Part shown: positions 1 through 64,000 of the stretch, piece after piece
Position numbering within the stretch: position 1 is the stretch's first letter
How the letters are laid out: the number at the start of each line of letters is the position of its first letter
Virus record (IMG/VR): IMGVR_UViG_3300032053_000049
Coordinates: 8,739 to 72,738 of that record
DNA length: 64,000 bases
Reading direction: 5' to 3' (one strand)
Source of the DNA: a virus
Position numbers and translations under genes: made by a program
The notes under the pieces: model-generated
The model's input: only the letters and a program-made list of their open reading frames with translations
Database searches by the model: none
What the model was told of the DNA's origin: nothing

Positions 1-764
1 ACTTCATTAATTTTAATTTTAACTACCTCGGAATCCTTTATCTTTGTATTGAGTTCAGTAAGTTGTGCCTTAACGTCACCAATTTTTTCACAAATAAAGG
101 TGCCAAGAGAGTTAGTATTGGAAATATTATTAATATATTCTCTCAATACGGATTTTTGATCATCATCAAGTGATTTGTATTTTTTATTAAGACCATCAAC
201 TAACAATCTATATGAAAGTAAACGAATCTCTTCGCTTTGTTGTTCATAAAACTTAAGTAAATTTTCTTCCTCACTTGGCGATTTCTTTCTATCAGATACG
301 TGTTCAACTAAGTATGTCTTAGCTTTATATATTTCCCTAACGTCAAATTTAACATCTTTTGAAGTAGCATCCTCGAAGAGTTTAAATATGGAAGCTAACG
401 TCTTATAATTTCGAATGTTGGATTTTAAAAACTCATCAATTGGATATGTCTCTTTTATTTCCTTGATAAGTTGATATTTTTCTCTCAAAAGTTTAGCATC
501 ACTAAGTTTCTTTCGTTGTTCAAGTATAACTGATAAAAATCGTTCTGCGAAGGTCGTATCCTTGACCTTTTCGTTTAAAATAAAATTATAAAGTCGCCAT
601 TCCTTCCCCAGTTCTGTATTTTCTTTGAAATATTTGAAGAGAATTTCTTTGGCTTTGGAATCATCGGTTCCGGCAATAATATCAGCTGTAATTTGACGCG
701 TTAATAGCTCAAATAAAATGCCGGTATTTCTAAATTTAGAATGGCGCTTTTTCTTGATAGACAT
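1..764 (-). CDS. Conserved phage protein downstream of portal (partial, runs off window edge)
   Basis: ATG at 762-764 reads MSIKKKRHSKFRNTGILFELLTRQITADII; TATTTATA motif upstream (784-791). Not in ORF track, presumably because it is truncated by the window edge. Confidence 0.7.
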   Translation of the reverse strand, partial: MSIKKKRHSKFRNTGILFELLTRQITADIIAGTDDSKAKEILFKYFKENTELGKEWRLYNFILNEKVKDTTFAERFLSVILEQRKKLSDAKLLREKYQLIKEIKETYPIDEFLKSNIRNYKTLASIFKLFEDATSKDVKFDVREIYKAKTYLVEHVSDRKKSPSEEENLLKFYEQQSEEIRLLSYRLLVDGLNKKYKSLDDDQKSVLREYINNISNTNSLGTFICEKIGDVKAQLTELNTKIKDSEVVKIKINE

Positions 765-823
765 AAATTTAATTCTTCTATTTTATAAATATGATATATA
801 TACGTCAAAATATATTATTTCAA

Positions 824-3800
824 TTATTCATCTATTAGAATTTCTGGATCCATAATAGACTTGTTTCCATTGGTTTCCTTAATTAAATTTTTCTTTTCAC
901 TTCCCTTTTTTGACAGATAAGCATCTAGACTTTTGATTACATTTCCTTTTTTCATTGTAGCCACTCTTTTTTTATTCTCTTCCTTTTTCTTAGCCTCATC
1001 TATTGATAATGGAGATTTTTTAGAAAATTTATGAGTTATAGCACTACCAGGACGAGGTTTACTATTATTTTCTATATTTCCTAGAGGATCTTCTCCAAAC
1101 GGATAATCTGCTCTAGCATCTTTTTCTCCACTTTGATCACGGTTTCTTTTATATTCTTCTGAGTGATCATCATTACTTTCCTCTACAGGATTTTCTATTA
1201 CAACTTCTTTATCTTCATTTTTTTCAGTTTCCATAATTGGTGGGCCGCCTAGTCCTCCTAATTCTCCACCAGGACCACCCAATTCAGATCCACCGATTCC
1301 CCCACCGCCGACCAAACCTCCACCTCCACCTAGACCTCCACCTCCTAAACCTAAATCTCCTCCACCACCCATACCCGGTTGAGCGTTAGGATTTGGATTG
1401 ATCTTCTTGAACGGTTGAGCAGGATCATTACCTTCTTCCTCAATAGAACGAAAACGGTAAAGTTGCTTAGAATCATCCACAATTTCATCTCTAAGACCTT
1501 CAACATCGTCTTCTGATAAATTAAATACATTTTTATATACCCATTCCTTCGGAAAGAGTTTGATTTCCATCATACGAGAAGCAACCTCAACTTTATTACT
1601 CCAAACCTCAATCTTCTCTTTTTCAAAGATGGTCGATGGATTAGTAAGTTCTAGTTTAAAATTAACCAATGATTCATCCCTATATCCTTGGGCATATAAA
1701 TGAACTATAGCAATTTTTTCTAATTCAGAAATGAGGATTCTTTGAACACGTTGAATTGTACGAGCAAAGCGAACGTCTTCTGAATTATGTATTATAACTC
1801 CTGCCGAAGTAGCAAAATTATGATAATTTTTAATAGTTATATCACAAGTATCTCTTTTTTCAGATAACCGTTCAATTTTTATTACTTTATGATTTTTTAC
1901 ATATTTTTTAGAAAAATCTCTTATAGAGTTATAACCGTTTTCATAAATCAATTTATGTATATATGCTTTTCCACATTCCAGAGATTTGGATACTAATTTT
2001 GTATTATATCCATTTTCAGTAGAAAATTGAACTAAATCAATAAATGTTGGTAATGGGTTATTAAATCCTTTAGATTTCCTAAATGCTTCCACCATTAATG
2101 AAGATTTTTTATATTTTTTATTATTTTCTCTCAATAATTCTTTTCTATTACCACTATCTTTTTTCCATTTATTTTTACACATTTCAGACCATTCTATAGA
2201 ATTAAACTTATATTGAGCAAGATTTTTCTTTAACCGCTCTTTTTCCTCTGGATTATTATTTATATAATTTATTCTTTCTAAAGATTTTTTCTTTCTAAAC
2301 TCATCAGATTTTTTGTAAGCAATAGCTTCTGGAGAACAAAAAGTTTCATATGTATGATCTTTGTGAATATTTCTATGCTCAAGAAAAGTTAATCTTTTAA
2401 GATTTGGTGGGGAATTATCACTTCGCGAAAAATTATCATGGTGTACAATTACTAAATCATTTCTATTAAACTTAGTTTTATTTTTAATATGTGGTTGAAT
2501 AAGTTTTCCATTAATATGATCATCAATACGTTTATGAGTCCATTCCCATTTTTCCGTAGCAGGATTATAAATCTGTTCATAATCTGATTTTCCATACATT
2601 AATTTATTTCTCTTATATAATGGCATCAAAGATTGTCCTTCGGTAAGATCTTTCGCTTCAATCCATTTTCCATCTCTAGTCATAAAATTATGATCAGGAG
2701 TACAATCAATATATTCATTGTTATCAAGATGAACTCTAATAATATCAGTATTCATTCTTGTATAACCAGCCCATTCTATTTCTCCCGGAACAATATTTTT
2801 TGTGGTTTCATCTATAGAATATACATAATTTTTAATACCAATTTCATAATCTTTAATTAATTCTTCAACAGTCTTGGTTATTCCACTTAATAAAGGTATT
2901 TTTGTTTCAGGAACAATGCATGCAAGCGTGGCTTTTCCACTTAGCTCAGATTCGTACCCTAAAAAGGCCTTTGGTATCTTTAAAGCAGCCATCATTTTAT
3001 TACGAATGTATTCTACATCATCAATACCAGTCCATTCAATACCACTTAATGTTTCAATTGATGTTCCACTATCAGTACCACGAACTGGCAAATAAAAATC
3101 CTCAACCATATTTTGTAAATTAAATCGAAGATTATAATCACCTGTATTTTGATCTACATAAGGAACTTTTTTAGTTTTAGAAATCATTTTTTCCATAAAT
3201 GAATCAACATCTTGTGGAGGAATATTACCAATATCAATTTTGAAAATACGTCTTTCAGGAGCACGCATAATACGATTTATAAGCATCGCGTCTTCCAAAA
3301 GTGAATTATGTACAACCACGCCATTAGCAATAAAATTATGGTTATCTGATTCTACCATTATATCATAAACTGAAGAATTTTCTTCATAAGTTTCAATTGA
3401 TAAAATTCTCTCAAAATCTAAATCATATTCTTGATTAAAATTAATATATAATTTATATGTAGGGAATCTATGAATACCCAGTTCATCAATAGTTTCTTCT
3501 GGTTTATAACATTTTACTTCATTACACATTATTCCCGATTGTTGACATAAATGTTTTAATTGAGTAATCATTTCTTTATTAGATAAACCTATTACCGACC
3601 ATTTCCAAGAACCATCAGCATCAAATAATCCCTTTATAAATTCTTTCTTATTTTGTTTAGATAAATTAAATACCCATTCTGGAATTCTCTTATTTCTAAA
3701 TCCTGTTAAATAACCAGCGGTTTCCATTATGTATTTTAATTCTTTACTATAAGTTAAAGTACATCCTGGATGCGTATCATTATTTTTTGGATATGTTACG

Positions 3801-6800
3801 CAAATAGAATCTGAGTATTTTTTAATAATAGAAGTATATTTTTCATTTATTTCGCTATAAATACCATTAGCAAATCCAAGTCCATTTTTAGTTGTCCAAC
3901 CATCACCCAACATAAAACCAAAAAATCTTATAAAATTTTCATCTAATGTAAATGTAAAATCTTTATTAACGAAAGAAGGATTTTTGGAATTTTTGATATG
4001 TAAAAAATACATTTCGTTGGTTATCTTAAATTCCTTTTGAACATCAACAAAAATATTAAATGGTAATGATTTATCACCCATTAAAAAAGCATGTACTTGT
4101 TTATAAGGATGATTTTTTATAGTAGATTTAATTCGGTTAATAATACCAACTTTATTATAATTTTTAATATACTCAATTCCAATATTATTAAGTTTAGCAT
4201 AATACAATTTTGGATTTAATTTGATAGTATAATCTTTATTATCTGATTCTATTGTCGGTAAAACCAAACAATCCCCATTCTTTTTATTTACAATTAAATC
4301 TTTAGCTTTTTTATACAAATAATTTCCATCACTATTTTTTACTAAAACATCATGGGTTTCAGTTAAATGTAAAACTCTATGTTTGGTTTTAACTTCCAAT
4401 GTTTTTTTATTTCCAGTTTTTACACAATTTATAACCTTTGTTGGTTCAACCACGCATTTTTCGTAATTATAAGAATATACAACTGTATTCGGTTTAATAT
4501 CTTTTATTTTTTGATATCCAATATTTGTCCATATTTCCGAATTTTGATGTAAACAAAGTTGCTTCCATACCCTACGGCCGCCCTCGATCATTGAATTGTG
4601 AACTATTATACCATTTGCAATGAAATTAGAATTTAACGATTCTACTTGAATATCATATGTTTCTTTTTCTCCTCTATCTTCTATTTTTCTAACAGGTTCT
4701 AAAAATATATTTTTATTATCAATAAAATTATACTTTTCCATTTGTTGCTTTTCATCCGCATCAAAATAATAATTAAAAGAATATTCTCCGTGCTTATTAC
4801 ATTTTATTCCACGAATTTCTACCTCTTCTATTTTATCATTTTCTTTTGGATTTGATGATTTTATATTATTTAACTGAACTAATTTCTTAAAATCATAAAT
4901 TAAATCTTTGTTACATAACATTATAGAATAACATTTTGCCCATTCATCTTCATGTGTCCAGCCATCAGCATTTCCCAACCCAATTATAAAAGCGTTTTGA
5001 ATTTCATTATTTGATTCAAATACCCACGAAGGAATTCTTTTTTCTTTAGCATTATCACCAAATCCCATATTTTTTAATATTTTATATAATCTTTTAGAAT
5101 ATAAAATAGCGGTTCTAGACTTGCCGCCATGAAATGTGATATTAGCTTTTTTTCCAGCATATTTTTCTAATATTGACAAATATCTTTTATTCTGTTCTTC
5201 ATCGACACCAAGAGAAAAACATACTCTATAATTTGCAGATATACCATTTTTATTAGGATAATATTTAGCCCAACCATCACCTACCATAAATCCAAAAAAT
5301 TCAGCAAATTCATTATCTATCACATCTGGAATTTCATCCTTTTCTGGAACAAAAATAGGACAAGTAATTTGTTTATTATCTAATATATTTTTATCAATTA
5401 AAATGGTTTCTTTTGATTTTTTATTTTTATTAGAATTTATTACTAATAAATCACCGATTTTAATATTCTCTGCAATTTTATATTCTAAATTTTTATTTTC
5501 GGTATTAAAAACTAAAAATCTATGATTTTTACTGGAATCCACAAAATTGTGTTGAGTAGATATTCTAATGATTTCTTTTGTTCCAGAACAAATTTTATTT
5601 ACAACCTTAGTTAATTCAAAATTTTTAGTTTTTGTATTAAAAGACCACACGAATTCTCCTATATCTAAATCCTTTATATATTTCGAACCAAACTCTGTAT
5701 CAATATGTGTAGTAGATACTAAACACTTCCCATAGGGTAAGAAATTGCTGTCGCTCAGCAATCTAAAATGAGCACACTCAAAGGATTCAAGAGTTTCTAC
5801 TTGTGAAGTATCGGTAGGACGAATTTGAAATTTTACGTAATTTTTATTAAGAGGATCTGTATTTTCGAGACGTTCAACATTATAAGCAGAGATTGGTTCT
5901 ATTTGATAAACACCATATTCTGGTGAAATATACAATCTCATAAAAAAATCACCATATTTACATGTATTTCTAGTCCATGACCAAAGATTATGTTCAATAT
6001 TTAATACGTCATAAAAAAGATTAGTTAAAATACCTTTAATATTATCATCTTCAGCATTAACCACTAATACTTTACCCATTTCGTTAATCGTGAGACAATT
6101 ATGGGTAAAAAGTTTAGAACCATCTTGAGTTTCTATAGCATAAAGATGAGTAGAATTTCCAACATTTACTAAATCATAAGCATTATACTCCCCATCTTCT
6201 TGAATTGATACTACACGATGATTATTTGAATTAATTAAATCTTTTATTCCTTTATATCCTTTAGATCTTATATACCACCAAAGTTGTTTATTTGTTAAAT
6301 TATATTTACTAGATACTATTGATAAATTTCTTAAAATATTATTTCCACATTTAAGTTCTTCTAAAGCTAAGTTTTTAATATCAATAATAGGAATAGTTAT
6401 ACTATTTTCAAAAACATTTTTTAATTGATATATTCTATAAATATTATATTTTTTACATATTTGATTATTTATATCATTTCTATCTTTTCTACTAATATTA
6501 TATTTTTTCCCTAAATCGACCGATTTTAATCCATTTATAATATCATTTTCATATTCATTGATATTTATTTTGTTTATTGAATTGAAATTCTTCCATCTAC
6601 CATTTTTATTCCCAGAAAGTTTTTCTCCATACCCAAACATTCCATTTTTTAATCCATTTAAACCATACATTTCTTTTCGTTCTAATTCTGTCATATTAGA
6701 TATGAAGTTATTCATAAACGCTTTTTGTCTAACAGATACAAATTTTCGTTTTTCTTCTGTCCAATATTTACGATGTCCTTCTCTCGTTTTTTCTTTATAT

Positions 6801-7717
6801 TCATGAGTTCTAGAATCATCTGCCCATAATTCTTTATTAAATTGAGAATGAACTAATCTATGCTCTTTATAAGTCATCCACTGTAATACAGATGGATCAT
6901 TATTTTTTTTGTTAAATGAAGAATGGTGAATAACTTTGTCTTCAGATAATATTTTATTTCTACATTCAATTAGTTCTGGAATATAATTAGCCACAATTCT
7001 ATGAGTATATTTCCATTTTCCATTTTCTAATAACATTTCATACCCATTCATAAACTTATTTGTAGAAAGAGTAGTTCTAAACACTTTTAAAGAAGTTCCG
7101 TGTTCTAATTTATCGGTAGTTATAATTGTTCCATCTGATTTTACCCATTGATGATTAGCCGTACATTTTATTTCGGTTCCGTCATCTAATAAAACTTTTA
7201 ACATTTTCTTTTTTCCATTTAATGCTACTTTTTCACATTTAGAAGGAATAAATCTTCCATTTTCATCAATAGAATACACCCAAAAATCTTTTCGGTTCTG
7301 TAAATAAAGATCTGAAATTTTTATTTTTTCTCCGTTTAATAGTGGGATAATGGTGTCTCCATGAACACACTCATCTGAATAAATATCCAATGCACTAGCG
7401 ATGATGGGATCAAGGTCCATTGTGTCGTAATCTCTAAACAAATCAATTCTCGCAGCTTGATAGGCTAGTGAAAAGTCTCTGGTATAAGCATTATAAGAAG
7501 TTGAACGGACACGATTAAAACGATCACGAAGACTGTTTCTGTCTGTCGCATACATTAAATCACTGGTGTCTTTAACTTTTAATTTTTTTCCACCAACATT
7601 TCTAACTACTACGCCTGCAGAAAACAACTTTTTTAGACGAGCGAATAAAGATTTTTGTTTTACATCGATTTCGTCGCCATTTATTCCTGAGCTTGGTCTG
7701 ATAATGTCGTTATTCAT
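824..7717 (-). CDS. Portal protein (T4 gp20-like) precursor containing four inteins; spliced product about 700 aa
   Basis: Extein motifs DPIIASALDIYSDE, KYGDFF, LLEDAMLINRIMRAPERRIFKIDIGN, EDFYLPVRG, ALKIPKAFL, EDVRFARTIQR; adjacent to terminase; Gly-rich/acidic C-tail. Confidence 0.93.
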   Translation of the reverse strand: MNNDIIRPSSGINGDEIDVKQKSLFARLKKLFSAGVVVRNVGGKKLKVKDTSDLMYATDRNSLRDRFNRVRSTSYNAYTRDFSLAYQAARIDLFRDYDTMDLDPIIASALDIYSDECVHGDTIIPLLNGEKIKISDLYLQNRKDFWVYSIDENGRFIPSKCEKVALNGKKKMLKVLLDDGTEIKCTANHQWVKSDGTIITTDKLEHGTSLKVFRTTLSTNKFMNGYEMLLENGKWKYTHRIVANYIPELIECRNKILSEDKVIHHSSFNKKNNDPSVLQWMTYKEHRLVHSQFNKELWADDSRTHEYKEKTREGHRKYWTEEKRKFVSVRQKAFMNNFISNMTELERKEMYGLNGLKNGMFGYGEKLSGNKNGRWKNFNSINKININEYENDIINGLKSVDLGKKYNISRKDRNDINNQICKKYNIYRIYQLKNVFENSITIPIIDIKNLALEELKCGNNILRNLSIVSSKYNLTNKQLWWYIRSKGYKGIKDLINSNNHRVVSIQEDGEYNAYDLVNVGNSTHLYAIETQDGSKLFTHNCLTINEMGKVLVVNAEDDNIKGILTNLFYDVLNIEHNLWSWTRNTCKYGDFFMRLYISPEYGVYQIEPISAYNVERLENTDPLNKNYVKFQIRPTDTSQVETLESFECAHFRLLSDSNFLPYGKCLVSTTHIDTEFGSKYIKDLDIGEFVWSFNTKTKNFELTKVVNKICSGTKEIIRISTQHNFVDSSKNHRFLVFNTENKNLEYKIAENIKIGDLLVINSNKNKKSKETILIDKNILDNKQITCPIFVPEKDEIPDVIDNEFAEFFGFMVGDGWAKYYPNKNGISANYRVCFSLGVDEEQNKRYLSILEKYAGKKANITFHGGKSRTAILYSKRLYKILKNMGFGDNAKEKRIPSWVFESNNEIQNAFIIGLGNADGWTHEDEWAKCYSIMLCNKDLIYDFKKLVQLNNIKSSNPKENDKIEEVEIRGIKCNKHGEYSFNYYFDADEKQQMEKYNFIDNKNIFLEPVRKIEDRGEKETYDIQVESLNSNFIANGIIVHNSMIEGGRRVWKQLCLHQNSEIWTNIGYQKIKDIKPNTVVYSYNYEKCVVEPTKVINCVKTGNKKTLEVKTKHRVLHLTETHDVLVKNSDGNYLYKKAKDLIVNKKNGDCLVLPTIESDNKDYTIKLNPKLYYAKLNNIGIEYIKNYNKVGIINRIKSTIKNHPYKQVHAFLMGDKSLPFNIFVDVQKEFKITNEMYFLHIKNSKNPSFVNKDFTFTLDENFIRFFGFMLGDGWTTKNGLGFANGIYSEINEKYTSIIKKYSDSICVTYPKNNDTHPGCTLTYSKELKYIMETAGYLTGFRNKRIPEWVFNLSKQNKKEFIKGLFDADGSWKWSVIGLSNKEMITQLKHLCQQSGIMCNEVKCYKPEETIDELGIHRFPTYKLYINFNQEYDLDFERILSIETYEENSSVYDIMVESDNHNFIANGVVVHNSLLEDAMLINRIMRAPERRIFKIDIGNIPPQDVDSFMEKMISKTKKVPYVDQNTGDYNLRFNLQNMVEDFYLPVRGTDSGTSIETLSGIEWTGIDDVEYIRNKMMAALKIPKAFLGYESELSGKATLACIVPETKIPLLSGITKTVEELIKDYEIGIKNYVYSIDETTKNIVPGEIEWAGYTRMNTDIIRVHLDNNEYIDCTPDHNFMTRDGKWIEAKDLTEGQSLMPLYKRNKLMYGKSDYEQIYNPATEKWEWTHKRIDDHINGKLIQPHIKNKTKFNRNDLVIVHHDNFSRSDNSPPNLKRLTFLEHRNIHKDHTYETFCSPEAIAYKKSDEFRKKKSLERINYINNNPEEKERLKKNLAQYKFNSIEWSEMCKNKWKKDSGNRKELLRENNKKYKKSSLMVEAFRKSKGFNNPLPTFIDLVQFSTENGYNTKLVSKSLECGKAYIHKLIYENGYNSIRDFSKKYVKNHKVIKIERLSEKRDTCDITIKNYHNFATSAGVIIHNSEDVRFARTIQRVQRILISELEKIAIVHLYAQGYRDESLVNFKLELTNPSTIFEKEKIEVWSNKVEVASRMMEIKLFPKEWVYKNVFNLSEDDVEGLRDEIVDDSKQLYRFRSIEEEGNDPAQPFKKINPNPNAQPGMGGGGDLGLGGGGLGGGGGLVGGGGIGGSELGGPGGELGGLGGPPIMETEKNEDKEVVIENPVEESNDDHSEEYKRNRDQSGEKDARADYPFGEDPLGNIENNSKPRPGSAITHKFSKKSPLSIDEAKKKEENKKRVATMKKGNVIKSLDAYLSKKGSEKKNLIKETNGNKSIMDPEILIDE
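1784..2920 (-). mobile_element. Intein 4 in portal (379 aa, HNH-type endonuclease)
   Basis: Starts CIVPET after KATLA; block B CTPDHNF; VHHDNFSRSDN..NL...EH...H; ends IIHN followed by Ser. Confidence 0.93.
3305..4555 (-). mobile_element. Intein 3 in portal (417 aa, LAGLIDADG endonuclease)
   Basis: Starts CLHQNS after VWKQL; FFGFMLGDGW and FIKGLFDADGS; ends VVHN followed by Ser. Confidence 0.93.
4595..5725 (-). mobile_element. Intein 2 in portal (377 aa, LAGLIDADG endonuclease)
   Basis: Starts CLVSTT after PYGK; FFGFMVGDGW and FIIGLGNADGW motifs; ends IVHN followed by Ser. Confidence 0.93.
6098..7369 (-). mobile_element. Intein 1 in portal (424 aa, HNH-type endonuclease)
   Basis: Starts CVHGDT after SDE, block B CTANH, HNH-like IHHSSFNKKNND...EH...H, ends FTHN followed by Cys. 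Confidence 0.92.
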
Positions 7718-7744
7718 AATAATAAGTATATGTAGAGATGTGGT

Positions 7745-9379
7745 TTATTTAAGTAACCACACTAATGATTCAACATCTCCAGGTCTTCCACCAGTTTTCA
7801 TAGTCCATTGAGCCTGTCCTGATGTCATAGATGCAGCAGTATATATTGGTGTGTTAGTATTATCTGATTTCTTAACACTAATGTTATCTATCATATTTCT
7901 TGTAAGAATGATACCCTCCTGTCTTAATCTTATAGCTGTATCTCGTACCCACAATCCCAAACTCAAAGCTATAGTTAAATCATCATTACAGTTCTTAGAT
8001 GCTTGAGCTTTTCCATTATCCCAAACAAATGTTTTAAGTTCATTAATTGTCCTAACCGAATGAATATCTACTACTCTTTCACGAAAATATGCTTCTAATT
8101 TTGAAATAAGAAGAGGTCTTGTGCTAAGAGTTGTAGTAAATCCGGGTTTTAATTTCTTTTCTTCAGCATAATATCTACTAGTAATCCGCCGTTGAACTTC
8201 TACTACTTTAAGATCCAAACTACTATAAAAAGTATTTTTATATTCTCTATCTATAATACGTTGTAATACAGCAGGTCCCAAACCATTATATTCTACAATA
8301 AGAAGAGCATCATTATATTCTGTAGATAAATTAACCAAAACATCACCAAATTCCTTTGGTGTTATTTGTTGATGAAACTCAGCAACTTGTTCTAAAGTTT
8401 CTAGATTTAATACGTGAGCAGCAGAATAATCAGATCCGTCACCACGAGCTGGATCTGCGGAAATTATGTAGCTTTTTTCTTCTTTTGGTAATTCCCATAT
8501 CCATAAAAAGTTAGAATATCTTAATTCTATGGGATCTTTAATTCCCATTTCAGGTCGATTTGGTATATTTCTTTCTTCATATTCACGAAGAGTAAGTAAA
8601 TCAATTACACTTGTACCGGAAGTCAAGAAATCTGTGTCGCATTCTTGGGCAGCTTGTCTAGCACCCATATTTTTTGTTTGTAAATCTCTCCATTTTTTAT
8701 CTCGTTTTGGGTGAAGATTCCAAGGCAATCGAAGTATTTTAAAATCGTTTTTACCTTTTTCAGCATCAACCCACATCTTATGGAACCAATTTCCAACTCC
8801 AGAAGGAGTTGAAAGAACGATAGCAGATCCGCCGGTAGATAATGTGTTAAAAGATGAAGTCCAAATTTCATCAGCACAGTCAATAAAAGCAGCTTCATCA
8901 AGAACCAATAAACTAACAGCTTTAGAACGTCCGGCGTCTGTTGAAGATGAAGTAGCTTGAATTTGTGAACCGTTTTTAAGACGTAAAGATAAACGATTAT
9001 CTTCTGTAGCTATTACCTTTAACCACGAGGGAAGATGATCATTAGCAAATCTAACTTTAGTAATAATTTCTTTTGAAACTTCTTGTTTAATAGAAATAAT
9101 AAGAATACTTTTATCACTATTGAATATCATTTGCCAAAGAGAATAAGCAGCAACTAACGTAGTGATACCCATCTGTCTTGATTTAAGAATGAGAAGAAAT
9201 CTATCTTCGTGATATCGTTTTAATGTATCTTCCTGAAAAGGATAAAGATCAAATGGAACAGTACCTCCTTCATTTGGATTTTGAATCTTAACATATTTTC
9301 TTATAAAGTATATGGGATCTACCATACACTTTTTAGTTTCTTCGAAAATATATTTTCTTAAATCTTTTTCATTTCCCAT
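7745..9379 (-). CDS. terL: Terminase large subunit
   Basis: LYPFQ adenine motif, Walker A KSRQMGIT, Walker B LLVLDEAAF, motif III LSTP, nuclease SADPARGDGSDYS and NDD. Confidence 0.95.
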   Translation of the reverse strand: MGNEKDLRKYIFEETKKCMVDPIYFIRKYVKIQNPNEGGTVPFDLYPFQEDTLKRYHEDRFLLILKSRQMGITTLVAAYSLWQMIFNSDKSILIISIKQEVSKEIITKVRFANDHLPSWLKVIATEDNRLSLRLKNGSQIQATSSSTDAGRSKAVSLLVLDEAAFIDCADEIWTSSFNTLSTGGSAIVLSTPSGVGNWFHKMWVDAEKGKNDFKILRLPWNLHPKRDKKWRDLQTKNMGARQAAQECDTDFLTSGTSVIDLLTLREYEERNIPNRPEMGIKDPIELRYSNFLWIWELPKEEKSYIISADPARGDGSDYSAAHVLNLETLEQVAEFHQQITPKEFGDVLVNLSTEYNDALLIVEYNGLGPAVLQRIIDREYKNTFYSSLDLKVVEVQRRITSRYYAEEKKLKPGFTTTLSTRPLLISKLEAYFRERVVDIHSVRTINELKTFVWDNGKAQASKNCNDDLTIALSLGLWVRDTAIRLRQEGIILTRNMIDNISVKKSDNTNTPIYTAASMTSGQAQWTMKTGGRPGDVESLVWLLK

Positions 9380-9968
9380 ATTTAGTCGTAACCTCTTTTT
9401 CTAATTCCTCAATTAATTTATTAACTTTTTCTAAATCTAATTCGGCTTCTTTAAGTAACTTTTTATTTTGAGAACCCGTCCATGTAGTAATATCTCCATT
9501 AGCGTGAACCATCTCAATTTTTGAATTGTCTTTTTTTAAATAATCAATGGTTTCTATGACATTTTTTCTAAATTCTTTTGCTACAGAAAGTTTATTTTTA
9601 AGCATTTTTTCTTCTGTATAATTTTTAAATGTTCCATCAAATACCATTCTTGTTTCTTCTGCTTGAACACAATCACAACACATACCGGTTTTAGAGAAAA
9701 ATTTTTCATCGAGTCTATTTCCTAACATACCAACATTAAATCCACATACAGAACACTTTCTTTTGGTAAATTCTCTTATTAAATTAGCCTGTTCATTTAT
9801 TCTTATTTTGACCCCATTTTCCATTTTCCATTTAATATTATTTATATCTGTCCAAGAAGTTCCTTCTTTATGTCGAATTTTTGGTCCTTCATAACCAATC
9901 TGTACAAATGCATTATCTCCATCAACTATACGTTTAATAATTTCTATATTATATTTTCTTCGAGCCAT
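9369..9968 (-). CDS. Hypothetical protein with CxxC pairs, overlapping terL start
   Basis: 199-aa ORF, CSVC and CCDC motifs, C-terminal coiled coil. Confidence 0.7.
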   Translation of the reverse strand: MARRKYNIEIIKRIVDGDNAFVQIGYEGPKIRHKEGTSWTDINNIKWKMENGVKIRINEQANLIREFTKRKCSVCGFNVGMLGNRLDEKFFSKTGMCCDCVQAEETRMVFDGTFKNYTEEKMLKNKLSVAKEFRKNVIETIDYLKKDNSKIEMVHANGDITTWTGSQNKKLLKEAELDLEKVNKLIEELEKEVTTKYGK

Positions 9969-10060
9969 AACTTTAATTTTCCTTTCTCAAACAAATTTTT
10001 TATACTCCATCATCCATATAATTTATATATTGTTGTACATATTGTTACAATAATTATAGT

Positions 10061-12355
10061 TCATGGATCATCATGTTTAACATTCGGAAGACCAGCGCCG
10101 TCAAGAGTAAAATATATATGTCTGTTATATATTGTTACTAATGATTGTTTTGTTCCTATAGGATTATTAGTACCACTAGGATCTATACTAAATGAACCAG
10201 TAGATAAATAAATATATTTATCATCATGTCGTAAATCGGCAATTTGTGTGGTAGCAAGTCTTCCACTATTAGAACTCAATCCCAATTTTGTTACAAATCT
10301 ACTAGAACTTATTTCGTCGGTCGGCCTCTGTATCATTTCAGGAATGTAAAGTTGTCCTACACTAATTATTATACTTCCTGCTGTATCCGTTATAGTTCCA
10401 GTAACAGTTAAATCACCAACAATATTAGTGCTTCCAGAAGTGCTACCAGGAATATATGGAATTAATGAACTTCCTGATGGATCGAAATTTTGAAGAATAT
10501 TTAAATCGGAATATACTAGATTATGATTGATATCAAATAATTCTGATTTAATAACAAAAGTTTCATTTGCTACGCTTATTGACCAAGGAACTCTTGTTGT
10601 AAATACATCAGGAGAAAAACCATCATCTCCATATACTCTAAAAGATATATTTTTTAAATATGGTTTACATTTATAAGGAACAATAACCATCGTTCCATAT
10701 AAATCATTTTTCGGAGTAAAAAAGAAATATTGTTTATCAAAATTACTTAATATACCCACTTTATTAGCAACTATTGTTCCTAATAATATTCCGTGTTTGT
10801 TATTATAATTTGAATGAAGAGCAGCCTCAGGAACAGAACTAGTTAAATAAAATTTAAGTGAAGCATCAACGGAAGTGGATTCTTTTTCTATAGATGTATC
10901 CACCTGTAAAATATATTGAACTCCCGATTTCAATTCTAAAAAGTTTGAATCATAAGCAGATCCAGACGTAGCATTAAATTGATAAGAATTATAAGGCACA
11001 TAAATGGCATTTCTATTACTACTAACAGAATCATTTTTTACAATAGCATATTCATTTCCATCCCACATACTGTAAGTTGTGGCAGTTAAATGACATGAAT
11101 CTATAAAATTACTTGGAGAGTGTGACATTCCTACATATTGACTACTCGTAAACCAATATCTACCTATATGTTCATCGTTATAAAATTTTCCTAATAATTC
11201 ATAAAATTTATTTTGTGTTAAATTATCTCTGAGTAATTCATTTACAAACAAAGGTTCATCCGAAATTATAGAATAATCTGCATTAGAAACCAAACTTTTA
11301 CGATATAATTTATGACGAGCAAGAAATCCAGTAAATGTTCTGATATTTCTATAAGTTAGATCAGCATAAGATTGTTTTACTATAAAAGAAACACCACCTA
11401 TAGCCGAAGTTTGATAACTTGATGTTTCATTATTATAAGAAATATAAGGATATGTTATATTAAAATTTGTATCATTAATATTTGTTAGAATTATATTATT
11501 TTTTGTATCACTATAATAATAAGGATCTTGAAATTTAGCTGTTTTATTATCCACTATCTCCGAAATAATAAAAGAAGCCGTTCTTACTGTTGGTATAATA
11601 TATGCGTTAGAATAAGGAACTTGGATGGTATTAATATATAACGTAACTGTAGATCCAATCATTTGAGAATTAAAAGCATCTTTATCATTTACAGGATTTG
11701 ATGGTATAACTGGATATGTACAAACTAATCTATAATCTACATTTATATTTCTTCGATTTATTGAAGGTAAAATCGTATCCTTGGGAGGATCTACTGATAT
11801 ACCGTATCCTCCTCCATTAAATACTATAGTTTCTTTTAATGTAGAAGTAACATTACTACTTATAACAGGAACCAAAATAGAATCAATTTCTATAGTTGGT
11901 CTGGCATAAAAACGAACTTTGGATGAATTTTGAAGAGTTTTATCGATGGTGATGTTTTGCTGCCATTTTACTGTTCTTCCATCAATTAAAGTTCCAAAAC
12001 ATATTAATTTACCAATACCATCTGACGTATCATTATATACATGAATAGATAAAACAAATGATGTTGCCTCTTTATAAGCATATGTTCTAGCCGCTTCATC
12101 TGTAACCTTGGCCATTTCAATATAGAGATTATTTCCAGCAGAATCTATACATTCTACAATAATCTCTGAACCTGTTTTAAGGAAGGAGGAACCATTTAAG
12201 GCAAAAGCGTTTCTACCGGCCGTAAATTTTGGATTGAACTCGCTGATTATAAAATACCGCGATAAATACTGAGTATCATTTACATCTGCTCGACGAGTCA
12301 ATAAACCATAATAAATTCCTTTACGTCCAAAACTATCTAATAAATTCAATGACAT
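10061..12355 (-). CDS. Putative virion structural protein
   Basis: 764 aa, beta-rich S/T/N composition, TATTTAT motif just upstream. Confidence 0.6.
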   Translation of the reverse strand: MSLNLLDSFGRKGIYYGLLTRRADVNDTQYLSRYFIISEFNPKFTAGRNAFALNGSSFLKTGSEIIVECIDSAGNNLYIEMAKVTDEAARTYAYKEATSFVLSIHVYNDTSDGIGKLICFGTLIDGRTVKWQQNITIDKTLQNSSKVRFYARPTIEIDSILVPVISSNVTSTLKETIVFNGGGYGISVDPPKDTILPSINRRNINVDYRLVCTYPVIPSNPVNDKDAFNSQMIGSTVTLYINTIQVPYSNAYIIPTVRTASFIISEIVDNKTAKFQDPYYYSDTKNNIILTNINDTNFNITYPYISYNNETSSYQTSAIGGVSFIVKQSYADLTYRNIRTFTGFLARHKLYRKSLVSNADYSIISDEPLFVNELLRDNLTQNKFYELLGKFYNDEHIGRYWFTSSQYVGMSHSPSNFIDSCHLTATTYSMWDGNEYAIVKNDSVSSNRNAIYVPYNSYQFNATSGSAYDSNFLELKSGVQYILQVDTSIEKESTSVDASLKFYLTSSVPEAALHSNYNNKHGILLGTIVANKVGILSNFDKQYFFFTPKNDLYGTMVIVPYKCKPYLKNISFRVYGDDGFSPDVFTTRVPWSISVANETFVIKSELFDINHNLVYSDLNILQNFDPSGSSLIPYIPGSTSGSTNIVGDLTVTGTITDTAGSIIISVGQLYIPEMIQRPTDEISSSRFVTKLGLSSNSGRLATTQIADLRHDDKYIYLSTGSFSIDPSGTNNPIGTKQSLVTIYNRHIYFTLDGAGLPNVKHDDP

Positions 12356-12359
12356 ATGT

Positions 12360-12367
12360 TATAAATA
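12360..12367 (-). promoter_or_regulatory. Putative late-promoter motif TATTTATA (representative copy)
   Basis: 4 nt upstream of ATG at 12355; the same motif recurs before many genes (see findings). Confidence 0.6.
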
Positions 12368-12475
12368 CATATGGTAATATAGTTTTAACTGTTTAAATAT
12401 GATACAGCAGATTCCATTAAAAGATTACATTTGTGGCATAGAATAATTTATAATTAAGAGAAATGTCTAACAAAA

Positions 12476-15400
12476 TTAAATATATTGTATTTTTGAAAAT
12501 CCATCTTTTTTAGTTATCTCTATATTATCATTAGATATATCCTTAATAGAATCAATATGCGACACTATGATAATATAATCGAAAAAAGTTTTCAGATATG
12601 AAAAAAATGTACTCATAGATGATAAATTTTCAGCATCTAAAACTCCACATGGTTCATCAAGGGCAAGAAAATTAGAACGCGGCAAATTACTCAGGCTAAT
12701 TAGGGCCACACGAATTGCTGTTGATAAAATAAACTGTTCCATCCCACTTCCAAGACTCATAAGCCATCGTCTTTCATCATATACAATGTAAGGAATGATA
12801 TTCTTACCATCGACATCAAATTTAGCGTGAAATTCTACAATTTGACTTAAAATACTATTAACTTCATTCTCAATGGCTGGTACCGCAGAACAAATAATTT
12901 CATAAGGAATTCCGTCTCGGCAAATAGATTGAACATAAAGATCATACGCTTTATATTGTTTTTCAACTTCTTTAACTTTAGAAATTTTATTTGTTAACTC
13001 TTCAATTTTAGAATGTAAAACGGAAGTTTTACCAATAAGAGTTCTAAGTAATTGATTTTGTTTATTTTCTTCATACGCAACCATAGACCATTTATTTTCT
13101 AATATATTACCAATCCTTTTAACTTCTATGTTATTAATAATGGATTCTTTATGATTATTAAATTCCACCAATTTCTTTTCAAATGATTCTAATAATATCT
13201 TCTTATTATCACGAGTTTTGATAGAATCCTCTTGTCTCTTAGTATATCCTAAATATTTTTCCTGAATATTCATTCTCTCTTTTAAAAGAAAATTATATGT
13301 TTTATTTTCTTCTTCGACCCATTTAATATCATCTATTTTCTTAATTGTGTTATTTTTACGTGTAACCAATTCTTCTATAATAGGTTTATATGTAATAAGA
13401 CGTTCATTCGATTTAGTTGCTTCAATAGAAATATTGTCAGCATTTTTTACACAAAATCCACAATTAGGATCAAATTGATAATTCTCCAATCGACCTGCCT
13501 TTTCTTTAAAAATTTTCGCTTCTGCTACTTTCTGTGATAATTCGATTTCTATTTGATTTTTCTCAACATTTAATTTTTGGTATTGTTCATACAACTTAAA
13601 AATATTCTTATCTTCTATTTTTTTAATTTTATTTCTAATATCAATCATAATATTATCACATTCCTTCATTTCTTTTTGTAAAGAATCTAAGGTTGATTGA
13701 TATTGTAAAATTAAATGTTTATTTGATTCGATATCTTCTATAATATCTTTTTCTGATAAATTAGAAATTCCTTCTATTTTTATTAATTTAGCATTATTTT
13801 CAGTTACCAAACGTTGTAATTGTTCCTTTTTATCACATACAATTTTAAAGTTTTCATTCTCAATTTTAAAAAGCAATTCTACTTGAGATAAAGCATCAGA
13901 ATTTGTTTTTAAATCTTCCTCAAAATCTTCATTTTTATACACACGAAGAATGGAAATAATTTCATTCAATTTAGAATTGGCTTCTTCATGAAGAATATCA
14001 AAAACATTAAGACCTAAAAATTGTGCCAGTAAATCTTTTCGTCCTGAATCTCCAATATCAATAAATGAAGTTTCATATTTACCAGATCGTTGAACACTTA
14101 AACTGGTTAAAAGAAAATCTTCATAAGTGCCTACATAATTACGTATGGTAGAATTAGTATCTACTCTCTCCACTCCGGTAAGATTTTCTTCAACTCCATT
14201 TATCATTCTCCAAAATTTAACGTTAACCTTAACGTTGCCTTTTTTATCCATTTTACCAACTCTTTCGATGAAATAATGGATTTCGTTAATGTTAATCTCC
14301 AATTGTGCTCGACAACTCATTTTTTGATCATTGATAATATTATTGGTTTTAAAATCTCGTTCACATTTATCAAAAATACACCACGATAAAGAACTCATAA
14401 TACTACTTTTTCCTAAAGCATTTTTACCAAATATACCAACTAATCCATTCATTTTTGTAAAATCTATTATATTATTTTCTCCATAACTAAATAAATTATC
14501 CCATTCAAATTTAATAGGATTCCAACGAATATTTTTTGCTATATTATCGGTTTTTACTTCGTCATTAGTCTTATTATTAATATCAATTACTGTTTTAATC
14601 AATTCTTCATCTTTAATACCAAGTTTATTATTAAGATATTCTGTAATAAGTTTAATTTGATGTTCTTTATTTTTTATATCACCACGAATTAAATTTTCAG
14701 TTAAAGTTGTTTGTCTTTTTTCTTCATCCTTAACATTTTCTCTCGTATAAGTCGGTGGTTCTACAAATTCTGTAATTTCTTTTAATTTCTTTAAAACCTC
14801 TTTTGTTTCGGTTGGTAAAGTCTCATATAAAGATAATCTGATTCTTGATTTCTTGGGTATATCAGAAAGATCAGTTTTAATCTTTCCTTCATCAACTTTA
14901 ATCGTAAAATAACCATAATCATTTGGTATTTCTATGTGTTGATATGATTTTTCTTTAAGATTCCATAATGTATAACCATGTCCTTTTAAAGATTCTCCGT
15001 GATTTTGTTGGCATAAAGAGCCACAATATCGAATATATGGTTTATTTTGATCAAAATCATATTCTTGAAGAGTCTGTTGGAGGTGTATATCGCCAAGCAT
15101 GCAAATTTCGTGTCCATCAAACATTGAAAGAGGCATTGATTTATCAGATATTTTAAATCCTAAATCTGTAATTGCACCATCAACTTGTCCGTGATATAAA
15201 CAAATAAAATATTCATATTGATTTCTATAAATTGATGGTATATCTTTACCTTTCAAATATTTCTCCGATTCATCAAATATACTATAATTATTTATACAAA
15301 TATTACCTAATCCATATAAACCACTTTCTTTTAAATAAAATAAATTTGGATGATTAATTGCCTCAACAATTGGACTTAATGGATCTAATCTATGTTTATT

Positions 15401-15694
15401 GGCTAAATTTAAGTCGTGATTACCAGCAATTAAAATTGTAGGTCTTAAATCTGATAAACAACATAAAAACTCTTTTGCTAATTGAATACATTCCGCGGTT
15501 AAATCTAATTTTGAGTGAAATAAATCTCCACAAAAACAAATTAACGTTTCTTTCGGAGTTTCTTTTACTAAATAAAATAATCTTTGAAATACTTCACGAA
15601 ATTCATCGTGACGTTTTAAAAGCCTAATATGGCAATCCGCAATTTGAATAACAAAATCTATATTTTTAATTTTTGTATCTAATATCTTTATCAT
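12476..15694 (-). CDS. Fused SbcD(Mre11)-SbcC(Rad50) nuclease/ATPase (T4 gp47-gp46-like)
   Basis: N-terminal phosphoesterase motifs ADCH, GDLFH, GNHD, LGDIH; then Walker A GKNALGKSS, coiled coil with CGFC zinc hook, GSGME signature, LALDEP, VSH. Confidence 0.92.
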   Translation of the reverse strand: MIKILDTKIKNIDFVIQIADCHIRLLKRHDEFREVFQRLFYLVKETPKETLICFCGDLFHSKLDLTAECIQLAKEFLCCLSDLRPTILIAGNHDLNLANKHRLDPLSPIVEAINHPNLFYLKESGLYGLGNICINNYSIFDESEKYLKGKDIPSIYRNQYEYFICLYHGQVDGAITDLGFKISDKSMPLSMFDGHEICMLGDIHLQQTLQEYDFDQNKPYIRYCGSLCQQNHGESLKGHGYTLWNLKEKSYQHIEIPNDYGYFTIKVDEGKIKTDLSDIPKKSRIRLSLYETLPTETKEVLKKLKEITEFVEPPTYTRENVKDEEKRQTTLTENLIRGDIKNKEHQIKLITEYLNNKLGIKDEELIKTVIDINNKTNDEVKTDNIAKNIRWNPIKFEWDNLFSYGENNIIDFTKMNGLVGIFGKNALGKSSIMSSLSWCIFDKCERDFKTNNIINDQKMSCRAQLEININEIHYFIERVGKMDKKGNVKVNVKFWRMINGVEENLTGVERVDTNSTIRNYVGTYEDFLLTSLSVQRSGKYETSFIDIGDSGRKDLLAQFLGLNVFDILHEEANSKLNEIISILRVYKNEDFEEDLKTNSDALSQVELLFKIENENFKIVCDKKEQLQRLVTENNAKLIKIEGISNLSEKDIIEDIESNKHLILQYQSTLDSLQKEMKECDNIMIDIRNKIKKIEDKNIFKLYEQYQKLNVEKNQIEIELSQKVAEAKIFKEKAGRLENYQFDPNCGFCVKNADNISIEATKSNERLITYKPIIEELVTRKNNTIKKIDDIKWVEEENKTYNFLLKERMNIQEKYLGYTKRQEDSIKTRDNKKILLESFEKKLVEFNNHKESIINNIEVKRIGNILENKWSMVAYEENKQNQLLRTLIGKTSVLHSKIEELTNKISKVKEVEKQYKAYDLYVQSICRDGIPYEIICSAVPAIENEVNSILSQIVEFHAKFDVDGKNIIPYIVYDERRWLMSLGSGMEQFILSTAIRVALISLSNLPRSNFLALDEPCGVLDAENLSSMSTFFSYLKTFFDYIIIVSHIDSIKDISNDNIEITKKDGFSKIQYI

Positions 15695-15707
15695 AACTTA
15701 TTTTGTT

Positions 15708-16676
15708 TTATTCTATAAAATTTACACCTGAATTATAATCAATCATAATATTTTTTTTCTCTTCCAACAAAATAAAATTACATTTAAGATAATTTTTTAT
15801 TTCATTTGTTCTATTTAAATCTTTTTTCTTTATATTTCCATCTTTATCATAATGGTGATGATTATTTTCAAAATATTCTATTACTATATTTTTTTCTTTA
15901 TCATAACCATCAACCCAATAACCTAATTCCTTAATATAATATTCTCCGCCATTCATTGCATGCTGAAAATTATATCCATTTTTCTTTCCATATTCATCTA
16001 TCAACTTACAAGCATTTATATTAAAATTAGGTTTTAATTGATGTCCACCATTTTTAATTTTTTCTACTCTTTTTATATGAGATAATCTAACTTTTCTTTT
16101 GTGTTCTTCAGATAATGGTTTATGATTTCCATAATTTGGATTTTTTTCTCCGTTCCAACGGCCAGTTCTAATGGCTAATATTTTCATTTTTTTAATAGTT
16201 TCGTCTGAATAAGGATTTTTTTTCCCTTTATTCCAGGCATCTAATCCATAGGTTGGACTTAATGAACCAGACATTCCATACATTGGATGTAAAGAACCAA
16301 TCCTTCCATAACAAGGATTATTTTCTCCTTTATTCTTTTCAGAAAGTTTTTTTCTTGTTTCATTAGATGGGTGTCTTCCTAGCATTCTTTCTCTTTGTTT
16401 TTGCTTTTGATCTTCAGATATTTTTTGTCCTTTATGACAAAGAGATGAAGCACACGATTTACAAATATAAGGTTCTTTTGATTCTTTATAATATCTGTAA
16501 TTTAAAAATGTGTGAATATATCCACATTTAATACATTTTTTATCCAACGTTCCTTTATATCCCCTTCGCCTTGACGCACAGGCCCTACAGGTTCTATTAT
16601 ACTTGATACTTTCATTATATTGACCAACAGATTTATATTCTATTACTTTATTACATTGTGGGCATATCTTTATCAT
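15708..16676 (-). CDS. Free-standing homing-type endonuclease (Zn ribbons, NUMOD3-like repeats, C-terminal PD-(D/E)XK-like domain)
   Basis: CxxC pairs, HPSNETRKKLSE-type repeats, YWVDGYDKEKNIVIEY; paralogous to 40823-41779. Confidence 0.8.
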   Translation of the reverse strand: MIKICPQCNKVIEYKSVGQYNESIKYNRTCRACASRRRGYKGTLDKKCIKCGYIHTFLNYRYYKESKEPYICKSCASSLCHKGQKISEDQKQKQRERMLGRHPSNETRKKLSEKNKGENNPCYGRIGSLHPMYGMSGSLSPTYGLDAWNKGKKNPYSDETIKKMKILAIRTGRWNGEKNPNYGNHKPLSEEHKRKVRLSHIKRVEKIKNGGHQLKPNFNINACKLIDEYGKKNGYNFQHAMNGGEYYIKELGYWVDGYDKEKNIVIEYFENNHHHYDKDGNIKKKDLNRTNEIKNYLKCNFILLEEKKNIMIDYNSGVNFIE

Positions 16677-16708
16677 ATATCTAATTATCCTTCAACAATA
16701 AATATAAA

Positions 16709-17653
16709 TCATTTACAATTTATTCTCATTTTTTCTTTAATTATAAAGGAAAAATCTACTTTTTTAGCATCTTTTATCAACTTATTCATTTCTATAAACC
16801 CAATTTCATTCGGATCTTTTTTTGTTAATTTTACAAATTTTATATTATTTAATCCCAATTTTAAAAATTCTTCACAAATACGAATAGAATCTCTTTCAGC
16901 ATCTTTATCTAAACAAACATTAACAGAAACATTAGTTTGTATTAAACGTTCTAATAAAGAATCTGATATGGTTTTTCCAAATAAAGGAATAGAATTATTT
17001 CTTATAGTTATCGCATTAAATGGAGATTCTACAATAGTCACCGGTTCATTCCAATTTATAAAAACCTCAAAACCAACAATATCTTTTGTCCAAGGAGAAA
17101 GCATATATTTAAACGGTGATTCTCCAGAAAAATCTCGTGCTGAGAAAAAATTTAAATTTCCATCTTTATCGTAAGAAGGAATTATAATACGTTTAGCATA
17201 TTCTCCCCATTCACAATAACCGATATTATATCTTATAACGTCATTTTTTGTAACCCCCCGTTCATTTAGATAATACCAAGCATTTCCATATAAAAATGAA
17301 TCGGATTTACATATCATTGATTTGAATTCTTTTGGAAGAACGTGAATTTCTTCAGGTTGAAACTCTTTTTTTTCACGATAAACGTTTCCAATTATCGAAA
17401 ATAATTCTTCTATATACTGTTTTGGGGCATGAAGTTTAAAAAATAAACTTTTTAAAGTGGTACCTCGAGCATGACAAATCCAACAATGATAAGATCCAAA
17501 GTCTACACCATCAAGACAAATTTCAAGTTTAGGAACCTTTTTCTGTTCAAAACAAAAAGGACAATGTACCATAGCTTGAACATAATTACGAAGCTTTACA
17601 TTTTGATTCAATACTCTACTAAGTAAAGAAACAAGTTTTTCCTGTTGTAGCAT
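16709..17653 (-). CDS. DNA primase (DnaG-like, Zn finger plus TOPRIM)
   Basis: HCPFC...HCWIC, YLNERG, RIIIPSYD, FFSAR, IVES, CLDKDA, KDPNE. Confidence 0.88.
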   Translation of the reverse strand: MLQQEKLVSLLSRVLNQNVKLRNYVQAMVHCPFCFEQKKVPKLEICLDGVDFGSYHCWICHARGTTLKSLFFKLHAPKQYIEELFSIIGNVYREKKEFQPEEIHVLPKEFKSMICKSDSFLYGNAWYYLNERGVTKNDVIRYNIGYCEWGEYAKRIIIPSYDKDGNLNFFSARDFSGESPFKYMLSPWTKDIVGFEVFINWNEPVTIVESPFNAITIRNNSIPLFGKTISDSLLERLIQTNVSVNVCLDKDAERDSIRICEEFLKLGLNNIKFVKLTKKDPNEIGFIEMNKLIKDAKKVDFSFIIKEKMRINCK

Positions 17654-17662
17654 TATGGAGGT

Positions 17663-17690
17663 ACAATATCAGAATTGATAGAAGAGTCAA
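17663..17690 (-). promoter_or_regulatory. Sigma70-like promoter of primase
   Basis: TTGACT-16 nt-TATTGT with TG extended -10 on the minus strand. Confidence 0.5.
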
Positions 17691-17705
17691 TTTTTTATAG
17701 GTTAT

Positions 17706-18854
17706 TTATGCAAAACTGGATGATCGCCATGAAGTTCCGTTATAAACATATAATAAATTACTCGAACTATCAAAAGTCATTAAACCTTTTGTCGGGGTTA
17801 ATACAGGAGAACCACTAATAACAGGAATAACCATTGTATTAGGAGCATATATTGAAGCAGTAATAACACTACAGGAGATATTACCATAAATATCCAGTAT
17901 ATTTACCGCTGTTGTTCCACCGATAGTTACTTTAACAGCATCTGCACCACCAGCAGCACCACCTATAACGCAGGTATTACTACTAGAAACTTTTGCGTTA
18001 TAACCAATTGCAATACTTCTTTCAACATTAAGATTTGCATTCAATGTATCAGCATATGAACCAACGAAGGTGGTATAACTTCCGGTTTTTGCCTGATTTC
18101 CAGCAAATGATCCAACTTGAGTTGCATTAGTTGCATTAGTTGAATATTGCCCAGTAAATGCTCCAACTTGCACAGCATTGGTTGCTGTAGTTGAACCGCC
18201 GCCGACTGAATTTCCAATTTGAACGGCGTCAGTTGCATCAACGGCATTTTGTCCAGCAGATACTCCAATTTGAACTGCGTTGCTCGCAGTAGATGTATTA
18301 GCTCCTGCAAGTGCGCCCACTTGAACAGCATAATTAGCAATTGTTGTGTTTACTCCTGCCTGTATTCCTATTTGAACAGCGTTACTTGCCGTAGCAGAGT
18401 TATTTCCTGCTCCCCATCCAACTTGAACGGCTCCATCAGTCTTTTTGTTAGTAGTTGGCGGTGCATCGCCCGTTCCAATTTGCACCGTGTTTGTAGAAGT
18501 CACTCCCTCACTCATACCACCAATTGACGCTCCATCACGAACTATGAGAGTTACTGCATAAGAGGAAGATGATGCTAATATTGCGGAAGAAGCCCACGAT
18601 GAAGATATAGAAAACGAAGATGTTCGTGAAAACGATGAAGTTATAGCAAACGAAGATGTGCCTGCTAAAGATGCGGTTTCTGCATATGAAGATGACGTTT
18701 CATAAATAATTTCGTAAGAAGCAGATATTGCTTGAGATGCTGTAATATTGACATTGATAACTGCTGAACCAGTTCCATTATATAGATAACCATCCTCGAT
18801 AGTCACCAAAAATGGATATGTGTCTATTGGTCTTTTTCCTCTTAAATCTTTCAT
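17706..18854 (-). CDS. Tail fibre/adhesin-like protein with 17-aa beta-roll repeats
   Basis: S/T-A/S-S-aromatic-A repeats, then about eight AVQ(I/V)G repeats resembling YadA-head-type rolls. Confidence 0.65.
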   Translation of the reverse strand: MKDLRGKRPIDTYPFLVTIEDGYLYNGTGSAVINVNITASQAISASYEIIYETSSSYAETASLAGTSSFAITSSFSRTSSFSISSSWASSAILASSSSYAVTLIVRDGASIGGMSEGVTSTNTVQIGTGDAPPTTNKKTDGAVQVGWGAGNNSATASNAVQIGIQAGVNTTIANYAVQVGALAGANTSTASNAVQIGVSAGQNAVDATDAVQIGNSVGGGSTTATNAVQVGAFTGQYSTNATNATQVGSFAGNQAKTGSYTTFVGSYADTLNANLNVERSIAIGYNAKVSSSNTCVIGGAAGGADAVKVTIGGTTAVNILDIYGNISCSVITASIYAPNTMVIPVISGSPVLTPTKGLMTFDSSSNLLYVYNGTSWRSSSFA

Positions 18855-18860
18855 ATATGG

Positions 18861-18868
18861 TATAAATA
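18861..18868 (-). promoter_or_regulatory. Putative late-promoter motif TATTTATA
   Basis: 6 nt upstream of ATG at 18854. Confidence 0.6.
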
Positions 18869-18918
18869 GTAAGAAGGAAGACTTAATTTAGTTTCTTATT
18901 ACAAACTCTCTAAGATTA

Positions 18919-19323
18919 TTATTTTCTATTTCTTATCCTAATATTAACGATTTCATTATAATAATTAACATCAAAAATAGCGTTTTTATCTATTATCTCC
19001 TTGGTTTCAAAATACGATAATAACATCTTAGATGGTTGGAACGATAAGATTTCAAAGGAAAAATTCTCTTTACCAAATTTGATTATGTCTTTATTAAGTT
19101 TATTACTACTTCCACAGTATATTTTCCAGTCACTCTCAATTAGATAACGTCGAGCATTTATCCTACCTTTTAAAGGTTTTCTTTTCTTTTTGTTTTGAAG
19201 AAGCTTTTTCCCTATATATTTTTTATCAATCAAAGTATTGGTTATTAAATAAATAAACCCAATCGAGTCGATTGGGATTTCTTGTGAGTTATTTGGATGT
19301 AATTTCCAATGTCCAAAATTCAT
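18919..19323 (-). CDS. Small GIY-YIG endonuclease (T4 endonuclease II-like)
   Basis: GFIYLITN...KKYIGKK, YCGSS, conserved E and YYN. Confidence 0.8.
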   Translation of the reverse strand: MNFGHWKLHPNNSQEIPIDSIGFIYLITNTLIDKKYIGKKLLQNKKKRKPLKGRINARRYLIESDWKIYCGSSNKLNKDIIKFGKENFSFEILSFQPSKMLLSYFETKEIIDKNAIFDVNYYNEIVNIRIRNRK

Positions 19324-19341
19324 AACTTATTTTTAAATCAA

Positions 19342-19620
19342 TTATGGTTTATATTTTCGGTTACTCAAACCTTGAGAATCTACAAAATTTAATGCTTTAG
19401 CTTTAAATTCGGTAAGAAGAAAAGCCATCTTGGTTTTAAATCCAGAAGGCGTCCATTCGGATGATTGATAACTCGAATTACCAGCTTTTGATAAGGATGA
19501 ATGCTTGCCAGAGGTTTCAATATCTTTAGCATCAAAAGCTCCACCAACGCGTTGAGTTTTATAACGACCTTCCAATGTTGTTTCTAATGAATCTCTTTCA
19601 ATTGATGTTTGTGCGGGCAT
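19342..19620 (-). CDS. Hypothetical protein
   Basis: 92-aa ORF with TATTTATA at 19642-19649 upstream. Confidence 0.65.
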   Translation of the reverse strand: MPAQTSIERDSLETTLEGRYKTQRVGGAFDAKDIETSGKHSSLSKAGNSSYQSSEWTPSGFKTKMAFLLTEFKAKALNFVDSQGLSNRKYKP

Positions 19621-19652
19621 ATGTTTATCTTTCTATTTATCTATAAATAGTA

Positions 19653-20795
19653 TCAAAAACTAATAATCTTTGGAATATTTACTTTCCCATCTTTATATTC
19701 TTTCCAATTGGATTCCCAAATGTATTTTATATCATAACCAACATTTTTTAATTTCAAAAATTTTTCTACAGTTTCATTATATAATTTTCCAAAGGTCTTT
19801 TTACAACGTTTATTCAAATCATCTTTATTATATTTCCAAGGATTTCCGTGCCAATAATCTCCAAGAAATTCATATATTGTATTTGTTTTTGGATCTAAAC
19901 CATCAACCTTTTTTTGAGATATACAAATTTGTCTATTGACATTATCAATTCCAATATAATCTAAAAATTCCATTTCTGGTTTAGAAATTCTATAACAAGA
20001 ACATTTAGGACAACCAAACCCATACCAATGGCTACTAGGTTTTTGTGAAAATTCTCCGTGAGTTGGACAAAGTATAATAACATTAGTATTACTGTTTATA
20101 TATACAACTCTACTATAATCATACTTTCTACCATGTATTAATCTTGATTTTTTAATAAAAATTTCATAATCAAAATTATAACGGCCATAACATATTGAAC
20201 ACCCTTGTCCATTTAAATGTGCATTTGGTTGTTGAAAAAATGGCCCGTGATTTGGACATATTATTTCAATTTTTTTATTGCTTTTCTCATAAATCACTTT
20301 ACTATAATCATACTTTCTACCATGTATTAATCTTGATTTTTTTATGAAATCATTTGTATTACTTTGAATATTATTTTTTATATAATTGTTAGTTCTTAAT
20401 CTAGCACAAACCGGACATCCCGCACCATTTAAATGATTATTTGGTGTTTGAGGAAACATCCCATGTAATTTACAAATTATTTTCACATTATTTTTATTAC
20501 CCAAATAATTAACTAAAGAATAATCGTATTTATTTCCATGAATTTTAATTGATTTTTCTATAAACTCCTTTTTGGTAGATAGTTGTTTTTTTATTTTTTC
20601 AATTTTCCCACAATTTGGACAGTTATGGAAACGCAAATGACTATTTGGTAATTGTAAAAATGTTCCGTGTATGGGACATATTATAATTATATATTTATTA
20701 CTTTTTTCATAAATAACACCGGAATAATCATACTTATCACTATGTATTTTCTTAGCTTTTTCTATAAATTGTTCAGTTGTTAATTTTCTTGGCAT
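19653..20795 (-). CDS. Free-standing endonuclease with four DUF723-like Zn repeats and a C-terminal nuclease domain
   Basis: Repeats KYDYS.V.Y...IICP.HG.F.Q.P..H...GCP.C; C-terminal VDGLDPKTNTIYEFLGDYWHG; internal DNA repeat at 20112 and 20301 (189-nt period). Confidence 0.82.
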   Translation of the reverse strand: MPRKLTTEQFIEKAKKIHSDKYDYSGVIYEKSNKYIIIICPIHGTFLQLPNSHLRFHNCPNCGKIEKIKKQLSTKKEFIEKSIKIHGNKYDYSLVNYLGNKNNVKIICKLHGMFPQTPNNHLNGAGCPVCARLRTNNYIKNNIQSNTNDFIKKSRLIHGRKYDYSKVIYEKSNKKIEIICPNHGPFFQQPNAHLNGQGCSICYGRYNFDYEIFIKKSRLIHGRKYDYSRVVYINSNTNVIILCPTHGEFSQKPSSHWYGFGCPKCSCYRISKPEMEFLDYIGIDNVNRQICISQKKVDGLDPKTNTIYEFLGDYWHGNPWKYNKDDLNKRCKKTFGKLYNETVEKFLKLKNVGYDIKYIWESNWKEYKDGKVNIPKIISF

Positions 20796-20916
20796 AATAT
20801 CTTTCTAAATTTTTCTTTCTAATTTTCTTAGCATTTTTCCAGTAATACCGCATATATTTGTCTTTATTGGCCTGTTGTTTTTCTTCGTTGGTGATATATT
20901 TTTTCTTTCTTCCCAT
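20773..20916 (-). CDS. Small basic protein (47 aa) overlapping the endonuclease start
   Basis: MGRKKKYITNEEKQQANKDKYMRYYWKNAKKIRKKNLERYYAKKINN; TATTTAT motif directly upstream of its ATG. Confidence 0.55.
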   Translation of the reverse strand: MGRKKKYITNEEKQQANKDKYMRYYWKNAKKIRKKNLERYYAKKINN

Positions 20917-20973
20917 ATTAATAAATAATATTCAGGTAGGAAAAAAGTGGAAAAATAATAATTTTAATTTGAG

Positions 20974-23676
20974 TTAGAAGTCTATTTTTAAAATAATGTT
21001 AAGAGGAAATATCCCACTATTCTTGATTGGTGAACCAAGCTTGCCCACAGCGACCAGATCAGTCCCGGAATAGAGTCCGACGCCAGAAATATATGGTGCA
21101 AGATAGCTACCCGTAGGATCTGCTTTAGACAATCTCCCATAATCTAAGAAATTTGTATTAATATTAGGAGCAACTCCCCTCATAGTTCTATCATTTAAAA
21201 AATCAAGAATTTGACTTAAAAATTTCTTTCTAGAATTTGGAGTCACATATGTTTCGTAATTCTTTTGGGTAAGACGATTTATGAAATATTTCCATAGAAT
21301 ATTCATATCATTAATATCTATTTTATTATCTTGATTAAAATCTAAATCGATATACAGATTATTATTTATATAAGAATAACTTGAAGTAAATAATGCTCCA
21401 GATCCATTCGGCCACTGAGAATTATACATATTATAGACTGACGCTTCTTCGTCAGTGGCAGTATTGATAATAGAAGAAGACCAATCTGTGCTAGGACCTA
21501 AAGCTTCAGTACTCTTATATTTCATATATTTTAAAAGAACATCACAATCTTGAAAATCAAATATTCCATTATTATTGATATCAAATGAAGATGTAGGTAA
21601 TAAAATAGCTGTAGGATTTGTACTTACATTAAACTCTCCAACATCTACGGCACACACAATTTGTTTTTCGTAAATAACTTGTTTAGATTTAAAATTTAAA
21701 TCATATTCATAATCATTATTATCTGCATTAACGAGTAACAATCCATCAAATGCTGAACCAGAAGACATAATAACTAATTTACCATTTCTATAAAATACAT
21801 TACCAACATAAAAATTTTCTCTTAAATTTTTTAAATTATAGATATAAGTTTTTCCAGTCAAATCTCCTATTTGATCTAAATTTCCTGTAAAACTACCTGT
21901 GTTGGATGCTAAATCCATAATTCTACTTGATCCAGATATTAATAATGGAGCACCGATCATTATAAAACTATCAGAAATATCACACGAAAATCCATAATCA
22001 CGATATGGTTGTAAAATTTTCTTTTTAACTTGATAAATATTAATAATCTGCCAATCTTTATTAGATGTATCAGGAATAAATGAACCGGTGGCTTGTTGCC
22101 ATAAAACAAACTGACCATCTACAGAAACTTCTTCAGTCTGACCACAATAATTTGATTGAAATAAAGATCCACGAAGATAACATATAGTCGCTAGTTCTGA
22201 GTCAATTTTCGGAGAACCTGCTATAGCATAATTATTATATACGCCAACCGAAGTTCCTAGAGCATTATTATCTAAAATCTTTTCGTTTCCATAACTCTTT
22301 CTAGCTAAATAAAATCCCTTTCCAACATCAGGACAACGTTCAAAGAAATAAACAGATCCTTGTCGAAATACAGATGAACCACTATATTCATAAATATATC
22401 TGTCGGTTGGAGCACCAACCATTATGGTATCTTTATATATGCTAACAGATATTCCAAAACTATCAGCCGTATTTGTTGAACCAGATATAATTGGAAATGT
22501 ATTATAAAATGTTAATGGATATATTGTTGTATTGTCTGGTAATAAAGTGTATGAATTTGCCCAATTATATCCGTTAAATTCGTATACATAAGCTTTAGAA
22601 CCGGAGGGTCTGGCCGTACCAACTACCATACTAGCACTATAAGATCCTGTAGCTTTATTTAAACAGATACTCTTTCCAAAATTATCCCCCGTATTGATTT
22701 CTGATGGAGTAACAAGAGTTTGAAATAGCGACCAACTGGCCATAGCTCCTAACGTTTTTCGATACATATACACCAAACCTTTGCTACCAGATTCCGATGG
22801 AGATCCTATCGATAACCATTCATTATTAATTGAAACGGCATATCCAAATGATTCTACAACAGAAGTTGATGGAGTTTCAATTGTCATTAAATATGGATCG
22901 GTCCCAACTATTCCGGTGACTCTTATTTCATAAGGATATAAAGAAGTAGAATAAATTGTAGGAATTGTGATCGTTCCACCATCATTGGATGTTATTACTA
23001 TATTAATAGAAATCCACGGATTTGTTATATCAGTAGTATCTCTTGATTCAAGTAAAACCTGAGAATATTGTTGATATGGAGGAACATATGCTACCACGTT
23101 GATTATTCCACTAGAAGTGGTATAACCAGTAATACTCACAGGAAGTCTATTAGCATATGGATCAATATCTAATCGAGATAAATCGTAAATGTCAACTTGA
23201 CCAGAACCAGTAAAATAAAACGAAGAAGTTTCTGAGTTCTGAACAGAAGCAGTACTTGTAAAATAAGGACAACCAACAGCAAGATATGTTCCATTTAAAT
23301 CAATACTATATCCATATCCATCTTCTGATGATGTATAATAAGCCGACCAATCTATAATAAGATTTTTATTAGCCGTTAAAGGACGTGAACCCGTAAGTTC
23401 AGTTTGTAAAATGTAATTGGGACCTTGAGGATTGATATTATTCTGTTCGGTAATCAAATATATATATTCATATGGACTGAGGTGTCTTGTTAAAAGAGTT
23501 TTCTTATCGTGGATATCAGTATTAATATTGTATTTATAAACCTCAATAGAACCTGTTCTCAGATAACTGGAAGAAGCATATTCGTAACGTAACGAACTAG
23601 GATTTGATACTGCTGCCCAATTGCCGTCACAGGCTACAGAATATCCATAGTAATCGTTTGTAATGGTTGTAATCAT
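20974..23676 (-). CDS. Baseplate/tail-associated protein with FG-GAP-like propeller repeats and dockerin-like Ca-binding motifs
   Basis: Repeats FGYAVSI...IGSP, FGISVSI...VGAP; DINNNGIFDFQD and DFNQDNKIDIND; C-terminal VGLY..DLVAVGKL..P...KIDF shared with 30868-32016. Confidence 0.7.
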   Translation of the reverse strand: MITTITNDYYGYSVACDGNWAAVSNPSSLRYEYASSSYLRTGSIEVYKYNINTDIHDKKTLLTRHLSPYEYIYLITEQNNINPQGPNYILQTELTGSRPLTANKNLIIDWSAYYTSSEDGYGYSIDLNGTYLAVGCPYFTSTASVQNSETSSFYFTGSGQVDIYDLSRLDIDPYANRLPVSITGYTTSSGIINVVAYVPPYQQYSQVLLESRDTTDITNPWISINIVITSNDGGTITIPTIYSTSLYPYEIRVTGIVGTDPYLMTIETPSTSVVESFGYAVSINNEWLSIGSPSESGSKGLVYMYRKTLGAMASWSLFQTLVTPSEINTGDNFGKSICLNKATGSYSASMVVGTARPSGSKAYVYEFNGYNWANSYTLLPDNTTIYPLTFYNTFPIISGSTNTADSFGISVSIYKDTIMVGAPTDRYIYEYSGSSVFRQGSVYFFERCPDVGKGFYLARKSYGNEKILDNNALGTSVGVYNNYAIAGSPKIDSELATICYLRGSLFQSNYCGQTEEVSVDGQFVLWQQATGSFIPDTSNKDWQIINIYQVKKKILQPYRDYGFSCDISDSFIMIGAPLLISGSSRIMDLASNTGSFTGNLDQIGDLTGKTYIYNLKNLRENFYVGNVFYRNGKLVIMSSGSAFDGLLLVNADNNDYEYDLNFKSKQVIYEKQIVCAVDVGEFNVSTNPTAILLPTSSFDINNNGIFDFQDCDVLLKYMKYKSTEALGPSTDWSSSIINTATDEEASVYNMYNSQWPNGSGALFTSSYSYINNNLYIDLDFNQDNKIDINDMNILWKYFINRLTQKNYETYVTPNSRKKFLSQILDFLNDRTMRGVAPNINTNFLDYGRLSKADPTGSYLAPYISGVGLYSGTDLVAVGKLGSPIKNSGIFPLNIILKIDF

Positions 23677-23740
23677 TATATATACATATCAAATTGTTTT
23701 GATTTTACTATTACATTGATACTGTATTAACCGTCATACC

Positions 23741-24301
23741 TTATTTTAATGTTATAAAACCACTCGGCAATTTAACAATTGGAGTGCCTTGTCTATGTGT
23801 TACTTGAGCAAGAGATCCCTCTTTACTCCACCCATCAATTTCATCCATATTATATGCACGCAAATTAAGTCGTTGAATCGATTTTGTTAATTCTATATCC
23901 TGATATCGGCACATTCCAGTAAAAAGATTATCGGCTAATATTTGTTCTACAGCATTTTTTGTATAATATTGACACGCACCAAACCAAATCCACCCCAAGC
24001 CAGTTTTTCTGAAATCGCCAGCTACATCACAATCTATAGGCATTTCAGGAAGAGTTTTTATCACAGAGTCCGGATCAATTTTTACAAGAATATCATAGGA
24101 TGATTCTTCTATAAATTTACGTAAATATCTTTTAGTCCATTCTACATTATTTTTAATGGAATCAGAAACTTTCCACGATATTCCAAAATCAATATCCAAA
24201 GGAGTTACAACGCGAAAATTAGGGCAAAATCTTTCGTTCAATGATCTAACCGCATTTAATTCTCTATTTTGCCAAATATTTGTTATTATTAAAGTATTCA
24301 T
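23741..24301 (-). CDS. Putative GT-A glycosyltransferase
   Basis: YDILVKIDPDS (DxD), GACQYYT, QD acidic motif, late His; located within tail genes. Confidence 0.55.
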   Translation of the reverse strand: MNTLIITNIWQNRELNAVRSLNERFCPNFRVVTPLDIDFGISWKVSDSIKNNVEWTKRYLRKFIEESSYDILVKIDPDSVIKTLPEMPIDCDVAGDFRKTGLGWIWFGACQYYTKNAVEQILADNLFTGMCRYQDIELTKSIQRLNLRAYNMDEIDGWSKEGSLAQVTHRQGTPIVKLPSGFITLK

Positions 24302-24306
24302 TTTAA

Positions 24307-25701
24307 TTATATACTACTACTTATAAAATTTATTATATATGGATTTACAAATCCATTTACATATATTTTTAATTGATCAATATCTATAGGATCTGGTAAA
24401 AACTTAAGTGTAATCCATGCTCTAATAATCGTGCCTAGATTACCATCTACAGTATATGGAAGACTTATTGGTATCCAACCATAATCATATAATTGTGTTA
24501 GTTCATAATTACTTCCTGATATTCTATCAATACTACTTCCAGTTATTTCAATATTATTTACAATGTAATTTGTATCAACATCAGCATAAATTGAATAAAT
24601 GTGTGGATCGTTTGGAACAGGCAGAGTAGGATAAAATGTTTCATCTATTATCCACCAATTAACATATCCATTATACTGTATTGGATTTACAATATATTGA
24701 TCCTCAATAAGAACAAGAGGATAAAGTATAGAAGATGTAGGAGAAGTAAATGTAATACTTGCTGTATTACTGAAACTAGAAGTTCCTATAGTATTAACTG
24801 CAGCAATTCTATACCAATATGTAGATCCCCCTACACTAGATGTTACTAGTGTATCAATACAAGTATTTGATTCAGATATTGAGGTCGTATAATCGGTAAA
24901 TAAAATACCATTTATAGAACGTTGAATACCATAATAATCAAAAGTATCGTATAATGAAGATGTCCAAATTAATACTGAAGATCCACTATATACTGACAAC
25001 AAAATAGATCCTGATGGTGGAGTAGGAACAGATGATGAAATAAATGAAAAATAATTATCACACGTATTACTGCGTCCCACCTCAAATACATTATAAAACT
25101 TTCCTAATTCCTGTTGTTTAGAAAATAAATTTGTTCCAGCAATAAGATTTCCATTACCATCATCTGTTATTGTATAATCTGTATCCAATGCTCGATCATT
25201 AATTGCAATACTATTAGGTATAATTTTATCTCCGTATATCATGTGCGGCACATCAAAAAGTCTAAATTCATCACTAATTTTTCTTTGTGTTTTACTTAAA
25301 TTAAAATCAATATTATTAATACCCCACGTTTTAGTCGGATCTTTATAATTATTATAGAACATTGTTCTTATTTGAGAATATACTACTCGTTTATATGTTC
25401 CATCTTCATTAACCGGATCTGTTTCCGGAAAAAATAATCCTGAATTTTTTAATCCAATTCTAGTTTCAACCAAATCATCATCTTGTTTCTCTAAAGCAAT
25501 ATTACAATCATAATTAAGTATCGGTAAATCTGTAATTCCTCTAAAATCAATAAATTCAAGAGCCACTGGCACTTCAGAATCAATATAAGAACCAGTATCA
25601 TGCAACAACAAATTTTGATTATTTGTTGTGCTCATTTCCCAGTTTTTAGTCGCGTCAAACGGAGTCAGTTTTATTTGATATCGTTTTATTAATTTTATCA
25701 T
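24307..25701 (-). CDS. Tail/baseplate protein with FN3 domain
   Basis: N-domain shared with 27368-29767 (TKNWE, GTYKR.VY.Q..TMFYNN..DPTK.WG); FN3 signature YWYRIAAVN..G.S.FSN. Confidence 0.7.
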   Translation of the reverse strand: MIKLIKRYQIKLTPFDATKNWEMSTTNNQNLLLHDTGSYIDSEVPVALEFIDFRGITDLPILNYDCNIALEKQDDDLVETRIGLKNSGLFFPETDPVNEDGTYKRVVYSQIRTMFYNNYKDPTKTWGINNIDFNLSKTQRKISDEFRLFDVPHMIYGDKIIPNSIAINDRALDTDYTITDDGNGNLIAGTNLFSKQQELGKFYNVFEVGRSNTCDNYFSFISSSVPTPPSGSILLSVYSGSSVLIWTSSLYDTFDYYGIQRSINGILFTDYTTSISESNTCIDTLVTSSVGGSTYWYRIAAVNTIGTSSFSNTASITFTSPTSSILYPLVLIEDQYIVNPIQYNGYVNWWIIDETFYPTLPVPNDPHIYSIYADVDTNYIVNNIEITGSSIDRISGSNYELTQLYDYGWIPISLPYTVDGNLGTIIRAWITLKFLPDPIDIDQLKIYVNGFVNPYIINFISSSI

Positions 25702-25704
25702 GCT

Positions 25705-26583
25705 TTATGTAATTTGTACAACATATATGTCTCTAACTGCTAATTGTACTCCTAAAGATGAAGACCAATAAAGATTAAAACTATTCATTGGTCCATAAAG
25801 ATCTTCACGAAATACATTTGTAATGGTCGTTGTATCTAAAAAATTTCTATTTGGTATAGCAATATATCCCACATCCGAAGCATAACTTGACCAAGTTCCC
25901 ATTATTCCACTTGTATTAGTTTGAAGACTTTGTAATCCTTCTCTGTAAAGTTTTTGCGGTAATCCCAGAGTGTGTCCCATACCAGCGACACTAAAATCAT
26001 TATATATACTAGCAGCGATGGTATACGTATTTCCTCTATAAATATCTATTTGCATAGGAACCCAAGATTGTCCTGCTATAGATGCTGATATCCAAGAAGA
26101 TGTATAATGAGTTTCATATCTACACATATAATGTTCAACGATGCCACTTGTACTCCACACCGAACCCGTAACTATTCTCTGACCCAATATCGACTGTCCA
26201 AACCCAACGTTGATATTGGGAGGATCGGTATTTGCATTGGTTTTTGTCTCCATATCAAATGGTTGTTTTCCTGGTGGGCCGACGTTGGTGCCGGCATTTC
26301 CTTTTATTACTGTTCCAACACAATGTTCATTACCAAAATTACCCCACCCGTGATCTTTACCTGAACAAACTCCCGCAAATAACAGTCCCTTAAATAACGA
26401 GCCTGACGGTGAACCTATCAACATAGTTCTAAAGGATATTCTAATTTTATCCCAAGTTCCATCTGGAACAACAAAATCTCTTATAAGTTCTCCCTGACTA
26501 TCCAAAAGAAGACAATTTACCGATGAAGTTACAAATGTTGTAAATTCATTTCGAGCTTGTAAAGTTGTAGATACTATACTCAT
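25705..26583 (-). CDS. Putative tail-associated protein
   Basis: 292 aa beta-rich; weakly paralogous to 26580-27362. Confidence 0.6.
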   Translation of the reverse strand: MSIVSTTLQARNEFTTFVTSSVNCLLLDSQGELIRDFVVPDGTWDKIRISFRTMLIGSPSGSLFKGLLFAGVCSGKDHGWGNFGNEHCVGTVIKGNAGTNVGPPGKQPFDMETKTNANTDPPNINVGFGQSILGQRIVTGSVWSTSGIVEHYMCRYETHYTSSWISASIAGQSWVPMQIDIYRGNTYTIAASIYNDFSVAGMGHTLGLPQKLYREGLQSLQTNTSGIMGTWSSYASDVGYIAIPNRNFLDTTTITNVFREDLYGPMNSFNLYWSSSLGVQLAVRDIYVVQIT

Positions 26584-27362
26584 ATAAATTTATAAACTAT
26601 ATCATTTATCTCTAACGTTTCAAATCTTGCTTCCCACGAAACAAATGCTGCATCAAAATAACCATTTACTGCTCTATTAGCAGTAAGTTCAGATGTCCAA
26701 CTATCTGTTCGTAATCCAAATACACTAGCTGACGTTACTGCAGCTGACCAAGTTTTACTCTCCATAAAATCTGCTAATATAGCCGAAGATGATATATCAT
26801 TAAATGAACCAGAAGAATATAATGTATCCATTTTCCATTTAATCGCACTACTTCCTGTAACAAATCTAATCATTAAAATATCTCTATATTTTGGATTGTC
26901 TGTAAAATTTATTGTTGCTGTTTGAGCAAACGAACCATTATTATTTTTACTTCCCGTAACATTTACATATCCGGTACTAGTCGTGATAGCCCTATTAAAA
27001 CTACTAGAATAATTCACACCAGTCCAAGTACTTAATTGAACATACATACTATGCGATATACTAACATTACTAAAAGGAATACTTCCTGATTCACCATATA
27101 CTAACCCCGGATACTTACAAACTCCTATAGCTGGATTATTAGCATCGTACCAACCTTTTTGTATATTAAAATTTGAACGATTATATTTATTATTTACTCT
27201 ACATCTTAAACCTATCCAAACCTCATTCCACGAACCAGAAACTACAATAGCGGGATCAAATTTACGAACCATAACAGCCGATCCCAAAGACAAAAATTTA
27301 TTGTTTATGTCTGTTCCAACCGTTCTTGAATCTACAACACTACTTGATGATATATTTTCCAT
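26580..27362 (-). CDS. Putative tail-associated protein
   Basis: 260 aa; ATGA overlap with the next gene; W..(I/V).I..R motif shared with neighbour. Confidence 0.6.
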   Translation of the reverse strand: MENISSSSVVDSRTVGTDINNKFLSLGSAVMVRKFDPAIVVSGSWNEVWIGLRCRVNNKYNRSNFNIQKGWYDANNPAIGVCKYPGLVYGESGSIPFSNVSISHSMYVQLSTWTGVNYSSSFNRAITTSTGYVNVTGSKNNNGSFAQTATINFTDNPKYRDILMIRFVTGSSAIKWKMDTLYSSGSFNDISSSAILADFMESKTWSAAVTSASVFGLRTDSWTSELTANRAVNGYFDAAFVSWEARFETLEINDIVYKFI

Positions 27363-27367
27363 AAACT

Positions 27368-29767
27368 TTATAATCCGTCGCCATTATTATACAGTTGTAT
27401 AATTTCAGTTTGGGATAATGGTCTAGTCCAAACAGCAACTTGATCTAGCCGGCCACCATAATATACATTAGACCATCCTCTACCAAGCCAATACACAGAA
27501 CCCAAAGCATAATTTGCATCAGGATTCAATGATGTGGTGTTTTCTGTTCCATTAATAAATAATGTTCTATTCGATCCTGATTTTCTAGCCACTAAATGAG
27601 TCCATACAGAATTGGTAATTGGGTTCCTGCTAGTAACTGATACATCTCCAGCCGTAAGAATACCCCATTTAGTAAGTTTAGTTTCAACTATACCCATATT
27701 ATTGAATATAACCACACCACAATATTGACTCCAACTACTTGCAGATGCCCACGCTTGAATTGTCCAATCACCAGAATCCAGTGTATCTAACGGAGTAACT
27801 GAAGCAGTCACACTCAAAAATTCAGAACTAGCTAATGTAAAGTGAGCAGAACCAGTAACTTTACCAATACTAGCAGATACCGTATTATTATCTGTTAAAT
27901 TATGTCCACCGACCCAATCTGTTCTTGAACCACTATGTTCATCCAAATTCCAGAATGCCGTAGCATCTCTGTATATTGTATGTACGGCGGGAAAAATTCC
28001 AGTAGTAATAGATGCGGTCGAGGTAAATGAAGATGTATAATTGGGAACAGAATTTACATTTCTTACTTTATAAATATATGTACTAGATGTTTGTAATCCA
28101 TTATCAAAATAAGTTACATTTGGAGTACTAATATTAGAATTACCAATATATACAAAATCAGTATTTGCTGATGATGATCTATATATCTCGTATTGTGTAG
28201 TTAAATATTGATTTCCAAACGCTGACCATAATAAACTTCCGGTAAAATCAAATGTGCCTAATGGACTTGCAGAAAATACAGATGCAGTATCAGGTGTAAA
28301 ATCCGTATACCACGATCCAGACCAACCTTCCCCACCATCAACAAAATCTCTACTACTTCCACTAAGATACGAAGTTTCATCATGAGCAATAAACATAATG
28401 AAATCTGGTGCATACGATCTCCTGAATTCCCACGATTCCGACCATCCATATCCTTTATTAGTAGCACTTGATCCTGAATCATAACATTCAAATGTATCAT
28501 ATGGTCCTAAAACATATTCATTTCCATTTGAATCTTTTAATGTACACGCAGAAGAACCGGTGAAACTAAGTGTCACAACATTACTCCAAGAACTAGTACC
28601 TGTTCCATTATAAGCATTAATTCTATAATAAGTGCTACCGGTTACTATAGGAAAATCATAAACAGAAAGAGAAGAAACAGGAAAATAAGAAAAAGCAGCA
28701 AAAGGAGAAGATCCGCTAATTGCTTTTTCCATATAAAATCCAAAAGGAGAAGGTGTTGGTAACGTCCAACTTAAACTAGAAGTTGCTGCGGATCCTGTTA
28801 TATTAATAACACTTCCGATGAGAGATGGGGCAGTTGGAACAGGAACAAAACTAAGTGTCACAACATTACTCCAAGAACTAGATCCCCAACCATTATAAGC
28901 ATTAATTCTATAATAATAAACACTACTTGTTATTATAGGAAAATCATAAACAGAAAGAGAAGAAACAGGAAAATAAGAAAAAGCAGCAAAAGGAGAAGAT
29001 CCGCTAATTGCTTTTTCCATATAAAATCCAACAGGCGAATTTCCTGGTAATGTCCAACTTAAACTAGAAGTTGCTTCGGATCCTGTTATATTAACAACAC
29101 TACCGGTAAGAGACGGAGTATCCGGAGCATCAAAAATAAAATAACTATCACATGTATTATTACTTCCTGTTTCAAATATATTTTGAAAATATCCCAAAAG
29201 TTGTTCTTTAGAAAAAAGATTTGTTCCAGCAACTAAATTACATTTTCCGTCATCGGAAATACTATAAGCATTATCTAAAGTATTATCAGTTAAAATAACA
29301 GTATTTTTAATGATATTCTCACCCATTATTTCTTGTGGTATACTAAAAACTTTTATATAATCCGAAAGAAATTTTTTGGTTTCTGAAGTATCAAAATCAA
29401 TTTTTTCAGTACCCCAAACTTTAGTTGGGTCCCGAAAATTGTTATAGAACATAGTTTTGACTTGAGTATAAACAAGTCTTTTATATGTTCCATCTAAATT
29501 TTTAGATTCTAATTCAGGAAAGAAAAGACCAGATGTTTTTAATCCTTCACGATATGATAATAAATCAGCATCTTGATTTTCTTTTGCTACTGCACATATA
29601 GAAGTAGGAACAGTATATGTGGGAAAATAATTAACTTTTTCCGATGCAACTGGATTACCATTCTCTGCTAATACTACGTCATTATTTGCTACATTGGATA
29701 ATTCCCAATTTTTTGTAGCAACATACGGGGTTACAGCAATATCATTTTTCTTAAGGCCCTTGAGCAT
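27368..29767 (-). CDS. Tail/baseplate protein with three FN3 domains and C-terminal LamG (concanavalin-like) domain
   Basis: Likely start MLKGLKK at 29767 (after TATTTAT); YYRINAYN FN3 motifs; AFWNLDE...WTHLV...GRLDQVAVWTRPLS..EI..LY LamG motif. Confidence 0.78.
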   Translation of the reverse strand: MLKGLKKNDIAVTPYVATKNWELSNVANNDVVLAENGNPVASEKVNYFPTYTVPTSICAVAKENQDADLLSYREGLKTSGLFFPELESKNLDGTYKRLVYTQVKTMFYNNFRDPTKVWGTEKIDFDTSETKKFLSDYIKVFSIPQEIMGENIIKNTVILTDNTLDNAYSISDDGKCNLVAGTNLFSKEQLLGYFQNIFETGSNNTCDSYFIFDAPDTPSLTGSVVNITGSEATSSLSWTLPGNSPVGFYMEKAISGSSPFAAFSYFPVSSLSVYDFPIITSSVYYYRINAYNGWGSSSWSNVVTLSFVPVPTAPSLIGSVINITGSAATSSLSWTLPTPSPFGFYMEKAISGSSPFAAFSYFPVSSLSVYDFPIVTGSTYYRINAYNGTGTSSWSNVVTLSFTGSSACTLKDSNGNEYVLGPYDTFECYDSGSSATNKGYGWSESWEFRRSYAPDFIMFIAHDETSYLSGSSRDFVDGGEGWSGSWYTDFTPDTASVFSASPLGTFDFTGSLLWSAFGNQYLTTQYEIYRSSSANTDFVYIGNSNISTPNVTYFDNGLQTSSTYIYKVRNVNSVPNYTSSFTSTASITTGIFPAVHTIYRDATAFWNLDEHSGSRTDWVGGHNLTDNNTVSASIGKVTGSAHFTLASSEFLSVTASVTPLDTLDSGDWTIQAWASASSWSQYCGVVIFNNMGIVETKLTKWGILTAGDVSVTSRNPITNSVWTHLVARKSGSNRTLFINGTENTTSLNPDANYALGSVYWLGRGWSNVYYGGRLDQVAVWTRPLSQTEIIQLYNNGDGL
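28563..29120. repeat. Tandem duplication (about 285-nt period) encoding two near-identical FN3 domains
   Basis: aaactaagtgtcacaacattactccaagaactag begins at 28563 and at 28848; long identical internal stretch. Confidence 0.9.
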
Positions 29768-29769
29768 TA

Positions 29770-30813
29770 CTAATAAATATAAGGAGAAATGCTTCTTAAG
29801 ATAATAGTTGGGTCTTTTTTGATGCAACTTTCCCACAATCTAATCACTTTTATACCTCTTTTTAATGCCATTTCGTCTTTTAATTTATCATTTAATACCG
29901 TTTTGTTTATATTGATGTGATGACTTTTAGTATTCGGATTACCGTGCCAGAAATCTCCATCTACTTCTAAAATTATATTTTTTTCTTTTATCTTAAAATC
30001 ATAAGATTTACAAATACCATTTTCTGTAATAAAATATTGAAAATAATATGGAATACCAACTTTATCTAATTCATCTGCAACTATTTTTTCTAATTTATTC
30101 ATTGGTCTGTGAGACATTATATTTTTTATAGCTTCGGATGTATGAGTTTTACCGAACATTCCATTTTTTTCTCCTTTAGCAACGCCTCGTTCTATACGAG
30201 TTTTTGATATTTGTTCACGAACCTCTTTTCTACAGGCCGGATTTAATTTTCCACTAATCATAGGTTTTTTAATTCCTATATTAGATTTAGATATTTTTTC
30301 TTTTGTTTCATCTGATAAAACCGCACCAAATCTTATACTTTCTTCTCCTACCCAAGTTTTTCTTAATTCAGACGAACATTTAGTAGAACACGTTGGTCGA
30401 TTTGTATAAGATTTACAAATATTTTTACATATAATACATTCTGCCCAATTAAATCGTTTAAATTCTTCAAGATGCGTTTTCACATAATTTAAAAATTTAA
30501 TATTATGATAAATTTTAAGATGAATGGATATCATTTTAGAATGAATAGATTTATCACAATAATGACATTGAATATATTGGTCTTTTTTAATTTGGTGATT
30601 TTTTGTGTAACATTTACCACATTTATTTGATCTTTCTTTAAATGGAGAACCGCATTCAACGCATTTTTTCCATCCAAATCGAATAAAATCTTCAAAATTA
30701 TCTTTAATATATTGACTACAATCTATTTTGTGCGTCGATTTTAAATGATGTGTTAAATATTGTTGTTTAACAAATTCTTTTTTACAAATTCTACAAATAA
30801 TAATGTCGTTCAT
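29770..30813 (-). CDS. Free-standing endonuclease with C2H2/CxxC fingers, NUMOD3-like repeats and Vsr/DUF559-like domain
   Basis: CRIC...HLKSTH, SDETKEKIS, SYDFKIKEKNIILEVDGDFWHG, VIRLWE. Confidence 0.8.
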   Translation of the reverse strand: MNDIIICRICKKEFVKQQYLTHHLKSTHKIDCSQYIKDNFEDFIRFGWKKCVECGSPFKERSNKCGKCYTKNHQIKKDQYIQCHYCDKSIHSKMISIHLKIYHNIKFLNYVKTHLEEFKRFNWAECIICKNICKSYTNRPTCSTKCSSELRKTWVGEESIRFGAVLSDETKEKISKSNIGIKKPMISGKLNPACRKEVREQISKTRIERGVAKGEKNGMFGKTHTSEAIKNIMSHRPMNKLEKIVADELDKVGIPYYFQYFITENGICKSYDFKIKEKNIILEVDGDFWHGNPNTKSHHININKTVLNDKLKDEMALKRGIKVIRLWESCIKKDPTIILRSISPYIY

Positions 30814-30867
30814 ATGATATACATATAAACGACACTATCAAAACGTAATTTTATTTACAATTCAGTA

Positions 30868-32016
30868 CTAAAAGTCCAATCGGATTTTGCATAAAATTTC
30901 GTTAGAAAATGTTTTAATAGCTGGCCGAGAAAGCTTGGCCACGGCAACCAGCTCATTATTATTGTTATATAAACCAACACTTGTTATATAAGTTCTTGGA
31001 TCAGAGACAAAATCTGACCAACGAATCGTTCCTCGTGAGTGAATATTATCTTCGGTTCCATCATACACATAAGTAGGATTGTTTGAATAATTGAAATCAC
31101 GATTTTTTACACGAACAAAATAATGTTGAGCTGGAACATATTCTGATTTACGAACTATTATTGCTGAATTAGCTTTTTGAAGACTCCAGAATAATACTTG
31201 AGGATTTACAGTAGTAGGAACTATTGTTGAATTAATTAACATTCCTTGTGTACTTCCAGCTGTATAATTTGCTGGTGCTCCTGCTCCAGTAATATTACTT
31301 AATCCAACTAATTGATTGATAATTTTAGCATTTAATATAACAACTCCATCATTCGGATATATCATTCCTATTCCTTGATATGCTGGAATAGATGTTGTTG
31401 AATCATAAATTGAACCTGTAATTAAATCATATACATTATATTTTTGAGTTAAAAATGGAGAATCGTCACGAAATGTAAATAAACCATTAGATCCACTAAG
31501 ACTAATCTGAAATACACCTTCATCAATTCTATCTTTCATTTTATATGATGAAAAATTAAGAACAAAAATATCATCTGGAATGTCAGGAGTACTTGTAGCA
31601 CTACCACTGATAAATGAAAATTGATCTTCTACATTAGATGAACCAAGAAGAAGATTTTTATACTGAGTATAAATTGTCTTAGTAGGAAATACTTTGATAC
31701 TTCCTGTATCCAAATCAAATGAGCCAGAACCTAAATTTCCATAAAAATTTCCATAAGTAATTGAAAAATATGAATCGTTAGAATTATGATATGTGGTATT
31801 TGGAAATACATCAACATAAAACATAGTTCTTCTTATATCATAAATTGAAGAACCGTAAGATGGTGAAGGAGTAGCAGCAGACTGAGTTAGATCAAAAAAT
31901 CCACTTTCAAGTAAACTAGCACTCCATACTGTTGTCGAATCAGGCCAAAAACCACTAGCAATCCGTGAAGTCCGCCCGGCAACGATGTCTGTCGAATCAA
32001 ATTTGTTGAAAATCAT
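30868..32016 (-). CDS. Baseplate/tail structural protein
   Basis: YFVRVKNRDFNYSNNPTY and YITSVGLYN..ELVAVAKLSRP...RLDF; C-terminus paralogous to 20974-23676. Confidence 0.7.
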   Translation of the reverse strand: MIFNKFDSTDIVAGRTSRIASGFWPDSTTVWSASLLESGFFDLTQSAATPSPSYGSSIYDIRRTMFYVDVFPNTTYHNSNDSYFSITYGNFYGNLGSGSFDLDTGSIKVFPTKTIYTQYKNLLLGSSNVEDQFSFISGSATSTPDIPDDIFVLNFSSYKMKDRIDEGVFQISLSGSNGLFTFRDDSPFLTQKYNVYDLITGSIYDSTTSIPAYQGIGMIYPNDGVVILNAKIINQLVGLSNITGAGAPANYTAGSTQGMLINSTIVPTTVNPQVLFWSLQKANSAIIVRKSEYVPAQHYFVRVKNRDFNYSNNPTYVYDGTEDNIHSRGTIRWSDFVSDPRTYITSVGLYNNNNELVAVAKLSRPAIKTFSNEILCKIRLDF

Positions 32017-32561
32017 AAATTTTGTATTTCCTTTATAAATATATCTATTGGAGTTATTGTATTATTCATTGTAGTTATTTTTGATACATTATTACACATA
32101 TCTACAAAATAAAATTGTTCAAAATCCTGTTTCATCCAATTTATATCTTTATGAACCCATTGAACATTCCCCTCAACATATCCAAGATTTGAATTAATCC
32201 GGTCAAGAGAAGCTGTAGAAAACTTAGTCATCTTACGTTTTTTTGGAAATGTTAAATCTAAACCACTATAAACACACTTTTTATTTTGTTCTATGAATAT
32301 CTTCCACAAATATTCCATTGTTAAATTAAATGGTATATTTCTTTTTTTAGCTCCTATTTTAGTTTGATTAAAATATGTCAAGGATATTTCTTCATATCCT
32401 TTCCAAAGTTTATTGTTTTTTCCAAGTGGTAAATTCCTACATTTTCCAGCGCAACTCCAACATACATCATTAGATTTTATAGCATGATACCATGCTGCAT
32501 AACACGAATATGGTAATAAAACATCACATTTTGGACATACTCTATTATATTTTTTAGTCAT
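32013..32561 (-). CDS. HNH endonuclease
   Basis: KCVYSG...SLDRINSNLGYVEGNVQWVHKDINWMK. Confidence 0.85.
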   Translation of the reverse strand: MTKKYNRVCPKCDVLLPYSCYAAWYHAIKSNDVCWSCAGKCRNLPLGKNNKLWKGYEEISLTYFNQTKIGAKKRNIPFNLTMEYLWKIFIEQNKKCVYSGLDLTFPKKRKMTKFSTASLDRINSNLGYVEGNVQWVHKDINWMKQDFEQFYFVDMCNNVSKITTMNNTITPIDIFIKEIQNL

Positions 32562-32568
32562 ATGTTAT

Positions 32569-33210
32569 TTACTGGGCTGTAGGGACCATTACACTAACTT
32601 CTATACTCAAACTCCCGCCGCTCTCATTACCAATGATTGTTAAAGTTGTGCTAGTAGTATTTCCAAGACTACTATTTGGAATAAACTTAAAAGATTGACC
32701 TACTACCACCTGAGCACTAGTAGTATTCACATCTCCAGCAAATGTAGGAATTGTACTAGAAATCGAATTAATTGAATTAGCCTGTTGAACAACCAATGCT
32801 CCTACGTTCTTATTTGACAAAATTGCTGTATATCCGAGAGAAAGATTATAGGCTGGGTTTGTAGAAGGAGATATAATAATGTCGCCTGTATAATCTCTTG
32901 GAACAGAAATCTTGTCTTGAGCAATGCTTATAACCGGAATTGATGTTACACCCTGATTTAAACTCACCAACTTATACTTCATAGTCTGTGTTTCGTCAGA
33001 AACCGGTTCAAAAATAGGAGTGTTTCTTATAGCAATATCATAAAAAGCACTACCATTTGGATGATTTGGTTGATAAAGTGTATAATCAATTTCATCATCG
33101 GATAGAGCAAAACTGGTTATGTTCAAATTCCCGTTTTGAGCTAAAAGTTCTCGACCCTTTTTTGTAAGGATCGCATCAACGGTTACGGTAGAACTGTCCA
33201 AATATGACAT
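32569..33210 (-). CDS. Baseplate/tail structural protein
   Basis: VDAILTKKGRELLA...FALSDDEIDY motif; located within the baseplate cluster. Confidence 0.65.
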   Translation of the reverse strand: MSYLDSSTVTVDAILTKKGRELLAQNGNLNITSFALSDDEIDYTLYQPNHPNGSAFYDIAIRNTPIFEPVSDETQTMKYKLVSLNQGVTSIPVISIAQDKISVPRDYTGDIIISPSTNPAYNLSLGYTAILSNKNVGALVVQQANSINSISSTIPTFAGDVNTTSAQVVVGQSFKFIPNSSLGNTTSTTLTIIGNESGGSLSIEVSVMVPTAQ

Positions 33211-33303
33211 ATATTATATTCCTATTCTTTTTAAAAGTTTATTCATACTTCTCTTCTATAAGTATTCCTATAAAGATGTTTTTTCTATCTTTTCCTTCTT
33301 ATA

Positions 33304-36300
33304 TTAAAATCTCCAATTAATAGGACCAGGTTTCCAACTGTCCGACGATGAAGTTATTGAATTTGATTTTTTAGATAAATCAGTCAATATTGGTTGAGTT
33401 GTTGATTTACTAAAAACTGCAGATTTCTTAGTAATATTAGAAAACATAGATACCGTTGATGATGGTTTGGTTTCTGATTCTCTATTGAGAGGATTTGAAA
33501 TCATTCCTTGAGGATTTGATGTAATAGATGTTCCGTCTGGAATAAGTGTACCAGCGGAAGACGGAGCATATTGAATAACATTACTAGCATTTACAACATT
33601 AATGTTACTGGTGTTACTGGATAATACAGGATATGTTCCGTCATCAATACCAAACTCATTGATGGTTGTATCAATTGTTTGTTGTCCTTTTATATAAATT
33701 ACGTTGGCAGTCAACGTGCTATATTTACCATATTTAGTTTTACTAAATTTTTCCATTTTATGAGTATAATGATTTTTAGGATAACCACTCACAATTTCAA
33801 AATAACGATTTGTTGGTCTAAGTGCTAATGTATAATTGCTTAAATCGGATGGAAAAAATGGTCCAGGAACTAAATAAACATTACTGACTGTTTGATCTGG
33901 AGTTCCAATAAATGTACTATCAGCATGTCTATAATTGCCAAACCAATAATCTAAAGACGGATCTGAATTACCATTAGCATCATTCGTTTTATAATACCAA
34001 TAAACTAAATCTCTCATCATTGCTTCTGATACCACAATGTATTTATAAAGATAAATTGAAGATGAATCATATAGATTTTCAGATGGATTTTCTGACCTTA
34101 TATATTCTCCGGTTTTAGCATAATAATGATACTTATCCCACGCTTTTAATATGTAAGAAAGTTTTTGATGAACTGGATTGGCCGTGAGATTTATTGAATC
34201 ATATATTGGTTTTTGACTAGATGTAATAATTAATCTTTCATCCATTCCAATATCATACGTTGTAGATCCTTTTATTCCAAAAATAGGTAAACTACCAGAA
34301 CTTTCCCACTGACGATCAAACATTTGAAAATTTGGATATTGACCAAACTGAATCTCATCTGTAAAATCTGTTATATATCCTCCAATTCCAACATCTATAT
34401 TACACGGCATAATTTTTAAAGGATTAGAGATGTATCCAAGATCTATTGTTTCAGAATATCCTATAAATCTAGAAGAAGTATCAAATTGTCCCCATAAAAC
34501 ACTCATCGAAAAATTATATAGATTATCTATTGTCGCTGGTGTTGTAAAATCAACTATACTGGATGATATTGGTTTATTTTGATACTTTGGACGCTCTAAT
34601 ATTGTAGGTTCAATCACTACTCCTGTAAATAAATTCGTTCTTGCTGGAACTACATTCTTAATTGCTTCAAAAATTGATTTATCAAAATAAAACTTATAAA
34701 TTGTTAACATTTCATTGAATAATGTCTTTTTATTTCCAAAAGAATTATATTCAACATTTTTATTTATTAAATCGGAATATCTACTCTTATAAATATTTCT
34801 TGGATCTCCTATTAATTCCATTATTCCTGATCTACCAATATATCTTAGGATGTCTTTATTTTTAGAATCTTGTGGATCAATAAAAAATCCAATTTGATTT
34901 GATTCTCCAGTAACAGTTACATGTTCATCAAACGTAGATTTATCATTAGAATCAAATCTGGCCTCTACCGAATAATCCATTTTACGAATTTTTCTATTTT
35001 TAAATTTATTAGGTCCAAATTTAGATCCGTCAATATCTTGTTGATATTCATATTCTCTGAAATGCCACGGATAAACAGATGAACTAATCCAAACACAATT
35101 ATAAGATGCAGACCAATTTGGATCAATTACTTCTGGAAAATTTAAAGCGACTATATCCGTAGATCCTGTAGGATAATATGTTTGCCATAACGTTGTAATT
35201 ATTTCTTGAGATGCTGAGTATGCTGTAGGTATTACCGAAGAACTAAGATAAGTGGAAGATCTATAATTAGGAATGTAGAAATAATCAGATTGATTGTCAA
35301 TCCACATTTCTGATGGACTTCCAGTATGCATACTTTGTGGATAATCCCAATTTAAACGAACCCAAAGGTTTCTAAAAGCGTTAGAACCACTAAATCCATA
35401 AGAATTTAAATCGTTTACATGTTCTTCAAAATCATTATCATCAAGAGAAATATCCCAAATATTTAATTTGTCAAGAGTTCCTACAAATGTTCCATCACTT
35501 AACCAAAATCTTCCATATTGAGAAAAAATTCTATTATCTTGAGCATAAAAATTTAAAGATGTAGACGAATAAAATATTTTCCTTCCATCTTCATTTCTTT
35601 GTATTGTTAAATCATAAAGACACGGAGTAGCATTAGAATCAACATTATATTCAAAATCTGGAGATACATCTTTCCTTCTAACCATTACACTAAAAATTTT
35701 ACCATTAAAGATTGGAAGGACATCACTTGTTAAAGTTGCTCCTGTAGACCCACTTCCCATTTGTAGTGCTATTTTACCAGTATACTGTCCAGGGGTTTTA
35801 TAAATATCGACATACCATGCTGATTCAGAACTTCCATATGGATATAAAGTAAATAACCTAATTCTTTGCCATTCTTCATAATTCTCTGGGTTTTCTACAG
35901 AAAACTTAAATTCTATTGTTTTTGCTGATTGAGGAAACGGACCTTCGATTCTATCATTAACTCCTGAAAACCTAAGCATATAAGTTTTTTCATCTAACTT
36001 ATAAGTTGGAGTAGAATCTTCGGATGAATCTATTCCACCATATTCTCTTATACTTATTAAAGACGAAGGAAGTCCATAACAAGACATTAAATATTTTACA
36101 CATTCTTCCGTTCCTTTTGTCTTATAAATTCCAGGTAAAGTAACAAGTATTCTATTCCAAATTATCTGTAATCTGTTCTGAGCTGATAGAACATTATAAG
36201 TTGGAGAATTTAAACTATTTAAATAAACATCGTCTACGTTAAGATTGTTAATAATATCATCAACATTCCAACCAAACGAATACAATAATTCTTTTAAAGT

Positions 36301-38217
36301 ATTTGTCGGTAAACTCGAACTTATTTGATTAAAAACATGTGTTTCAATCGGCAGGGCTGAAATATAAGTATAAATGTTATCAAAATGATGCCCCACCATT
36401 GATAAAAATGTAAGATAATCTCCGTTATCTTTTGAATTTTCAGTTAAATATTCAGGAGTATTATTAACTAAATTATCTCTATTATATTTATCGTATTTTG
36501 AAGCCGATATTGTATAATTTTCTACATAAAGTTCATTTTCAAATGAATCAGACGTTACATTATAAATAAAATTTTCGCCATCAAACAAATATGATTCATA
36601 ACCATCAAACGATGATATCAATTCATTTATTTGTTCTTGAACTTTTGTTTTTTCTGTTAAATAGAATGGATATATTACAGACAAAGAAAGACTATTATTG
36701 TATTTAGTATTGATTTCTGATAAAGAACTACTAAGAGTATAATAGGTTGCCATTTTTGTTTTAAAGATATTAATTCTAGTAGCAGCAGAAGAAAATACAA
36801 TAAAATTATTAAAATCCGAATAATCTGTATCTAATTTTTTTAATTCTTTATTTACATAAACATCATTATTTATATCATTTGATAATGTTAAATCATCTTC
36901 GGAGTATAATTTATTAACATTTTCTTTATTTATAAATTTAGTTGTGGTTCCGAAATTTGGAGGACCGATAATTAATGTCTTATATTTTACTGGATTTTGA
37001 AGAATAGCAGTAAACACATAAGGAGACATACCAAAGTTAGATATCCAACATTCATCTTTGATAATAAAATCAGGAGGTAATGCGTTTGCTAATTTTATTA
37101 CTAATGTTAATGGATCTCCAGAGGACTGTCTTTCATCAAGATAATTGTGATCTATAATAGAAAAATATAAATTTTCACCAAAATTTAATACGTTTTTAAA
37201 TGGTCCAAAATATTTCTTTTGGTGTTCATTTTGAATGGTATATATGAAATATTCATAAAAATATTGTACAAAAAAATCATAACAAAATACCTTAGCATCA
37301 TAATAATCTTGACCTTTTTGTTCTTTATATTGTGAAAATGCTTGATCAATACGAAGAATAGTAAATTCTTTAAATTTATTTTCAATATCATCAAAATCAG
37401 CAATAATATTATTACCTTGTAAAAGATAATTGTTAAAATAAGATTTAATTCCTTGAATTCTTTGTATTCTTGTCGGGTCTAATCCCAACGAAATTTGTTC
37501 TTCTGTTAAACTTGTATACCTAATATAATCTTCATATAAATTTTTCAAAAATCTTATGACAGATGCATCATCATTTAAAAAGAAAATATTTTTGAAAAAA
37601 TTGATACTCTCTTCGTATCTGTCATACATAAGAGTATAAATATTATCATATGGACAATTTTGAGTTACTGATAAAAGTACAGGAGAAATATCACTTATAG
37701 GAAATTTTTTGAAACAAAATGCTGTATAAGGTATATTATTTGTATTAATAGGCAATAACTTAATTTCTGTTCTTGATGGAGAAATGTCATTAATGACTAA
37801 CTTACTACTTGGATTTCCTGCCATTTCTCTTGTAAAAATATATGAAACTTTATATGATCCGTCGGTAATTCCCATTGTATCCAAATCATTTATTGGATCT
37901 ATAAGAATATTTTTACTTTTGTAAATTACAAATTGACTATTTAATTCGTTATAAGTGTATTCTATAGAATTATTTAAAGTATTGGTGTATGTTAAAGTAA
38001 CTTTATTGTAGTCCTTTTTTTGATCCGACACACTCCAACTAATAAAATTATCATTGGTATCATAAACTGATATTTCTGTTACATCTCTTTCAGAATAACC
38101 AAAAAATATATCTACACTTTGAGAAGATAAAAATAATGAAGTATCTTGTTCATTTAAAAATGATCCGGAATAAATACTACCTGTAAAATTTCCTAATATT
38201 GGATATGATAATGACAT
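33304..38217 (-). CDS. Large baseplate wedge-like protein
   Basis: 1637 aa; IWNRILVTLPGIYKTKGT...LMSCYG...IREYGG motif typical of baseplate wedge/tail-I domains. Confidence 0.7.
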   Translation of the reverse strand: MSLSYPILGNFTGSIYSGSFLNEQDTSLFLSSQSVDIFFGYSERDVTEISVYDTNDNFISWSVSDQKKDYNKVTLTYTNTLNNSIEYTYNELNSQFVIYKSKNILIDPINDLDTMGITDGSYKVSYIFTREMAGNPSSKLVINDISPSRTEIKLLPINTNNIPYTAFCFKKFPISDISPVLLSVTQNCPYDNIYTLMYDRYEESINFFKNIFFLNDDASVIRFLKNLYEDYIRYTSLTEEQISLGLDPTRIQRIQGIKSYFNNYLLQGNNIIADFDDIENKFKEFTILRIDQAFSQYKEQKGQDYYDAKVFCYDFFVQYFYEYFIYTIQNEHQKKYFGPFKNVLNFGENLYFSIIDHNYLDERQSSGDPLTLVIKLANALPPDFIIKDECWISNFGMSPYVFTAILQNPVKYKTLIIGPPNFGTTTKFINKENVNKLYSEDDLTLSNDINNDVYVNKELKKLDTDYSDFNNFIVFSSAATRINIFKTKMATYYTLSSSLSEINTKYNNSLSLSVIYPFYLTEKTKVQEQINELISSFDGYESYLFDGENFIYNVTSDSFENELYVENYTISASKYDKYNRDNLVNNTPEYLTENSKDNGDYLTFLSMVGHHFDNIYTYISALPIETHVFNQISSSLPTNTLKELLYSFGWNVDDIINNLNVDDVYLNSLNSPTYNVLSAQNRLQIIWNRILVTLPGIYKTKGTEECVKYLMSCYGLPSSLISIREYGGIDSSEDSTPTYKLDEKTYMLRFSGVNDRIEGPFPQSAKTIEFKFSVENPENYEEWQRIRLFTLYPYGSSESAWYVDIYKTPGQYTGKIALQMGSGSTGATLTSDVLPIFNGKIFSVMVRRKDVSPDFEYNVDSNATPCLYDLTIQRNEDGRKIFYSSTSLNFYAQDNRIFSQYGRFWLSDGTFVGTLDKLNIWDISLDDNDFEEHVNDLNSYGFSGSNAFRNLWVRLNWDYPQSMHTGSPSEMWIDNQSDYFYIPNYRSSTYLSSSVIPTAYSASQEIITTLWQTYYPTGSTDIVALNFPEVIDPNWSASYNCVWISSSVYPWHFREYEYQQDIDGSKFGPNKFKNRKIRKMDYSVEARFDSNDKSTFDEHVTVTGESNQIGFFIDPQDSKNKDILRYIGRSGIMELIGDPRNIYKSRYSDLINKNVEYNSFGNKKTLFNEMLTIYKFYFDKSIFEAIKNVVPARTNLFTGVVIEPTILERPKYQNKPISSSIVDFTTPATIDNLYNFSMSVLWGQFDTSSRFIGYSETIDLGYISNPLKIMPCNIDVGIGGYITDFTDEIQFGQYPNFQMFDRQWESSGSLPIFGIKGSTTYDIGMDERLIITSSQKPIYDSINLTANPVHQKLSYILKAWDKYHYYAKTGEYIRSENPSENLYDSSSIYLYKYIVVSEAMMRDLVYWYYKTNDANGNSDPSLDYWFGNYRHADSTFIGTPDQTVSNVYLVPGPFFPSDLSNYTLALRPTNRYFEIVSGYPKNHYTHKMEKFSKTKYGKYSTLTANVIYIKGQQTIDTTINEFGIDDGTYPVLSSNTSNINVVNASNVIQYAPSSAGTLIPDGTSITSNPQGMISNPLNRESETKPSSTVSMFSNITKKSAVFSKSTTQPILTDLSKKSNSITSSSDSWKPGPINWRF

Positions 38218-38220
38218 AAA

Positions 38221-38694
38221 TTATGGTGCATTATCTTGTTCTTCAACAGATAAAGGTAAATATGGAAATTCCGATTGAAAATTTGCGGAAGAAAATCCCT
38301 GACCAAGTTGAATTCTCAACGGTATAATAATATCTCTTACAGACTGAATACTTGCTGCTGAATTATTTTGTTCATTTTCTAAAATTAAAGTATCTAATCT
38401 GTTTTGTAATTCTTGATTTTTAATAGTTACAGAATTTAATTGATCTATTATTTCAATTGATGTCGAAGCGGTGACATTAGTTTTAACAGGTTGAGCAAAT
38501 TCTGTAAAGGTAATATCATAAAAAGATAAAATTTTATCATTATTATAATTGATATTAGACAGAGGAATTGATAAATAACTTTGCTGAAATATAGAAGAAG
38601 ATGGATTTAAAATAACATTACCAACATCATCAAATCGATAATTATATGTTCCATATTTCTCAAAATTTGTTATTTGAAGTGCAAAATCAATCAT
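38221..38694 (-). CDS. Hypothetical structural protein
   Basis: 157 aa with coiled coil, within baseplate operon. Confidence 0.6.
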   Translation of the reverse strand: MIDFALQITNFEKYGTYNYRFDDVGNVILNPSSSIFQQSYLSIPLSNINYNNDKILSFYDITFTEFAQPVKTNVTASTSIEIIDQLNSVTIKNQELQNRLDTLILENEQNNSAASIQSVRDIIIPLRIQLGQGFSSANFQSEFPYLPLSVEEQDNAP

Positions 38695-38726
38695 TGTATG
38701 TATTTTCTATTATTTGTGAAGTGTTT

Positions 38727-40817
38727 TCATCTTATCACTTTAAATATACTACCATCGTCGATAATATATACACTTGAACTTTGTTCAATTTTTATTAAAA
38801 CTTTAAAATATCTTTCTTGTGGTAATCCAGAAGTATCTAACATAAAATAACTACCGTTAAGATCACAAGATATTCTTGTATTATCATCAAAATCGAGAAT
38901 AATTTCTTCGGTTTGATTGTCTTTTATTGCGTAATAAGATCCTGAGGGTAAATATTGAGGAGTAAGAAATTGAGAAAATTGTGGCAATCTCTGAAAATTT
39001 TTCAATGGATATTGTTCTCTTCCAAATATTTTTACTTTTATAATTTGATTATTTTTTACCTTTTCTGGTATTTTCACAACTGTTATAAATGGATTAGAAA
39101 CTTGCATTGGTTGTAAACTACTTGAAGCCATTATTACACTACCAGTATATGAATAAGAAGAAGTATAAACGCTTCCTGTTAATTGAAGTGCCAACGTTCC
39201 ACCTATATAAATTCCATCAACGAATTGTCCATTAAAACTAGAACTTGTAGATGATGATACAGTATAAGTTCCTAGTGCTTTACCATTAAATATACTTCCG
39301 CTAACATAAGCATAAGCAAAAGGATATATTCCGGACGGAAGTGGTATTGTTACTGTGTGACTGTAGATATTAGAAATAGGCCAAGAACCTGATAAAGAAG
39401 CACTAATAATTTGATAGTTTGTATACCAACCATTAAATGTACTTCCACTAAATGTACCATTGGAAAATGATCCAGTAATAATATAAGCATCAAATGTCTT
39501 ACCACAAGGACCGGTTTGCCAAGACGAACTTAAAGTACTACTTCCCGTCATAGTTCCTACTATCTTTAATCCTTTAATTAATCCCAATGTTCCATATCCA
39601 ACTACTGGTCCACCAATTGATTGAATAGTTCTTGTAAGATAAGCATCTCCATTAAACATTCCAGATATTCCACCAAAAGGCATAGAAAATGTTGATCCAG
39701 TGGTTATTGATCCAGAAATACCTTCATTTATTTGTGCTATTGATATACTTGATGTTGTTAAACTGCCTGTTACAATAGTAGTATCATTCCATCCTACATC
39801 TAAATATGGTGAATAAATTGTATTAGAATCTTGACTGAAGAAATATAAAGACATTCCACTACTTGTGGGATTGGTTTCTTCACTAGTCATAACAACTAGT
39901 CCACAATTAGATATAGTATTATTAATCCAAGCATTAGCTATATTTGTAACATCCATTGAAACATCTCCCGCTTGATAATTAAATGCTTGAGATGCTGATG
40001 GAGTTATTAAATAGGAAGAACCTGTCATTGCCCAAAGACTTCCATTATAACGATCACGAAATGACCAACTAGCTCCCTTTGAAGATCCTCCGTCGAAATA
40101 ATATCCGTCGCCCATATCCCATCCTTCATAAAGAGGATAAGCAATAAGAGAATATCGAATAGGTAAATTCTCTTCACGGGCACATTTCATTATCAATTTA
40201 TAAGTTGGATTAACAATACCTCCTGATGAAATAGATTGTGATATAGTAGTTAAATCAAATTGAAGAAGAGCTCTATTTGCAAAAGTTTTTGTAATTACAA
40301 CGACATTTTGTTGATTTAATACTTGATATCCATCTAAATTTCCACTATAAATTTTTCCGGTAAAATTTAAAACTTTACCATTAATATACGAAAGATAATC
40401 AGACCATATAGAACCAGATACAGAACCACTAAAAATTCCACTAAAACTTCCACTAAATGAAGCGGATAACGATCCAGTAAAATTAGAAGAGCTATAAGAA
40501 GAAGATAGATAACTTCCCGTTAATGTTCCATTGAAGAAAGATGTGGTAACATTTGATACTGTACTACTTGAAATAGATACAATAGCATTAGATGCAGTTC
40601 CATAAACCGTAGCATTATAAATTGATCCGGAAAAATTTGTAATACATAAATTTGAAATTGATCCTGTGACTGGGTATGATTTAGTAGTCAATGTTTGTTT
40701 TGAAGTTATGCTCGGAACTCCTACTCGTAAAACTTCATTTAAACCAAAATTTGAGGTTTCATAACCACTAATATTGGTTATGAATGTATCTTTTTCGGGA
40801 TATAGAAAAATATGCAT
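38727..40817 (-). CDS. Virion structural protein (DNRLRE-like N/C domain with S/T/G-rich inserts)
   Basis: YPEKDTFI...NFGLNEVL, RALLQFD, WDMGDG, FFSQDSNTIYSPYL. Confidence 0.6.
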   Translation of the reverse strand: MHIFLYPEKDTFITNISGYETSNFGLNEVLRVGVPSITSKQTLTTKSYPVTGSISNLCITNFSGSIYNATVYGTASNAIVSISSSTVSNVTTSFFNGTLTGSYLSSSYSSSNFTGSLSASFSGSFSGIFSGSVSGSIWSDYLSYINGKVLNFTGKIYSGNLDGYQVLNQQNVVVITKTFANRALLQFDLTTISQSISSGGIVNPTYKLIMKCAREENLPIRYSLIAYPLYEGWDMGDGYYFDGGSSKGASWSFRDRYNGSLWAMTGSSYLITPSASQAFNYQAGDVSMDVTNIANAWINNTISNCGLVVMTSEETNPTSSGMSLYFFSQDSNTIYSPYLDVGWNDTTIVTGSLTTSSISIAQINEGISGSITTGSTFSMPFGGISGMFNGDAYLTRTIQSIGGPVVGYGTLGLIKGLKIVGTMTGSSTLSSSWQTGPCGKTFDAYIITGSFSNGTFSGSTFNGWYTNYQIISASLSGSWPISNIYSHTVTIPLPSGIYPFAYAYVSGSIFNGKALGTYTVSSSTSSSFNGQFVDGIYIGGTLALQLTGSVYTSSYSYTGSVIMASSSLQPMQVSNPFITVVKIPEKVKNNQIIKVKIFGREQYPLKNFQRLPQFSQFLTPQYLPSGSYYAIKDNQTEEIILDFDDNTRISCDLNGSYFMLDTSGLPQERYFKVLIKIEQSSSVYIIDDGSIFKVIR

Positions 40818-40822
40818 AATAT

Positions 40823-41779
40823 TTAATGAATTAGAGGTAATCTTATAAATTTACACTTTAGATGTTTTTCTATTTCTTTTTGCCTTCTAATATCTTTTTC
40901 TTTAAGATTACCGTTAAAATTAAAATGCTGTTTTTCATCTACTTCTAATACCACATTTTTTTCTTTGTCATATCCATCAACCCAATATCCCAATTCTTTA
41001 ATATAATATTCTCCACCATTTATAGCGTGCTGAAAATTATATCCATTATTTTTCCCATATTCATCTATTATTTTACAAGCATTTGCATTAAAAGCCGGTA
41101 TTAATTGTTGACCATTATTTTTAATATTTTCTATTCTTTTTATATGAGCCAATCTTAAATTTTTACAATGTTCAACTGAACGTATTCGTGCTTTCATTGC
41201 TTTTGATTTATTTTTCTTATAGTCTTCAGAAGAAAAAGTTTTTTTCATTTTTTCTTTAACTTCTGGTCTTGACATTGCTTTTTTAATAATATCAGATAAT
41301 TTTTTTCTTGTTTCTAAACTATGATGTTTACCATACATACCATTATTTTTACCACTTCGAAGAAAAGACAGTTTTCTTCTATATTCTGGATTATCTAATA
41401 GCTTTTTTCTAGTCAATACTCCTTTTTCTATAACATCTTTAGGTATAATTTTTCCTGTTAAAGATTTAGATATTTTCTTTATTGTTTCTTCACTTTTTGG
41501 TGGTCTTTTTAATGCAGAGCATTTTTTGCAATCAAAAAATCGTTTATAAGCATATTTAACATAATCTTTTCCAGCTTTTCCACTATAACTTATAATTCTA
41601 TTACAACTTGGACAATTTCTATACCAATTTTCATTTTCTTTCCATAAACCATCAGGAATACATTTTGATGCTGCACATTTCCTACAATTTCCATTGCGTT
41701 CAATTGCTACACGAAGAAGATTTTCATTTTTATGAACAATATTCTCATTACAAGTTTTACATTTTCTTATATATTCCAT
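40823..41779 (-). CDS. Free-standing homing-type endonuclease (NUMOD3-like)
   Basis: CxxC pairs, MYGKHHSLETRKKLS, C-terminal domain nearly identical to that of 15708-16676. Confidence 0.8.
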   Translation of the reverse strand: MEYIRKCKTCNENIVHKNENLLRVAIERNGNCRKCAASKCIPDGLWKENENWYRNCPSCNRIISYSGKAGKDYVKYAYKRFFDCKKCSALKRPPKSEETIKKISKSLTGKIIPKDVIEKGVLTRKKLLDNPEYRRKLSFLRSGKNNGMYGKHHSLETRKKLSDIIKKAMSRPEVKEKMKKTFSSEDYKKNKSKAMKARIRSVEHCKNLRLAHIKRIENIKNNGQQLIPAFNANACKIIDEYGKNNGYNFQHAINGGEYYIKELGYWVDGYDKEKNVVLEVDEKQHFNFNGNLKEKDIRRQKEIEKHLKCKFIRLPLIH

Positions 41780-41792
41780 ATCTTTAAAAATT

Positions 41793-43754
41793 TCAAAGGC
41801 AACTACCGCGTATATCTTTTTCCGGATATTTGCATTCCCAGATACTCGGATCTATTGAGGGGTACACCATGTCATTTTGCGTAGCTGCTTGAATATCGTA
41901 GGAAATTGGTGAATAGTTATCCCCATTAGTAGTTAATGGAGTAAGATTTTTAATGATTAATGATGCAACGGTTTGTACACCTTCTGTCTTAGCAATTTCT
42001 AATCTTAAACTACTCAAATTGATTGGTTGTGAGAATTCCCATTTATCGATATCAAAAAAGTTTTGAACTGCACCAATTGCATTTCCTAAAACTTCTTTTT
42101 TATTATATCCTTTATATACAGTGATGATAAATTCAACACCAATGTTTATAACATAACCATCAATTATATTAATTCCATCTGTTAACATTCTATATTGTTT
42201 CAAGTATGTTAAAAGATTAGAAATTAAAGCATCATTTGTTGTAGTTAAATTTTTATTACTATCATAAGTTAACACATATAAATTTATAGCAAATGGATTA
42301 CTTCTATCGTAAGCAATCTTACGAAAATAATTCTGAGTATTATTATTGATAACAGTAGCAACATTATTTTGATCCACGGTTCCTACTAAAATTTGATTTT
42401 GATTTACATCCAAACTATTATAAGTAATTACTTGAGCTTTTGATACCGTTCCGTATTTTGGAGGCAATGAATATACTCTAGTTAAATAGTCATTTTGAGT
42501 GACAATTCGGTTTTGAGCAGCAAACATAGCAATAGCATTTTGCTTAATTTCTTCATTTTCTTCCGGACCTTTACCTCCTGTAGTGGCTTCTTCATTATTT
42601 ACTCTCAACGAAGTTTTAACTGTATTTAATAAATTTACTTCTTCAGGAGCTAAACCTTCGGTAGTATTGTCAATCTCAACATTACCTATATTAATAACAG
42701 AATTAGAGGGTGAATTAGACTCCAAACCTCCTCCTATAGTATACGTTACTGTTAAAGTAGTATTATTAGGAGCAAGACCATATGTATCATTTTTTAAAAA
42801 ATTGGATGGATCAAGAGATAGATTAAGAGCAGTAAGATTAGTGAGTCCTACCCCCACCTTTTCAGAACTTAAATTAATAATTTCGTCAGCAAAACCATTA
42901 GTACCTCCTCCGAATTCTAAAAATGTTCTATTATTTTCATCTACATTTATTGTAAATCTACGAGAAGTTTTCAAATATTTTAAAATATAAGGCACAGATC
43001 CTTTATATTGAGAAAGAGATCCTTCAAAAGCATCGTTATTTGGAACCCCATATAACACATTTTCTTGTGCCAGAAAATCTACTTCGTACCACTTGTTATT
43101 ATCGGAATCTGTCACACTTATGATCTCTATAACATTCTCTTCATCGAGATACAAATCTAAAAATGATTGCATTTCTCCAACTACGAACTGTTTAGTAACA
43201 GTTTTTCCAGATCGAATATGTGCCGACTTTTGAAGTAAGAAATAAATAGGAACATTTGTATTATCTCTTGAATACACGGTTTGTATAAGAGGAGATATTG
43301 CTGTATTTACAGAAAAATTTATTGGTTCTGATGTTAAAAATGATTGACCAGAATTATTTGTGACCTGCATATTTTCTTTAATATTCAAACAAAATTTTGA
43401 ATCTGGAACATAATTTCCATTGTCATCTGTAATAGATGGACAAAGTTGATATATGTTAATTTTACCGGTGGCTCCTCTAGTAGGTTTAACTTTGTAGTTT
43501 AAATATCTCGACAAAGAAATTATATTTTTTCTTTCCTGAGTATTAATAAATAAACTTTCTTTAAAAATATAATCTGTATAATATGATAAAACGTCTCCAA
43601 CATAAGATGCCATATCTATAAACATAAGACCTGGTGATGCATCTGTGAAATCTTTATAAGTATTTGGATAATAATACTTTGCGAAATTTATCAATCCATC
43701 TCTAAATGAAGCAAAATCTCTATTAAGATATCTTATATCTTTACTTTGAGGCAA
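41793..43754 (-). CDS. Baseplate wedge protein (T4 gp6 / baseplate J-like)
   Basis: YLNRDF...DF.DASPGLMFIDMASYVGDVLSYY, AQNRIVTQNDY; no ATG start (see findings). Confidence 0.85.
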   Translation of the reverse strand: MPQSKDIRYLNRDFASFRDGLINFAKYYYPNTYKDFTDASPGLMFIDMASYVGDVLSYYTDYIFKESLFINTQERKNIISLSRYLNYKVKPTRGATGKINIYQLCPSITDDNGNYVPDSKFCLNIKENMQVTNNSGQSFLTSEPINFSVNTAISPLIQTVYSRDNTNVPIYFLLQKSAHIRSGKTVTKQFVVGEMQSFLDLYLDEENVIEIISVTDSDNNKWYEVDFLAQENVLYGVPNNDAFEGSLSQYKGSVPYILKYLKTSRRFTINVDENNRTFLEFGGGTNGFADEIINLSSEKVGVGLTNLTALNLSLDPSNFLKNDTYGLAPNNTTLTVTYTIGGGLESNSPSNSVINIGNVEIDNTTEGLAPEEVNLLNTVKTSLRVNNEEATTGGKGPEENEEIKQNAIAMFAAQNRIVTQNDYLTRVYSLPPKYGTVSKAQVITYNSLDVNQNQILVGTVDQNNVATVINNNTQNYFRKIAYDRSNPFAINLYVLTYDSNKNLTTTNDALISNLLTYLKQYRMLTDGINIIDGYVINIGVEFIITVYKGYNKKEVLGNAIGAVQNFFDIDKWEFSQPINLSSLRLEIAKTEGVQTVASLIIKNLTPLTTNGDNYSPISYDIQAATQNDMVYPSIDPSIWECKYPEKDIRGSCL

Positions 43755-43785
43755 AAATGATTTTTGGGTTGTAGAAGAAATAAAA

Positions 43786-43968
43786 TTACCCTTCCCTTTC
43801 TAAAATATTCTTACATTGTTTATTAACAACATCATATCTCCAAAACTTTTTTGGTTTTAAAATGTTTATTATTTTTTCTTGTCTTACTAAATCTTTTTGT
43901 TTTTGTCTGTTATGATATTTTGAATCATATTCCAAAACAATATTTTTATTATATTTATCAGTCTCCAT
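43786..43968 (-). pseudogene. Remnant of endonuclease C-terminus
   Basis: LEYDSKYHN...KDLVRQ.KIINILKPKKFWRYD nearly identical to the end of 47991-48866; the catalytic DG motif and DNA-binding part are missing. Confidence 0.8.
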
Positions 43969-43970
43969 AT

Positions 43971-44384
43971 TTAATTATTTATAGTGATATTAATTGTATC
44001 CTGTTGTTTCGTCATATTCACTAAAAAAGTCACGGCTATATCTAATTTATAAATATCTTGATCGTGACTTATTTCGTCGGATGTATATAATGTAGAAGTT
44101 ACGTTTAATACGGTTACGTTTGGTATCCACATAGAAATATCTTCAGATATTATATTATTAGCTATATCTGATAGAGTATCTACGTTTTGTTCAAATGTTA
44201 TATTCCATAATCGACACCCAAATGTTGGTTGGAATCTTCTCTCACCTTGTCTGGTATTTAAAAGATTAATAATGTTAGTTTTTGTTTGGGTGATTGTATC
44301 ATACGATTGAGCAAAAAATCCATTATTTCCATTTTCAATGGGAATTGTTATACCAATAGGCTGTTGAGTTAATGTTATAGCCAT
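43971..44384 (-). CDS. Baseplate wedge subunit (T4 gp25-like)
   Basis: NIINLLNTRQGERRFQPTFGCRL...FEQ...WIP.V. Confidence 0.88.
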   Translation of the reverse strand: MAITLTQQPIGITIPIENGNNGFFAQSYDTITQTKTNIINLLNTRQGERRFQPTFGCRLWNITFEQNVDTLSDIANNIISEDISMWIPNVTVLNVTSTLYTSDEISHDQDIYKLDIAVTFLVNMTKQQDTINITINN

Positions 44385-44387
44385 AAA

Positions 44388-44987
44388 TTATCCAGACAAT
44401 ACAGTAGATGGATTAATAAGACCACCAGAACCATTTTTCTTTTGTTCATCGATTTTTCTTAATACCGCTCTAAAATCTTTCTTAAATACACCTTTTAATA
44501 CATCAGGAACAGCAGACGTTCCTAAAACTGATTGTTGTGGTGTTCCGGTCGTGGCTCCTTCAGAAACAATTTGTTTTAAAAATCCCATATTAGTTCCATC
44601 TGAAACTACTGGTTTTGGAAATTGTCGTTGTTCTTCATAAGCAACTTCATTTTCATCCCCCACCTTATCAAATCCACCATCCAACAACTCAGCTAAACTT
44701 GTTCCTGAATTTGCTACTCTTTGTAAAGGTTTAAAATTTCTAGCTGTCTCAGCCAATACCGAATTTAATCTAGGATTATTAGTATAAATTGGAGTTACTG
44801 TCGGTATAGATTCAACGTCTTCTGTTTGTTTAGATGGTTTTCGTGATTCTTTTAAAACCTCAACCAGTATTTTCCCCATAGCCTTATTTATTTCAGAAGA
44901 TACTTCTTCTCTGATCTGTTGACGAATCTTATTCATCTTTCTTTCTACCAATTTATCAATCATTTTTATTAAATCTTGTGCTTTCAT
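44388..44987 (-). CDS. Hypothetical protein
   Basis: 199-aa ORF in operon. Confidence 0.65.
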   Translation of the reverse strand: MKAQDLIKMIDKLVERKMNKIRQQIREEVSSEINKAMGKILVEVLKESRKPSKQTEDVESIPTVTPIYTNNPRLNSVLAETARNFKPLQRVANSGTSLAELLDGGFDKVGDENEVAYEEQRQFPKPVVSDGTNMGFLKQIVSEGATTGTPQQSVLGTSAVPDVLKGVFKKDFRAVLRKIDEQKKNGSGGLINPSTVLSG

Positions 44988-44989
44988 AA

Positions 44990-46615
44990 TTATCTTTTAT
45001 CTTGACCTTTCCATCCTCCAGGGACACCAGTACCAGATAATACTCCTATACTTACAGGAGAAACACCATCAGTAATGTTTCCACCATTTTTACCAGGAGC
45101 AAACCCTCCTCCGGTCGTAAATACTCTTCTACTCATTAAAATATCCAATTTATCTCTAAGAGTTTTAAGTGATTCGGCCTGTACTGTAACCTGAGTTTTA
45201 TCAGCTTGAGGTCCACCAGTGGTCCCCCCCTGAGCATCAGGATGAGTATGAGTATACCAATGTGTGTGAGATAATAACCACTCACACAAATCATACAGCC
45301 AATTTACAGACGTTTGTCCCAATAAAATTGGTTCATCTGTCACATTATACTCTCCTAAATAAATAGCCGGAGAATTTATGACAGTCTTGTTATTTGTGGT
45401 AATTACTATTTGGTTATGAGCATCAACAGTAAATTCGCCATCGGTTACAAATGCTATTCTTTTCTTAGCAAATTGAAACATTTCTGCACTTTTGGCCGAA
45501 ATTACAATTCTATCACTATTCATAACAATTTGATCACCAATAGCAGGACTTGGATATATAAAAAAAGTAGATCCTCTAGGCTGAAATGATGGTTGTTCTT
45601 CCCCAGTTCCCCACATTTTTTTATAACAAGTAGTCAAAAAAAGACTTGGTGTAACTCCAGAAGTCATATGAATAGAAGATCCATCATTATTTATATCTTC
45701 TATCATATATCCGCCTACGTTCTTCTCATCAGCATTATCCGTCAATGGTCTTTGACGATTTCGTATTAGAACCATAGGATTTCCTCCGCCGGCTTCCTGC
45801 ATTTTTCCGTTTAAATCTGTATATTTATTTCCAATTCCTTTGTAATCCGTATATCCTCCAAAAACGGAATTATAACCTTTATCATTTTTTCTATCATCAT
45901 CATACGCCCCAAATCTAATAGATTGACCGAATCTACTTTCTATAACCAAATCTCCCTCACGATGTTTTAAAGAACGAATATTTTTATTAAATAAAAAATA
46001 TCTTCCCAATACTCCTTGATATCCTTGGTTACCCTGTTTAGTGAATTTTGATTGTGGACCTATATATGATTGAAGAGAAACGTTTGGATTGGAATCTAAT
46101 ATTAATTCTCTATTTCCTTGAATTGGCGATAATCTATTAGCAGAAAATCCTCCAATAGATTGTTCTATAGAAAAATCGGCATTAACATTTGGAAGATTAA
46201 ACATATTAATCTTTCTAGTATAATAATATTTCCCCAAATATTGAATTATACCGACAATCTCATTTAATAATGGATATTCTAAAATATTAGATTCTAATGG
46301 ATAAGCCCATATTAAATCTTCCTTTTCGGACATTTGTTGACTATAATATAATCTAACTAAAGCCCTACCAACCCAAGTATAATCTAAATCTTTTGATTTT
46401 GCTAAATTTCCGTTTTTATCAGGAGGCCATTGAGTAGGATTTAATGTATGTTGAGGAAATTCTTGAAAATACTTATGACTTTTATCTAAAATTATATCTA
46501 ACACAACAGCAGGTTCCATTTCATAAAATTCTACTCTTTTTTGTGAAGGATTATTGAAGATAGTATTACTATCTAAATTTACAGATGCATTTTTTGGAGT
46601 ATTCCAGTAAGGCAT
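44990..46615 (-). CDS. Baseplate hub/central spike protein (gp5/gpV-like)
   Basis: EGDLVIESRFGQSIRFG, QIVMNSDRIVISAK beta-helix, SPAIYLG, His-rich tip HTHWYTHTHP. Confidence 0.72.
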   Translation of the reverse strand: MPYWNTPKNASVNLDSNTIFNNPSQKRVEFYEMEPAVVLDIILDKSHKYFQEFPQHTLNPTQWPPDKNGNLAKSKDLDYTWVGRALVRLYYSQQMSEKEDLIWAYPLESNILEYPLLNEIVGIIQYLGKYYYTRKINMFNLPNVNADFSIEQSIGGFSANRLSPIQGNRELILDSNPNVSLQSYIGPQSKFTKQGNQGYQGVLGRYFLFNKNIRSLKHREGDLVIESRFGQSIRFGAYDDDRKNDKGYNSVFGGYTDYKGIGNKYTDLNGKMQEAGGGNPMVLIRNRQRPLTDNADEKNVGGYMIEDINNDGSSIHMTSGVTPSLFLTTCYKKMWGTGEEQPSFQPRGSTFFIYPSPAIGDQIVMNSDRIVISAKSAEMFQFAKKRIAFVTDGEFTVDAHNQIVITTNNKTVINSPAIYLGEYNVTDEPILLGQTSVNWLYDLCEWLLSHTHWYTHTHPDAQGGTTGGPQADKTQVTVQAESLKTLRDKLDILMSRRVFTTGGGFAPGKNGGNITDGVSPVSIGVLSGTGVPGGWKGQDKR

Positions 46616-46616
46616 A

Positions 46617-46985
46617 TTATTTCTTTTCTATTACTTGAATAACCGCATTATCAGATTTAGAAATAGAATCTAATTCCATCATAATAGATTTTCTTTCTTC
46701 TTCTGACAGGCCTATCCCACCCCCGGCCCTAACTTCTTCTTCAACAACTATGAGTTTTTGAATAATAGAGGCCAATCTAATTAAATGTTCATCATTAACA
46801 TTAGCTGCATTAATATAATCTTTTATAAATGGAATAATAAGAGGAGCATCGTCTATTTTAGTACACATCCTACGAAGGTCATTGATAAGTTGTTCGATTT
46901 GTTCTTTACGGTGCAATTGATTGCTGTAAATATCTTTACACAAAGACGAAAAACTTTTCCCAGGAAATAATTCAAAATCAGTCAT
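46617..46985 (-). CDS. Hypothetical protein
   Basis: 122 aa; TATTTATA at 46992-46999. Confidence 0.65.
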   Translation of the reverse strand: MTDFELFPGKSFSSLCKDIYSNQLHRKEQIEQLINDLRRMCTKIDDAPLIIPFIKDYINAANVNDEHLIRLASIIQKLIVVEEEVRAGGGIGLSEEERKSIMMELDSISKSDNAVIQVIEKK

Positions 46986-47115
46986 ATAACCTATAAATAG
47001 ATAGGATTATATATTATTGTAAAGTAAATTCTTCCAACACTTGAAAGATATTGGGTTTCAAGAAAGTTTTTATACTTTCAAAGAGTCCATTCCGACCCAC
47101 ATTTTTCCATTATAT

Positions 47116-47994
47116 TCAAACATATGTTTTAATCGTGTGAAGATAATTATTTACATCAACATTTCCATAATCTCTATATGAGATATATAAATTAGTTTGA
47201 TATTGCTTCATTTTATTTATTACTTTCGTAATTTGTTGAGTATGACAATTAGAAATTTCACGTATCATCAAATAAAGGGCTTTTTTATTAAATACTTCTA
47301 GTCGATTTGATCCACGAAACAACTCTATAACTGCATTAGCTATATCAAGATCACGTTGCTTTGTAAAGATTTTACCAACATTATTTTCCCAAAATCTAAC
47401 CATTAAATCCATAAATTCCATCATTTCAAATTCTTTATAATATTTATCTTCACTCTGAAGTTGAACGGTATGTTCATCTCTCTCCTCACTAATATCTACG
47501 TGTTGGTTAAATCTTTTATAGGTAGAATTATTTAAAGCAATAAGATAATGTTTAGCAATAATAGAAAAATAACTGAATGCTTTTCCTTTACCCTTTTCAA
47601 ATTTATGAATATTTGCAACAAGATGAGTGACCGTTTCTCTCTGAACTTCTAAAGGTCCTGTTTCGAAATAACTAAATTTAAAAGTATTGAATATACACTC
47701 AACAAGCTTCTCAAATGGATACTTTATCTTTTCATTATAAAGTTCTTCTCGTTTATTATGTTTTTCAGTTTTATTAAATTCAATAATTGCATCTTCTGTC
47801 ATTTGAGAAAAATAATTTAAACCTTTAGTTTTTTTTCTCCTAGTTTTTCTTACTTTAACTGGAAACAAATCTAATTTAATAATCTCTGGTCTTTTTATTT
47901 GTTTTTTATTTATTTTTTTGAATTTTAAAATTTTTTTAATAATTTTCTTTTTATGACTATATATTTTTTTATTTTTTTTAATAATCTTTTTCAT
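47116..47994 (-). CDS. Phage sigma-factor-like protein (T4 gp55-like late sigma)
   Basis: YF..TEDAI, PFEKLVE.I, region-2-like KFEKGKGKAFSYFSIIAKHYLI; basic N-terminal extension. Confidence 0.6.
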   Translation of the reverse strand: MKKIIKKNKKIYSHKKKIIKKILKFKKINKKQIKRPEIIKLDLFPVKVRKTRRKKTKGLNYFSQMTEDAIIEFNKTEKHNKREELYNEKIKYPFEKLVECIFNTFKFSYFETGPLEVQRETVTHLVANIHKFEKGKGKAFSYFSIIAKHYLIALNNSTYKRFNQHVDISEERDEHTVQLQSEDKYYKEFEMMEFMDLMVRFWENNVGKIFTKQRDLDIANAVIELFRGSNRLEVFNKKALYLMIREISNCHTQQITKVINKMKQYQTNLYISYRDYGNVDVNNYLHTIKTYV

Positions 47995-48866
47995 ATTTTA
48001 TTGATAAAATTTTCCAAAACATTGTTCCACAATTTATTTACCGAATCATATCGCCAAAATTTCTTTGGTTTAAGAATATTAATTATTTTTTGTTGTCTAA
48101 CCAAATCTTTTTTCTTTTGATATGAACAATTGTGATATTTAGAATCATATTCTAACGCCACATTGTGTTCTTTATCATAACCATCCAAATATGCTAAAAA
48201 ATCTATATTATTTGTGACCTGATAATTTATTTCAAAATTGAAACCTAACCGATTCCATTTTTCAATTAATTCCAACTGGCCACTATCCATTTTTGTTTTT
48301 AACCATGGCGTTTTGAACATAGATTCTATATATTTTTTTCTAATATCTGGTCTATGTAATGCCAATTTAATGCATTTAATTATATATTTTCTTTTTTGTG
48401 GATTTTTCCACATTTTTATAGATGACAAAGAAATTTCTTTTTTAGATTTGTCTGTATGCTTTTTTTTGCCTTTATTTTTTAATCCTATTTTACATTTCCA
48501 TTCTGAAGATATAATTCTTCCCTGTAGTCTTTTTGATATCAATTTTCCAAACCACTTCGGTCGCTTATGATTTCTCCAAGGATGATTTTTATTTTTTCTA
48601 GCTGAAATAGAAAGTTTTTCTTTATGTTCATCAGTAAGTGGTCTTCCCTTTTGTGATTTAATAATTTTTTCTATTGTAATTTTAGAATGATGCATGCCTA
48701 TTCTTTTGCAAAAATGACAAGTTCTATTTTTTTTAATAGATTGAATTACATAATTTTTACCACTTTTTGATTCTATTATATTTTTACATTTTGGACATTT
48801 TCTACACCAATTATTTAATTCGGTTTTCCAAATTAATCTTTTTTCTATTATTTCTTTTAAAATCAT
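47991..48866 (-). CDS. Free-standing homing-type endonuclease (NUMOD3-like)
   Basis: CPKC/CHFC, LTDEHKEKLS, YLDGYDKEHNVALEYDSKYH; ATGA overlaps with both neighbours. Confidence 0.8.
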   Translation of the reverse strand: MILKEIIEKRLIWKTELNNWCRKCPKCKNIIESKSGKNYVIQSIKKNRTCHFCKRIGMHHSKITIEKIIKSQKGRPLTDEHKEKLSISARKNKNHPWRNHKRPKWFGKLISKRLQGRIISSEWKCKIGLKNKGKKKHTDKSKKEISLSSIKMWKNPQKRKYIIKCIKLALHRPDIRKKYIESMFKTPWLKTKMDSGQLELIEKWNRLGFNFEINYQVTNNIDFLAYLDGYDKEHNVALEYDSKYHNCSYQKKKDLVRQQKIINILKPKKFWRYDSVNKLWNNVLENFINKI

Positions 48867-49171
48867 TTTTCCTTTGAAATTTCTTCATCTTCTTGAGTTA
48901 GTTCGTTGAGTTCTTGAAGTATGTTCAATATCTCAGCAAATGACTGGCCAACCTCATCATCTTTAGAAAAGATATTCTTATCATCTAGTTGTTTCATTGA
49001 AACATAAGTGGTAAGAATTCTGTCTTTTATTTTGAGGATTGTATCTTGATACATTTGTTCGTATGCGTCAGCTCTATTCATATGACGCATAGCAGCTATA
49101 TACAAGAGAATATTGGCAATAAGTGATGCTATTGAGATCACTCCCAAAACTACGGTTATTGTTATAAGCAT
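48863..49171 (-). CDS. Single-pass membrane protein
   Basis: Hydrophobic N-terminus; FSKDDEVG motif. Confidence 0.65.
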   Translation of the reverse strand: MLITITVVLGVISIASLIANILLYIAAMRHMNRADAYEQMYQDTILKIKDRILTTYVSMKQLDDKNIFSKDDEVGQSFAEILNILQELNELTQEDEEISKEK

Positions 49172-49177
49172 ATACTA

Positions 49178-49315
49178 TTATTCTTCTTCAAGATAAGGAT
49201 CGTCTTGAAACTCGATTATATATTCAACGGCTTCATTGACTGCATCCCAATCTTCTTCTTTAATGGCATTGCTTAATAATTTTGCTAGATATTCGAAGTC
49301 TGATTGATTCATCAT
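49178..49315 (-). CDS. Small acidic protein (45 aa)
   Basis: MMNQSDFEYLAKLLSNAIKEEDWDAVNEAVEYIIEFQDDPYLEEE fills the intergenic gap. Confidence 0.55.
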   Translation of the reverse strand: MMNQSDFEYLAKLLSNAIKEEDWDAVNEAVEYIIEFQDDPYLEEE

Positions 49316-49384
49316 CGAAATATATAGTATTAAAATTATTAAAATACCAATTTTATTTAATAATAGTACATTTTATTTGATTTG

Positions 49385-49675
49385 TCAAGCATCAAGTTTG
49401 AAATATTTTTTAAAAAAATCATTTATATGTTCTTGATCTCTTACCTTATGACTGTGTAATTGATTATCTGTACGAGCATCTGTTAAAACTTGAGGTTTTG
49501 GAATAGGATCAGTTTGAATTGCTGGTTCTTCTTGTTTGATTTCTTTTGAAGAATCAACTTCCTTTTCTACCACAGGTTCTATCGTAGTATTAGTTTGAAT
49601 CTCTGGCGGATCTTGTTCGATTTCTTTTTCTATATTAGGTTGAACTTCCACATCATTTTCTGTGGAATCAATCAT
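49385..49675 (-). CDS. Acidic/Pro-rich ORF, possibly the -1 frame extension of 49735-50571
   Basis: Frame is open upstream of its ATG back to the A9 tract at 49741-49749. Confidence 0.5.
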   Translation of the reverse strand: MIDSTENDVEVQPNIEKEIEQDPPEIQTNTTIEPVVEKEVDSSKEIKQEEPAIQTDPIPKPQVLTDARTDNQLHSHKVRDQEHINDFFKKYFKLDA

Positions 49676-49734
49676 TGTTTCTATAGAATTAGATTGAATT
49701 GCTACAGGTATTGAATCGACGTTTTTAGAATATT

Positions 49735-50571
49735 CTATTCTTTTTTTTTAACTATCTCATCTGGAATGTCTATGATATCATCATATACATTCTCATCCTC
49801 TTTTTTATAAATAGCCACATTGTAAGCCGCCACATTATAAGCTAATATTAAACAAATAGAAATTGGATCAAAAATAGTAACTATTGTTATAATAAACCAT
49901 TTGGCTACAACATCTAATGTTACTCCTAAAGAATCAGCAACAAATTTAAAGATTTGTATATCTTTATGGGAACTAGCACCAATTTTTAATTGATTTATTT
50001 TATCATTAATTTTTTGTATTTGATCAATATCGGTCTGAATTTTTGTATTTTCTTCTTTTATATTACTATCAGTATCCGACATTTGTTGTTGAACTTGTTT
50101 AAATTGAAGAGGATTTCGAAGAATAAATTCATTAGTTTGATTAGATTCTTGAGAAAATCTAAGTTTTATTAAAGTATCAATTCTTGTTTTTGATGATAGA
50201 ATATTATCTTGATAAAAAACTTTCTGATTTTCTGTGGTTTTTATTTTTTCTTGTATAATTCCATATTCTATAGATGTAGTTTGATATGCCTGAGAAAGAA
50301 ATCCAAATATACCGGCTGACGTGATTCCCATTATTATGGATGTAAATATTATTAAAAGAGTTTTAAGATAAAATTTACATTTTTTCCAATAACGATAAAG
50401 AAATGTTACTGACATTATTTTAGAAAATTCTAAAGATCCAGCCATAATAGCCGCTGATATTAAAGAACCACTAAAAAGAGTCGATATACCTATTATACTA
50501 AAAAATGCTGAAATACTAGCAGCTAATAAAGCAGAAATTACCAATAATATACCAAAATTTATTTTTATCAT
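49735..50571 (-). CDS. Multi-pass membrane protein with coiled coil
   Basis: Three N-terminal TM segments (SLEFSK, ITSAGIFGFLS), coiled coil, C-terminal TM with FDP. Confidence 0.75.
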   Translation of the reverse strand: MIKINFGILLVISALLAASISAFFSIIGISTLFSGSLISAAIMAGSLEFSKIMSVTFLYRYWKKCKFYLKTLLIIFTSIIMGITSAGIFGFLSQAYQTTSIEYGIIQEKIKTTENQKVFYQDNILSSKTRIDTLIKLRFSQESNQTNEFILRNPLQFKQVQQQMSDTDSNIKEENTKIQTDIDQIQKINDKINQLKIGASSHKDIQIFKFVADSLGVTLDVVAKWFIITIVTIFDPISICLILAYNVAAYNVAIYKKEDENVYDDIIDIPDEIVKKKE

Positions 50572-51515
50572 AATATATTATATTCTTGTATGAGTGGAAC
50601 ATTTTCATCTCCACATTTAAATTTATTCCAATCATTTTCCCAGATATATTTTACATTATATCCTAATCTATTTAAATTATAAAATCTAGAAAATGTATTA
50701 TCATATAATTCTTTAAATGATTTTTTTAAAATGGTATTAGTTTTGTTAAAATCAAACTTTTTAGGATTTCCGTGCCAAAAATCTCCAAGAAATTCATAAA
50801 TTGTATTTGTTTTTGGATCAAATCCATCTATGAAATAACCAAATACATTTTGTTGTCTATCATTTTTATTTACATCAACATAATCTAAAAATTCATTTTC
50901 ACCTTTTGAAGAAATAATATGTAATAATTTTTCATATCCACATTTTCTACATCCTCTTCCCATTAAATGACTATTAGGAATTTGAAAAAATGATCCATGC
51001 TTAGAACATATAATTTCAATTTTTGTTTTATAATTAATATAATTTATTTTAGAATAATCATATTTTAATCCATGTATTTCTTTTGATTTAATTAAAAAAT
51101 CTTTAACAGTTAATTTTTTATTTTTACTACATATTGAACATCCATACCCAGATAAATGATCACCGGGTCTTTGTAAAAATTCTCCATGAATTGGACAAAT
51201 AATTTTTATTTTTATATTTCTATTAATATAATTTATTTTAGAATAATTAAATTTATTATTATGAATTATTGATGCTTTTAAAATAAAATCTTGATCAGAC
51301 TTTCTACATATATTTCCTATTTTTTCATTTTTACACTTAGGACACCCACTTCCTCGTAAATGATGATTTGGTATTTGTAAAAATGATCCATGTTTTTTAC
51401 ATATTATTATCACTTTTTTATTAGAATATTCATAAATAATTTTAGAATAATTATATTTGTTACCATGAATTTTTCTAGATTTTTTAATAAATTCTCTTTT
51501 GGTCAATCTTTTCAT
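50568..51515 (-). CDS. Free-standing endonuclease with three DUF723-like Zn repeats
   Basis: Likely start MKRLTK at 51515; KY.YSKI.Y...IC..HG.F.Q.P..HL.G.GC..C repeats; IDGFDPKTNTIYEFLGDFWHG paralogous to 19653-20795. Confidence 0.82.
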   Translation of the reverse strand: MKRLTKREFIKKSRKIHGNKYNYSKIIYEYSNKKVIIICKKHGSFLQIPNHHLRGSGCPKCKNEKIGNICRKSDQDFILKASIIHNNKFNYSKINYINRNIKIKIICPIHGEFLQRPGDHLSGYGCSICSKNKKLTVKDFLIKSKEIHGLKYDYSKINYINYKTKIEIICSKHGSFFQIPNSHLMGRGCRKCGYEKLLHIISSKGENEFLDYVDVNKNDRQQNVFGYFIDGFDPKTNTIYEFLGDFWHGNPKKFDFNKTNTILKKSFKELYDNTFSRFYNLNRLGYNVKYIWENDWNKFKCGDENVPLIQEYNIL

Positions 51516-51637
51516 ATTAATATAATTAAACTTCCAATACCATAAACAGAAAATGCTGCTGCACATAGAGCAATCAATAATGCTGAAGAACCCAAAACTA
51601 TTGGGAACCTAGATTTAGAAATAAATTTGTCTTTCAT
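51512..51637 (-). pseudogene. Orphaned N-terminus (41 aa) homologous to the start of the membrane protein 49735-50571
   Basis: MKDKFISKSRFPIVLGSSALLIALCAAAFSVYGIGSLIILI aligns ungapped to FGILLVISALLAASISAFFSIIGISTL (14/27 identical). Confidence 0.8.
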
Positions 51638-51684
51638 TATTTTATATATTTAATTAAATATAAAAAACTCTATAAAGATTTTAT

Positions 51685-52002
51685 TTATTTTTTAATGGGC
51701 CATACAATGGAATTTGCATCAGTATATTTTTGTGGAATATCTCTTAATGCTTGCCTATAATTTTTTAATTGTAGAGAACAAGATGAATTATTTTCTATAC
51801 ATTTTAAAACATCTATATCAGATTCATCTAAAAGTTTATCTCTTTGTTTTTTAATATCATCCCACGAAATATTAGATATAAGTTCTTTGTAAGAACATTT
51901 TGGATAAGCTAGTTTAACAAAATCAGGATTTAAATTCAAATCTAAAATAATTGTATTTACTACATTTTTGTTTTTATCAATTATTTGATATATTTTTTCC
52001 AT
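51685..52002 (-). CDS. Tail fibre assembly chaperone
   Basis: W..IK.QRDKLL.ESD...YRQALRDIPQ...IVWP motif. Confidence 0.85.
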   Translation of the reverse strand: MEKIYQIIDKNKNVVNTIILDLNLNPDFVKLAYPKCSYKELISNISWDDIKKQRDKLLDESDIDVLKCIENNSSCSLQLKNYRQALRDIPQKYTDANSIVWPIKK

Positions 52003-52006
52003 AATA

Positions 52007-53158
52007 TTAAAAAACTAAAACTACTAACCCATTTATTCCAGCAGTCGTACCATAGCCACCGCATCCCTCTTGATCAACACCACCCATAACTAATGTTGGA
52101 TATACGCCGCCGCCGAAGCAATTCAGCCAGCCCGGCCCCCAACCAGTAGATCCACTACAACTAAAATCTGCATTAGCACTACCAGTACCATATATACCAC
52201 CGGCTCTTACTAATACAGCAGGAGCTGTATTCCCCTTTCCTCCGTAACCTCCATTTCCTCCTTCTGCAGCTACACTTGGTGTTGAATTTCCTAATATTGT
52301 AACTGATGTTTCTCCTCCCGGATAACCATTCCCAGGATTAGCCGGCCCCCCGTTTTGATTATAACCAGCAGCCCCACCAGCGCCCACAACAATCACTAAT
52401 TGTTGATTAGGAACAACACTTATAACTCTTCGAGCAAAACCAGCACCGCCTCCTCCCTGACCAAAGGCGTAACCTGAGACGCGAAGGTCCCGACCGCCGC
52501 CGCCACCTCCACCTCCGTACACTACCATTTCAACTTTATATACATCAGGAGGAATTGCAAATATAGTACTATTATAAAAATAATATGGATAATATATGGC
52601 AGATGCACCCGCAGTTAGAGCAAAACTTGATGTTCTAGATACATCAGAATAACTTGAACTAAATGATCTAGAAGCCCAACTTGAACTTATAGAAAATAAT
52701 GCATTATTTGAATTTATGGATTGAGTTGCCCACGATGATGATAAATTATATGACGAAAATCTTGAATATGATGATGTTAATGAATATGAGGATGATACTG
52801 CTACAGACGATGTTTTAGCATAAGAAGCACTAATGGCATCAAATGCATAAGAAGCAGTAGATGATTGAAATGAATAAGAGGCTGTTACTGCATTACTTGC
52901 TGTGGTGGCATATGTTTTCCAAGGAAATAAATAACTAGCCGTATCAGCTTGTATTGCGTGTGATGATGAAAAACTTCTGGATGCAAAAGATGCACTCCAA
53001 GCAGATCCAGATTTATTAAAATAATCACCAAGAACGGTAATAGCAGTTCTATAAGTCGTTGCTGTCGATAATGAACCACTCTGTACAATTGGAAAATAAT
53101 CTACACCTTTTATTTGAGTGAGAGCATTTAAACCGCTTATTCTAATATTGTCTGACAT
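52007..53158 (-). CDS. Tail fibre protein with glycine-rich C-terminal domain
   Basis: Shared N-domain, SASYA-type repeats, VYGGGGGGGG...GGGAGF...VVGAGG. Confidence 0.75.
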   Translation of the reverse strand: MSDNIRISGLNALTQIKGVDYFPIVQSGSLSTATTYRTAITVLGDYFNKSGSAWSASFASRSFSSSHAIQADTASYLFPWKTYATTASNAVTASYSFQSSTASYAFDAISASYAKTSSVAVSSSYSLTSSYSRFSSYNLSSSWATQSINSNNALFSISSSWASRSFSSSYSDVSRTSSFALTAGASAIYYPYYFYNSTIFAIPPDVYKVEMVVYGGGGGGGGRDLRVSGYAFGQGGGGAGFARRVISVVPNQQLVIVVGAGGAAGYNQNGGPANPGNGYPGGETSVTILGNSTPSVAAEGGNGGYGGKGNTAPAVLVRAGGIYGTGSANADFSCSGSTGWGPGWLNCFGGGVYPTLVMGGVDQEGCGGYGTTAGINGLVVLVF

Positions 53159-53202
53159 AATATACTATAAATATAATAAAATGCAACTAAACCTTCTGTT
53201 TG

Positions 53203-55215
53203 TTAAAATACTACTGTCCAATTATTTAAAATTAATAATGAAATATTAGATAATAATGTTGGAGTCATTGTATATCCTTGCATAAATAATGATCCTGATA
53301 ATATTCCATTTGATACCAAATCTCCGGTCATTATTTCCATTGTTGTACTATTAAATACATTATATGTAACATTTAAATATGACATAGATAGAGGTAGTGG
53401 AGATGGAAATGTTGATAATCCCGATGCATATATATCCAAGTATGACATAGATTTAGGTAAACTAGATGGAATACTACTTAACAGAGTAGAATTAAACGAT
53501 GCTGTAAATAATGTATCGGGAAGAGATGTAATTGACCAAATAGGAAGAGATGCAGACCCAATACCAATATCATCAGCAAATATTGTTAACAAAGAAGAAG
53601 TTGCAATTGTTGGAAATGATACAATATTATTGGCTGAACAATTTAAATATGTTAAAGTTGGATTAGCAAGTGTCCCCAACGATGTCAATAAATTGGTTGA
53701 ACAATTTATATAAGATGTTGTTATAGGAATGTTTGGAAACACCGTTAATAAATTATTACTACAATCTAATGTTTGTAAATTTGTATTACTTAAATCGTAA
53801 ATACTTAAAATACTACAAGATTGACATAATAATGTTTCTAATGTATCAGGCATTTTATAAAATAATCCAACTAATGTACTATTATTACTACAATCTAAAT
53901 GTGTTAAACTTGTTGCCTTCCATGTATATCTTATACTAGAAACATTTTTATTTTGAACACTTATCCACGTAATATTTTGAGATCCAGTATCTAATAAACC
54001 AGATAAATTATCTTCAAACGGTCCTCCTAAACTAGATGAAAATGAAATGGTAACATTTGAAGGAGCAATTATCAAATCGATTGGTTCATCAAAATATGTT
54101 GTTAAGTGATCACTATAACTAGAAAATTTAAATTTAACTGTTCTATAAGGATCAATTATAAGATTAGGAGATGATGACGATAATTCTAATAAATAATTTC
54201 CATAACTTCCTGTTTGTGAAATTAAATTAAATGGAATATTTATAGAACTTGTAGATAATGAATCCCATTGATTTATAATTGGCGTAACATTAAAAGATAC
54301 AGGAACAGAATCAAGAAAAAATTTATTTCCTGAATACCTATCAGTATAATGTAATGAAATAGAATAATTATTACCTACAGACGATGTGGAATTTAAAATT
54401 GTATTACCTATCACTTCTATCATTGTTTGTTGTGCCGTATTTAACGAAGAATGTATATCTAAATTATTTATTATTGCTGAATAAGATGTTTGAGCAATAG
54501 CATTTACCATTCCATAATTATTCATAACTCCTGCTATAGTTCCTGCTGATATAGCATAACTTGCAGTACCATTTGTAGGAGAAAATACTAAATAAGATGC
54601 AGTTTTAGAATTATTTACAGTATTTACAACATCTTTAGCTAAAATAGCATAAGATGCTGTAGCTACTGTTCCAACCGAACTATTAAAATAAGAAGCCGTA
54701 TCTGCGGTTGTAGAATGATTTACATTTTGAGAAGTTAATGAATAAGATGCTGTACCATTATTAATTCCTATGGAATGAAGTAAAAATGATGATGTTTTAG
54801 AAGAAATGGCAGTCGTTGCCCAACTAGAAGTTATTGGATATGTAGATCCCGTTATTAATGTAGTTCCTCCTCCTATAGCATTTTCTGCCCAACTTGCTGT
54901 TTTAGCATAAGAAGATGAAATAGAGTCAGAATTAAGAGAATATGACGATGTTATAGCAATAGAAGAAGTAAAAGAATAACTAGAAGATGGAACGCTTCCG
55001 CCTACAATATTTATTGCCCAACTTGCTGTCCCTGCTTGATCAGCATATATTGATATTATGCTTCCACTTGCATTTAAATAAGCAGATAAATTATTAACTT
55101 TAATTTTTTTTGATTCATAAGCACTAGAATCAATGATTAGAAATAAATCATCGTTGGCAACTTCTGCCGATGTCAATTCTATTAATTGTGATACTCTTTT
55201 ATTTCCTGAACTCAT
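53203..55215 (-). CDS. Tail fibre-like protein with C-terminal leucine-rich repeats
   Basis: N-domain KRVSQL.EL...DLFLIIDSSA.ESKKI; TASYA repeats; L..LDCSNN.L and LP.SMSYL LRRs. Confidence 0.72.
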   Translation of the reverse strand: MSSGNKRVSQLIELTSAEVANDDLFLIIDSSAYESKKIKVNNLSAYLNASGSIISIYADQAGTASWAINIVGGSVPSSSYSFTSSIAITSSYSLNSDSISSSYAKTASWAENAIGGGTTLITGSTYPITSSWATTAISSKTSSFLLHSIGINNGTASYSLTSQNVNHSTTADTASYFNSSVGTVATASYAILAKDVVNTVNNSKTASYLVFSPTNGTASYAISAGTIAGVMNNYGMVNAIAQTSYSAIINNLDIHSSLNTAQQTMIEVIGNTILNSTSSVGNNYSISLHYTDRYSGNKFFLDSVPVSFNVTPIINQWDSLSTSSINIPFNLISQTGSYGNYLLELSSSSPNLIIDPYRTVKFKFSSYSDHLTTYFDEPIDLIIAPSNVTISFSSSLGGPFEDNLSGLLDTGSQNITWISVQNKNVSSIRYTWKATSLTHLDCSNNSTLVGLFYKMPDTLETLLCQSCSILSIYDLSNTNLQTLDCSNNLLTVFPNIPITTSYINCSTNLLTSLGTLANPTLTYLNCSANNIVSFPTIATSSLLTIFADDIGIGSASLPIWSITSLPDTLFTASFNSTLLSSIPSSLPKSMSYLDIYASGLSTFPSPLPLSMSYLNVTYNVFNSTTMEIMTGDLVSNGILSGSLFMQGYTMTPTLLSNISLLILNNWTVVF

Positions 55216-55238
55216 AATTTATTTTTCATTAATATATT

Positions 55239-56312
55239 TCATGGATTAGAATATACGGTAAATGTCCACCAACTAAGTTCAATAAATCCTGATATAAATG
55301 AAGTGTCAGCAAATGCTGATCCTGTTGGACCGAATAAACTTAAAGACATAGTAAAACCATTTACAGTTTTGTTTTGTCTAGGATAAGAAACAACTCCAAG
55401 ATATTCATATCCATGTTCTCCACCTAGTCCTGATTGAACCATATAATTTGTATGAAACATTGGATTTATAAATGATATTCCCCAGGAATAAAGAGCACTT
55501 CCACTTCCATAAGGTTTAATACTCGCATCACTCGATGTTATTTCAATTTGTCCTAAATATTTTACAGTATCAGCTATATTATATCCATATTCTACCGATG
55601 GATTATATAATGTTCTAACATTTGCTCCTAAATTTAATAATGATGATGTTCCTATTATCGTCGCCCAAGCTTTAGGAATTGCTGGAGTTACTACAGTTGA
55701 AGCATAAGACGATGACACAGAATAAGATGATGTCCTAGAAAAAGATGCTGTAGTAGAAAGAGATGCTGTATTAGAAAAAGATGATGATATAGAATTAGAT
55801 GATATTATAGAATACGATGACGTTATAGAATAAGATGCAGTATTATATGTCGTTCCTAAGAGATAAAATAATGCCGATGCTGTATCGGCAGTATAAGCAA
55901 AAGAAGACGTTCTAGAAAATGAAGCAGTACCATTTGGAAATCCTGAATATAAAAGATATGATGCAGTTTGTGCTGTTGTAGTAGACGATACAGAACTAAT
56001 AGCTACAGATGCTGTAAGAGCATACGATGCTGAAAGTGCCGATATTGCATATGTTGACCAACTAGAACTGACACTATTATTAGAATAACTAGCTGACGAA
56101 ACAATACCATCAACCCCACCACCTAAAATATAAGAAGCAGATGTGGCATTTTGTGCAATAAAACTACCGGTTCCTTCAATATAATCTAATAAAGCTGTAG
56201 TAGTAATCTTTTTAGACTCCTTTGCACTCATATCTGTAATTAAAAACAGATCTTCCCCGGCTAATTCGCCGGCAGTCAAGGAAATCATTTGGCTGATTTT
56301 TTCGTTGGACAT
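55239..56312 (-). CDS. Tail fibre-like protein
   Basis: N-domain KISQM..LT...DLFLITDMSA.ESKKI; SASYA repeats; PKAWA...I.F..P...NY.V head domain. Confidence 0.72.
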   Translation of the reverse strand: MSNEKISQMISLTAGELAGEDLFLITDMSAKESKKITTTALLDYIEGTGSFIAQNATSASYILGGGVDGIVSSASYSNNSVSSSWSTYAISALSASYALTASVAISSVSSTTTAQTASYLLYSGFPNGTASFSRTSSFAYTADTASALFYLLGTTYNTASYSITSSYSIISSNSISSSFSNTASLSTTASFSRTSSYSVSSSYASTVVTPAIPKAWATIIGTSSLLNLGANVRTLYNPSVEYGYNIADTVKYLGQIEITSSDASIKPYGSGSALYSWGISFINPMFHTNYMVQSGLGGEHGYEYLGVVSYPRQNKTVNGFTMSLSLFGPTGSAFADTSFISGFIELSWWTFTVYSNP

Positions 56313-56325
56313 GCGTTATATAATC

Positions 56326-56333
56326 TATAAATA
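56326..56333 (-). promoter_or_regulatory. Putative late-promoter motif TATTTATA
   Basis: 13 nt upstream of ATG at 56312, heading the fibre gene cluster. Confidence 0.6.
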
Positions 56334-56392
56334 GACGAGTTAAATTGTTTTTCTGGCTTTTTTGATTATTTAACCTGATGGGTAAGAATAGT

Positions 56393-57136
56393 TTAATTAT
56401 AAACCCTTAATTTTTTTACAATAAATTTCACAAGTTCGCTTCGCAAAATATCTTCATCCGTAAATCTAAAGGTATATATTCCGTTTTGTTTAGATGCATC
56501 ATCATCAAAACAATTCATTATTTTTGTAAATCCACTACGACCATTTATATCCGATTGAAATTTATCTCCAACGACAAAAAATTTTGAAAACATTCCTGCT
56601 CGTGTAATAAATGTTATAATCTCACGTGCTGTTGTATTTTGAGCCTCGTCGAGGATTACTGATTTAGCATTAAAATTAAGTCCCCTCAAAAATCCTATCG
56701 GAATTCCTGTTATTCTTTCTTCTTTTTTCAATATTTCGACCTCATTTTTTGGAAGTAATTCTTCTAATTTATCCATAAGAGGTTGAATATAGGGAGAAAG
56801 TTTTTCGGATACTAAACCTGGCAAATAACCTATGGATTTCTCAGAACTTTCAACTGCACTTCTTACATAAATAATATCACTTATTCTGCGTTGATTCATT
56901 AGTAATAAAGAAGCATACACTGCCATATAAGTTTTACTAGACCCCGCCGGTCCTTCAATAAACATTAATTTTGTATTTTTATTTAAAGCTAATTCTAAAA
57001 ATTCTTTTTGTTTTTCTATAAAATCACTTCTTTGATAAATGGTAAGTAAATCTTTTATTTTATTTCTCTGCGGTATTATCGGACTGGTGTCTTTTTTATC
57101 GACATCGACAATTAACTCAGCATTTTTCTTTTTCAT
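56393..57136 (-). CDS. phoH: PhoH-like ATPase
   Basis: GPAGSSKT, IGYLPG, FLRGLNF, ILDEAQN, VGD..QSD, DILRS.LV. Confidence 0.92.
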   Translation of the reverse strand: MKKKNAELIVDVDKKDTSPIIPQRNKIKDLLTIYQRSDFIEKQKEFLELALNKNTKLMFIEGPAGSSKTYMAVYASLLLMNQRRISDIIYVRSAVESSEKSIGYLPGLVSEKLSPYIQPLMDKLEELLPKNEVEILKKEERITGIPIGFLRGLNFNAKSVILDEAQNTTAREIITFITRAGMFSKFFVVGDKFQSDINGRSGFTKIMNCFDDDASKQNGIYTFRFTDEDILRSELVKFIVKKLRVYN

Positions 57137-57139
57137 TAA

Positions 57140-57463
57140 TTATTTTAATTTTCGTTTCTTTAAAATAGATTGTAATTTAACAATTTTATCACAATTTTCA
57201 TATAATTCATTTTCTATAAAATAGTTAAAAATATTATCTACATTACTAATATAATCTTTTTCTCCAATGGTTATTACAAAATCAGAATTTTTAAATTGAA
57301 AAACTTCTACGAGAGGTAAATTATTTTTAGCCGCGAATTCTATTGATAAAACTACATTTTTCATCATATCTACTTTAAACTTAGTAATAAACTTACGCAT
57401 CTCATCATTATTAGATGGAAGGATATATGGGTCTATTTTTAATTTCTTTTTCATGAAATACAT
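57140..57463 (-). CDS. Hypothetical protein (UVR-like C-terminus)
   Basis: YFIENELYENCDKI motif. Confidence 0.6.
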   Translation of the reverse strand: MYFMKKKLKIDPYILPSNNDEMRKFITKFKVDMMKNVVLSIEFAAKNNLPLVEVFQFKNSDFVITIGEKDYISNVDNIFNYFIENELYENCDKIVKLQSILKKRKLK

Positions 57464-57552
57464 TCTAAACGAACTTTTTTAGTTTTAAAAATAAAATCTT
57501 TAATGGTTAATTTAACCATATTAATAAATATGAAAATAAAACAAAAGACTGC

Positions 57553-57582
57553 AAAAAAATACCGCCAGAAAAAATCTGGCGG
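57553..57582 (-). terminator. Intrinsic terminator
   Basis: Minus strand CCGCCAGA-TTTTT-TCTGGCGG hairpin followed by TATTTTTTT. Confidence 0.75.
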
Positions 57583-57605
57583 CACCGTAACCTTTTAATA
57601 TTTAT

Positions 57606-57785
57606 ATGAACTACCAATCCGCTAAAGCAAATTGGTTTCCAACCCAATCAGTTGCCTGTTTGTTAAAACAGGTCTTATACCAAGACAGTTGGCTTATACG
57701 GTCGTTCCGACCGTTATCCAGTTTCAAACTGGAAAATCTAACAGGTTGTGTTATTTCACTTAGTTATCGTGAATTATTCAACCAA
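57606..57785 (-). ncRNA. TnpB-type omegaRNA (right-end RNA) scaffold
   Basis: Hairpins TCCAGTTTGAAACTGGA, ACGGTCGGAACGACCGT, GTCTT/AAGAC, CCTGTT/AACAGG, CCAAC/GTTGG; TTGACA-16-TATAGT promoter at 57791-57818; 5' end approximate. Confidence 0.62.
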
Positions 57786-57888
57786 AAATAACTATATCAC
57801 AAAATACAAAAATGTCAAGAACTAACTTATTATATTGTCGTCATTCATTCCGCCCGCTAAAGCAAGTGGGTTTTTCGACGACGGGAAG
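57606..57888 (-). mobile_element. Non-autonomous IS200/IS605 element (TnpB-type ends, no ORF)
   Basis: Left end after TTTAT: CTTCCCGTCGTCGAAAAACCCACTTGCTTTAGCGGGCGG; right end GAAACCAATTTGCTTTAGCGGATTGGTAGTTCAT; subterminal GCTTTAGC hairpins at both ends. Confidence 0.78.
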
Positions 57889-57896
57889 ATAAATAT

Positions 57897-58160
57897 TTAC
57901 TTCTTTTTCACGAATTTTCTTTTTTCAGTCCGTGTTTCTTTATCTTTAGTTTTTTCAATCTTCTCCGATTTTAAATCTATGACCATCGGACCTTTTATTT
58001 CCTTAATTCTCTTTTCTGCCCAACGATCCCACCGTCTTATTGTCTTGGGGTTAGCGGTTGTATATTCTGACTTACCTTTGGAAACTAATGCCTTAATATC
58101 AGTTTCAGAATCAGCGTCTTGAATTAACTCTACGAGTCCATATTTAATTTCAATTTCCAT
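57897..58160 (-). CDS. Hypothetical basic protein
   Basis: Likely start MEIEIK at 58160, directly after the stop of the upstream gene. Confidence 0.6.
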   Translation of the reverse strand: MEIEIKYGLVELIQDADSETDIKALVSKGKSEYTTANPKTIRRWDRWAEKRIKEIKGPMVIDLKSEKIEKTKDKETRTEKRKFVKKK

Positions 58161-58161
58161 A

Positions 58162-58437
58162 TTACCAGATCCTATGTTTCTTTTTATCGAACTGCACAAT
58201 TTCAATTTTTGTACCATCCGGATATTTATTTACAATTTTTTGCCAAAAATCTCTTTCAGCAAGTGCAACAGGAAAATCAAGAGTAAGATATTCTTGATCA
58301 GAAACTCTAAGTCCATCTCTTGTTACAACGTAAGTTGGAGTGTTATTCGACTTCTGTTCCTCGGATACAACATTGGCTTCATCGGGAGTTGGAACTTCGT
58401 CCTGAATAGCCTTCTTATTGATTTTATTTTTTAACAT
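58162..58437 (-). CDS. Hypothetical protein
   Basis: Likely start MLKNK at 58437, downstream of a sigma70 promoter. Confidence 0.6.
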   Translation of the reverse strand: MLKNKINKKAIQDEVPTPDEANVVSEEQKSNNTPTYVVTRDGLRVSDQEYLTLDFPVALAERDFWQKIVNKYPDGTKIEIVQFDKKKHRIW

Positions 58438-58460
58438 AAGAATTTGTCTATTGTGATAGT

Positions 58461-58489
58461 ATAATAACACGGATAATTTTAAACGTCAA
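58461..58489 (-). promoter_or_regulatory. Sigma70-like promoter
   Basis: TTGACG-17 nt-TATTAT with TG extension. Confidence 0.6.
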
Positions 58490-58502
58490 GTGTTATTTAA
58501 TT

Positions 58503-59180
58503 TTATTCAGGTTCTACATTTGGTAAAGAATTAATTAAATCTCTCTCACTACACGATGAAATATAATCTGCAATATGAATAATTCGAGGTAAGTTTGTTT
58601 TCAAAAACAATTCTGTCTTAAATTGAACAAGATATGCTTTATTAGATTCTTTATATAATCCATCTGATAAACGTATACCAAGAACCTCTTTCCAAGTAGT
58701 TTTTATTCCATAATATTGTAGAATAAACAACGCTCTATCAGTTACATCCATATATTGAATATTAGGATTCATTTTATATATTTCACCCCTTTTTCTTTTC
58801 CAATCTTCGTCTTGTGGAATATAATATGGTCCTTCATGAGGCATTCCTAGTTTGCCCAAGTCGTGAAATAAACCACTAAATGATAACTCTTCATCAGTAA
58901 AATCAACATTACCACCCATCATTTTAAATAATTTTTTAATTCCAAAAGATACTTTTATTACGTTCATAGAATGGATTCCAAAACCTCCCGAAAAACAATT
59001 ATGCCATTCTTCATTCATCGATGCTGGAGCTGTTGCTAATTCTAATCCCAATTCATTTTCAGAAAACATAAAAAGTATTTTTTCTTTGCGTTCTCCTGAA
59101 AAAGTATCAGATACAAATTTTATAACTTCTTCGTAATTCTGTTGAATCTCTTTTTCTGTTAATTCTGGTTTGTTAATCAT
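58503..59180 (-). CDS. HD-domain phosphohydrolase
   Basis: APAS...HNCFSGG..IHS, LFHDLGK, IHIAD. Confidence 0.85.
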   Translation of the reverse strand: MINKPELTEKEIQQNYEEVIKFVSDTFSGERKEKILFMFSENELGLELATAPASMNEEWHNCFSGGFGIHSMNVIKVSFGIKKLFKMMGGNVDFTDEELSFSGLFHDLGKLGMPHEGPYYIPQDEDWKRKRGEIYKMNPNIQYMDVTDRALFILQYYGIKTTWKEVLGIRLSDGLYKESNKAYLVQFKTELFLKTNLPRIIHIADYISSCSERDLINSLPNVEPE

Positions 59181-59184
59181 AATT

Positions 59185-59454
59185 TTAAAATAAACATTTT
59201 AAATGTCGTTTAATATTTGTAGGGAGTTCTAAATGCCATTTTTTCAATTCTTCTATACTTCCATTATATCGTTTGGGCATAGTAGTTTGAATTATTGCCC
59301 ATTCGTATGCTGTTATATCTGATTGAATTGTATATTCAAAAACTTGAACAACTTTAAATTCCAATTCTGAAATTTCTGAAGTTGGTTTAAAACAATCTGT
59401 TGTTTCTTCCCAAATTTCTTTACAATATGTTTTAATCGCATTAAAAATCCTCAT
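59185..59454 (-). CDS. Hypothetical protein (89 aa)
   Basis: Start reassigned to MRIFNAIK; the longer track ORF runs through a tRNA gene. Confidence 0.55.
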   Translation of the reverse strand: MRIFNAIKTYCKEIWEETTDCFKPTSEISELEFKVVQVFEYTIQSDITAYEWAIIQTTMPKRYNGSIEELKKWHLELPTNIKRHLKCLF

Positions 59455-59500
59455 ATACGGAGTATACCATATATGAGGATATTTACAACTTATTTTAAAT

Positions 59501-59590
59501 TGGCGGCAGATGAGGGATTCGAACTCTCGGTGGGTGTTAACCACTTCTGTTTTCGGGACAGGTGCTTTAAGCCATCTCAGCCAATCTGTC
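59501..59590 (-). tRNA. tRNA-Ser(CGA), atypical (C33, stem mismatches)
   Basis: GACAGAT acceptor, long variable arm, TTCGAAT T-loop, G73-CCA; anticodon loop CCCGAAA. Confidence 0.75.
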
Positions 59591-59605
59591 AATATAAAAA
59601 AATAA

Positions 59606-59771
59606 AGTGGCGAAACTTTTATACCTGTCAGAATTTCGTCCTTCACCATATCCACTGCTTTTGATTGTGGACTCCTTCTATGGTCTTCAACGAAACTTAA
59701 TCGTTTACTTATTTTTCATAGTTATCTTGGGTATAAAATACGTCAAGGATTTATTTTAGGTGTTCACCACT
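59606..59771 (-). ncRNA. Unidentified 166-nt rod-like structured RNA between two tRNAs
   Basis: Nested stems AGTGGTGAA/TTCGCCACT, TTTTATACC/GGTATAAAA, AGTTTCGTT/GACGAAATT, ACCATA/TATGGT, TCCAC/GTGGA; G-U wobbles favour the minus strand. Confidence 0.6.
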
Positions 59772-59775
59772 AAAT

Positions 59776-59849
59776 TGGCTGACTACTCACGATTTGAACG
59801 TGAACAAAAACTTTCAGAAAGTTTTATGCTACCATTACATCAGTAGTCA
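59776..59849 (-). tRNA. tRNA-Gln(CTG)
   Basis: TGACTAC/GTAGTCA acceptor, loop TTCTGAA, TTCAAAT T-loop, GCCA end. Confidence 0.85.
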
Positions 59850-59869
59850 ATTTTCTGTGTAAAATTTAA

Positions 59870-60013
59870 TTAAGCATCAATACCGGCTTTTTTCAAAATA
59901 GCCTTTGCTTCAGCCACACCGACTTCAACTTTCTTAGGATTTTTACGTCCAATAAGGATACCTGCTACAAATCCGGCTACTGCTACTAATACATAAATTC
60001 CAATTGTGATCAT
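59870..60013 (-). CDS. Small membrane protein (47 aa)
   Basis: MITIGIYVLVAVAGFVAGILIGRKNPKK... one TM plus basic tail. Confidence 0.6.
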   Translation of the reverse strand: MITIGIYVLVAVAGFVAGILIGRKNPKKVEVGVAEAKAILKKAGIDA

Positions 60014-60035
60014 ATTTTTTATCTTTCTTTAAAAA

Positions 60036-60113
60036 TGGTTGCGGAGGATGGGAGTTGAAACCATCGTGTACTCACGTTATGAGCATGAGAGCTTACCACT
60101 TGCTGACCCCGCA
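60036..60113 (-). tRNA. tRNA with CAT anticodon (Met or Ile2), enlarged T-loop
   Basis: TGCGGGG/CTCCGCA acceptor, TCATG-CTCATAA-CGTGA anticodon arm, ACCA end; TATTTATA immediately upstream. Confidence 0.75.
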
Positions 60114-60170
60114 ATTATAAATATAATATAAATAAAGAAAAAATCAAAAAGTAATATAGTTCTTCTTTTA

Positions 60171-60500
60171 TCATTGAATAGAGCCACTAACAAATGGAGC
60201 CGAAACAAATATAGGAATAGTTGTTTTTGTATCTATTACCGTTCCATCAGATTTTTTTTCTGATTCGGATAATTCTACTTTTTCTCCCCATATTCTTTGT
60301 CCTGCTTTAGCTGCGGCTAAACCCAATGTAATAGTAACAAGAGAACTATCAAAAGAAGTTAAAGTTTTATTTTTTATGGTTACGTATGTTAAATTAAAAC
60401 ATAATGTAAACATCCACAACCAAAACATAGCTCTCATAGTTGAGGCTCCTGTGTTATTGTCTTCAAAAAAACCAGAAAACCAAATAAATAATTTTTTCAT
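60171..60500 (-). CDS. Two-TM membrane protein (holin-like)
   Basis: Two hydrophobic segments, charged tail; near a permuted NlpC/P60 gene. Confidence 0.5.
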   Translation of the reverse strand: MKKLFIWFSGFFEDNNTGASTMRAMFWLWMFTLCFNLTYVTIKNKTLTSFDSSLVTITLGLAAAKAGQRIWGEKVELSESEKKSDGTVIDTKTTIPIFVSAPFVSGSIQ

Positions 60501-60530
60501 ATAGTTTGGAGGAAGGAAACCCCAACGGCT

Positions 60531-60710
60531 TTAGCCTTGGGGAGGAATTCCGACCATTCTCCATGAATTATACGTCAGAAACTTAATATCTGATGGTTTA
60601 GCGTTCTGACATAATCGCTTTCCATCTCTTAAATTATGCAAAGAAACTCTGTCTCTCAAAGTTCCACCCACATAACAAAAATTGTATTTTGCGTGTTTAT
60701 TTTCTATCAT
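60531..60710 (-). pseudogene. IsrB-like C-terminal fragment (59-aa open frame)
   Basis: MIENKHAKYNFCYVGGTLRDRVSLHNLRDGKRLCQNAKPSDIKFLTYNSWR matches the recalled C-terminus of RRXRR/IsrB proteins (KHPKYGLCYVGG...RISLH...GKRLCQNAK). Confidence 0.68.
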
Positions 60711-61365
60711 GGTTTTTAATCCTTTCTATCCACGATAAAAATTCATCGTAAGATTTGGTAAACTTCGCCCTATTACAATCCCAACAACAAGATACACAAT
60801 TAGATGAAACATATCCTATTTTATTATCTTTTCGGTCTATTCCGTTGTAAGTAAATCGTCCATTGGTTGTTTTATTTCCCGCCAATTGAGACGGTTTGCA
60901 TCCACAATAATAACAATCATCTAAAAATAGTTTTTTGGCATCATCTTTAGAAAAGTTAAATAGAATGCCTTTTGTTTCGGCTCGTTTCTTATATGATGTA
61001 TAAAGTTTATTAAATGAAGATATTCCTACGGGTAATTTGTTACTCGAAGAATGTGTTGGTTTGCATCCTTTATTACCACAACTTACTATATTACCTGATT
61101 TCAAGTGTTGAGCTAATATCGGTTTTATTTTTCCACATTCACATTTACATAACCAATATGTTCTTCCTTTTATTGGATTTTCCAAAGATAAAACGGTGAG
61201 TCTCCCATATTTTTTATTAGTTAAATCTTCTAATCTATGTGAAGCATCTCCAATATGTTTCGTGCTGCTACGCACAGTTGACTCAATTGCCTTCAAATGG
61301 CCGGTCTTGCGACCGACCTTGGCCACTCTAGTCTCTATTTTAACTTTTAATTTTGAACTTAGCAT
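60697..61365 (-). CDS. Phage-type HNH endonuclease with its start inside the omegaRNA
   Basis: DLTNKKYGRLTVL...WLCKCECG...SCG DNA-binding module; CYYC...NGIDRKDNKIGY..SNCVSCCWDCNRAK HNH. Confidence 0.82.
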   Translation of the reverse strand: MLSSKLKVKIETRVAKVGRKTGHLKAIESTVRSSTKHIGDASHRLEDLTNKKYGRLTVLSLENPIKGRTYWLCKCECGKIKPILAQHLKSGNIVSCGNKGCKPTHSSSNKLPVGISSFNKLYTSYKKRAETKGILFNFSKDDAKKLFLDDCYYCGCKPSQLAGNKTTNGRFTYNGIDRKDNKIGYVSSNCVSCCWDCNRAKFTKSYDEFLSWIERIKNHDRK

Positions 61366-61412
61366 GTTCTACTTTTTCAAGCCCCTATCCCTTTAGGGTA
61401 GGGGTTATTGAC
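61235..61412 (-). ncRNA. IsrB-type omegaRNA, 5' portion (apparently truncated)
   Basis: Terminal hairpin, GACTAG..TGGCCAAG, hairpin GGTCGGTC-GCAA-GACCGGCC, TTTGAAGGCAATTGA, GATGCTTCACATAG, then an abrupt switch to AT-rich HNH coding sequence. Confidence 0.65.
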
Positions 61413-62022
61413 CTTTCCAAGGTGTAAATATAACTTTGTCTTGAAAGAATTGTTGCGGATCTATGGAACTTAATTTTTTTAATAATGTTCCTTTTCCTTT
61501 ATATTCTGGTTGTTCATTCAAACAATATGCTGCTAATTCAGAACATATCATTCTATTTTTTTTATTAAAAAGATTTGTAAAAAATTCTTTACTTTTTCCT
61601 TTGGTTAAAACATCAAGAATTATACCTATGAAACTATTAGAAATAGTATGACCAATTAATAAAGTCCAATCATAAAGTTTACCAATTTTAGAATATGCCG
61701 TATCAATAATTCTTTTGCTAATATCATCATTTAACCCAACGGGTTTTCTAAAAAAAATATGATTATGTGGATCATTAAAATAATCTGTTAATAAAGAACG
61801 TTTTATTTTAGGAAAATTTGCTTCAACACATTCATTCGGACCAGTTACAATCAAAGTATGAGATATGGGTATATTTGGAACATCAGGATTTTGACCACGT
61901 TCCCAATTTGTAAACCACGATATACCAAGACTAATAAAACTTGAATCGTTATATATAAATCCTATAAATCCGTCTTTATAATTTACTCCATATTGAGGTT
62001 TTACTGATACAATAGTTGTCAT
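61405..62022 (-). CDS. Permuted papain-like NlpC/P60 (YiiX/YaeF-like) hydrolase
   Basis: SHTLIV (His), YDW, ICSELAA (Cys after His); its stop codon lies within the IS end. Confidence 0.75.
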   Translation of the reverse strand: MTTIVSVKPQYGVNYKDGFIGFIYNDSSFISLGISWFTNWERGQNPDVPNIPISHTLIVTGPNECVEANFPKIKRSLLTDYFNDPHNHIFFRKPVGLNDDISKRIIDTAYSKIGKLYDWTLLIGHTISNSFIGIILDVLTKGKSKEFFTNLFNKKNRMICSELAAYCLNEQPEYKGKGTLLKKLSSIDPQQFFQDKVIFTPWKGQ

Positions 62023-62037
62023 ATTTGAATTTTTAAT

Positions 62038-62415
62038 TCACGGCCCTACCGTGACTGTCGTATTAAATATAGTTAAATCGGTTGGAGCATTGGTTGGTGC
62101 TAATTTAGGAATACTATCTGAATTAGAAAAATCAGATTCTCCAATGGTATTCTTTGCTTTAACTTTAAAAGATAATTGTTTTGTTACACCAGGAGTGATA
62201 GGAACTCTTACCATTGTCGCGTTGGTAGTAGCAGATACTGTTATTGCCGATTGAAAATTTACACTTCCATCACGAGCATAATACACCACAAAATTACTTA
62301 CCAAATTAGTTGGAGATATATTATAATTCCATCTTACCCACACATCGAGATATGTTGCTGAGAAAGCGGTTACACAAAATAATGACATTAAAACTGTTGC
62401 AATAATCTTTTTCAT
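62038..62415 (-). CDS. Secreted single FN3-like domain protein
   Basis: Signal peptide MKKIIA...AFSA; VRWN, FVVYY, FKVKAKN..GESDFSN. Confidence 0.7.
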   Translation of the reverse strand: MKKIIATVLMSLFCVTAFSATYLDVWVRWNYNISPTNLVSNFVVYYARDGSVNFQSAITVSATTNATMVRVPITPGVTKQLSFKVKAKNTIGESDFSNSDSIPKLAPTNAPTDLTIFNTTVTVGP

Positions 62416-62432
62416 ATATTAATAAATATTGT

Positions 62433-63095
62433 TTATTTTACTATGTATTCGACTTTTGTTATACTAAATTCAGTTGGAGTAGGTAAATTATTATTAGAAA
62501 CACTTACTAAAAAACTTGTGCTGCTTGCTTTCATACCGTCGCTGACGTTGACCGTCATCAGGGTTTGGCCCACCGAATTCGTGGATGGTCGCACGATAAT
62601 AGTACGGTTCGCCCCACTACCACCCAAAACAATATTCTCATTTGGAATCAATGCGGTATTCGCAGCGGTGGCGGATACATTTAAGTTTACCGCCGGCGTT
62701 TCCGCGTCACCAATTGTGAATGGAAGTGTAATTGTATCATTCCCCCACATAATTACGTTGGATATAGCCGTTATCGTGGGAAAACTGTTGGTTAAATCGG
62801 ACGGAATCGAGGTGCTAACCTCATTGGAGTAGTCGCTTTCCAGGCCGTAGCTGTTGGTTGCAGTGACGGCAAAGTAATAAGTGAGCCCTGCCTGCAAACC
62901 ATTCACGGTCGCTCGGGTGACATTGCCAACGTTCGTGTGGTATGGGTAGTTCCGACTGGCATTTCCGTAATACACAATCGCACCCGTAACCTCGGGATCC
63001 GTGCTGGGATCCCAAGCCAGGGTGACGCTTTGGTCTGCTAATGTTATAGAAGCAAATAACATTAAACCAACTAAAAACAATTTATTAAATTTCAT
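62433..63095 (-). CDS. Secreted FN3 plus cadherin/Ig-like domain protein, GC-rich
   Basis: Signal peptide; SVTLAWDPS...YYFAVTATN..GLESDYSNEV; PFTIGDAET...VNVSDG. Confidence 0.8.
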   Translation of the reverse strand: MKFNKLFLVGLMLFASITLADQSVTLAWDPSTDPEVTGAIVYYGNASRNYPYHTNVGNVTRATVNGLQAGLTYYFAVTATNSYGLESDYSNEVSTSIPSDLTNSFPTITAISNVIMWGNDTITLPFTIGDAETPAVNLNVSATAANTALIPNENIVLGGSGANRTIIVRPSTNSVGQTLMTVNVSDGMKASSTSFLVSVSNNNLPTPTEFSITKVEYIVK

Positions 63096-63282
63096 CTATA
63101 TAAACTTTTATTTTTCCAGATTGTATTAAAATATCATACCATCTGCCACATTTAGAACACAGAGCAACATATCTGTATATTCGTCTTTTAAGTTGTTCTA
63201 AAGTTATTTTATTTTTGGTCTTCTTATTACAATACGGACACTGACTAACCACCCAATCCGGCGGTTTTTCCAAATTATTCAT
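63085..63282 (-). CDS. Small Zn-ribbon protein
   Basis: CPYC and CSKC pairs. Confidence 0.55.
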   Translation of the reverse strand: MNNLEKPPDWVVSQCPYCNKKTKNKITLEQLKRRIYRYVALCSKCGRWYDILIQSGKIKVYIDEI

Positions 63283-63291
63283 ATTTAAAAC

Positions 63292-63366
63292 TGGTGGGTA
63301 ATATAGGACTTGAACCTATGGTCTTCCGGATGTAAACCGAACGTTTTTCCTCTAAACTAATCACCC
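63292..63366 (-). tRNA. tRNA-Val(TAC)
   Basis: GGGTGAT/ATTACCC acceptor, TTCGG-TTTACAT-CCGGA, TTCAAGT T-loop, ACCA. Confidence 0.9.
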
Positions 63367-63367
63367 A

Positions 63368-63622
63368 TTAAATTGTTTGTCCATCTATTTGGGAAGCCAC
63401 ATCTTCCGGTGCAATACCACGAACTAAAGCCGTATTCGTTATAAGATTTCTTTCCCAACATTTAATTTCAATAGAATTTATTTCTTTATTAGATAATGTG
63501 GTTCTCTTTTTAATTAATTGTTTAACACTATTTTTGTGTTGTTTCCACTCAACAAGGCCTTTGACCTTTTTATCCTTATTTTTCCAATCTGATTTATTGG
63601 ATATGTATAGAATAAATTTCAT
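63368..63622 (-). CDS. Hypothetical protein
   Basis: 84-aa ORF with TTGACA-16-TATACT and TACTTAT upstream. Confidence 0.55.
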   Translation of the reverse strand: MKFILYISNKSDWKNKDKKVKGLVEWKQHKNSVKQLIKKRTTLSNKEINSIEIKCWERNLITNTALVRGIAPEDVASQIDGQTI

Positions 63623-63698
63623 AATGTTTATCTTTAGAATATAAGTATAACATAGAAAAAGTAAATGTCAACCACAAATTGTATACTTATTTTAATCT

Positions 63699-63774
63699 TG
63701 GTCGGGGTAGTGCGATTTTCACACACGATCTTCCGGACCCAAACCGGACGCTCTAAATACTAAGCCATACCCCG
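63699..63774 (-). tRNA. tRNA-Pro(TGG), non-canonical T-loop
   Basis: CGGGGTA/TACCCCG acceptor, TCCGG-TTTGGGT-CCGGA, T-loop TGAAAAT, ACCA. Confidence 0.85.
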
Positions 63775-63782
63775 ATCTAAAT

Positions 63783-63873
63783 TGGCGGAAAAATAAGGTT
63801 CTGCCCCTTATACCTTTTTGAGGTACGATCACGTTAGTACCGTGTCCCAGTACGCTTGTCTGGTTAATCTTCC
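63783..63873 (-). tRNA. Probable 8/4-type tRNA-Ser with ACT anticodon
   Basis: GGAAGATT/ATTTTTCC acceptor (one mismatch), 4-bp T-stem AAGG/CCTT with loop GGCAGAA, long variable arm, loop GTACTAA, G73-CCA. Confidence 0.65.
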
Positions 63874-63878
63874 AAAAA

Positions 63879-63967
63879 TGGCGGGCAGCATTGGTGTCGA
63901 TCCAAATTCCATTTAAGGAACGTAAGGTTTTCAGGACCTTCCTATAGGCCGCTATAGTTTACTACCC
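63879..63967 (-). tRNA. 8/4-type tRNA-Ser(TGA) with Sec-like D arm
   Basis: 8-bp acceptor GGGTAGTA/TGCTGCCC, 6-bp D stem CTATAG with 4-nt loop, AAGGT-CCTGAAA-ACCTT, 4-bp T-stem TTGG/CCAA, G73-CCA. Confidence 0.78.
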
Positions 63968-64000
63968 AAAATCTACCCATAAATATAACACACCATTTTA

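What the first reader, a model, noticed from the sequence alone, without database searches (positions are those of the whole stretch)
824..7717. Portal protein with four inteins making up about 70% of the ORF, two of them only 13 residues apart
Seen: four C...HN inteins of 424, 377, 417 and 379 aa (1597 of 2297 aa) with +1 residues C, S, S, S, arranged HNH, LAGLIDADG, LAGLIDADG, HNH. The extein between inteins 2 and 3 is only SMIEGGRRVWKQL. Knowledge: phage inteins mostly occupy terminases and replication proteins, and most carry LAGLIDADG rather than HNH domains. Here the adjacent terminase has none. Inference: four splicing events gate head assembly, and the homing sites of inteins 2 and 3 may overlap, so they could co-home or compete.
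Basis: partly seen in the sequence, partly recalled or inferred. Interest (0 to 1): 0.7.

Follow-up and report, generated by a model that had tools for sequence, protein, structure and literature searches.

The report
Four-intein portal gene of jumbo phage
The gene for the DNA-entry ring (portal) of an uncultured giant phage is interrupted by four self-removing protein elements that make up 70% of its length, an extreme but not unique case in a phage group whose portal genes turn out to be a hotspot for such elements.

Summary
Window 824-7717 (- strand) is one 2297-codon ORF: a T4-type (gp20, PF07230) portal carrying four class-1 inteins of 424, 377, 417 and 379 aa. Each runs Cys1...His-Asn, with +1 residues C, S, S, S. 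The endonuclease types are HNH, LAGLIDADG, LAGLIDADG, HNH, and inteins 2 and 3 are 13 residues apart.

Removing them in silico gives 700 aa. This product aligns end to end with intein-free portals: a single HMM domain, and 80.8% identity to a 704-aa relative. Contigs from a second sediment metagenome bridge all eight junctions without a mismatch.

Among long relatives, 10 of 77 protein clusters (this one included) have four inteins and 2 have five. One more four-intein portal turned up in a second set. At least 13 insertion points are used. Neighbouring inteins sit as close as 7 and 9 residues elsewhere.

Sites 2 and 3 are mostly occupied separately (29 and 14 clusters, against 6 with both), so co-homing is not supported. 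The same phage also has an intein in its prohead protease.

My literature searches found no description of inteins in T4-type portals. I file it as a new, extreme member of a known kind. Splicing itself is inferred.

The parts
824..7717 (-). Portal precursor ORF, 2297 aa (stop codon 824-826)
   Evidence: Pfam Portal_T4 E 3.6e-53 and Intein_splicing in 4 stretches
7370..7717 (-). Extein 1 (residues 1-116), portal N-terminal region, ends ...IYSDE
6098..7369 (-). Intein 1 (424 aa), Cys1...His-Asn, +1 Cys, HNH endonuclease type. Insertion point 99 in reference coordinates
   Evidence: Pfam 36.0 bits; four PHROG HNH families, best E 3.3e-6; Ssp DnaB intein 1mi8 E 1e-5; block B TANH read
5726..6097 (-). 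Extein 2 (residues 541-664), wing region, ends ...FLPYGK
   Evidence: HMM positions 103-235
4595..5725 (-). Intein 2 (377 aa), Cys1...His-Asn, +1 Ser, LAGLIDADG type. Insertion point 236
   Evidence: Pfam 67.2 bits; PI-PkoII endonuclease region E 7.5e-4; both LAGLIDADG motifs with invariant D150 and D254
4556..4594 (-). Extein 3, 13 residues SMIEGGRRVWKQL. Corresponds to the wing/stem boundary and the start of stem helix alpha5 of T4 gp20
   Evidence: mapping plus domain limits in PMC4493910; 54% G+C against 25% in the inteins
3305..4555 (-). Intein 3 (417 aa), Cys1...His-Asn, +1 Ser, LAGLIDADG type. Insertion point 249 (gp20 L264|K265)
   Evidence: Pfam Intein_splicing 68.1 bits and LAGLIDADG_3 22.6 bits against a cut-off of 22.5
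2921..3304 (-). Extein 4 (residues 1472-1599): stem, clip and the start of the tunnel loop; the best-conserved portal block
   Evidence: Portal_T4 best stretch 1472-1590; HMM positions 245-372
1784..2920 (-). Intein 4 (379 aa), Cys1...His-Asn, +1 Ser, HNH type. Insertion point 377 (gp20 T397|R398, end of the tunnel loop)
   Evidence: Pfam 79.5 bits; PHROG HNH E 1.6e-5; invariant H160 H161 N169 H182. The AlphaFold model has a HINT fold matching the NpuDnaE intein, and strand-strand-helix elements over residues 157-194
827..1783 (-). Extein 5 (residues 1979-2297): wing helix, crown and a long C-terminal tail with a Gly-rich stretch
   Evidence: HMM positions 372-625
7745..9379 (-). Terminase large subunit, 544 aa, no intein (context)
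   Evidence: Pfam Terminase_6N only; no PF14890 match there
3..764 (-). Gene downstream of the portal, cut by the window edge (292 aa in the full contig). Conserved next to the portal in LR756508.1 (context)

Best explanation
This is the single, functional portal (gp20-type) gene of an uncultured, AT-rich phage. The record is 72.7 kb and CheckV estimates it at 21% complete. Four independent selfish inteins have invaded the gene.

The 2297-aa precursor should remove all four inteins by the standard class-1 route: an N-S acyl shift at Cys1, transesterification to the +1 Cys or Ser, cyclisation of the terminal Asn, and a final acyl shift. The product is a 700-aa portal subunit that can form the dodecamer.

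The inteins sit in the N-terminal wing region, at the wing/stem boundary, in stem helix alpha5 and at the end of the tunnel loop. An unspliced or partly spliced chain is therefore not expected to assemble. Head assembly depends on four splicing events in the portal, plus one in the prohead protease.

At the DNA level each intein carries an apparently intact homing endonuclease (two HNH, two LAGLIDADG). This explains the sporadic occupancy of the same sites among relatives.

Shown: the anatomy, the catalytic residues, the contiguity of the spliced product, the independent assembly support and the distribution among relatives. Inferred: actual splicing, endonuclease activity, homing, and the block to assembly by unspliced chains.
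For: Anatomy and splicing residues:
- All four inteins have Cys1, a block-B (T/S)xxH read, the penultimate His, the terminal Asn and a +1 nucleophile. The block-B His is invariant.
- Each intein alone passes the Pfam Intein_splicing cut-off and matches solved inteins.
- A model of intein 4 (mean pLDDT 71, above 88 in the HINT part) matches the NpuDnaE intein at TM 0.61-0.76.

Contiguity of the spliced product:
- It gives one hmmsearch domain over positions 6-625 of a 626-position HMM built from 58 intein-free portals, scoring 1004. The precursor scores 892 in 6 pieces.
- It gives one BLASTP alignment, 2-700 against 3-704 of intein-free P0084, at 80.8% identity.

Independent assembly and gene context:
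- Contigs of run X2, a different sample, bridge all eight junctions with 0 mismatches (records 4, 5, 7 and 8).
- All PF07230 matches in the 72.7-kb record fall in this one frame.
- The gene order terminase, portal, three ORFs, prohead protease matches Flavobacterium phage immuto.

Distribution among relatives:
- The nearest relatives by extein identity (75-81%) have empty sites.
- In 85 intein-free relatives the +1 position is already Cys or Ser in 85 (site a), 48 (b), 85 (c) and 68 (d).
- The same four sites are occupied in 24, 35, 20 and 8 of 76 long relatives.

Endonuclease motifs are intact.
Against: There is no direct evidence of splicing or expression, and no run listed is on record as RNA.

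Support for individual domains is uneven:
- Intein 1 passes the Pfam cut-off by only 0.2 bits.
- Pfam HNH_3 stays below its cut-off (14-16 bits against 24.8).
- Pfam does not see the LAGLIDADG domain of intein 2.

Only about a fifth of the genome is in hand, so a second, intein-free portal gene elsewhere cannot be excluded.

The best homologue of each intein is only 53-64% identical. No precise intein-less allele was seen in the laid contigs. Recent mobility is therefore not shown.
Confidence: 0.85

Rival explanations
1. Conditional splicing as a checkpoint. One or more of the inteins has been co-opted so that splicing, and hence prohead initiation, responds to a signal such as redox state (intein 1 has Cys1 and a +1 Cys) or metal ions. 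On this view it is no longer a purely selfish passenger.
For: The portal is needed to start head assembly, and the inteins sit in parts needed for ring formation. A second head-assembly protein, the prohead protease, also carries an intein. Conditional protein splicing is described for other inteins (abstract of PMC7360933, seen in the listing). The phage comes from sediment metagenomes.
Against: Nothing in the sequence points to regulation. Occupancy of every site is sporadic, and the closest relatives have no inteins at all. That is the pattern of selfish elements, not of a conserved regulatory device. The endonuclease motifs are intact, again as expected for mobile parasites.
Confidence: 0.1
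2. Decaying or dead gene. At least one intein no longer splices, so this ORF gives no working portal, and the phage is defective or relies on another portal gene in the unsampled part of the genome.
For: Only 21% of the genome is held. Intein 1 barely passes the Pfam cut-off. Yield falls with every extra splicing step.
Against: The frame is open for 2297 codons, while the other two frames have 182 and 366 stops. All catalytic residues are present in all four inteins. The exteins are 75-81% identical to intact portals with no lesion. The same allele, identical in sequence, occurs in contigs of other samples. Nine other clusters with four inteins and two with five exist, so such genes persist.
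Confidence: 0.04
3. Assembly artefact. The four-intein arrangement is a chimera of several strains, each with fewer inteins.
For: The record is a metagenome assembly. Relatives with one to three inteins exist.
Against: Four contigs of a different run (X2) cover 1656-9115 with two short gaps (2725-2767 and 4682-4870), both inside inteins. They bridge all eight junctions with 0 mismatches. Ten runs hold at least half of the sampled words. The four inteins are only about 30% identical to each other, so there are no repeats to mislead an assembler.
Confidence: 0.01

Closest known systems
Portal of uncultured huge phage LR756508.1 (484 kb), ORF L001:2986-7146, 1386 aa
   Same: It is the closest match in the public phage collection. 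It has mini-inteins at the same two sites b and c with the same 13-residue spacer (SVLEGARRTWKQL). It also has a homologous HNH-type intein in the tunnel loop.
   Different: It has three inteins, not four, and none at site a. Its b and c inteins have lost the endonuclease (150 and 141 aa). Its tunnel-loop intein sits 4 residues upstream (GK|S, against GKATLA|S in the window). Extein identity is only 44%. The record is unannotated.
Metagenomic multi-intein portals of the same clade (for example P0030 = the ORF of L011 with five inteins, P0062 with five, P0021 and P0032 with the b+c pair)
   Same: Same portal family, same insertion points, same two intein lineages. P0021 and P0032 have a 417-aa site-c intein 57-58% identical to intein 3.
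   Different: None of the 76 analysed clusters has the window's combination 99+236+249+377. The window protein ties with P0076 for the largest intein share, 69.5% (P0035 scores higher only because its extein part is far shorter than the others, 356 aa). No source names these proteins beyond 'intein/homing endonuclease' or 'hypothetical protein'.
Trichodesmium erythraeum ribonucleotide reductase with four inteins (Liu et al. 2003, as cited in PMC10710043) and archaeal MCM proteins with four
   Same: Four inteins in one polypeptide. PMC10710043 (passage read) gives four as the maximum described before its own five-intein Prp8.
   Different: Those are cellular replication or nucleotide-metabolism enzymes, not a phage structural protein. 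I did not read the original paper.
Haloarchaeal MCM inteins at four neighbouring sites (PMC10643990)
   Same: Several insertion sites lie close together in one gene. That paper (abstract and passages) reports that neighbouring inteins interfere with each other's homing rather than co-homing. This fits the lack of positive association between sites b and c here.
   Different: Archaeal chromosome, LAGLIDADG inteins only, four sites. Here at least 13 sites are used, and neighbours lie 7-13 residues apart.
Portal inteins of actinobacteriophages (PMC5050341; bioRxiv 10.1101/2025.01.02.630785)
   Same: Inteins in phage portal proteins are already on record: six in cluster C1 mycobacteriophages, and five separate groups in the 2025 survey (passages read).
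   Different: The passages I read do not mention portals with more than one intein. In the 2025 survey the non-canonical endonucleases, in-frame HNH among them, are found in DNA polymerase, minor capsid, terminase and thymidylate synthase, not in portals. That portal family is listed under InterPro IPR009279; I did not test whether it equals PF07230.

Membership tests
Intein (class 1, HINT splicing domain) | An in-frame insertion whose removal restores a contiguous host protein | tested here: met
   One HMM domain over positions 6-625 of 626 after in-silico removal. One BLASTP alignment end to end with a 704-aa intein-free portal. Gaps fall exactly at the four inserts in the alignment to intein-free portals.
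Intein (class 1, HINT splicing domain) | N-terminal Cys/Ser/Thr, block B (T/S)xxH, C-terminal His-Asn, and Cys/Ser/Thr at +1 | tested here: met
   4 of 4 inteins have Cys1, TANH / SKNH / TETH / TPDH, HN, and +1 C, S, S, S. The block-B His and the terminal Asn are invariant in alignments A2 and A3.
Intein (class 1, HINT splicing domain) | Match to the curated Intein_splicing profile above its cut-off | tested here: met
   36.0, 67.2, 68.1 and 79.5 bits against a cut-off of 35.8, each intein scanned alone. Intein 1 is marginal.
Intein (class 1, HINT splicing domain) | HINT fold | tested here: met
   Tested for intein 4 only. The AlphaFold model (12-sequence alignment) matches NpuDnaE, Ssp DnaE/DnaB and Mtu RecA inteins at Foldseek E 1e-6 to 1e-5, TMt up to 0.76. 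Inteins 1-3 were not folded.
Intein (class 1, HINT splicing domain) | Autocatalytic protein splicing | not testable with these tools
   Needs expression of the precursor.
T4-type portal protein (gp20, Pfam PF07230) | Match to the Portal_T4 profile above its cut-off | tested here: met
   E 3.6e-53, 181 bits against a cut-off of 22.9. Four matches in one frame.
T4-type portal protein (gp20, Pfam PF07230) | Full-length collinearity with known portals, and position next to the large terminase upstream of the prohead protease | tested here: met
   for collinearity. Terminase at 7745-9379. Peptidase_S77 three genes downstream. Same order as annotated in Flavobacterium phage immuto and Microcystis phage Mel-JY01.
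T4-type portal protein (gp20, Pfam PF07230) | Sequence similarity to the solved gp20 structure | tested here: met
   Tested through the intein-free relative L002: E 2e-21 to T4 gp20 (3ja7, 6uzc) over residues 238-489. The N-terminal 237 residues were not aligned to gp20.
T4-type portal protein (gp20, Pfam PF07230) | Dodecameric ring at the unique capsid vertex | not testable with these tools
LAGLIDADG homing endonuclease (inteins 2 and 3) | Two LAGLIDADG motifs, each ending in a catalytic acidic residue | tested here: met
   FFGFM(V/L)GDGW and G(L)xxADG(W/S) are present in both. D150 and D254 (intein 2 numbering) are invariant in 4 of 4 aligned b/c inteins.
LAGLIDADG homing endonuclease (inteins 2 and 3) | Match to a curated LAGLIDADG profile | tested here: inconclusive
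   Intein 3: LAGLIDADG_3 at 22.6 bits against a cut-off of 22.5. Intein 2: no Pfam hit. Both match the endonuclease part of PI-PkoII (E 7.5e-4 and 3.6e-3).
HNH endonuclease (inteins 1 and 4) | HNH (beta-beta-alpha-metal) motif | tested here: met
   PHROG HNH families: intein 1 hits four (best E 3.3e-6), intein 4 hits one (E 1.6e-5). H160, H161, N169 and H182 are invariant and H186 nearly so in 12 aligned inteins. The model has strands 157-161 and 174-178 followed by helix 179-194.
HNH endonuclease (inteins 1 and 4) | Match to the Pfam HNH profile above its cut-off | tested here: not met
   HNH_3 at 14.1-16 bits against a cut-off of 24.8 for intein 1; nothing for intein 4. The assignment rests on the PHROG profiles and the motif.
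Mobile (homing) intein | Sporadic presence at a fixed site among close relatives, with empty, cleavable alleles | tested here: met
   12 of 80 IMG/VR loci carry at least one intein. The nearest relatives have empty sites. 17 of the 120 best short relatives carry one intein. Cleavage of empty sites was not testable.

The most novel reading that the evidence does not exclude
The T4-type portal gene of this uncultured, largely jumbo-phage clade is the densest natural intein hotspot so far noticed, and inteins have spread from site to site within this one gene.

An HNH-intein lineage was found here only in portals: 120 of the 120 best hits carry PF07230. It occupies at least nine different insertion points, including positions 370, 371, 373 and 377 inside the flexible tunnel loop. 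The closest relatives of the window's site-377 intein within the long-cluster set sit at site 370. A LAGLIDADG lineage occupies two sites 13 codons apart.

Precursors with four inteins (this window) or five would then be snapshots of repeated ectopic, intragenic transposition. That would give a natural system to study how inteins gain new sites and how close neighbours interfere. In this phage, five splicing events (four in the portal, one in the protease) must succeed before a prohead can form.
Probability: 0.4. Interest if true: 0.7.

Novelty: new member of a known kind. Interest (0 to 1): 0.55.

Why it matters
Four inteins in one protein equals the published maximum for bacteria, archaea and viruses (PMC10710043, passage read). 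Relatives of this gene reach five, the figure reported there for a eukaryotic Prp8.

The host is a low-copy structural protein that starts head assembly, not a replication enzyme. The dominant inteins are of the rarely reported HNH type.

The clade offers at least 13 insertion points in about 300 codons, neighbours 7-13 residues apart, and all combinations of occupancy. This is natural material for two open questions: how inteins colonise new sites, and whether close neighbours help or hinder each other's homing.

Practically, these precursors of 1.3-2.3 kaa confuse gene calling and annotation of phage portals. The sources name them 'intein/homing endonuclease' or 'hypothetical protein'.

Tried and rejected
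- Earlier notes of this scan were not open to the session.
- No RNA holder was listed among the sequencing runs, so nothing can be said on expression.
- Laid contigs gave five 'joints'. Each has only 20-21 letters on the shorter side, and none coincides with an intein boundary. I treat them as noise. No precise intein-less allele was seen, and contigs cannot show absence.
- DNA-level search of the phage collection found only six records with short matches.
- Co-conversion signature. The 39-bp mini-extein is 54% G+C, and the 23 codons around site b have G/C at the third position in 15. Relatives also run high there, and Met and Trp codons inflate the figure. Too weak to use.
- Similarity of the empty-site DNA of sites b and c is 16 of 48 bases, no better than other pairs. 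There is no support for a shared target sequence.
- Association of sites b and c is not significant (odds ratio 0.40, p 0.12). It is also biased, because only proteins of at least 1263 aa were sampled.
- Did intein 3 arise from intein 2 inside the gene? Unresolved. They are 28.5% identical, and a SufB intein scores about as well against intein 2.
- The fold search of the intein 4 model was dominated by the HINT domain. The HNH part was not searched alone.
- The protease intein is only 24-26% identical to portal b/c inteins of other phages, so it is a separate element.
- Literature searches and passages of papers gave no report of inteins in T4-type portals or of multi-intein portals. Supplementary tables were closed and could hold such entries.
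Full report
**1. What is in the sequence**

The finding's coordinates hold an ORF on the - strand, 824..7717, of 2297 aa. Pfam sees Portal_T4 (PF07230, E 3.6e-53) and four stretches of Intein_splicing.

Boundary motifs place four inserts:
- residues 117-540 (424 aa),
- residues 665-1041 (377 aa),
- residues 1055-1471 (417 aa),
- residues 1600-1978 (379 aa).

Each begins with Cys and ends with His-Asn. The following residues are Cys, Ser, Ser and Ser. The five exteins are 116, 124, 13, 128 and 319 aa, 700 in all. The 13-residue one reads SMIEGGRRVWKQL. The inteins make up 1597 of 2297 residues (69.5%).

The frame is not open by chance. Over the same 6.9 kb the other two frames of that strand hold 182 and 366 stops.

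**2. Are they real inteins?**

Scanned one at a time, all four pass the Intein_splicing cut-off of 35.8 bits, with 36.0, 67.2, 68.1 and 79.5 bits. All match solved inteins by sequence.

Block B reads TANH, SKNH, TETH and TPDH. Its His, the terminal Asn and Cys1 are invariant or nearly so in alignments with relatives.

A model of intein 4, built on a 12-sequence alignment, has mean pLDDT 71 and above 88 in the splicing domain. It matches the NpuDnaE, Ssp DnaE/DnaB and Mtu RecA inteins at Foldseek E about 1e-6 and TMt up to 0.76.

**3. Endonuclease types**

Inteins 1 and 4:
- They hit PHROG HNH-endonuclease families (best E 3.3e-6 and 1.6e-5).
- They share an invariant HH-x7-N-x12-H-x3-H pattern with ten related inteins.
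- In the model this pattern lies on two strands followed by a helix.
- Pfam HNH_3 stays below its cut-off.

Inteins 2 and 3:
- They keep two LAGLIDADG motifs whose Asp residues are invariant in 4 of 4 aligned inteins.
- They match the endonuclease part of PI-PkoII.
- Pfam LAGLIDADG_3 just passes for intein 3 (22.6 bits against 22.5) and is silent for intein 2.

The order HNH, LAGLIDADG, LAGLIDADG, HNH is therefore supported.

**4. Is the host a contiguous portal?**

In an alignment with the intein-free portals of Flavobacterium phage immuto and Microcystis phage Mel-JY01, the exteins align without a break. Identity is 46-47%, and the gaps fall exactly at the four inserts.

I removed the inteins inside a script and scored the 700-aa product against an HMM built from 58 intein-free relatives.
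- The product gives one domain over positions 6-625 of 626, score 1004.
- The precursor gives six pieces, score 892.
- BLASTP gives one alignment from end to end with a 704-aa intein-free protein, P0084, at 80.8% identity.

**5. Is the arrangement an assembly artefact?**

The stretch is held by 20 sediment-metagenome runs, ten of them with at least half of the sampled words. In run X2, not the likely source sample, four contigs lie on 1656-2724, 2768-4681, 4871-6679 and 6672-9115 with 0 mismatches. Together they bridge all eight extein-intein junctions. These runs may belong to one campaign, so this is support from other samples, not from other habitats.

**6. Context**

- The window is 64 kb of a 72.7-kb virus record that CheckV rates 21% complete. 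The implied genome is roughly 350 kb.
- Relatives with intein-bearing portals lie on contigs of 266-469 kb.
- Upstream lies the large terminase, without an intein.
- Downstream, just outside the window, the gene order matches that of phage immuto.
- The prohead protease (Peptidase_S77) is a 557-aa precursor with a 348-aa LAGLIDADG-type intein after ...AIGE, followed by CDHP.
- All Portal_T4 matches in the record fall in the one frame.

**7. Where the inteins sit in the portal**

The relative L002 aligns with T4 gp20 (E 2e-21). Domain limits are taken from PMC4493910 (passages read).
- Site c (KQL|S) corresponds to gp20 L264|K265, inside stem helix alpha5.
- Site b lies 13 residues earlier, at the wing/stem boundary. 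This is extrapolated, since it is just outside the aligned block.
- Site d (ATLA|S) corresponds to T397|R398, the end of the tunnel loop.
- Site a lies in the N-terminal wing region that did not align to gp20.

A chain that still holds any of these 40-50-kDa inserts is unlikely to enter a dodecameric ring. That is an inference.

**8. How common is this?**

- *Public phage genomes.* The best match is the unannotated huge-phage record LR756508.1. Its 1386-aa portal has mini-inteins at sites b and c, with the same 13-residue spacer, and an HNH-type intein in the tunnel loop.
Of the best 80 kept, 12 carry at least one intein. That ranking favours intein-bearing proteins.
- *Long proteins in the 5.8-billion-protein collection.* Extein 4 finds 77 clusters of 1263-4020 aa, the window's own included. 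My own N- and C-terminal intein HMMs count 44 clusters with two inteins, 20 with three, 1 ambiguous, 10 with four (including this one) and 2 with five, P0030 and P0062.
- *A second set of 95 portals, found with intein 4.* It adds one more four-intein protein.
Of the 120 best, 17 carry an intein.

Four-intein portals are therefore rare, about a dozen clusters against thousands, but recurrent.

None of the 76 analysed clusters shares the window's combination of sites. Its intein share is the highest among clusters with a full-length extein part, equal with P0076.

**9. Insertion points and neighbours**

I mapped junctions onto the intein-free reference. Of the 77 clusters, 76 were analysed; P0052 was dropped for unequal N and C counts. 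The raw mapping gives 17 positions.

Of these, 13 have clearly distinct junction contexts: 81, 84, 90, 99, 144, 236, 249, 313, 350, 370, 371, 373 and 377.

The window's sites are used in 24 (99), 35 (236), 20 (249) and 8 (377) clusters.

Neighbouring inteins are 7 residues apart in P0042 (370/377) and 9 residues apart in six cases (81/90 and 90/99). The 13-residue spacing occurs in six clusters.

Sites b and c are occupied together in 6 clusters, b alone in 29 and c alone in 14 (odds ratio 0.40, p 0.12). The sampling of long proteins biases this test, but it gives no support for co-homing. This agrees with the experimental conclusion for haloarchaeal MCM that neighbouring inteins interfere with one another (PMC10643990, abstract and passages).

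**10. Signs of mobility**

- The nearest relatives by extein identity (75-81%) have all four sites empty.
- Occupancy is scattered over the extein tree.
- In 85 intein-free relatives the +1 residue is already Cys or Ser in 85 (site a), 48 (b), 85 (c) and 68 (d).
- Against recent transfer: the closest homologue of each intein is only 53-64% identical, about as diverged as the exteins of its carrier.

**11. Intein lineages**

Inteins 1 and 4 are about 30% identical to each other. They are also related to inteins at sites 81, 90, 144, 313, 370, 371 and 373. With intein 4 as query, 236 longer proteins match at E <= 1e-10, and all 120 listed carry Portal_T4. Within the long-cluster set, the best full-length matches of intein 4 (site 377) sit at site 370; P0122, the best hit overall (64%), was not mapped to a site.

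Inteins 2 and 3 are 28.5% identical over their whole length. A whole-library search with intein 2 gives 1693 hits at E <= 0.001.
- Of the best 150 representatives, 126 are portals, including the first 55.
- Of the 24 others I scanned nine. One is a SufB, three are terminases, one is a subtilase, and four show only intein domains.

So the HNH lineage looks portal-specific and has spread to many sites in the gene. The LAGLIDADG lineage has relatives in other hosts, and the origin of site c from site b is unresolved.

**12. Comparison with what is known**

- Portal inteins are on record for actinobacteriophages.
- HNH inteins are known but rare.
- Four inteins per protein was the published maximum before a five-intein eukaryotic Prp8.
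- My searches found nothing on inteins in T4-type portals or on multi-intein portals.

**13. Verdict**

The identification is right, and the mechanism is ordinary class-1 splicing by four independent selfish elements. The ideas of gating and co-homing are not supported by data.

The object is a new and extreme member of a known kind. Its main value is as the entry point to an apparently undescribed intein hotspot in the portal genes of a clade of mostly very large uncultured phages.

Noticed in passing
L084:4981-6654 (- strand; contig C1 of G000, about 2 kb beyond the window's left edge): The prohead protease (Peptidase_S77, T4 gp21 type) of the same phage is a 557-aa precursor with a 348-aa LAGLIDADG-type intein (Cys1...His-Asn, +1 Cys). 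The intein is inserted after ...AIGE and before CDHP. Two head-assembly proteins therefore need splicing.
   Followed up: partly
L011:2345-7759 (= protein P0030) and protein P0062: Two relatives carry five inteins in the portal: sites 90, 236, 249, 313, 377 and sites 99, 144, 249, 313, 373. The spliced L011 product gives one HMM domain over positions 4-625. Five equals the highest number I found in print for any protein (Prp8, PMC10710043).
   Followed up: partly
Proteins P0004, P0007, P0016, P0030, P0062 and others; loci L019:8439-9578 and L011 site 313: Inteins at sites 144 and 313 begin with Pro (PVKYDS..., PVRHDT...) and end ...KN before Cys, Ser or Thr. They lack an N-terminal nucleophile yet are homologous to the HNH-type inteins. 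From recall, this is what class 3 inteins look like. Not tested.
   Followed up: no
Tunnel-loop region of the portal (reference positions 370-377); P0042, L001, L005, L006, L009, L011: Homologous inteins sit at four to five different points within eight residues of the tunnel loop (370, 371, 373, 377, perhaps 376). P0042 holds two of them only 7 residues apart. This looks like repeated small shifts of the insertion point in a flexible loop.
   Followed up: partly
window about 1238-1381 (- strand), residues about 2113-2160 of the portal: There is a Gly-rich low-complexity stretch (GGGGxLGxGGG...) in the C-terminal tail of the portal. It is absent from the three aligned relatives. Laid contigs show an 18-base deletion at 1302 in one run and a depth spike at 1257-1570, probably from unrelated Gly-rich genes.
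   Followed up: no
window 4556-4594 and flanks: The 39-bp mini-extein is 54% G+C, in a gene whose inteins are 25% and whose other exteins are 31-37%. This might reflect target-site constraint or co-conversion, but the signal is weak against relatives.
   Followed up: partly
window 12476-15694 (- strand): A 1072-aa ORF combines a Metallophos domain (residues 15-169) with an SMC_N/Rad50-like start (residues 399-468). It may be a fused Mre11-Rad50 (gp47-gp46 type) nuclease.
   Followed up: no
L084:3232-4917 and L084:117-662: Near the protease lie a 561-aa ORF with DUF7487 and a weak REase_MTES_1575 match, and a 181-aa ORF with repeated NPxYGKHH-like motifs. Both look like free-standing homing-endonuclease-type genes, so the head-gene block is rich in mobile elements.
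   Followed up: no
L001:1123-2904 (LR756508.1): The ORF between the terminase and the portal of the huge phage LR756508.1 (593 aa) also contains an intein (...AWC|VSGDT ... VHN|CLWGG by eye), in a host protein I did not identify.
   Followed up: no
window 59501-63774 (- strand): Five tRNA genes lie here (Ser-CGA, Gln-CTG, Met-CAT, Val-TAC, Pro-TGG).
   Followed up: no

Follow-up and report, generated by a model that had tools for sequence, protein, structure and literature searches.

Results

Organization of the locus

The window, that is, the whole 64,000-nt stretch of viral DNA analysed here, carries between two co-directional phage genes an IS200/IS605-type element composed of the beginning of an IsrB-type omegaRNA gene, an open frame for a phage HNH endonuclease and a remnant of the IsrB C-terminus (Table 1).

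Table 1. Features of the element and of its immediate surroundings (window coordinates)
Feature	Coordinates	Strand	Size or basis
IS200/IS605-type element	60501-61412	-	912 bp
Transposon right end (bottom strand), with subterminal hairpin 61382-61404	61375-61412	-	End identity, covariation
Transposon left end, with hairpin 60520-60542; codes for the last IsrB residues and stop	60501-60560	-	Identity to TnpB-type elements
Transposon-adjacent motif (TAM) ATGAA (+ strand TTCAT)	60496-60500	-	Same pentamer at other loci
5' 175 nt of an IsrB-type omegaRNA gene	61238-61412	-	blastn to L014-L016, alignment, consensus pairs
Flank 5' of the omegaRNA scaffold, expected guide position; also last codons of the upstream gene	61413-61432	-	Position only
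Chimeric ORF, 222 aa: IsrB leader (codons 1-42), junction codon 43, phage HNH endonuclease to stop	60697-61365	-	
Leader, codons 1-42, from omegaRNA-derived DNA	61240-61365	-	93% identity to IsrB residues 1-43
HNH-derived segment: one zinc-ribbon repeat and beta-beta-alpha-Me nuclease	60700-61237	-	PHROG, alignment, fold
59-codon frame, ATG in the last codons of the HNH gene; codons 5-59 (60698-60534) are an IsrB C-terminal remnant	60531-60710	-	
Upstream phage gene, 205 aa, co-directional; last two codons and stop from the element	61405-62022	-	Weak Peptidase_C92, PHROG 1128
Downstream phage gene, 109 aa, with the ATG of the TAM as its start codon	60171-60500	-	

Both terminal hairpins announced by the earlier note, which was made from the letters alone, are present. 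The right-end hairpin, with the arms CCCCTACCC and GGGATAGGGG and the loop TAAA, occurs once in the window and in none of 100 shuffles, and the end motif is found again in 11 stretches of viral contigs and 25 stretches of genome contigs. The right end is 94.7-97.5% identical across 35-40 nt to the viral-contig loci (11/11), and seven of the nine pairs of its hairpin covary. The left end (window 60492-60560) shares 91.0-95.4% identity over 65-69 nt with the TnpB-type elements L002/3, L008, L010 and L012, and its stem shows compensatory changes in L016 and L010; both terminal hairpins covary between loci, and the ends also have counterparts in L014-L016. The ATGA described just 3' of the element reads ATGA(A) on the minus strand, and the same ATGAA adjoins this end in the TnpB-type loci L002, L008, L010 and L012 and in the IsrB locus L016; ATGA is present in L017 and L020 and absent at L018. 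The TAM of DtIsrB is NTGA/TTGA (passages of PMC9581776). Subterminal imperfect hairpins common to other copies, together with a conserved short motif adjacent to the left end, assign the element to the IS200/IS605 family (ISC/IsrB type), and its ends and ATGA motif are those of a family that also carries TnpB or IsrB in phage and sediment contigs.

Elements with these ends, which form a single family, code for either TnpB or IsrB, the two lying on opposite strands; the opposite-strand TnpB is found in L002/3, L005, L008, L010, L011 and L012, and the family inserts exactly 5' of ATGAA start codons. The TnpB-type relatives sharing both ends are about 1.32-1.34 kb long; L011 is an autonomous relative with a Y1 TnpA, and omegaRNA-only relatives of the same IS family occur in the Thermodesulfobacteriota MAG contigs L029, L030 and L042. 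As 21 of the 25 genome-contig matches leave less than 400 nt after the end, their cargo is not classifiable. No Y1 (HUH) TnpA was detected in the element or in the 72.7-kb record (E<=10), nor did this record, estimated to be 21% complete, contain a second copy of the element, a TnpB (E<=10) or an intact IsrB; an intact IsrB, TnpB or TnpA may lie elsewhere in the phage genome.

The omegaRNA remnant

The omegaRNA-like sequence, put at about 180 nt by the earlier note, amounts to 175 nt and corresponds to the 5' two-thirds of an IsrB-type omegaRNA: by blastn, it is 96.6% (L016), 93.3% (L014) and 91.5% (L015) identical to the region upstream of true IsrB genes. The ORF downstream of this region in L016 is an IsrB, as it matches Pfam RRXRR (E 7e-38) with no HNH and has the 8DMB IsrB as its best solved relative (E 8e-32). 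The remnant represents about 73% of the 239 nt that separate, in the parents, the end from the IsrB core; the break falls inside a conserved hairpin and the 3' third is missing, so that the complete omegaRNA scaffold of an OMEGA IsrB (175 of ~239 nt) is not present.

The consensus structure comprises ten predicted helices and 56 predicted pairs, with 96.2% of cells paired and double changes at 28 pairs; none of 500 shuffles reaches it and sliding gives 2-5 pairs. The remnant retains 34 of these 56 pairs and five complete helices, and has lost the 3' strands of helices 1, 7, 9 and 10, three of which covary. Its GNRA hairpin (61301-61320) shows a compensatory G-C to A-U change in L014, and the exact 20-mer of this hairpin has no match in viral contigs. 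In DtIsrB, nicking is abolished by mutations that break pseudoknot base pairs, and the guide is 20 nt long (passages of PMC9581776); the guides of IscB and IsrB derive from DNA that lies beyond the transposon end, 5' of the scaffold (passages of 10.1101/2023.03.14.532601).

A covariance search with the Rfam HEARO model (RF02033) had been proposed as a check. It was run and decided nothing: the window scores 21 bits (E 0.18), where 83 bits is the gathering score; L016 and L015, which are true IsrB loci, reach 23 and 22.3 bits, and the TnpB-type or solo ends L008 and L007 reach 23.5 and 24.5 bits. Since all of them lie between 21 and 24.5 bits, the score is uninformative either way, and it mainly reflects the shared 5' end, the terminal hairpin above all. 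The base composition distinguishes the two partners of the chimera: the GC content is 43.4% in the RNA part, 30.5% in the HNH segment and 29.8% in the window, which makes the HNH insert phage-like and the shell foreign.

The chimeric HNH open reading frame

The phage-type HNH ORF that the earlier note placed after the omegaRNA segment belongs, as it said, to an unrelated phage family: the family profile matches PacI and Gme HNH, and no IscB chain at E<=1. The HNH continues, in frame, a leader made of the initial 42 codons of the IsrB open frame, whose start lies within the omegaRNA. The ATG of this leader is 48 nt inside the element; in L014-L016 the same ATG starts a frame that continues without a stop into IsrB, and in intact IsrB loci it heads a leader of 64 codons. 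In this family, the IsrB frame opens 48 nt inside the omegaRNA gene. The proposal that some 44 codons are read from the RNA scaffold therefore holds in that codons 1-42 do come from omegaRNA-derived DNA, but these are the first 42 codons of an IsrB-bound frame and not arbitrary RNA read as protein. Among the IsrB loci, the leader displays 5-6 non-synonymous versus 2-5 synonymous codon differences, with no synonymous excess, and its pLDDT is below 50 across most of residues 1-42. The replacement consists of 539 nt encoding the phage HNH, and the displaced parent DNA, about 0.9 kb, comprised the 3' third of the omegaRNA and IsrB codons ~43-344.

The HNH matches PHROG 1035 (E 1.5e-17), 374 (E 1.5e-14) and 3322 (E 3.4e-14), and its 172 homologues cover about 78% of the query, at about residues 45-222 only. 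The short homologues begin 3-6 residues ahead of the DLTG.K.GRLTV motif, and the native HNH start codon is missing here; that no other Met would be available is borne out by the lack of any in-frame ATG, GTG or TTG in the HNH-derived part ahead of the conserved YGRLTV motif. In a 20-sequence alignment, the 21 invariant columns are all kept (21/21), including the Cys4, Asp-Arg (D-R), Asn (N) and Lys (K) columns, and the fold is predicted with confidence for residues 45-222 (pLDDT 73-98 per 10-residue block, except 53 for residues 101-110). PacI is the best match both by fold (3LDY, E 7.7e-4) and by profile (E 9e-7). Profile, conserved columns and beta-beta-alpha-Me fold thus concur in making this protein a member of the phage HNH family, and to judge from its sequence the HNH ORF looks intact. 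On the other hand, the 222-aa protein matches no Pfam family at E<=1, neither PLMP/RRXRR nor PF01844; it lacks the PLMP domain of IscB and IshB, as had been noticed, as well as their IscB-type HNH.

Among the longer homologues (10 scanned, 5 read), extra zinc-ribbon repeats or HTH domains are found, and no OMEGA domain. No relative of the HNH exceeds 44% identity beyond its own cluster, one relative occurs in viral contigs (40% identity), and the 72.7-kb record, itself a fragment, has no second HNH. Four promoter-like sites (shuffle mean 6.5) and no terminators were found.

The IsrB C-terminal tail and the neighbouring genes

The 59-codon ATG frame overlapping the HNH stop was found as described. 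Its residues 5-59 are identical at 39 of 55 positions (71%, E 1e-29) to residues 345-399 of the L016 IsrB and, by alignment to 8DMB, fall in the TAM-interacting region, which agrees with the suggested likeness to the IsrB C-terminus. An IsrB query matches the phage record over residues 1-43 (93%) and 337-399 (65%) only, and the PLMP, RuvC I-III, bridge helix and TI domain that make up an OMEGA IsrB protein are not assembled here. The dN/dS ratio of the tail versus L016 is 0.17; searched alone, the 59-aa frame has no match in Pfam, PHROG, NCBIfam or PDB.

As the earlier note had it, the stop of the upstream gene (TAA, 61405-61407) belongs to the element, which on its other side directly adjoins the ATG of the downstream gene (at 60500). 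The NlpC/P60 label given to the upstream gene stands less well, since it comes from a match to Pfam C92 (E 0.0018, 18.8 bits) below the cut-off of 27. The downstream gene has no family match below E 0.1. In a 'distant' blastn, phage GenBank records gave no match.

Distribution of the chimera

The search for the same RNA-HNH junction at other loci gave the unique-junction outcome: among the collections searched, with near-exact words that diverged copies could escape, the junction is seen only in this phage. A 21-mer just inside the RNA detects three metagenome loci, all of them IsrB, and no viral locus, and five proteins of a set of 5.8 billion bear the leader, four being RRXRR/IsrB and the fifth this chimera. 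The chimera is nevertheless present in several sediment assemblies: the exact 222-aa protein lies on three contigs (JGI, Logan and ENA) and a conservative I183M variant on a fourth. In other runs, Logan contigs read through the HNH/IsrB-tail junction (X5, 60561-750; X7, 60554-764) and both end/flank junctions (X2 and X6), while the 5' junction (61237/8) is bridged by none among the Logan pieces listed; the contigs of these four runs (X2, X5, X6 and X7), which are low-depth unitigs with holes, provide no joint across the element. The predicted empty allele (...CCTTGGAAAG|ATGAAAAAA...) did not turn up, neither neighbouring gene having relatives in viral or metagenome contigs, and no HNH-free version of the locus was found.

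Discussion

The known system to which the locus is to be related is the IsrB OMEGA (ISC1; DtIsrB, PDB 8DMB), and its nearest relative is L016, a 1275-nt element with a 399-codon IsrB frame. Both ends, the ATGA(A) and the start codon are common to the two, each element points in the same direction as the gene upstream of it, and they share the initial 175 nt of the omegaRNA and the final 55 IsrB codons. Unlike IsrB elements, the present one is devoid of PLMP, bridge helix and RuvC, keeps just the end of the TI domain and lacks the 3' third of the omegaRNA, an unrelated HNH ORF standing in their place. The conserved ends, the absence of a transposase, the recourse to TnpA in trans and the deleted interior are also those of non-autonomous IS200/IS605 derivatives and of PATEs. 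However, PATEs are described without a protein-coding gene (passages of Meers et al., 10.1101/2023.03.14.532601), whereas this element has gained a complete foreign nuclease ORF; because of its 222 codons, it cannot be counted among them.

Residues 45-222 align full length with the free-standing phage HNHs that carry YGRLTV/zinc-ribbon repeats (PHROG 1035, 374 and 3322), but the native start of the latter is replaced here by a 42-residue transposon leader, and the gene sits between IS ends. IshB consists of PLMP plus HNH. The vicinity of an HNH and a HEARO-like 5' hairpin recalls IscB/IshB and HEARO elements, a likeness that is coincidental: the HNH is not of the IscB type, PF01844 and RRXRR are absent and HEARO stays at 21 bits against 83. 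IStrons, in which a group I intron is combined with an IS605-family element and the ribozyme splices the insertion out (PMC4227781), are likewise natural chimeras of an IS200/IS605-type shell with another kind of selfish element, but the partner in our case is a protein nuclease replacing an RNA-guided one and not a ribozyme. Our literature search, which covered texts without their supplements, yielded no report of an IsrB or IscB element with a swapped-in HNH or homing endonuclease.

Our reading of the anatomy, homologies and breakpoints observed is that the locus is probably an HNH cassette derived from a non-autonomous IsrB element, in which RNA and IsrB survive as relics, in other words a one-off nuclease swap and not a new RNA-guided system. 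A non-autonomous IS200/IS605 element of the IsrB (ISC1/OMEGA) type would have inserted 5' of ATGAA between the two co-directional genes of a large phage, and about 0.9 kb of its interior would then have been exchanged for the near-exact coding sequence of a free-standing phage HNH, from about the second or third codon to the stop. As no empty or HNH-free allele was found, this order of events, the IS insertion first and the swap later, is one that we infer. Since the swap keeps the frame of the ATG that lies 48 nt into the element, the HNH would be made as a fusion to the 42-residue leader, which is predicted to be disordered. Transcription would enter from the upstream phage gene, as the omegaRNAs of IscB and IsrB require. 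The truncated RNA and the 55-codon IsrB tail would be relics, the former because four of the ten predicted helices, three of them covarying, cannot form and because the IsrB that would bind it is gone. With both TnpA-recognised ends intact, a Y1 transposase acting in trans could still move the element. Its likely present behaviour would be that of a fixed-locus HNH cassette, a candidate homing-type or phage-competition nuclease that we infer to be active.

The earlier note had hesitated between a composite selfish element and a dead chimera. Because the junction is seen only in this phage, the evidence leans to a one-off chimera, and yet the HNH ORF looks intact; moreover, a replacement so nearly ORF-precise and in frame is tidier than the usual random deletion or insertion and hints at selection for expression, perhaps at a composite function. 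Could the whole element then still be selfish, the protein-guided HNH taking over from IsrB the role of keeping the transposon while TnpA in trans moves the shell, and even cutting the HNH-free or IS-free allele of co-infecting phages (non-restorative homing) or intact IsrB elements? The intact ends (91-97% identity), the unbroken HNH ORF with its full set of invariant columns, the in-frame fusion to the element's own start with breakpoints within a few nt of the ORF limits and the occurrence in several sediment assemblies would all suit such a function, as would an IS family active in the same samples, where loose ends at both IS boundaries lead to other contexts. We nevertheless regard it as unlikely: a single locus was found, the 72.7 kb hold no second copy and the fragment no TnpA, and a protein-guided nuclease cannot retarget after each transposition (passages of PMC13565253, section 6.3). 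The version in which an HNH homing endonuclease displaces the RNA-guided nickase of an OMEGA shell, so as to add HNH homing between co-infecting large phages to TnpA mobility with the retained RNA 5' domain serving as leader or regulator, appears doubtful as well. At the other extreme, the HNH ORF itself might be a relic of recent date, inactive or unexpressed, in which decay has yet to set in. The unique junction, the loss of the native start codon and promoter-like sites that do not exceed the shuffle expectation speak for this, and the IsrB tail is still open although hardly able to function, so that an open frame is here no proof of selection. But 222 open codons in DNA of 30% GC, the retention of every invariant family residue, the in-frame join to an ATG and a sole variant limited to one conservative residue (I183M) make a wholly dead chimera improbable.

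The remaining readings carry much less weight. A new RNA-guided nuclease might result if the HNH were guided or scaffolded by what is left of the omegaRNA, its 5' domain, possibly aided by the leader peptide. Five complete helices and the expected guide position are indeed kept, and the leader is co-linear with the retained RNA. However, the HNH family is widespread without such an RNA (172 homologues, of which 10 longer ones were scanned and 5 read), neither PLMP nor RuvC is left and little remains of the TAM-interacting domain, four helices are broken, three of them covarying, and the leader shows no protein-level constraint and a pLDDT below 50; we consider this very improbable. The omegaRNA could also have been a TnpB reRNA read in antisense, with the reRNA itself on the + strand and its end at 61412, given that the same ends carry opposite-strand TnpB in L002/3, L005, L008, L010, L011 and L012 and that weak HEARO matches occur there too. 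This interim reading was dropped in view of the 91.5-96.6% identity to IsrB loci, and a TnpB-type element on the wrong strand is refuted by an alignment with those elements that stops after the first 35 nt and by the absence of any TnpB remnant in the record (E<=10), leaving it next to no credit. An assembly chimera between an IsrB element and an HNH gene, which IS ends could favour as repeats that break assemblies, is hardly conceivable when the identical 222-aa ORF is read on three contigs (JGI, Logan and ENA), with a one-residue variant besides, and independent contigs (X5 and X7) bridge the 3' junction.

In conclusion, a one-off nuclease swap in an IsrB element would mean that the nuclease module of an OMEGA element is exchangeable in nature for a protein-guided HNH, the ends, the start codon and the frame being kept. 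In the usual view, an OMEGA element depends on an RNA-guided nuclease, as each transposition brings a new target (passages of PMC13565253, section 6.3). If the HNH is dead, the locus is merely another decayed IS. With an active HNH, on the contrary, such a swap would be a way for a transposon to turn into a phage homing cassette of fixed locus. Were the composite homing element true, nature would offer an exception to the opinion that IS200/IS605 elements can be served by RNA-guided nucleases alone.

Results

The RNA part and the C-terminal fragment derive from an IsrB element

A 21-mer lying just inside the RNA region found three loci in metagenome contigs (L014, L015 and L016), whose end plus some 178 nt share 93.3%, 91.5% and 96.6% identity with the window, respectively, and which run on where the window stops matching. 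The downstream gene of L016 encodes a product of 399 codons which carries the Pfam RRXRR domain (E 7e-38) without an HNH domain; among solved structures it comes closest to IsrB (8DMB, E 8e-32, residues 64-387 aligned), and its match to IscB chains is confined to the N-terminal part. L014-L016 are therefore IsrB elements, that of L016 measuring 1275 nt and being followed by ATGAA. A second match of L016 to the window covers 60698-60470 (78%), and over its residues 5-59 the 59-codon frame agrees with IsrB 345-399 at 39 of 55 positions, in what the 8DMB alignment gives as the C-terminal TAM-interacting region. The L016 IsrB, searched against the phage record, returned two pieces only, residues 1-43 (93%) and 337-399 (65%). 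The match to L014-L016 and these two pieces show that the earlier note was correct in recognizing an IsrB omegaRNA and a separate IsrB C-terminal remnant.

The Rfam HEARO covariance model, to which that note had looked for the identity of the RNA, gives 21 bits in the window (E 0.18; gathering score 83), 22-23 bits on true IsrB loci of the same subfamily, and is just as weak for L008 (a TnpB-type end, 23.5 bits) and L007 (a solo end, 24.5 bits). Because the latter two score alike, the score mainly reflects the common 5' end, and because true IsrB loci score no differently the model decides the omegaRNA question neither way.

A consensus structure was derived with RNAalifold from five IsrB loci (L014, L015, L016, L018 and L020), pseudoknots lying outside the model. 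It comprises 56 pairs in 10 helices, with 96.2% of cells paired and 28 pairs changed on both sides in the same five sequences from which it was derived; none of 500 shuffles reached this level, and only 2-5 such pairs were left when the partners were slid. The window tracks the IsrB RNAs to ...GATGCTTCACA (alignment column 179) and diverges after it. Helices 2-6 and 8 are retained (34 of the 56 pairs), among them the terminal hairpin and a GNRA hairpin at 61301-61320, in which L014 has an A-U pair in place of G-C as a compensatory change. Helices 1, 7, 9 and 10 have lost their 3' strands, amounting to 22 pairs of which 12 show double changes, together with everything 3' of them. A contig of sequencing run X5 matches the window from 61332 toward the right end and carries other sequence interior to 61332, a further variant alike only in its end and about 80 nt.

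An in-frame exchange of the element interior

Coordinates of the principal features of the element and of related loci
Feature	Position	Strand	Remark
Right-end motif	61412-61381	minus	GTCAA, then hairpin CCCC..CCC/TAAA/GGG...GGGG
5' breakpoint	61238/61237		inside codon 43
3' breakpoint	60704-60698		within last three codons or stop of HNH
ATGAA adjacent motif	window 60496-60500; L016 oriented 2261-2265		doubles as start (Met-Lys) of downstream gene
64-codon leader	L014:669-860; L015:3748-3939; L016:2826-3017; L018 ~1291-1500	(-); (+); (-); (+)	IsrB loci

The breakpoints imply that about 904 nt of parental sequence gave way to 539 nt, nearly the exact HNH coding sequence minus its first codons, and the first 42 leader codons now run in frame into the HNH. 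In L014-L016 an ATG lies 48 nt inside the element, and its frame is stop-free through the remaining omegaRNA gene into IsrB, forming the 64-codon leader. This is the only canonical in-frame start ahead of the PLMP core in this IsrB subfamily, and the gene callers' IsrB predictions (399-400 residues) take in the leader. The diverged relative L018 has an analogous layout; in L017, L019 and L020 the ATG stands right at the IsrB core. Among the IsrB loci the putative leader has 5-6 non-synonymous vs 2-5 synonymous codon differences, without synonymous excess, a substitution pattern that shows no sign of protein-level constraint, and a second frame is likewise open across most of the RNA. Whichever start is used, that of the HNH falls in omegaRNA-derived DNA.

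The 222-aa ORF (61365-60697) matches PHROG 1035 (E 1.5e-17), 374 and 3322 over at most residues 32-220, and its 172 homologues cover about 78% of it, corresponding to residues ~45-222. When aligned with 19 homologues, the window protein has all 21 invariant columns, and the short homologues start 3-6 residues ahead of the DLTG.K.GRLTV motif. The AlphaFold2 block-mean pLDDT is 73-98 over residues 45-222, with the exception of residues 101-110 (53), and falls below 50 over most of residues 1-42. Ten longer relatives scanned against Pfam, five of which were read, bear extra zinc-ribbon repeats or HTH domains, and an OMEGA domain was found in none of them. The GC content of the insert (30.5%) is phage-like (29.8%), the RNA part being at 43.4% and the IsrB tail with its end at 38.7%.

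Ends shared with TnpB-type elements

The window has a single copy of the right-end motif, none of 100 shuffles contained it, and a degenerate version of it matched 11 viral-contig stretches. In seven of these (L002/L003, L005, L008, L010, L011, L012) it forms one end of an element with a TnpB-like frame on the opposite strand. Four are complete and non-redundant (L002, L008, L010, L012), measure about 1.32-1.34 kb and have frames of 398-417 codons from stop to stop; L011 combines a 402-codon frame with a Y1 transposase, and L005 is cut short. Both ends of the window element are common to these elements, the right one (61412-61375) at 94.7-97.5% identity over 35-40 nt and the left one (60560-60492) at 91.0-95.4% over 65-69 nt, and the left end always has ATGAA after it. 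In both the window and L016, ATGAA serves as the start of the downstream gene, so members of this IS family insert exactly before ATGAA start codons and leave the gene unbroken. TnpB and IsrB elements can have ends in common, since the TnpB-type members read the right end from the opposite strand. We also considered whether the element itself is of TnpB type, with its strand misread; its interior is unlike that of TnpB elements, the alignment failing past the first 35 nt, and no TnpB remnant was found in the phage record.

Several observations concern the wider end family. One viral contig of 368,758 bases bears four motif-bearing stretches and another of 83,928 bases bears three. The TnpB frames (L002-L012) read SQ.DH(R/M)(T)G...DAD.NAA, without the usual zinc-finger Cys pairs, and stay open into the end hairpin; near the left end of L008 and L002 a promoter-like TTGACA-17 nt-TAGAAT/TAGGAT, seen by eye, lies on the strand that does not encode TnpB and faces out of the element across the left-end hairpin. 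The end hairpin is also present, mostly at contig ends, in 25 genome-contig stretches (L023-L047) from four MAGs: Thermodesulfobacteriota (14), Desulfocicer sp. (7), 'uncultured delta proteobacterium' (2) and Clostridiaceae (2). Among them, an IscB/IsrB-like omegaRNA with unrelated genes after it is seen in L029 and L042, L030 is an apparent mini-element of ~330 nt with both ends, and L036 has a 426-codon IscB/IsrB-like frame.

The phage and the reality of the junction

The window belongs to an IMG/VR virus record that comprises 72,738 bases. Its CheckV completeness is estimated at 21% which, if it holds, would make the full genome, at roughly 350 kb, that of a large phage; the sequence is ~30% GC. 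The element is read from 61412 to 60501 on the minus strand, as are the genes around it, and it is surrounded by five tRNA genes (Ser-cga, Gln-ctg, Met-cat, Val-tac, Pro-tgg; window 59501-63774) with small phage genes between. The upstream gene (61405-62022), previously named NlpC/P60, has a sub-threshold Peptidase_C92 match (E 0.0018) as its sole Pfam support and matches PHROG 1128, annotated as enoyl-CoA hydratase/carnithine racemase-like. Should the empty site be as predicted, the last 12 codons of this gene gave way to 2 upon insertion.

The earlier note proposed looking for the RNA-HNH junction at other loci or phages; the chimera was found only in this phage. All three metagenome loci of the 21-mer scan are IsrB, none being chimeric, and the viral contigs gave no match; the window's own record may not have been among the contigs scanned. 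Five leader-carrying proteins are present in a collection of 5.8 billion, four being IsrB and one this chimera, whose exact sequence occurs on three contigs and, with one conservative change (I183M), on a fourth. Part of the window stretch is contained in 19 sediment runs, seven of them with at least half its words, although one may be the source and all may belong to one campaign. In the four runs examined, contigs of X2 and X6 bridge each end and its flank, and contigs of X5 and X7 bridge the HNH/IsrB-tail junction. Loose contig ends at 60494-60559 and 61376/61416 show that these samples also contain the IS ends in other surroundings.

Discussion

Meers et al. (10.1101/2023.03.14.532601) describe the IscB omegaRNA as a scaffold from the transposon right end plus a 5' guide supplied by DNA beyond the element, so that transcription must come from outside, and IscB elements as preferentially oriented with the upstream gene; the window locus is consistent with all three features. 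An HNH guided by the RNA is very unlikely. The closest structural and profile match of the HNH is the HNH enzyme PacI, and its profile search matched no IscB chain at E<=1. According to Hirano et al. (PMC9581776), the DtIsrB scaffold is 262 nt long and mutations disrupting pseudoknot base pairs abolish nicking; from this and the lost helix strands, we infer the remnant to be non-functional as a guide scaffold, and no IsrB remains in the element to use it. To a working composite selfish element we accord a modest probability, since the swap is orderly and in frame and the ends are intact.

The swap is seen at one locus only, and no description of such an IsrB/HNH exchange was found in the literature searched. 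We regard the anatomy of the element as established with high confidence. Its history most likely comprised two events: an IsrB element would have inserted before a phage ATGAA start codon, and its interior would then have been replaced by a phage HNH gene. What the phage now carries is most likely a transposon shell that houses an HNH cassette, together with relics of the RNA and of IsrB.
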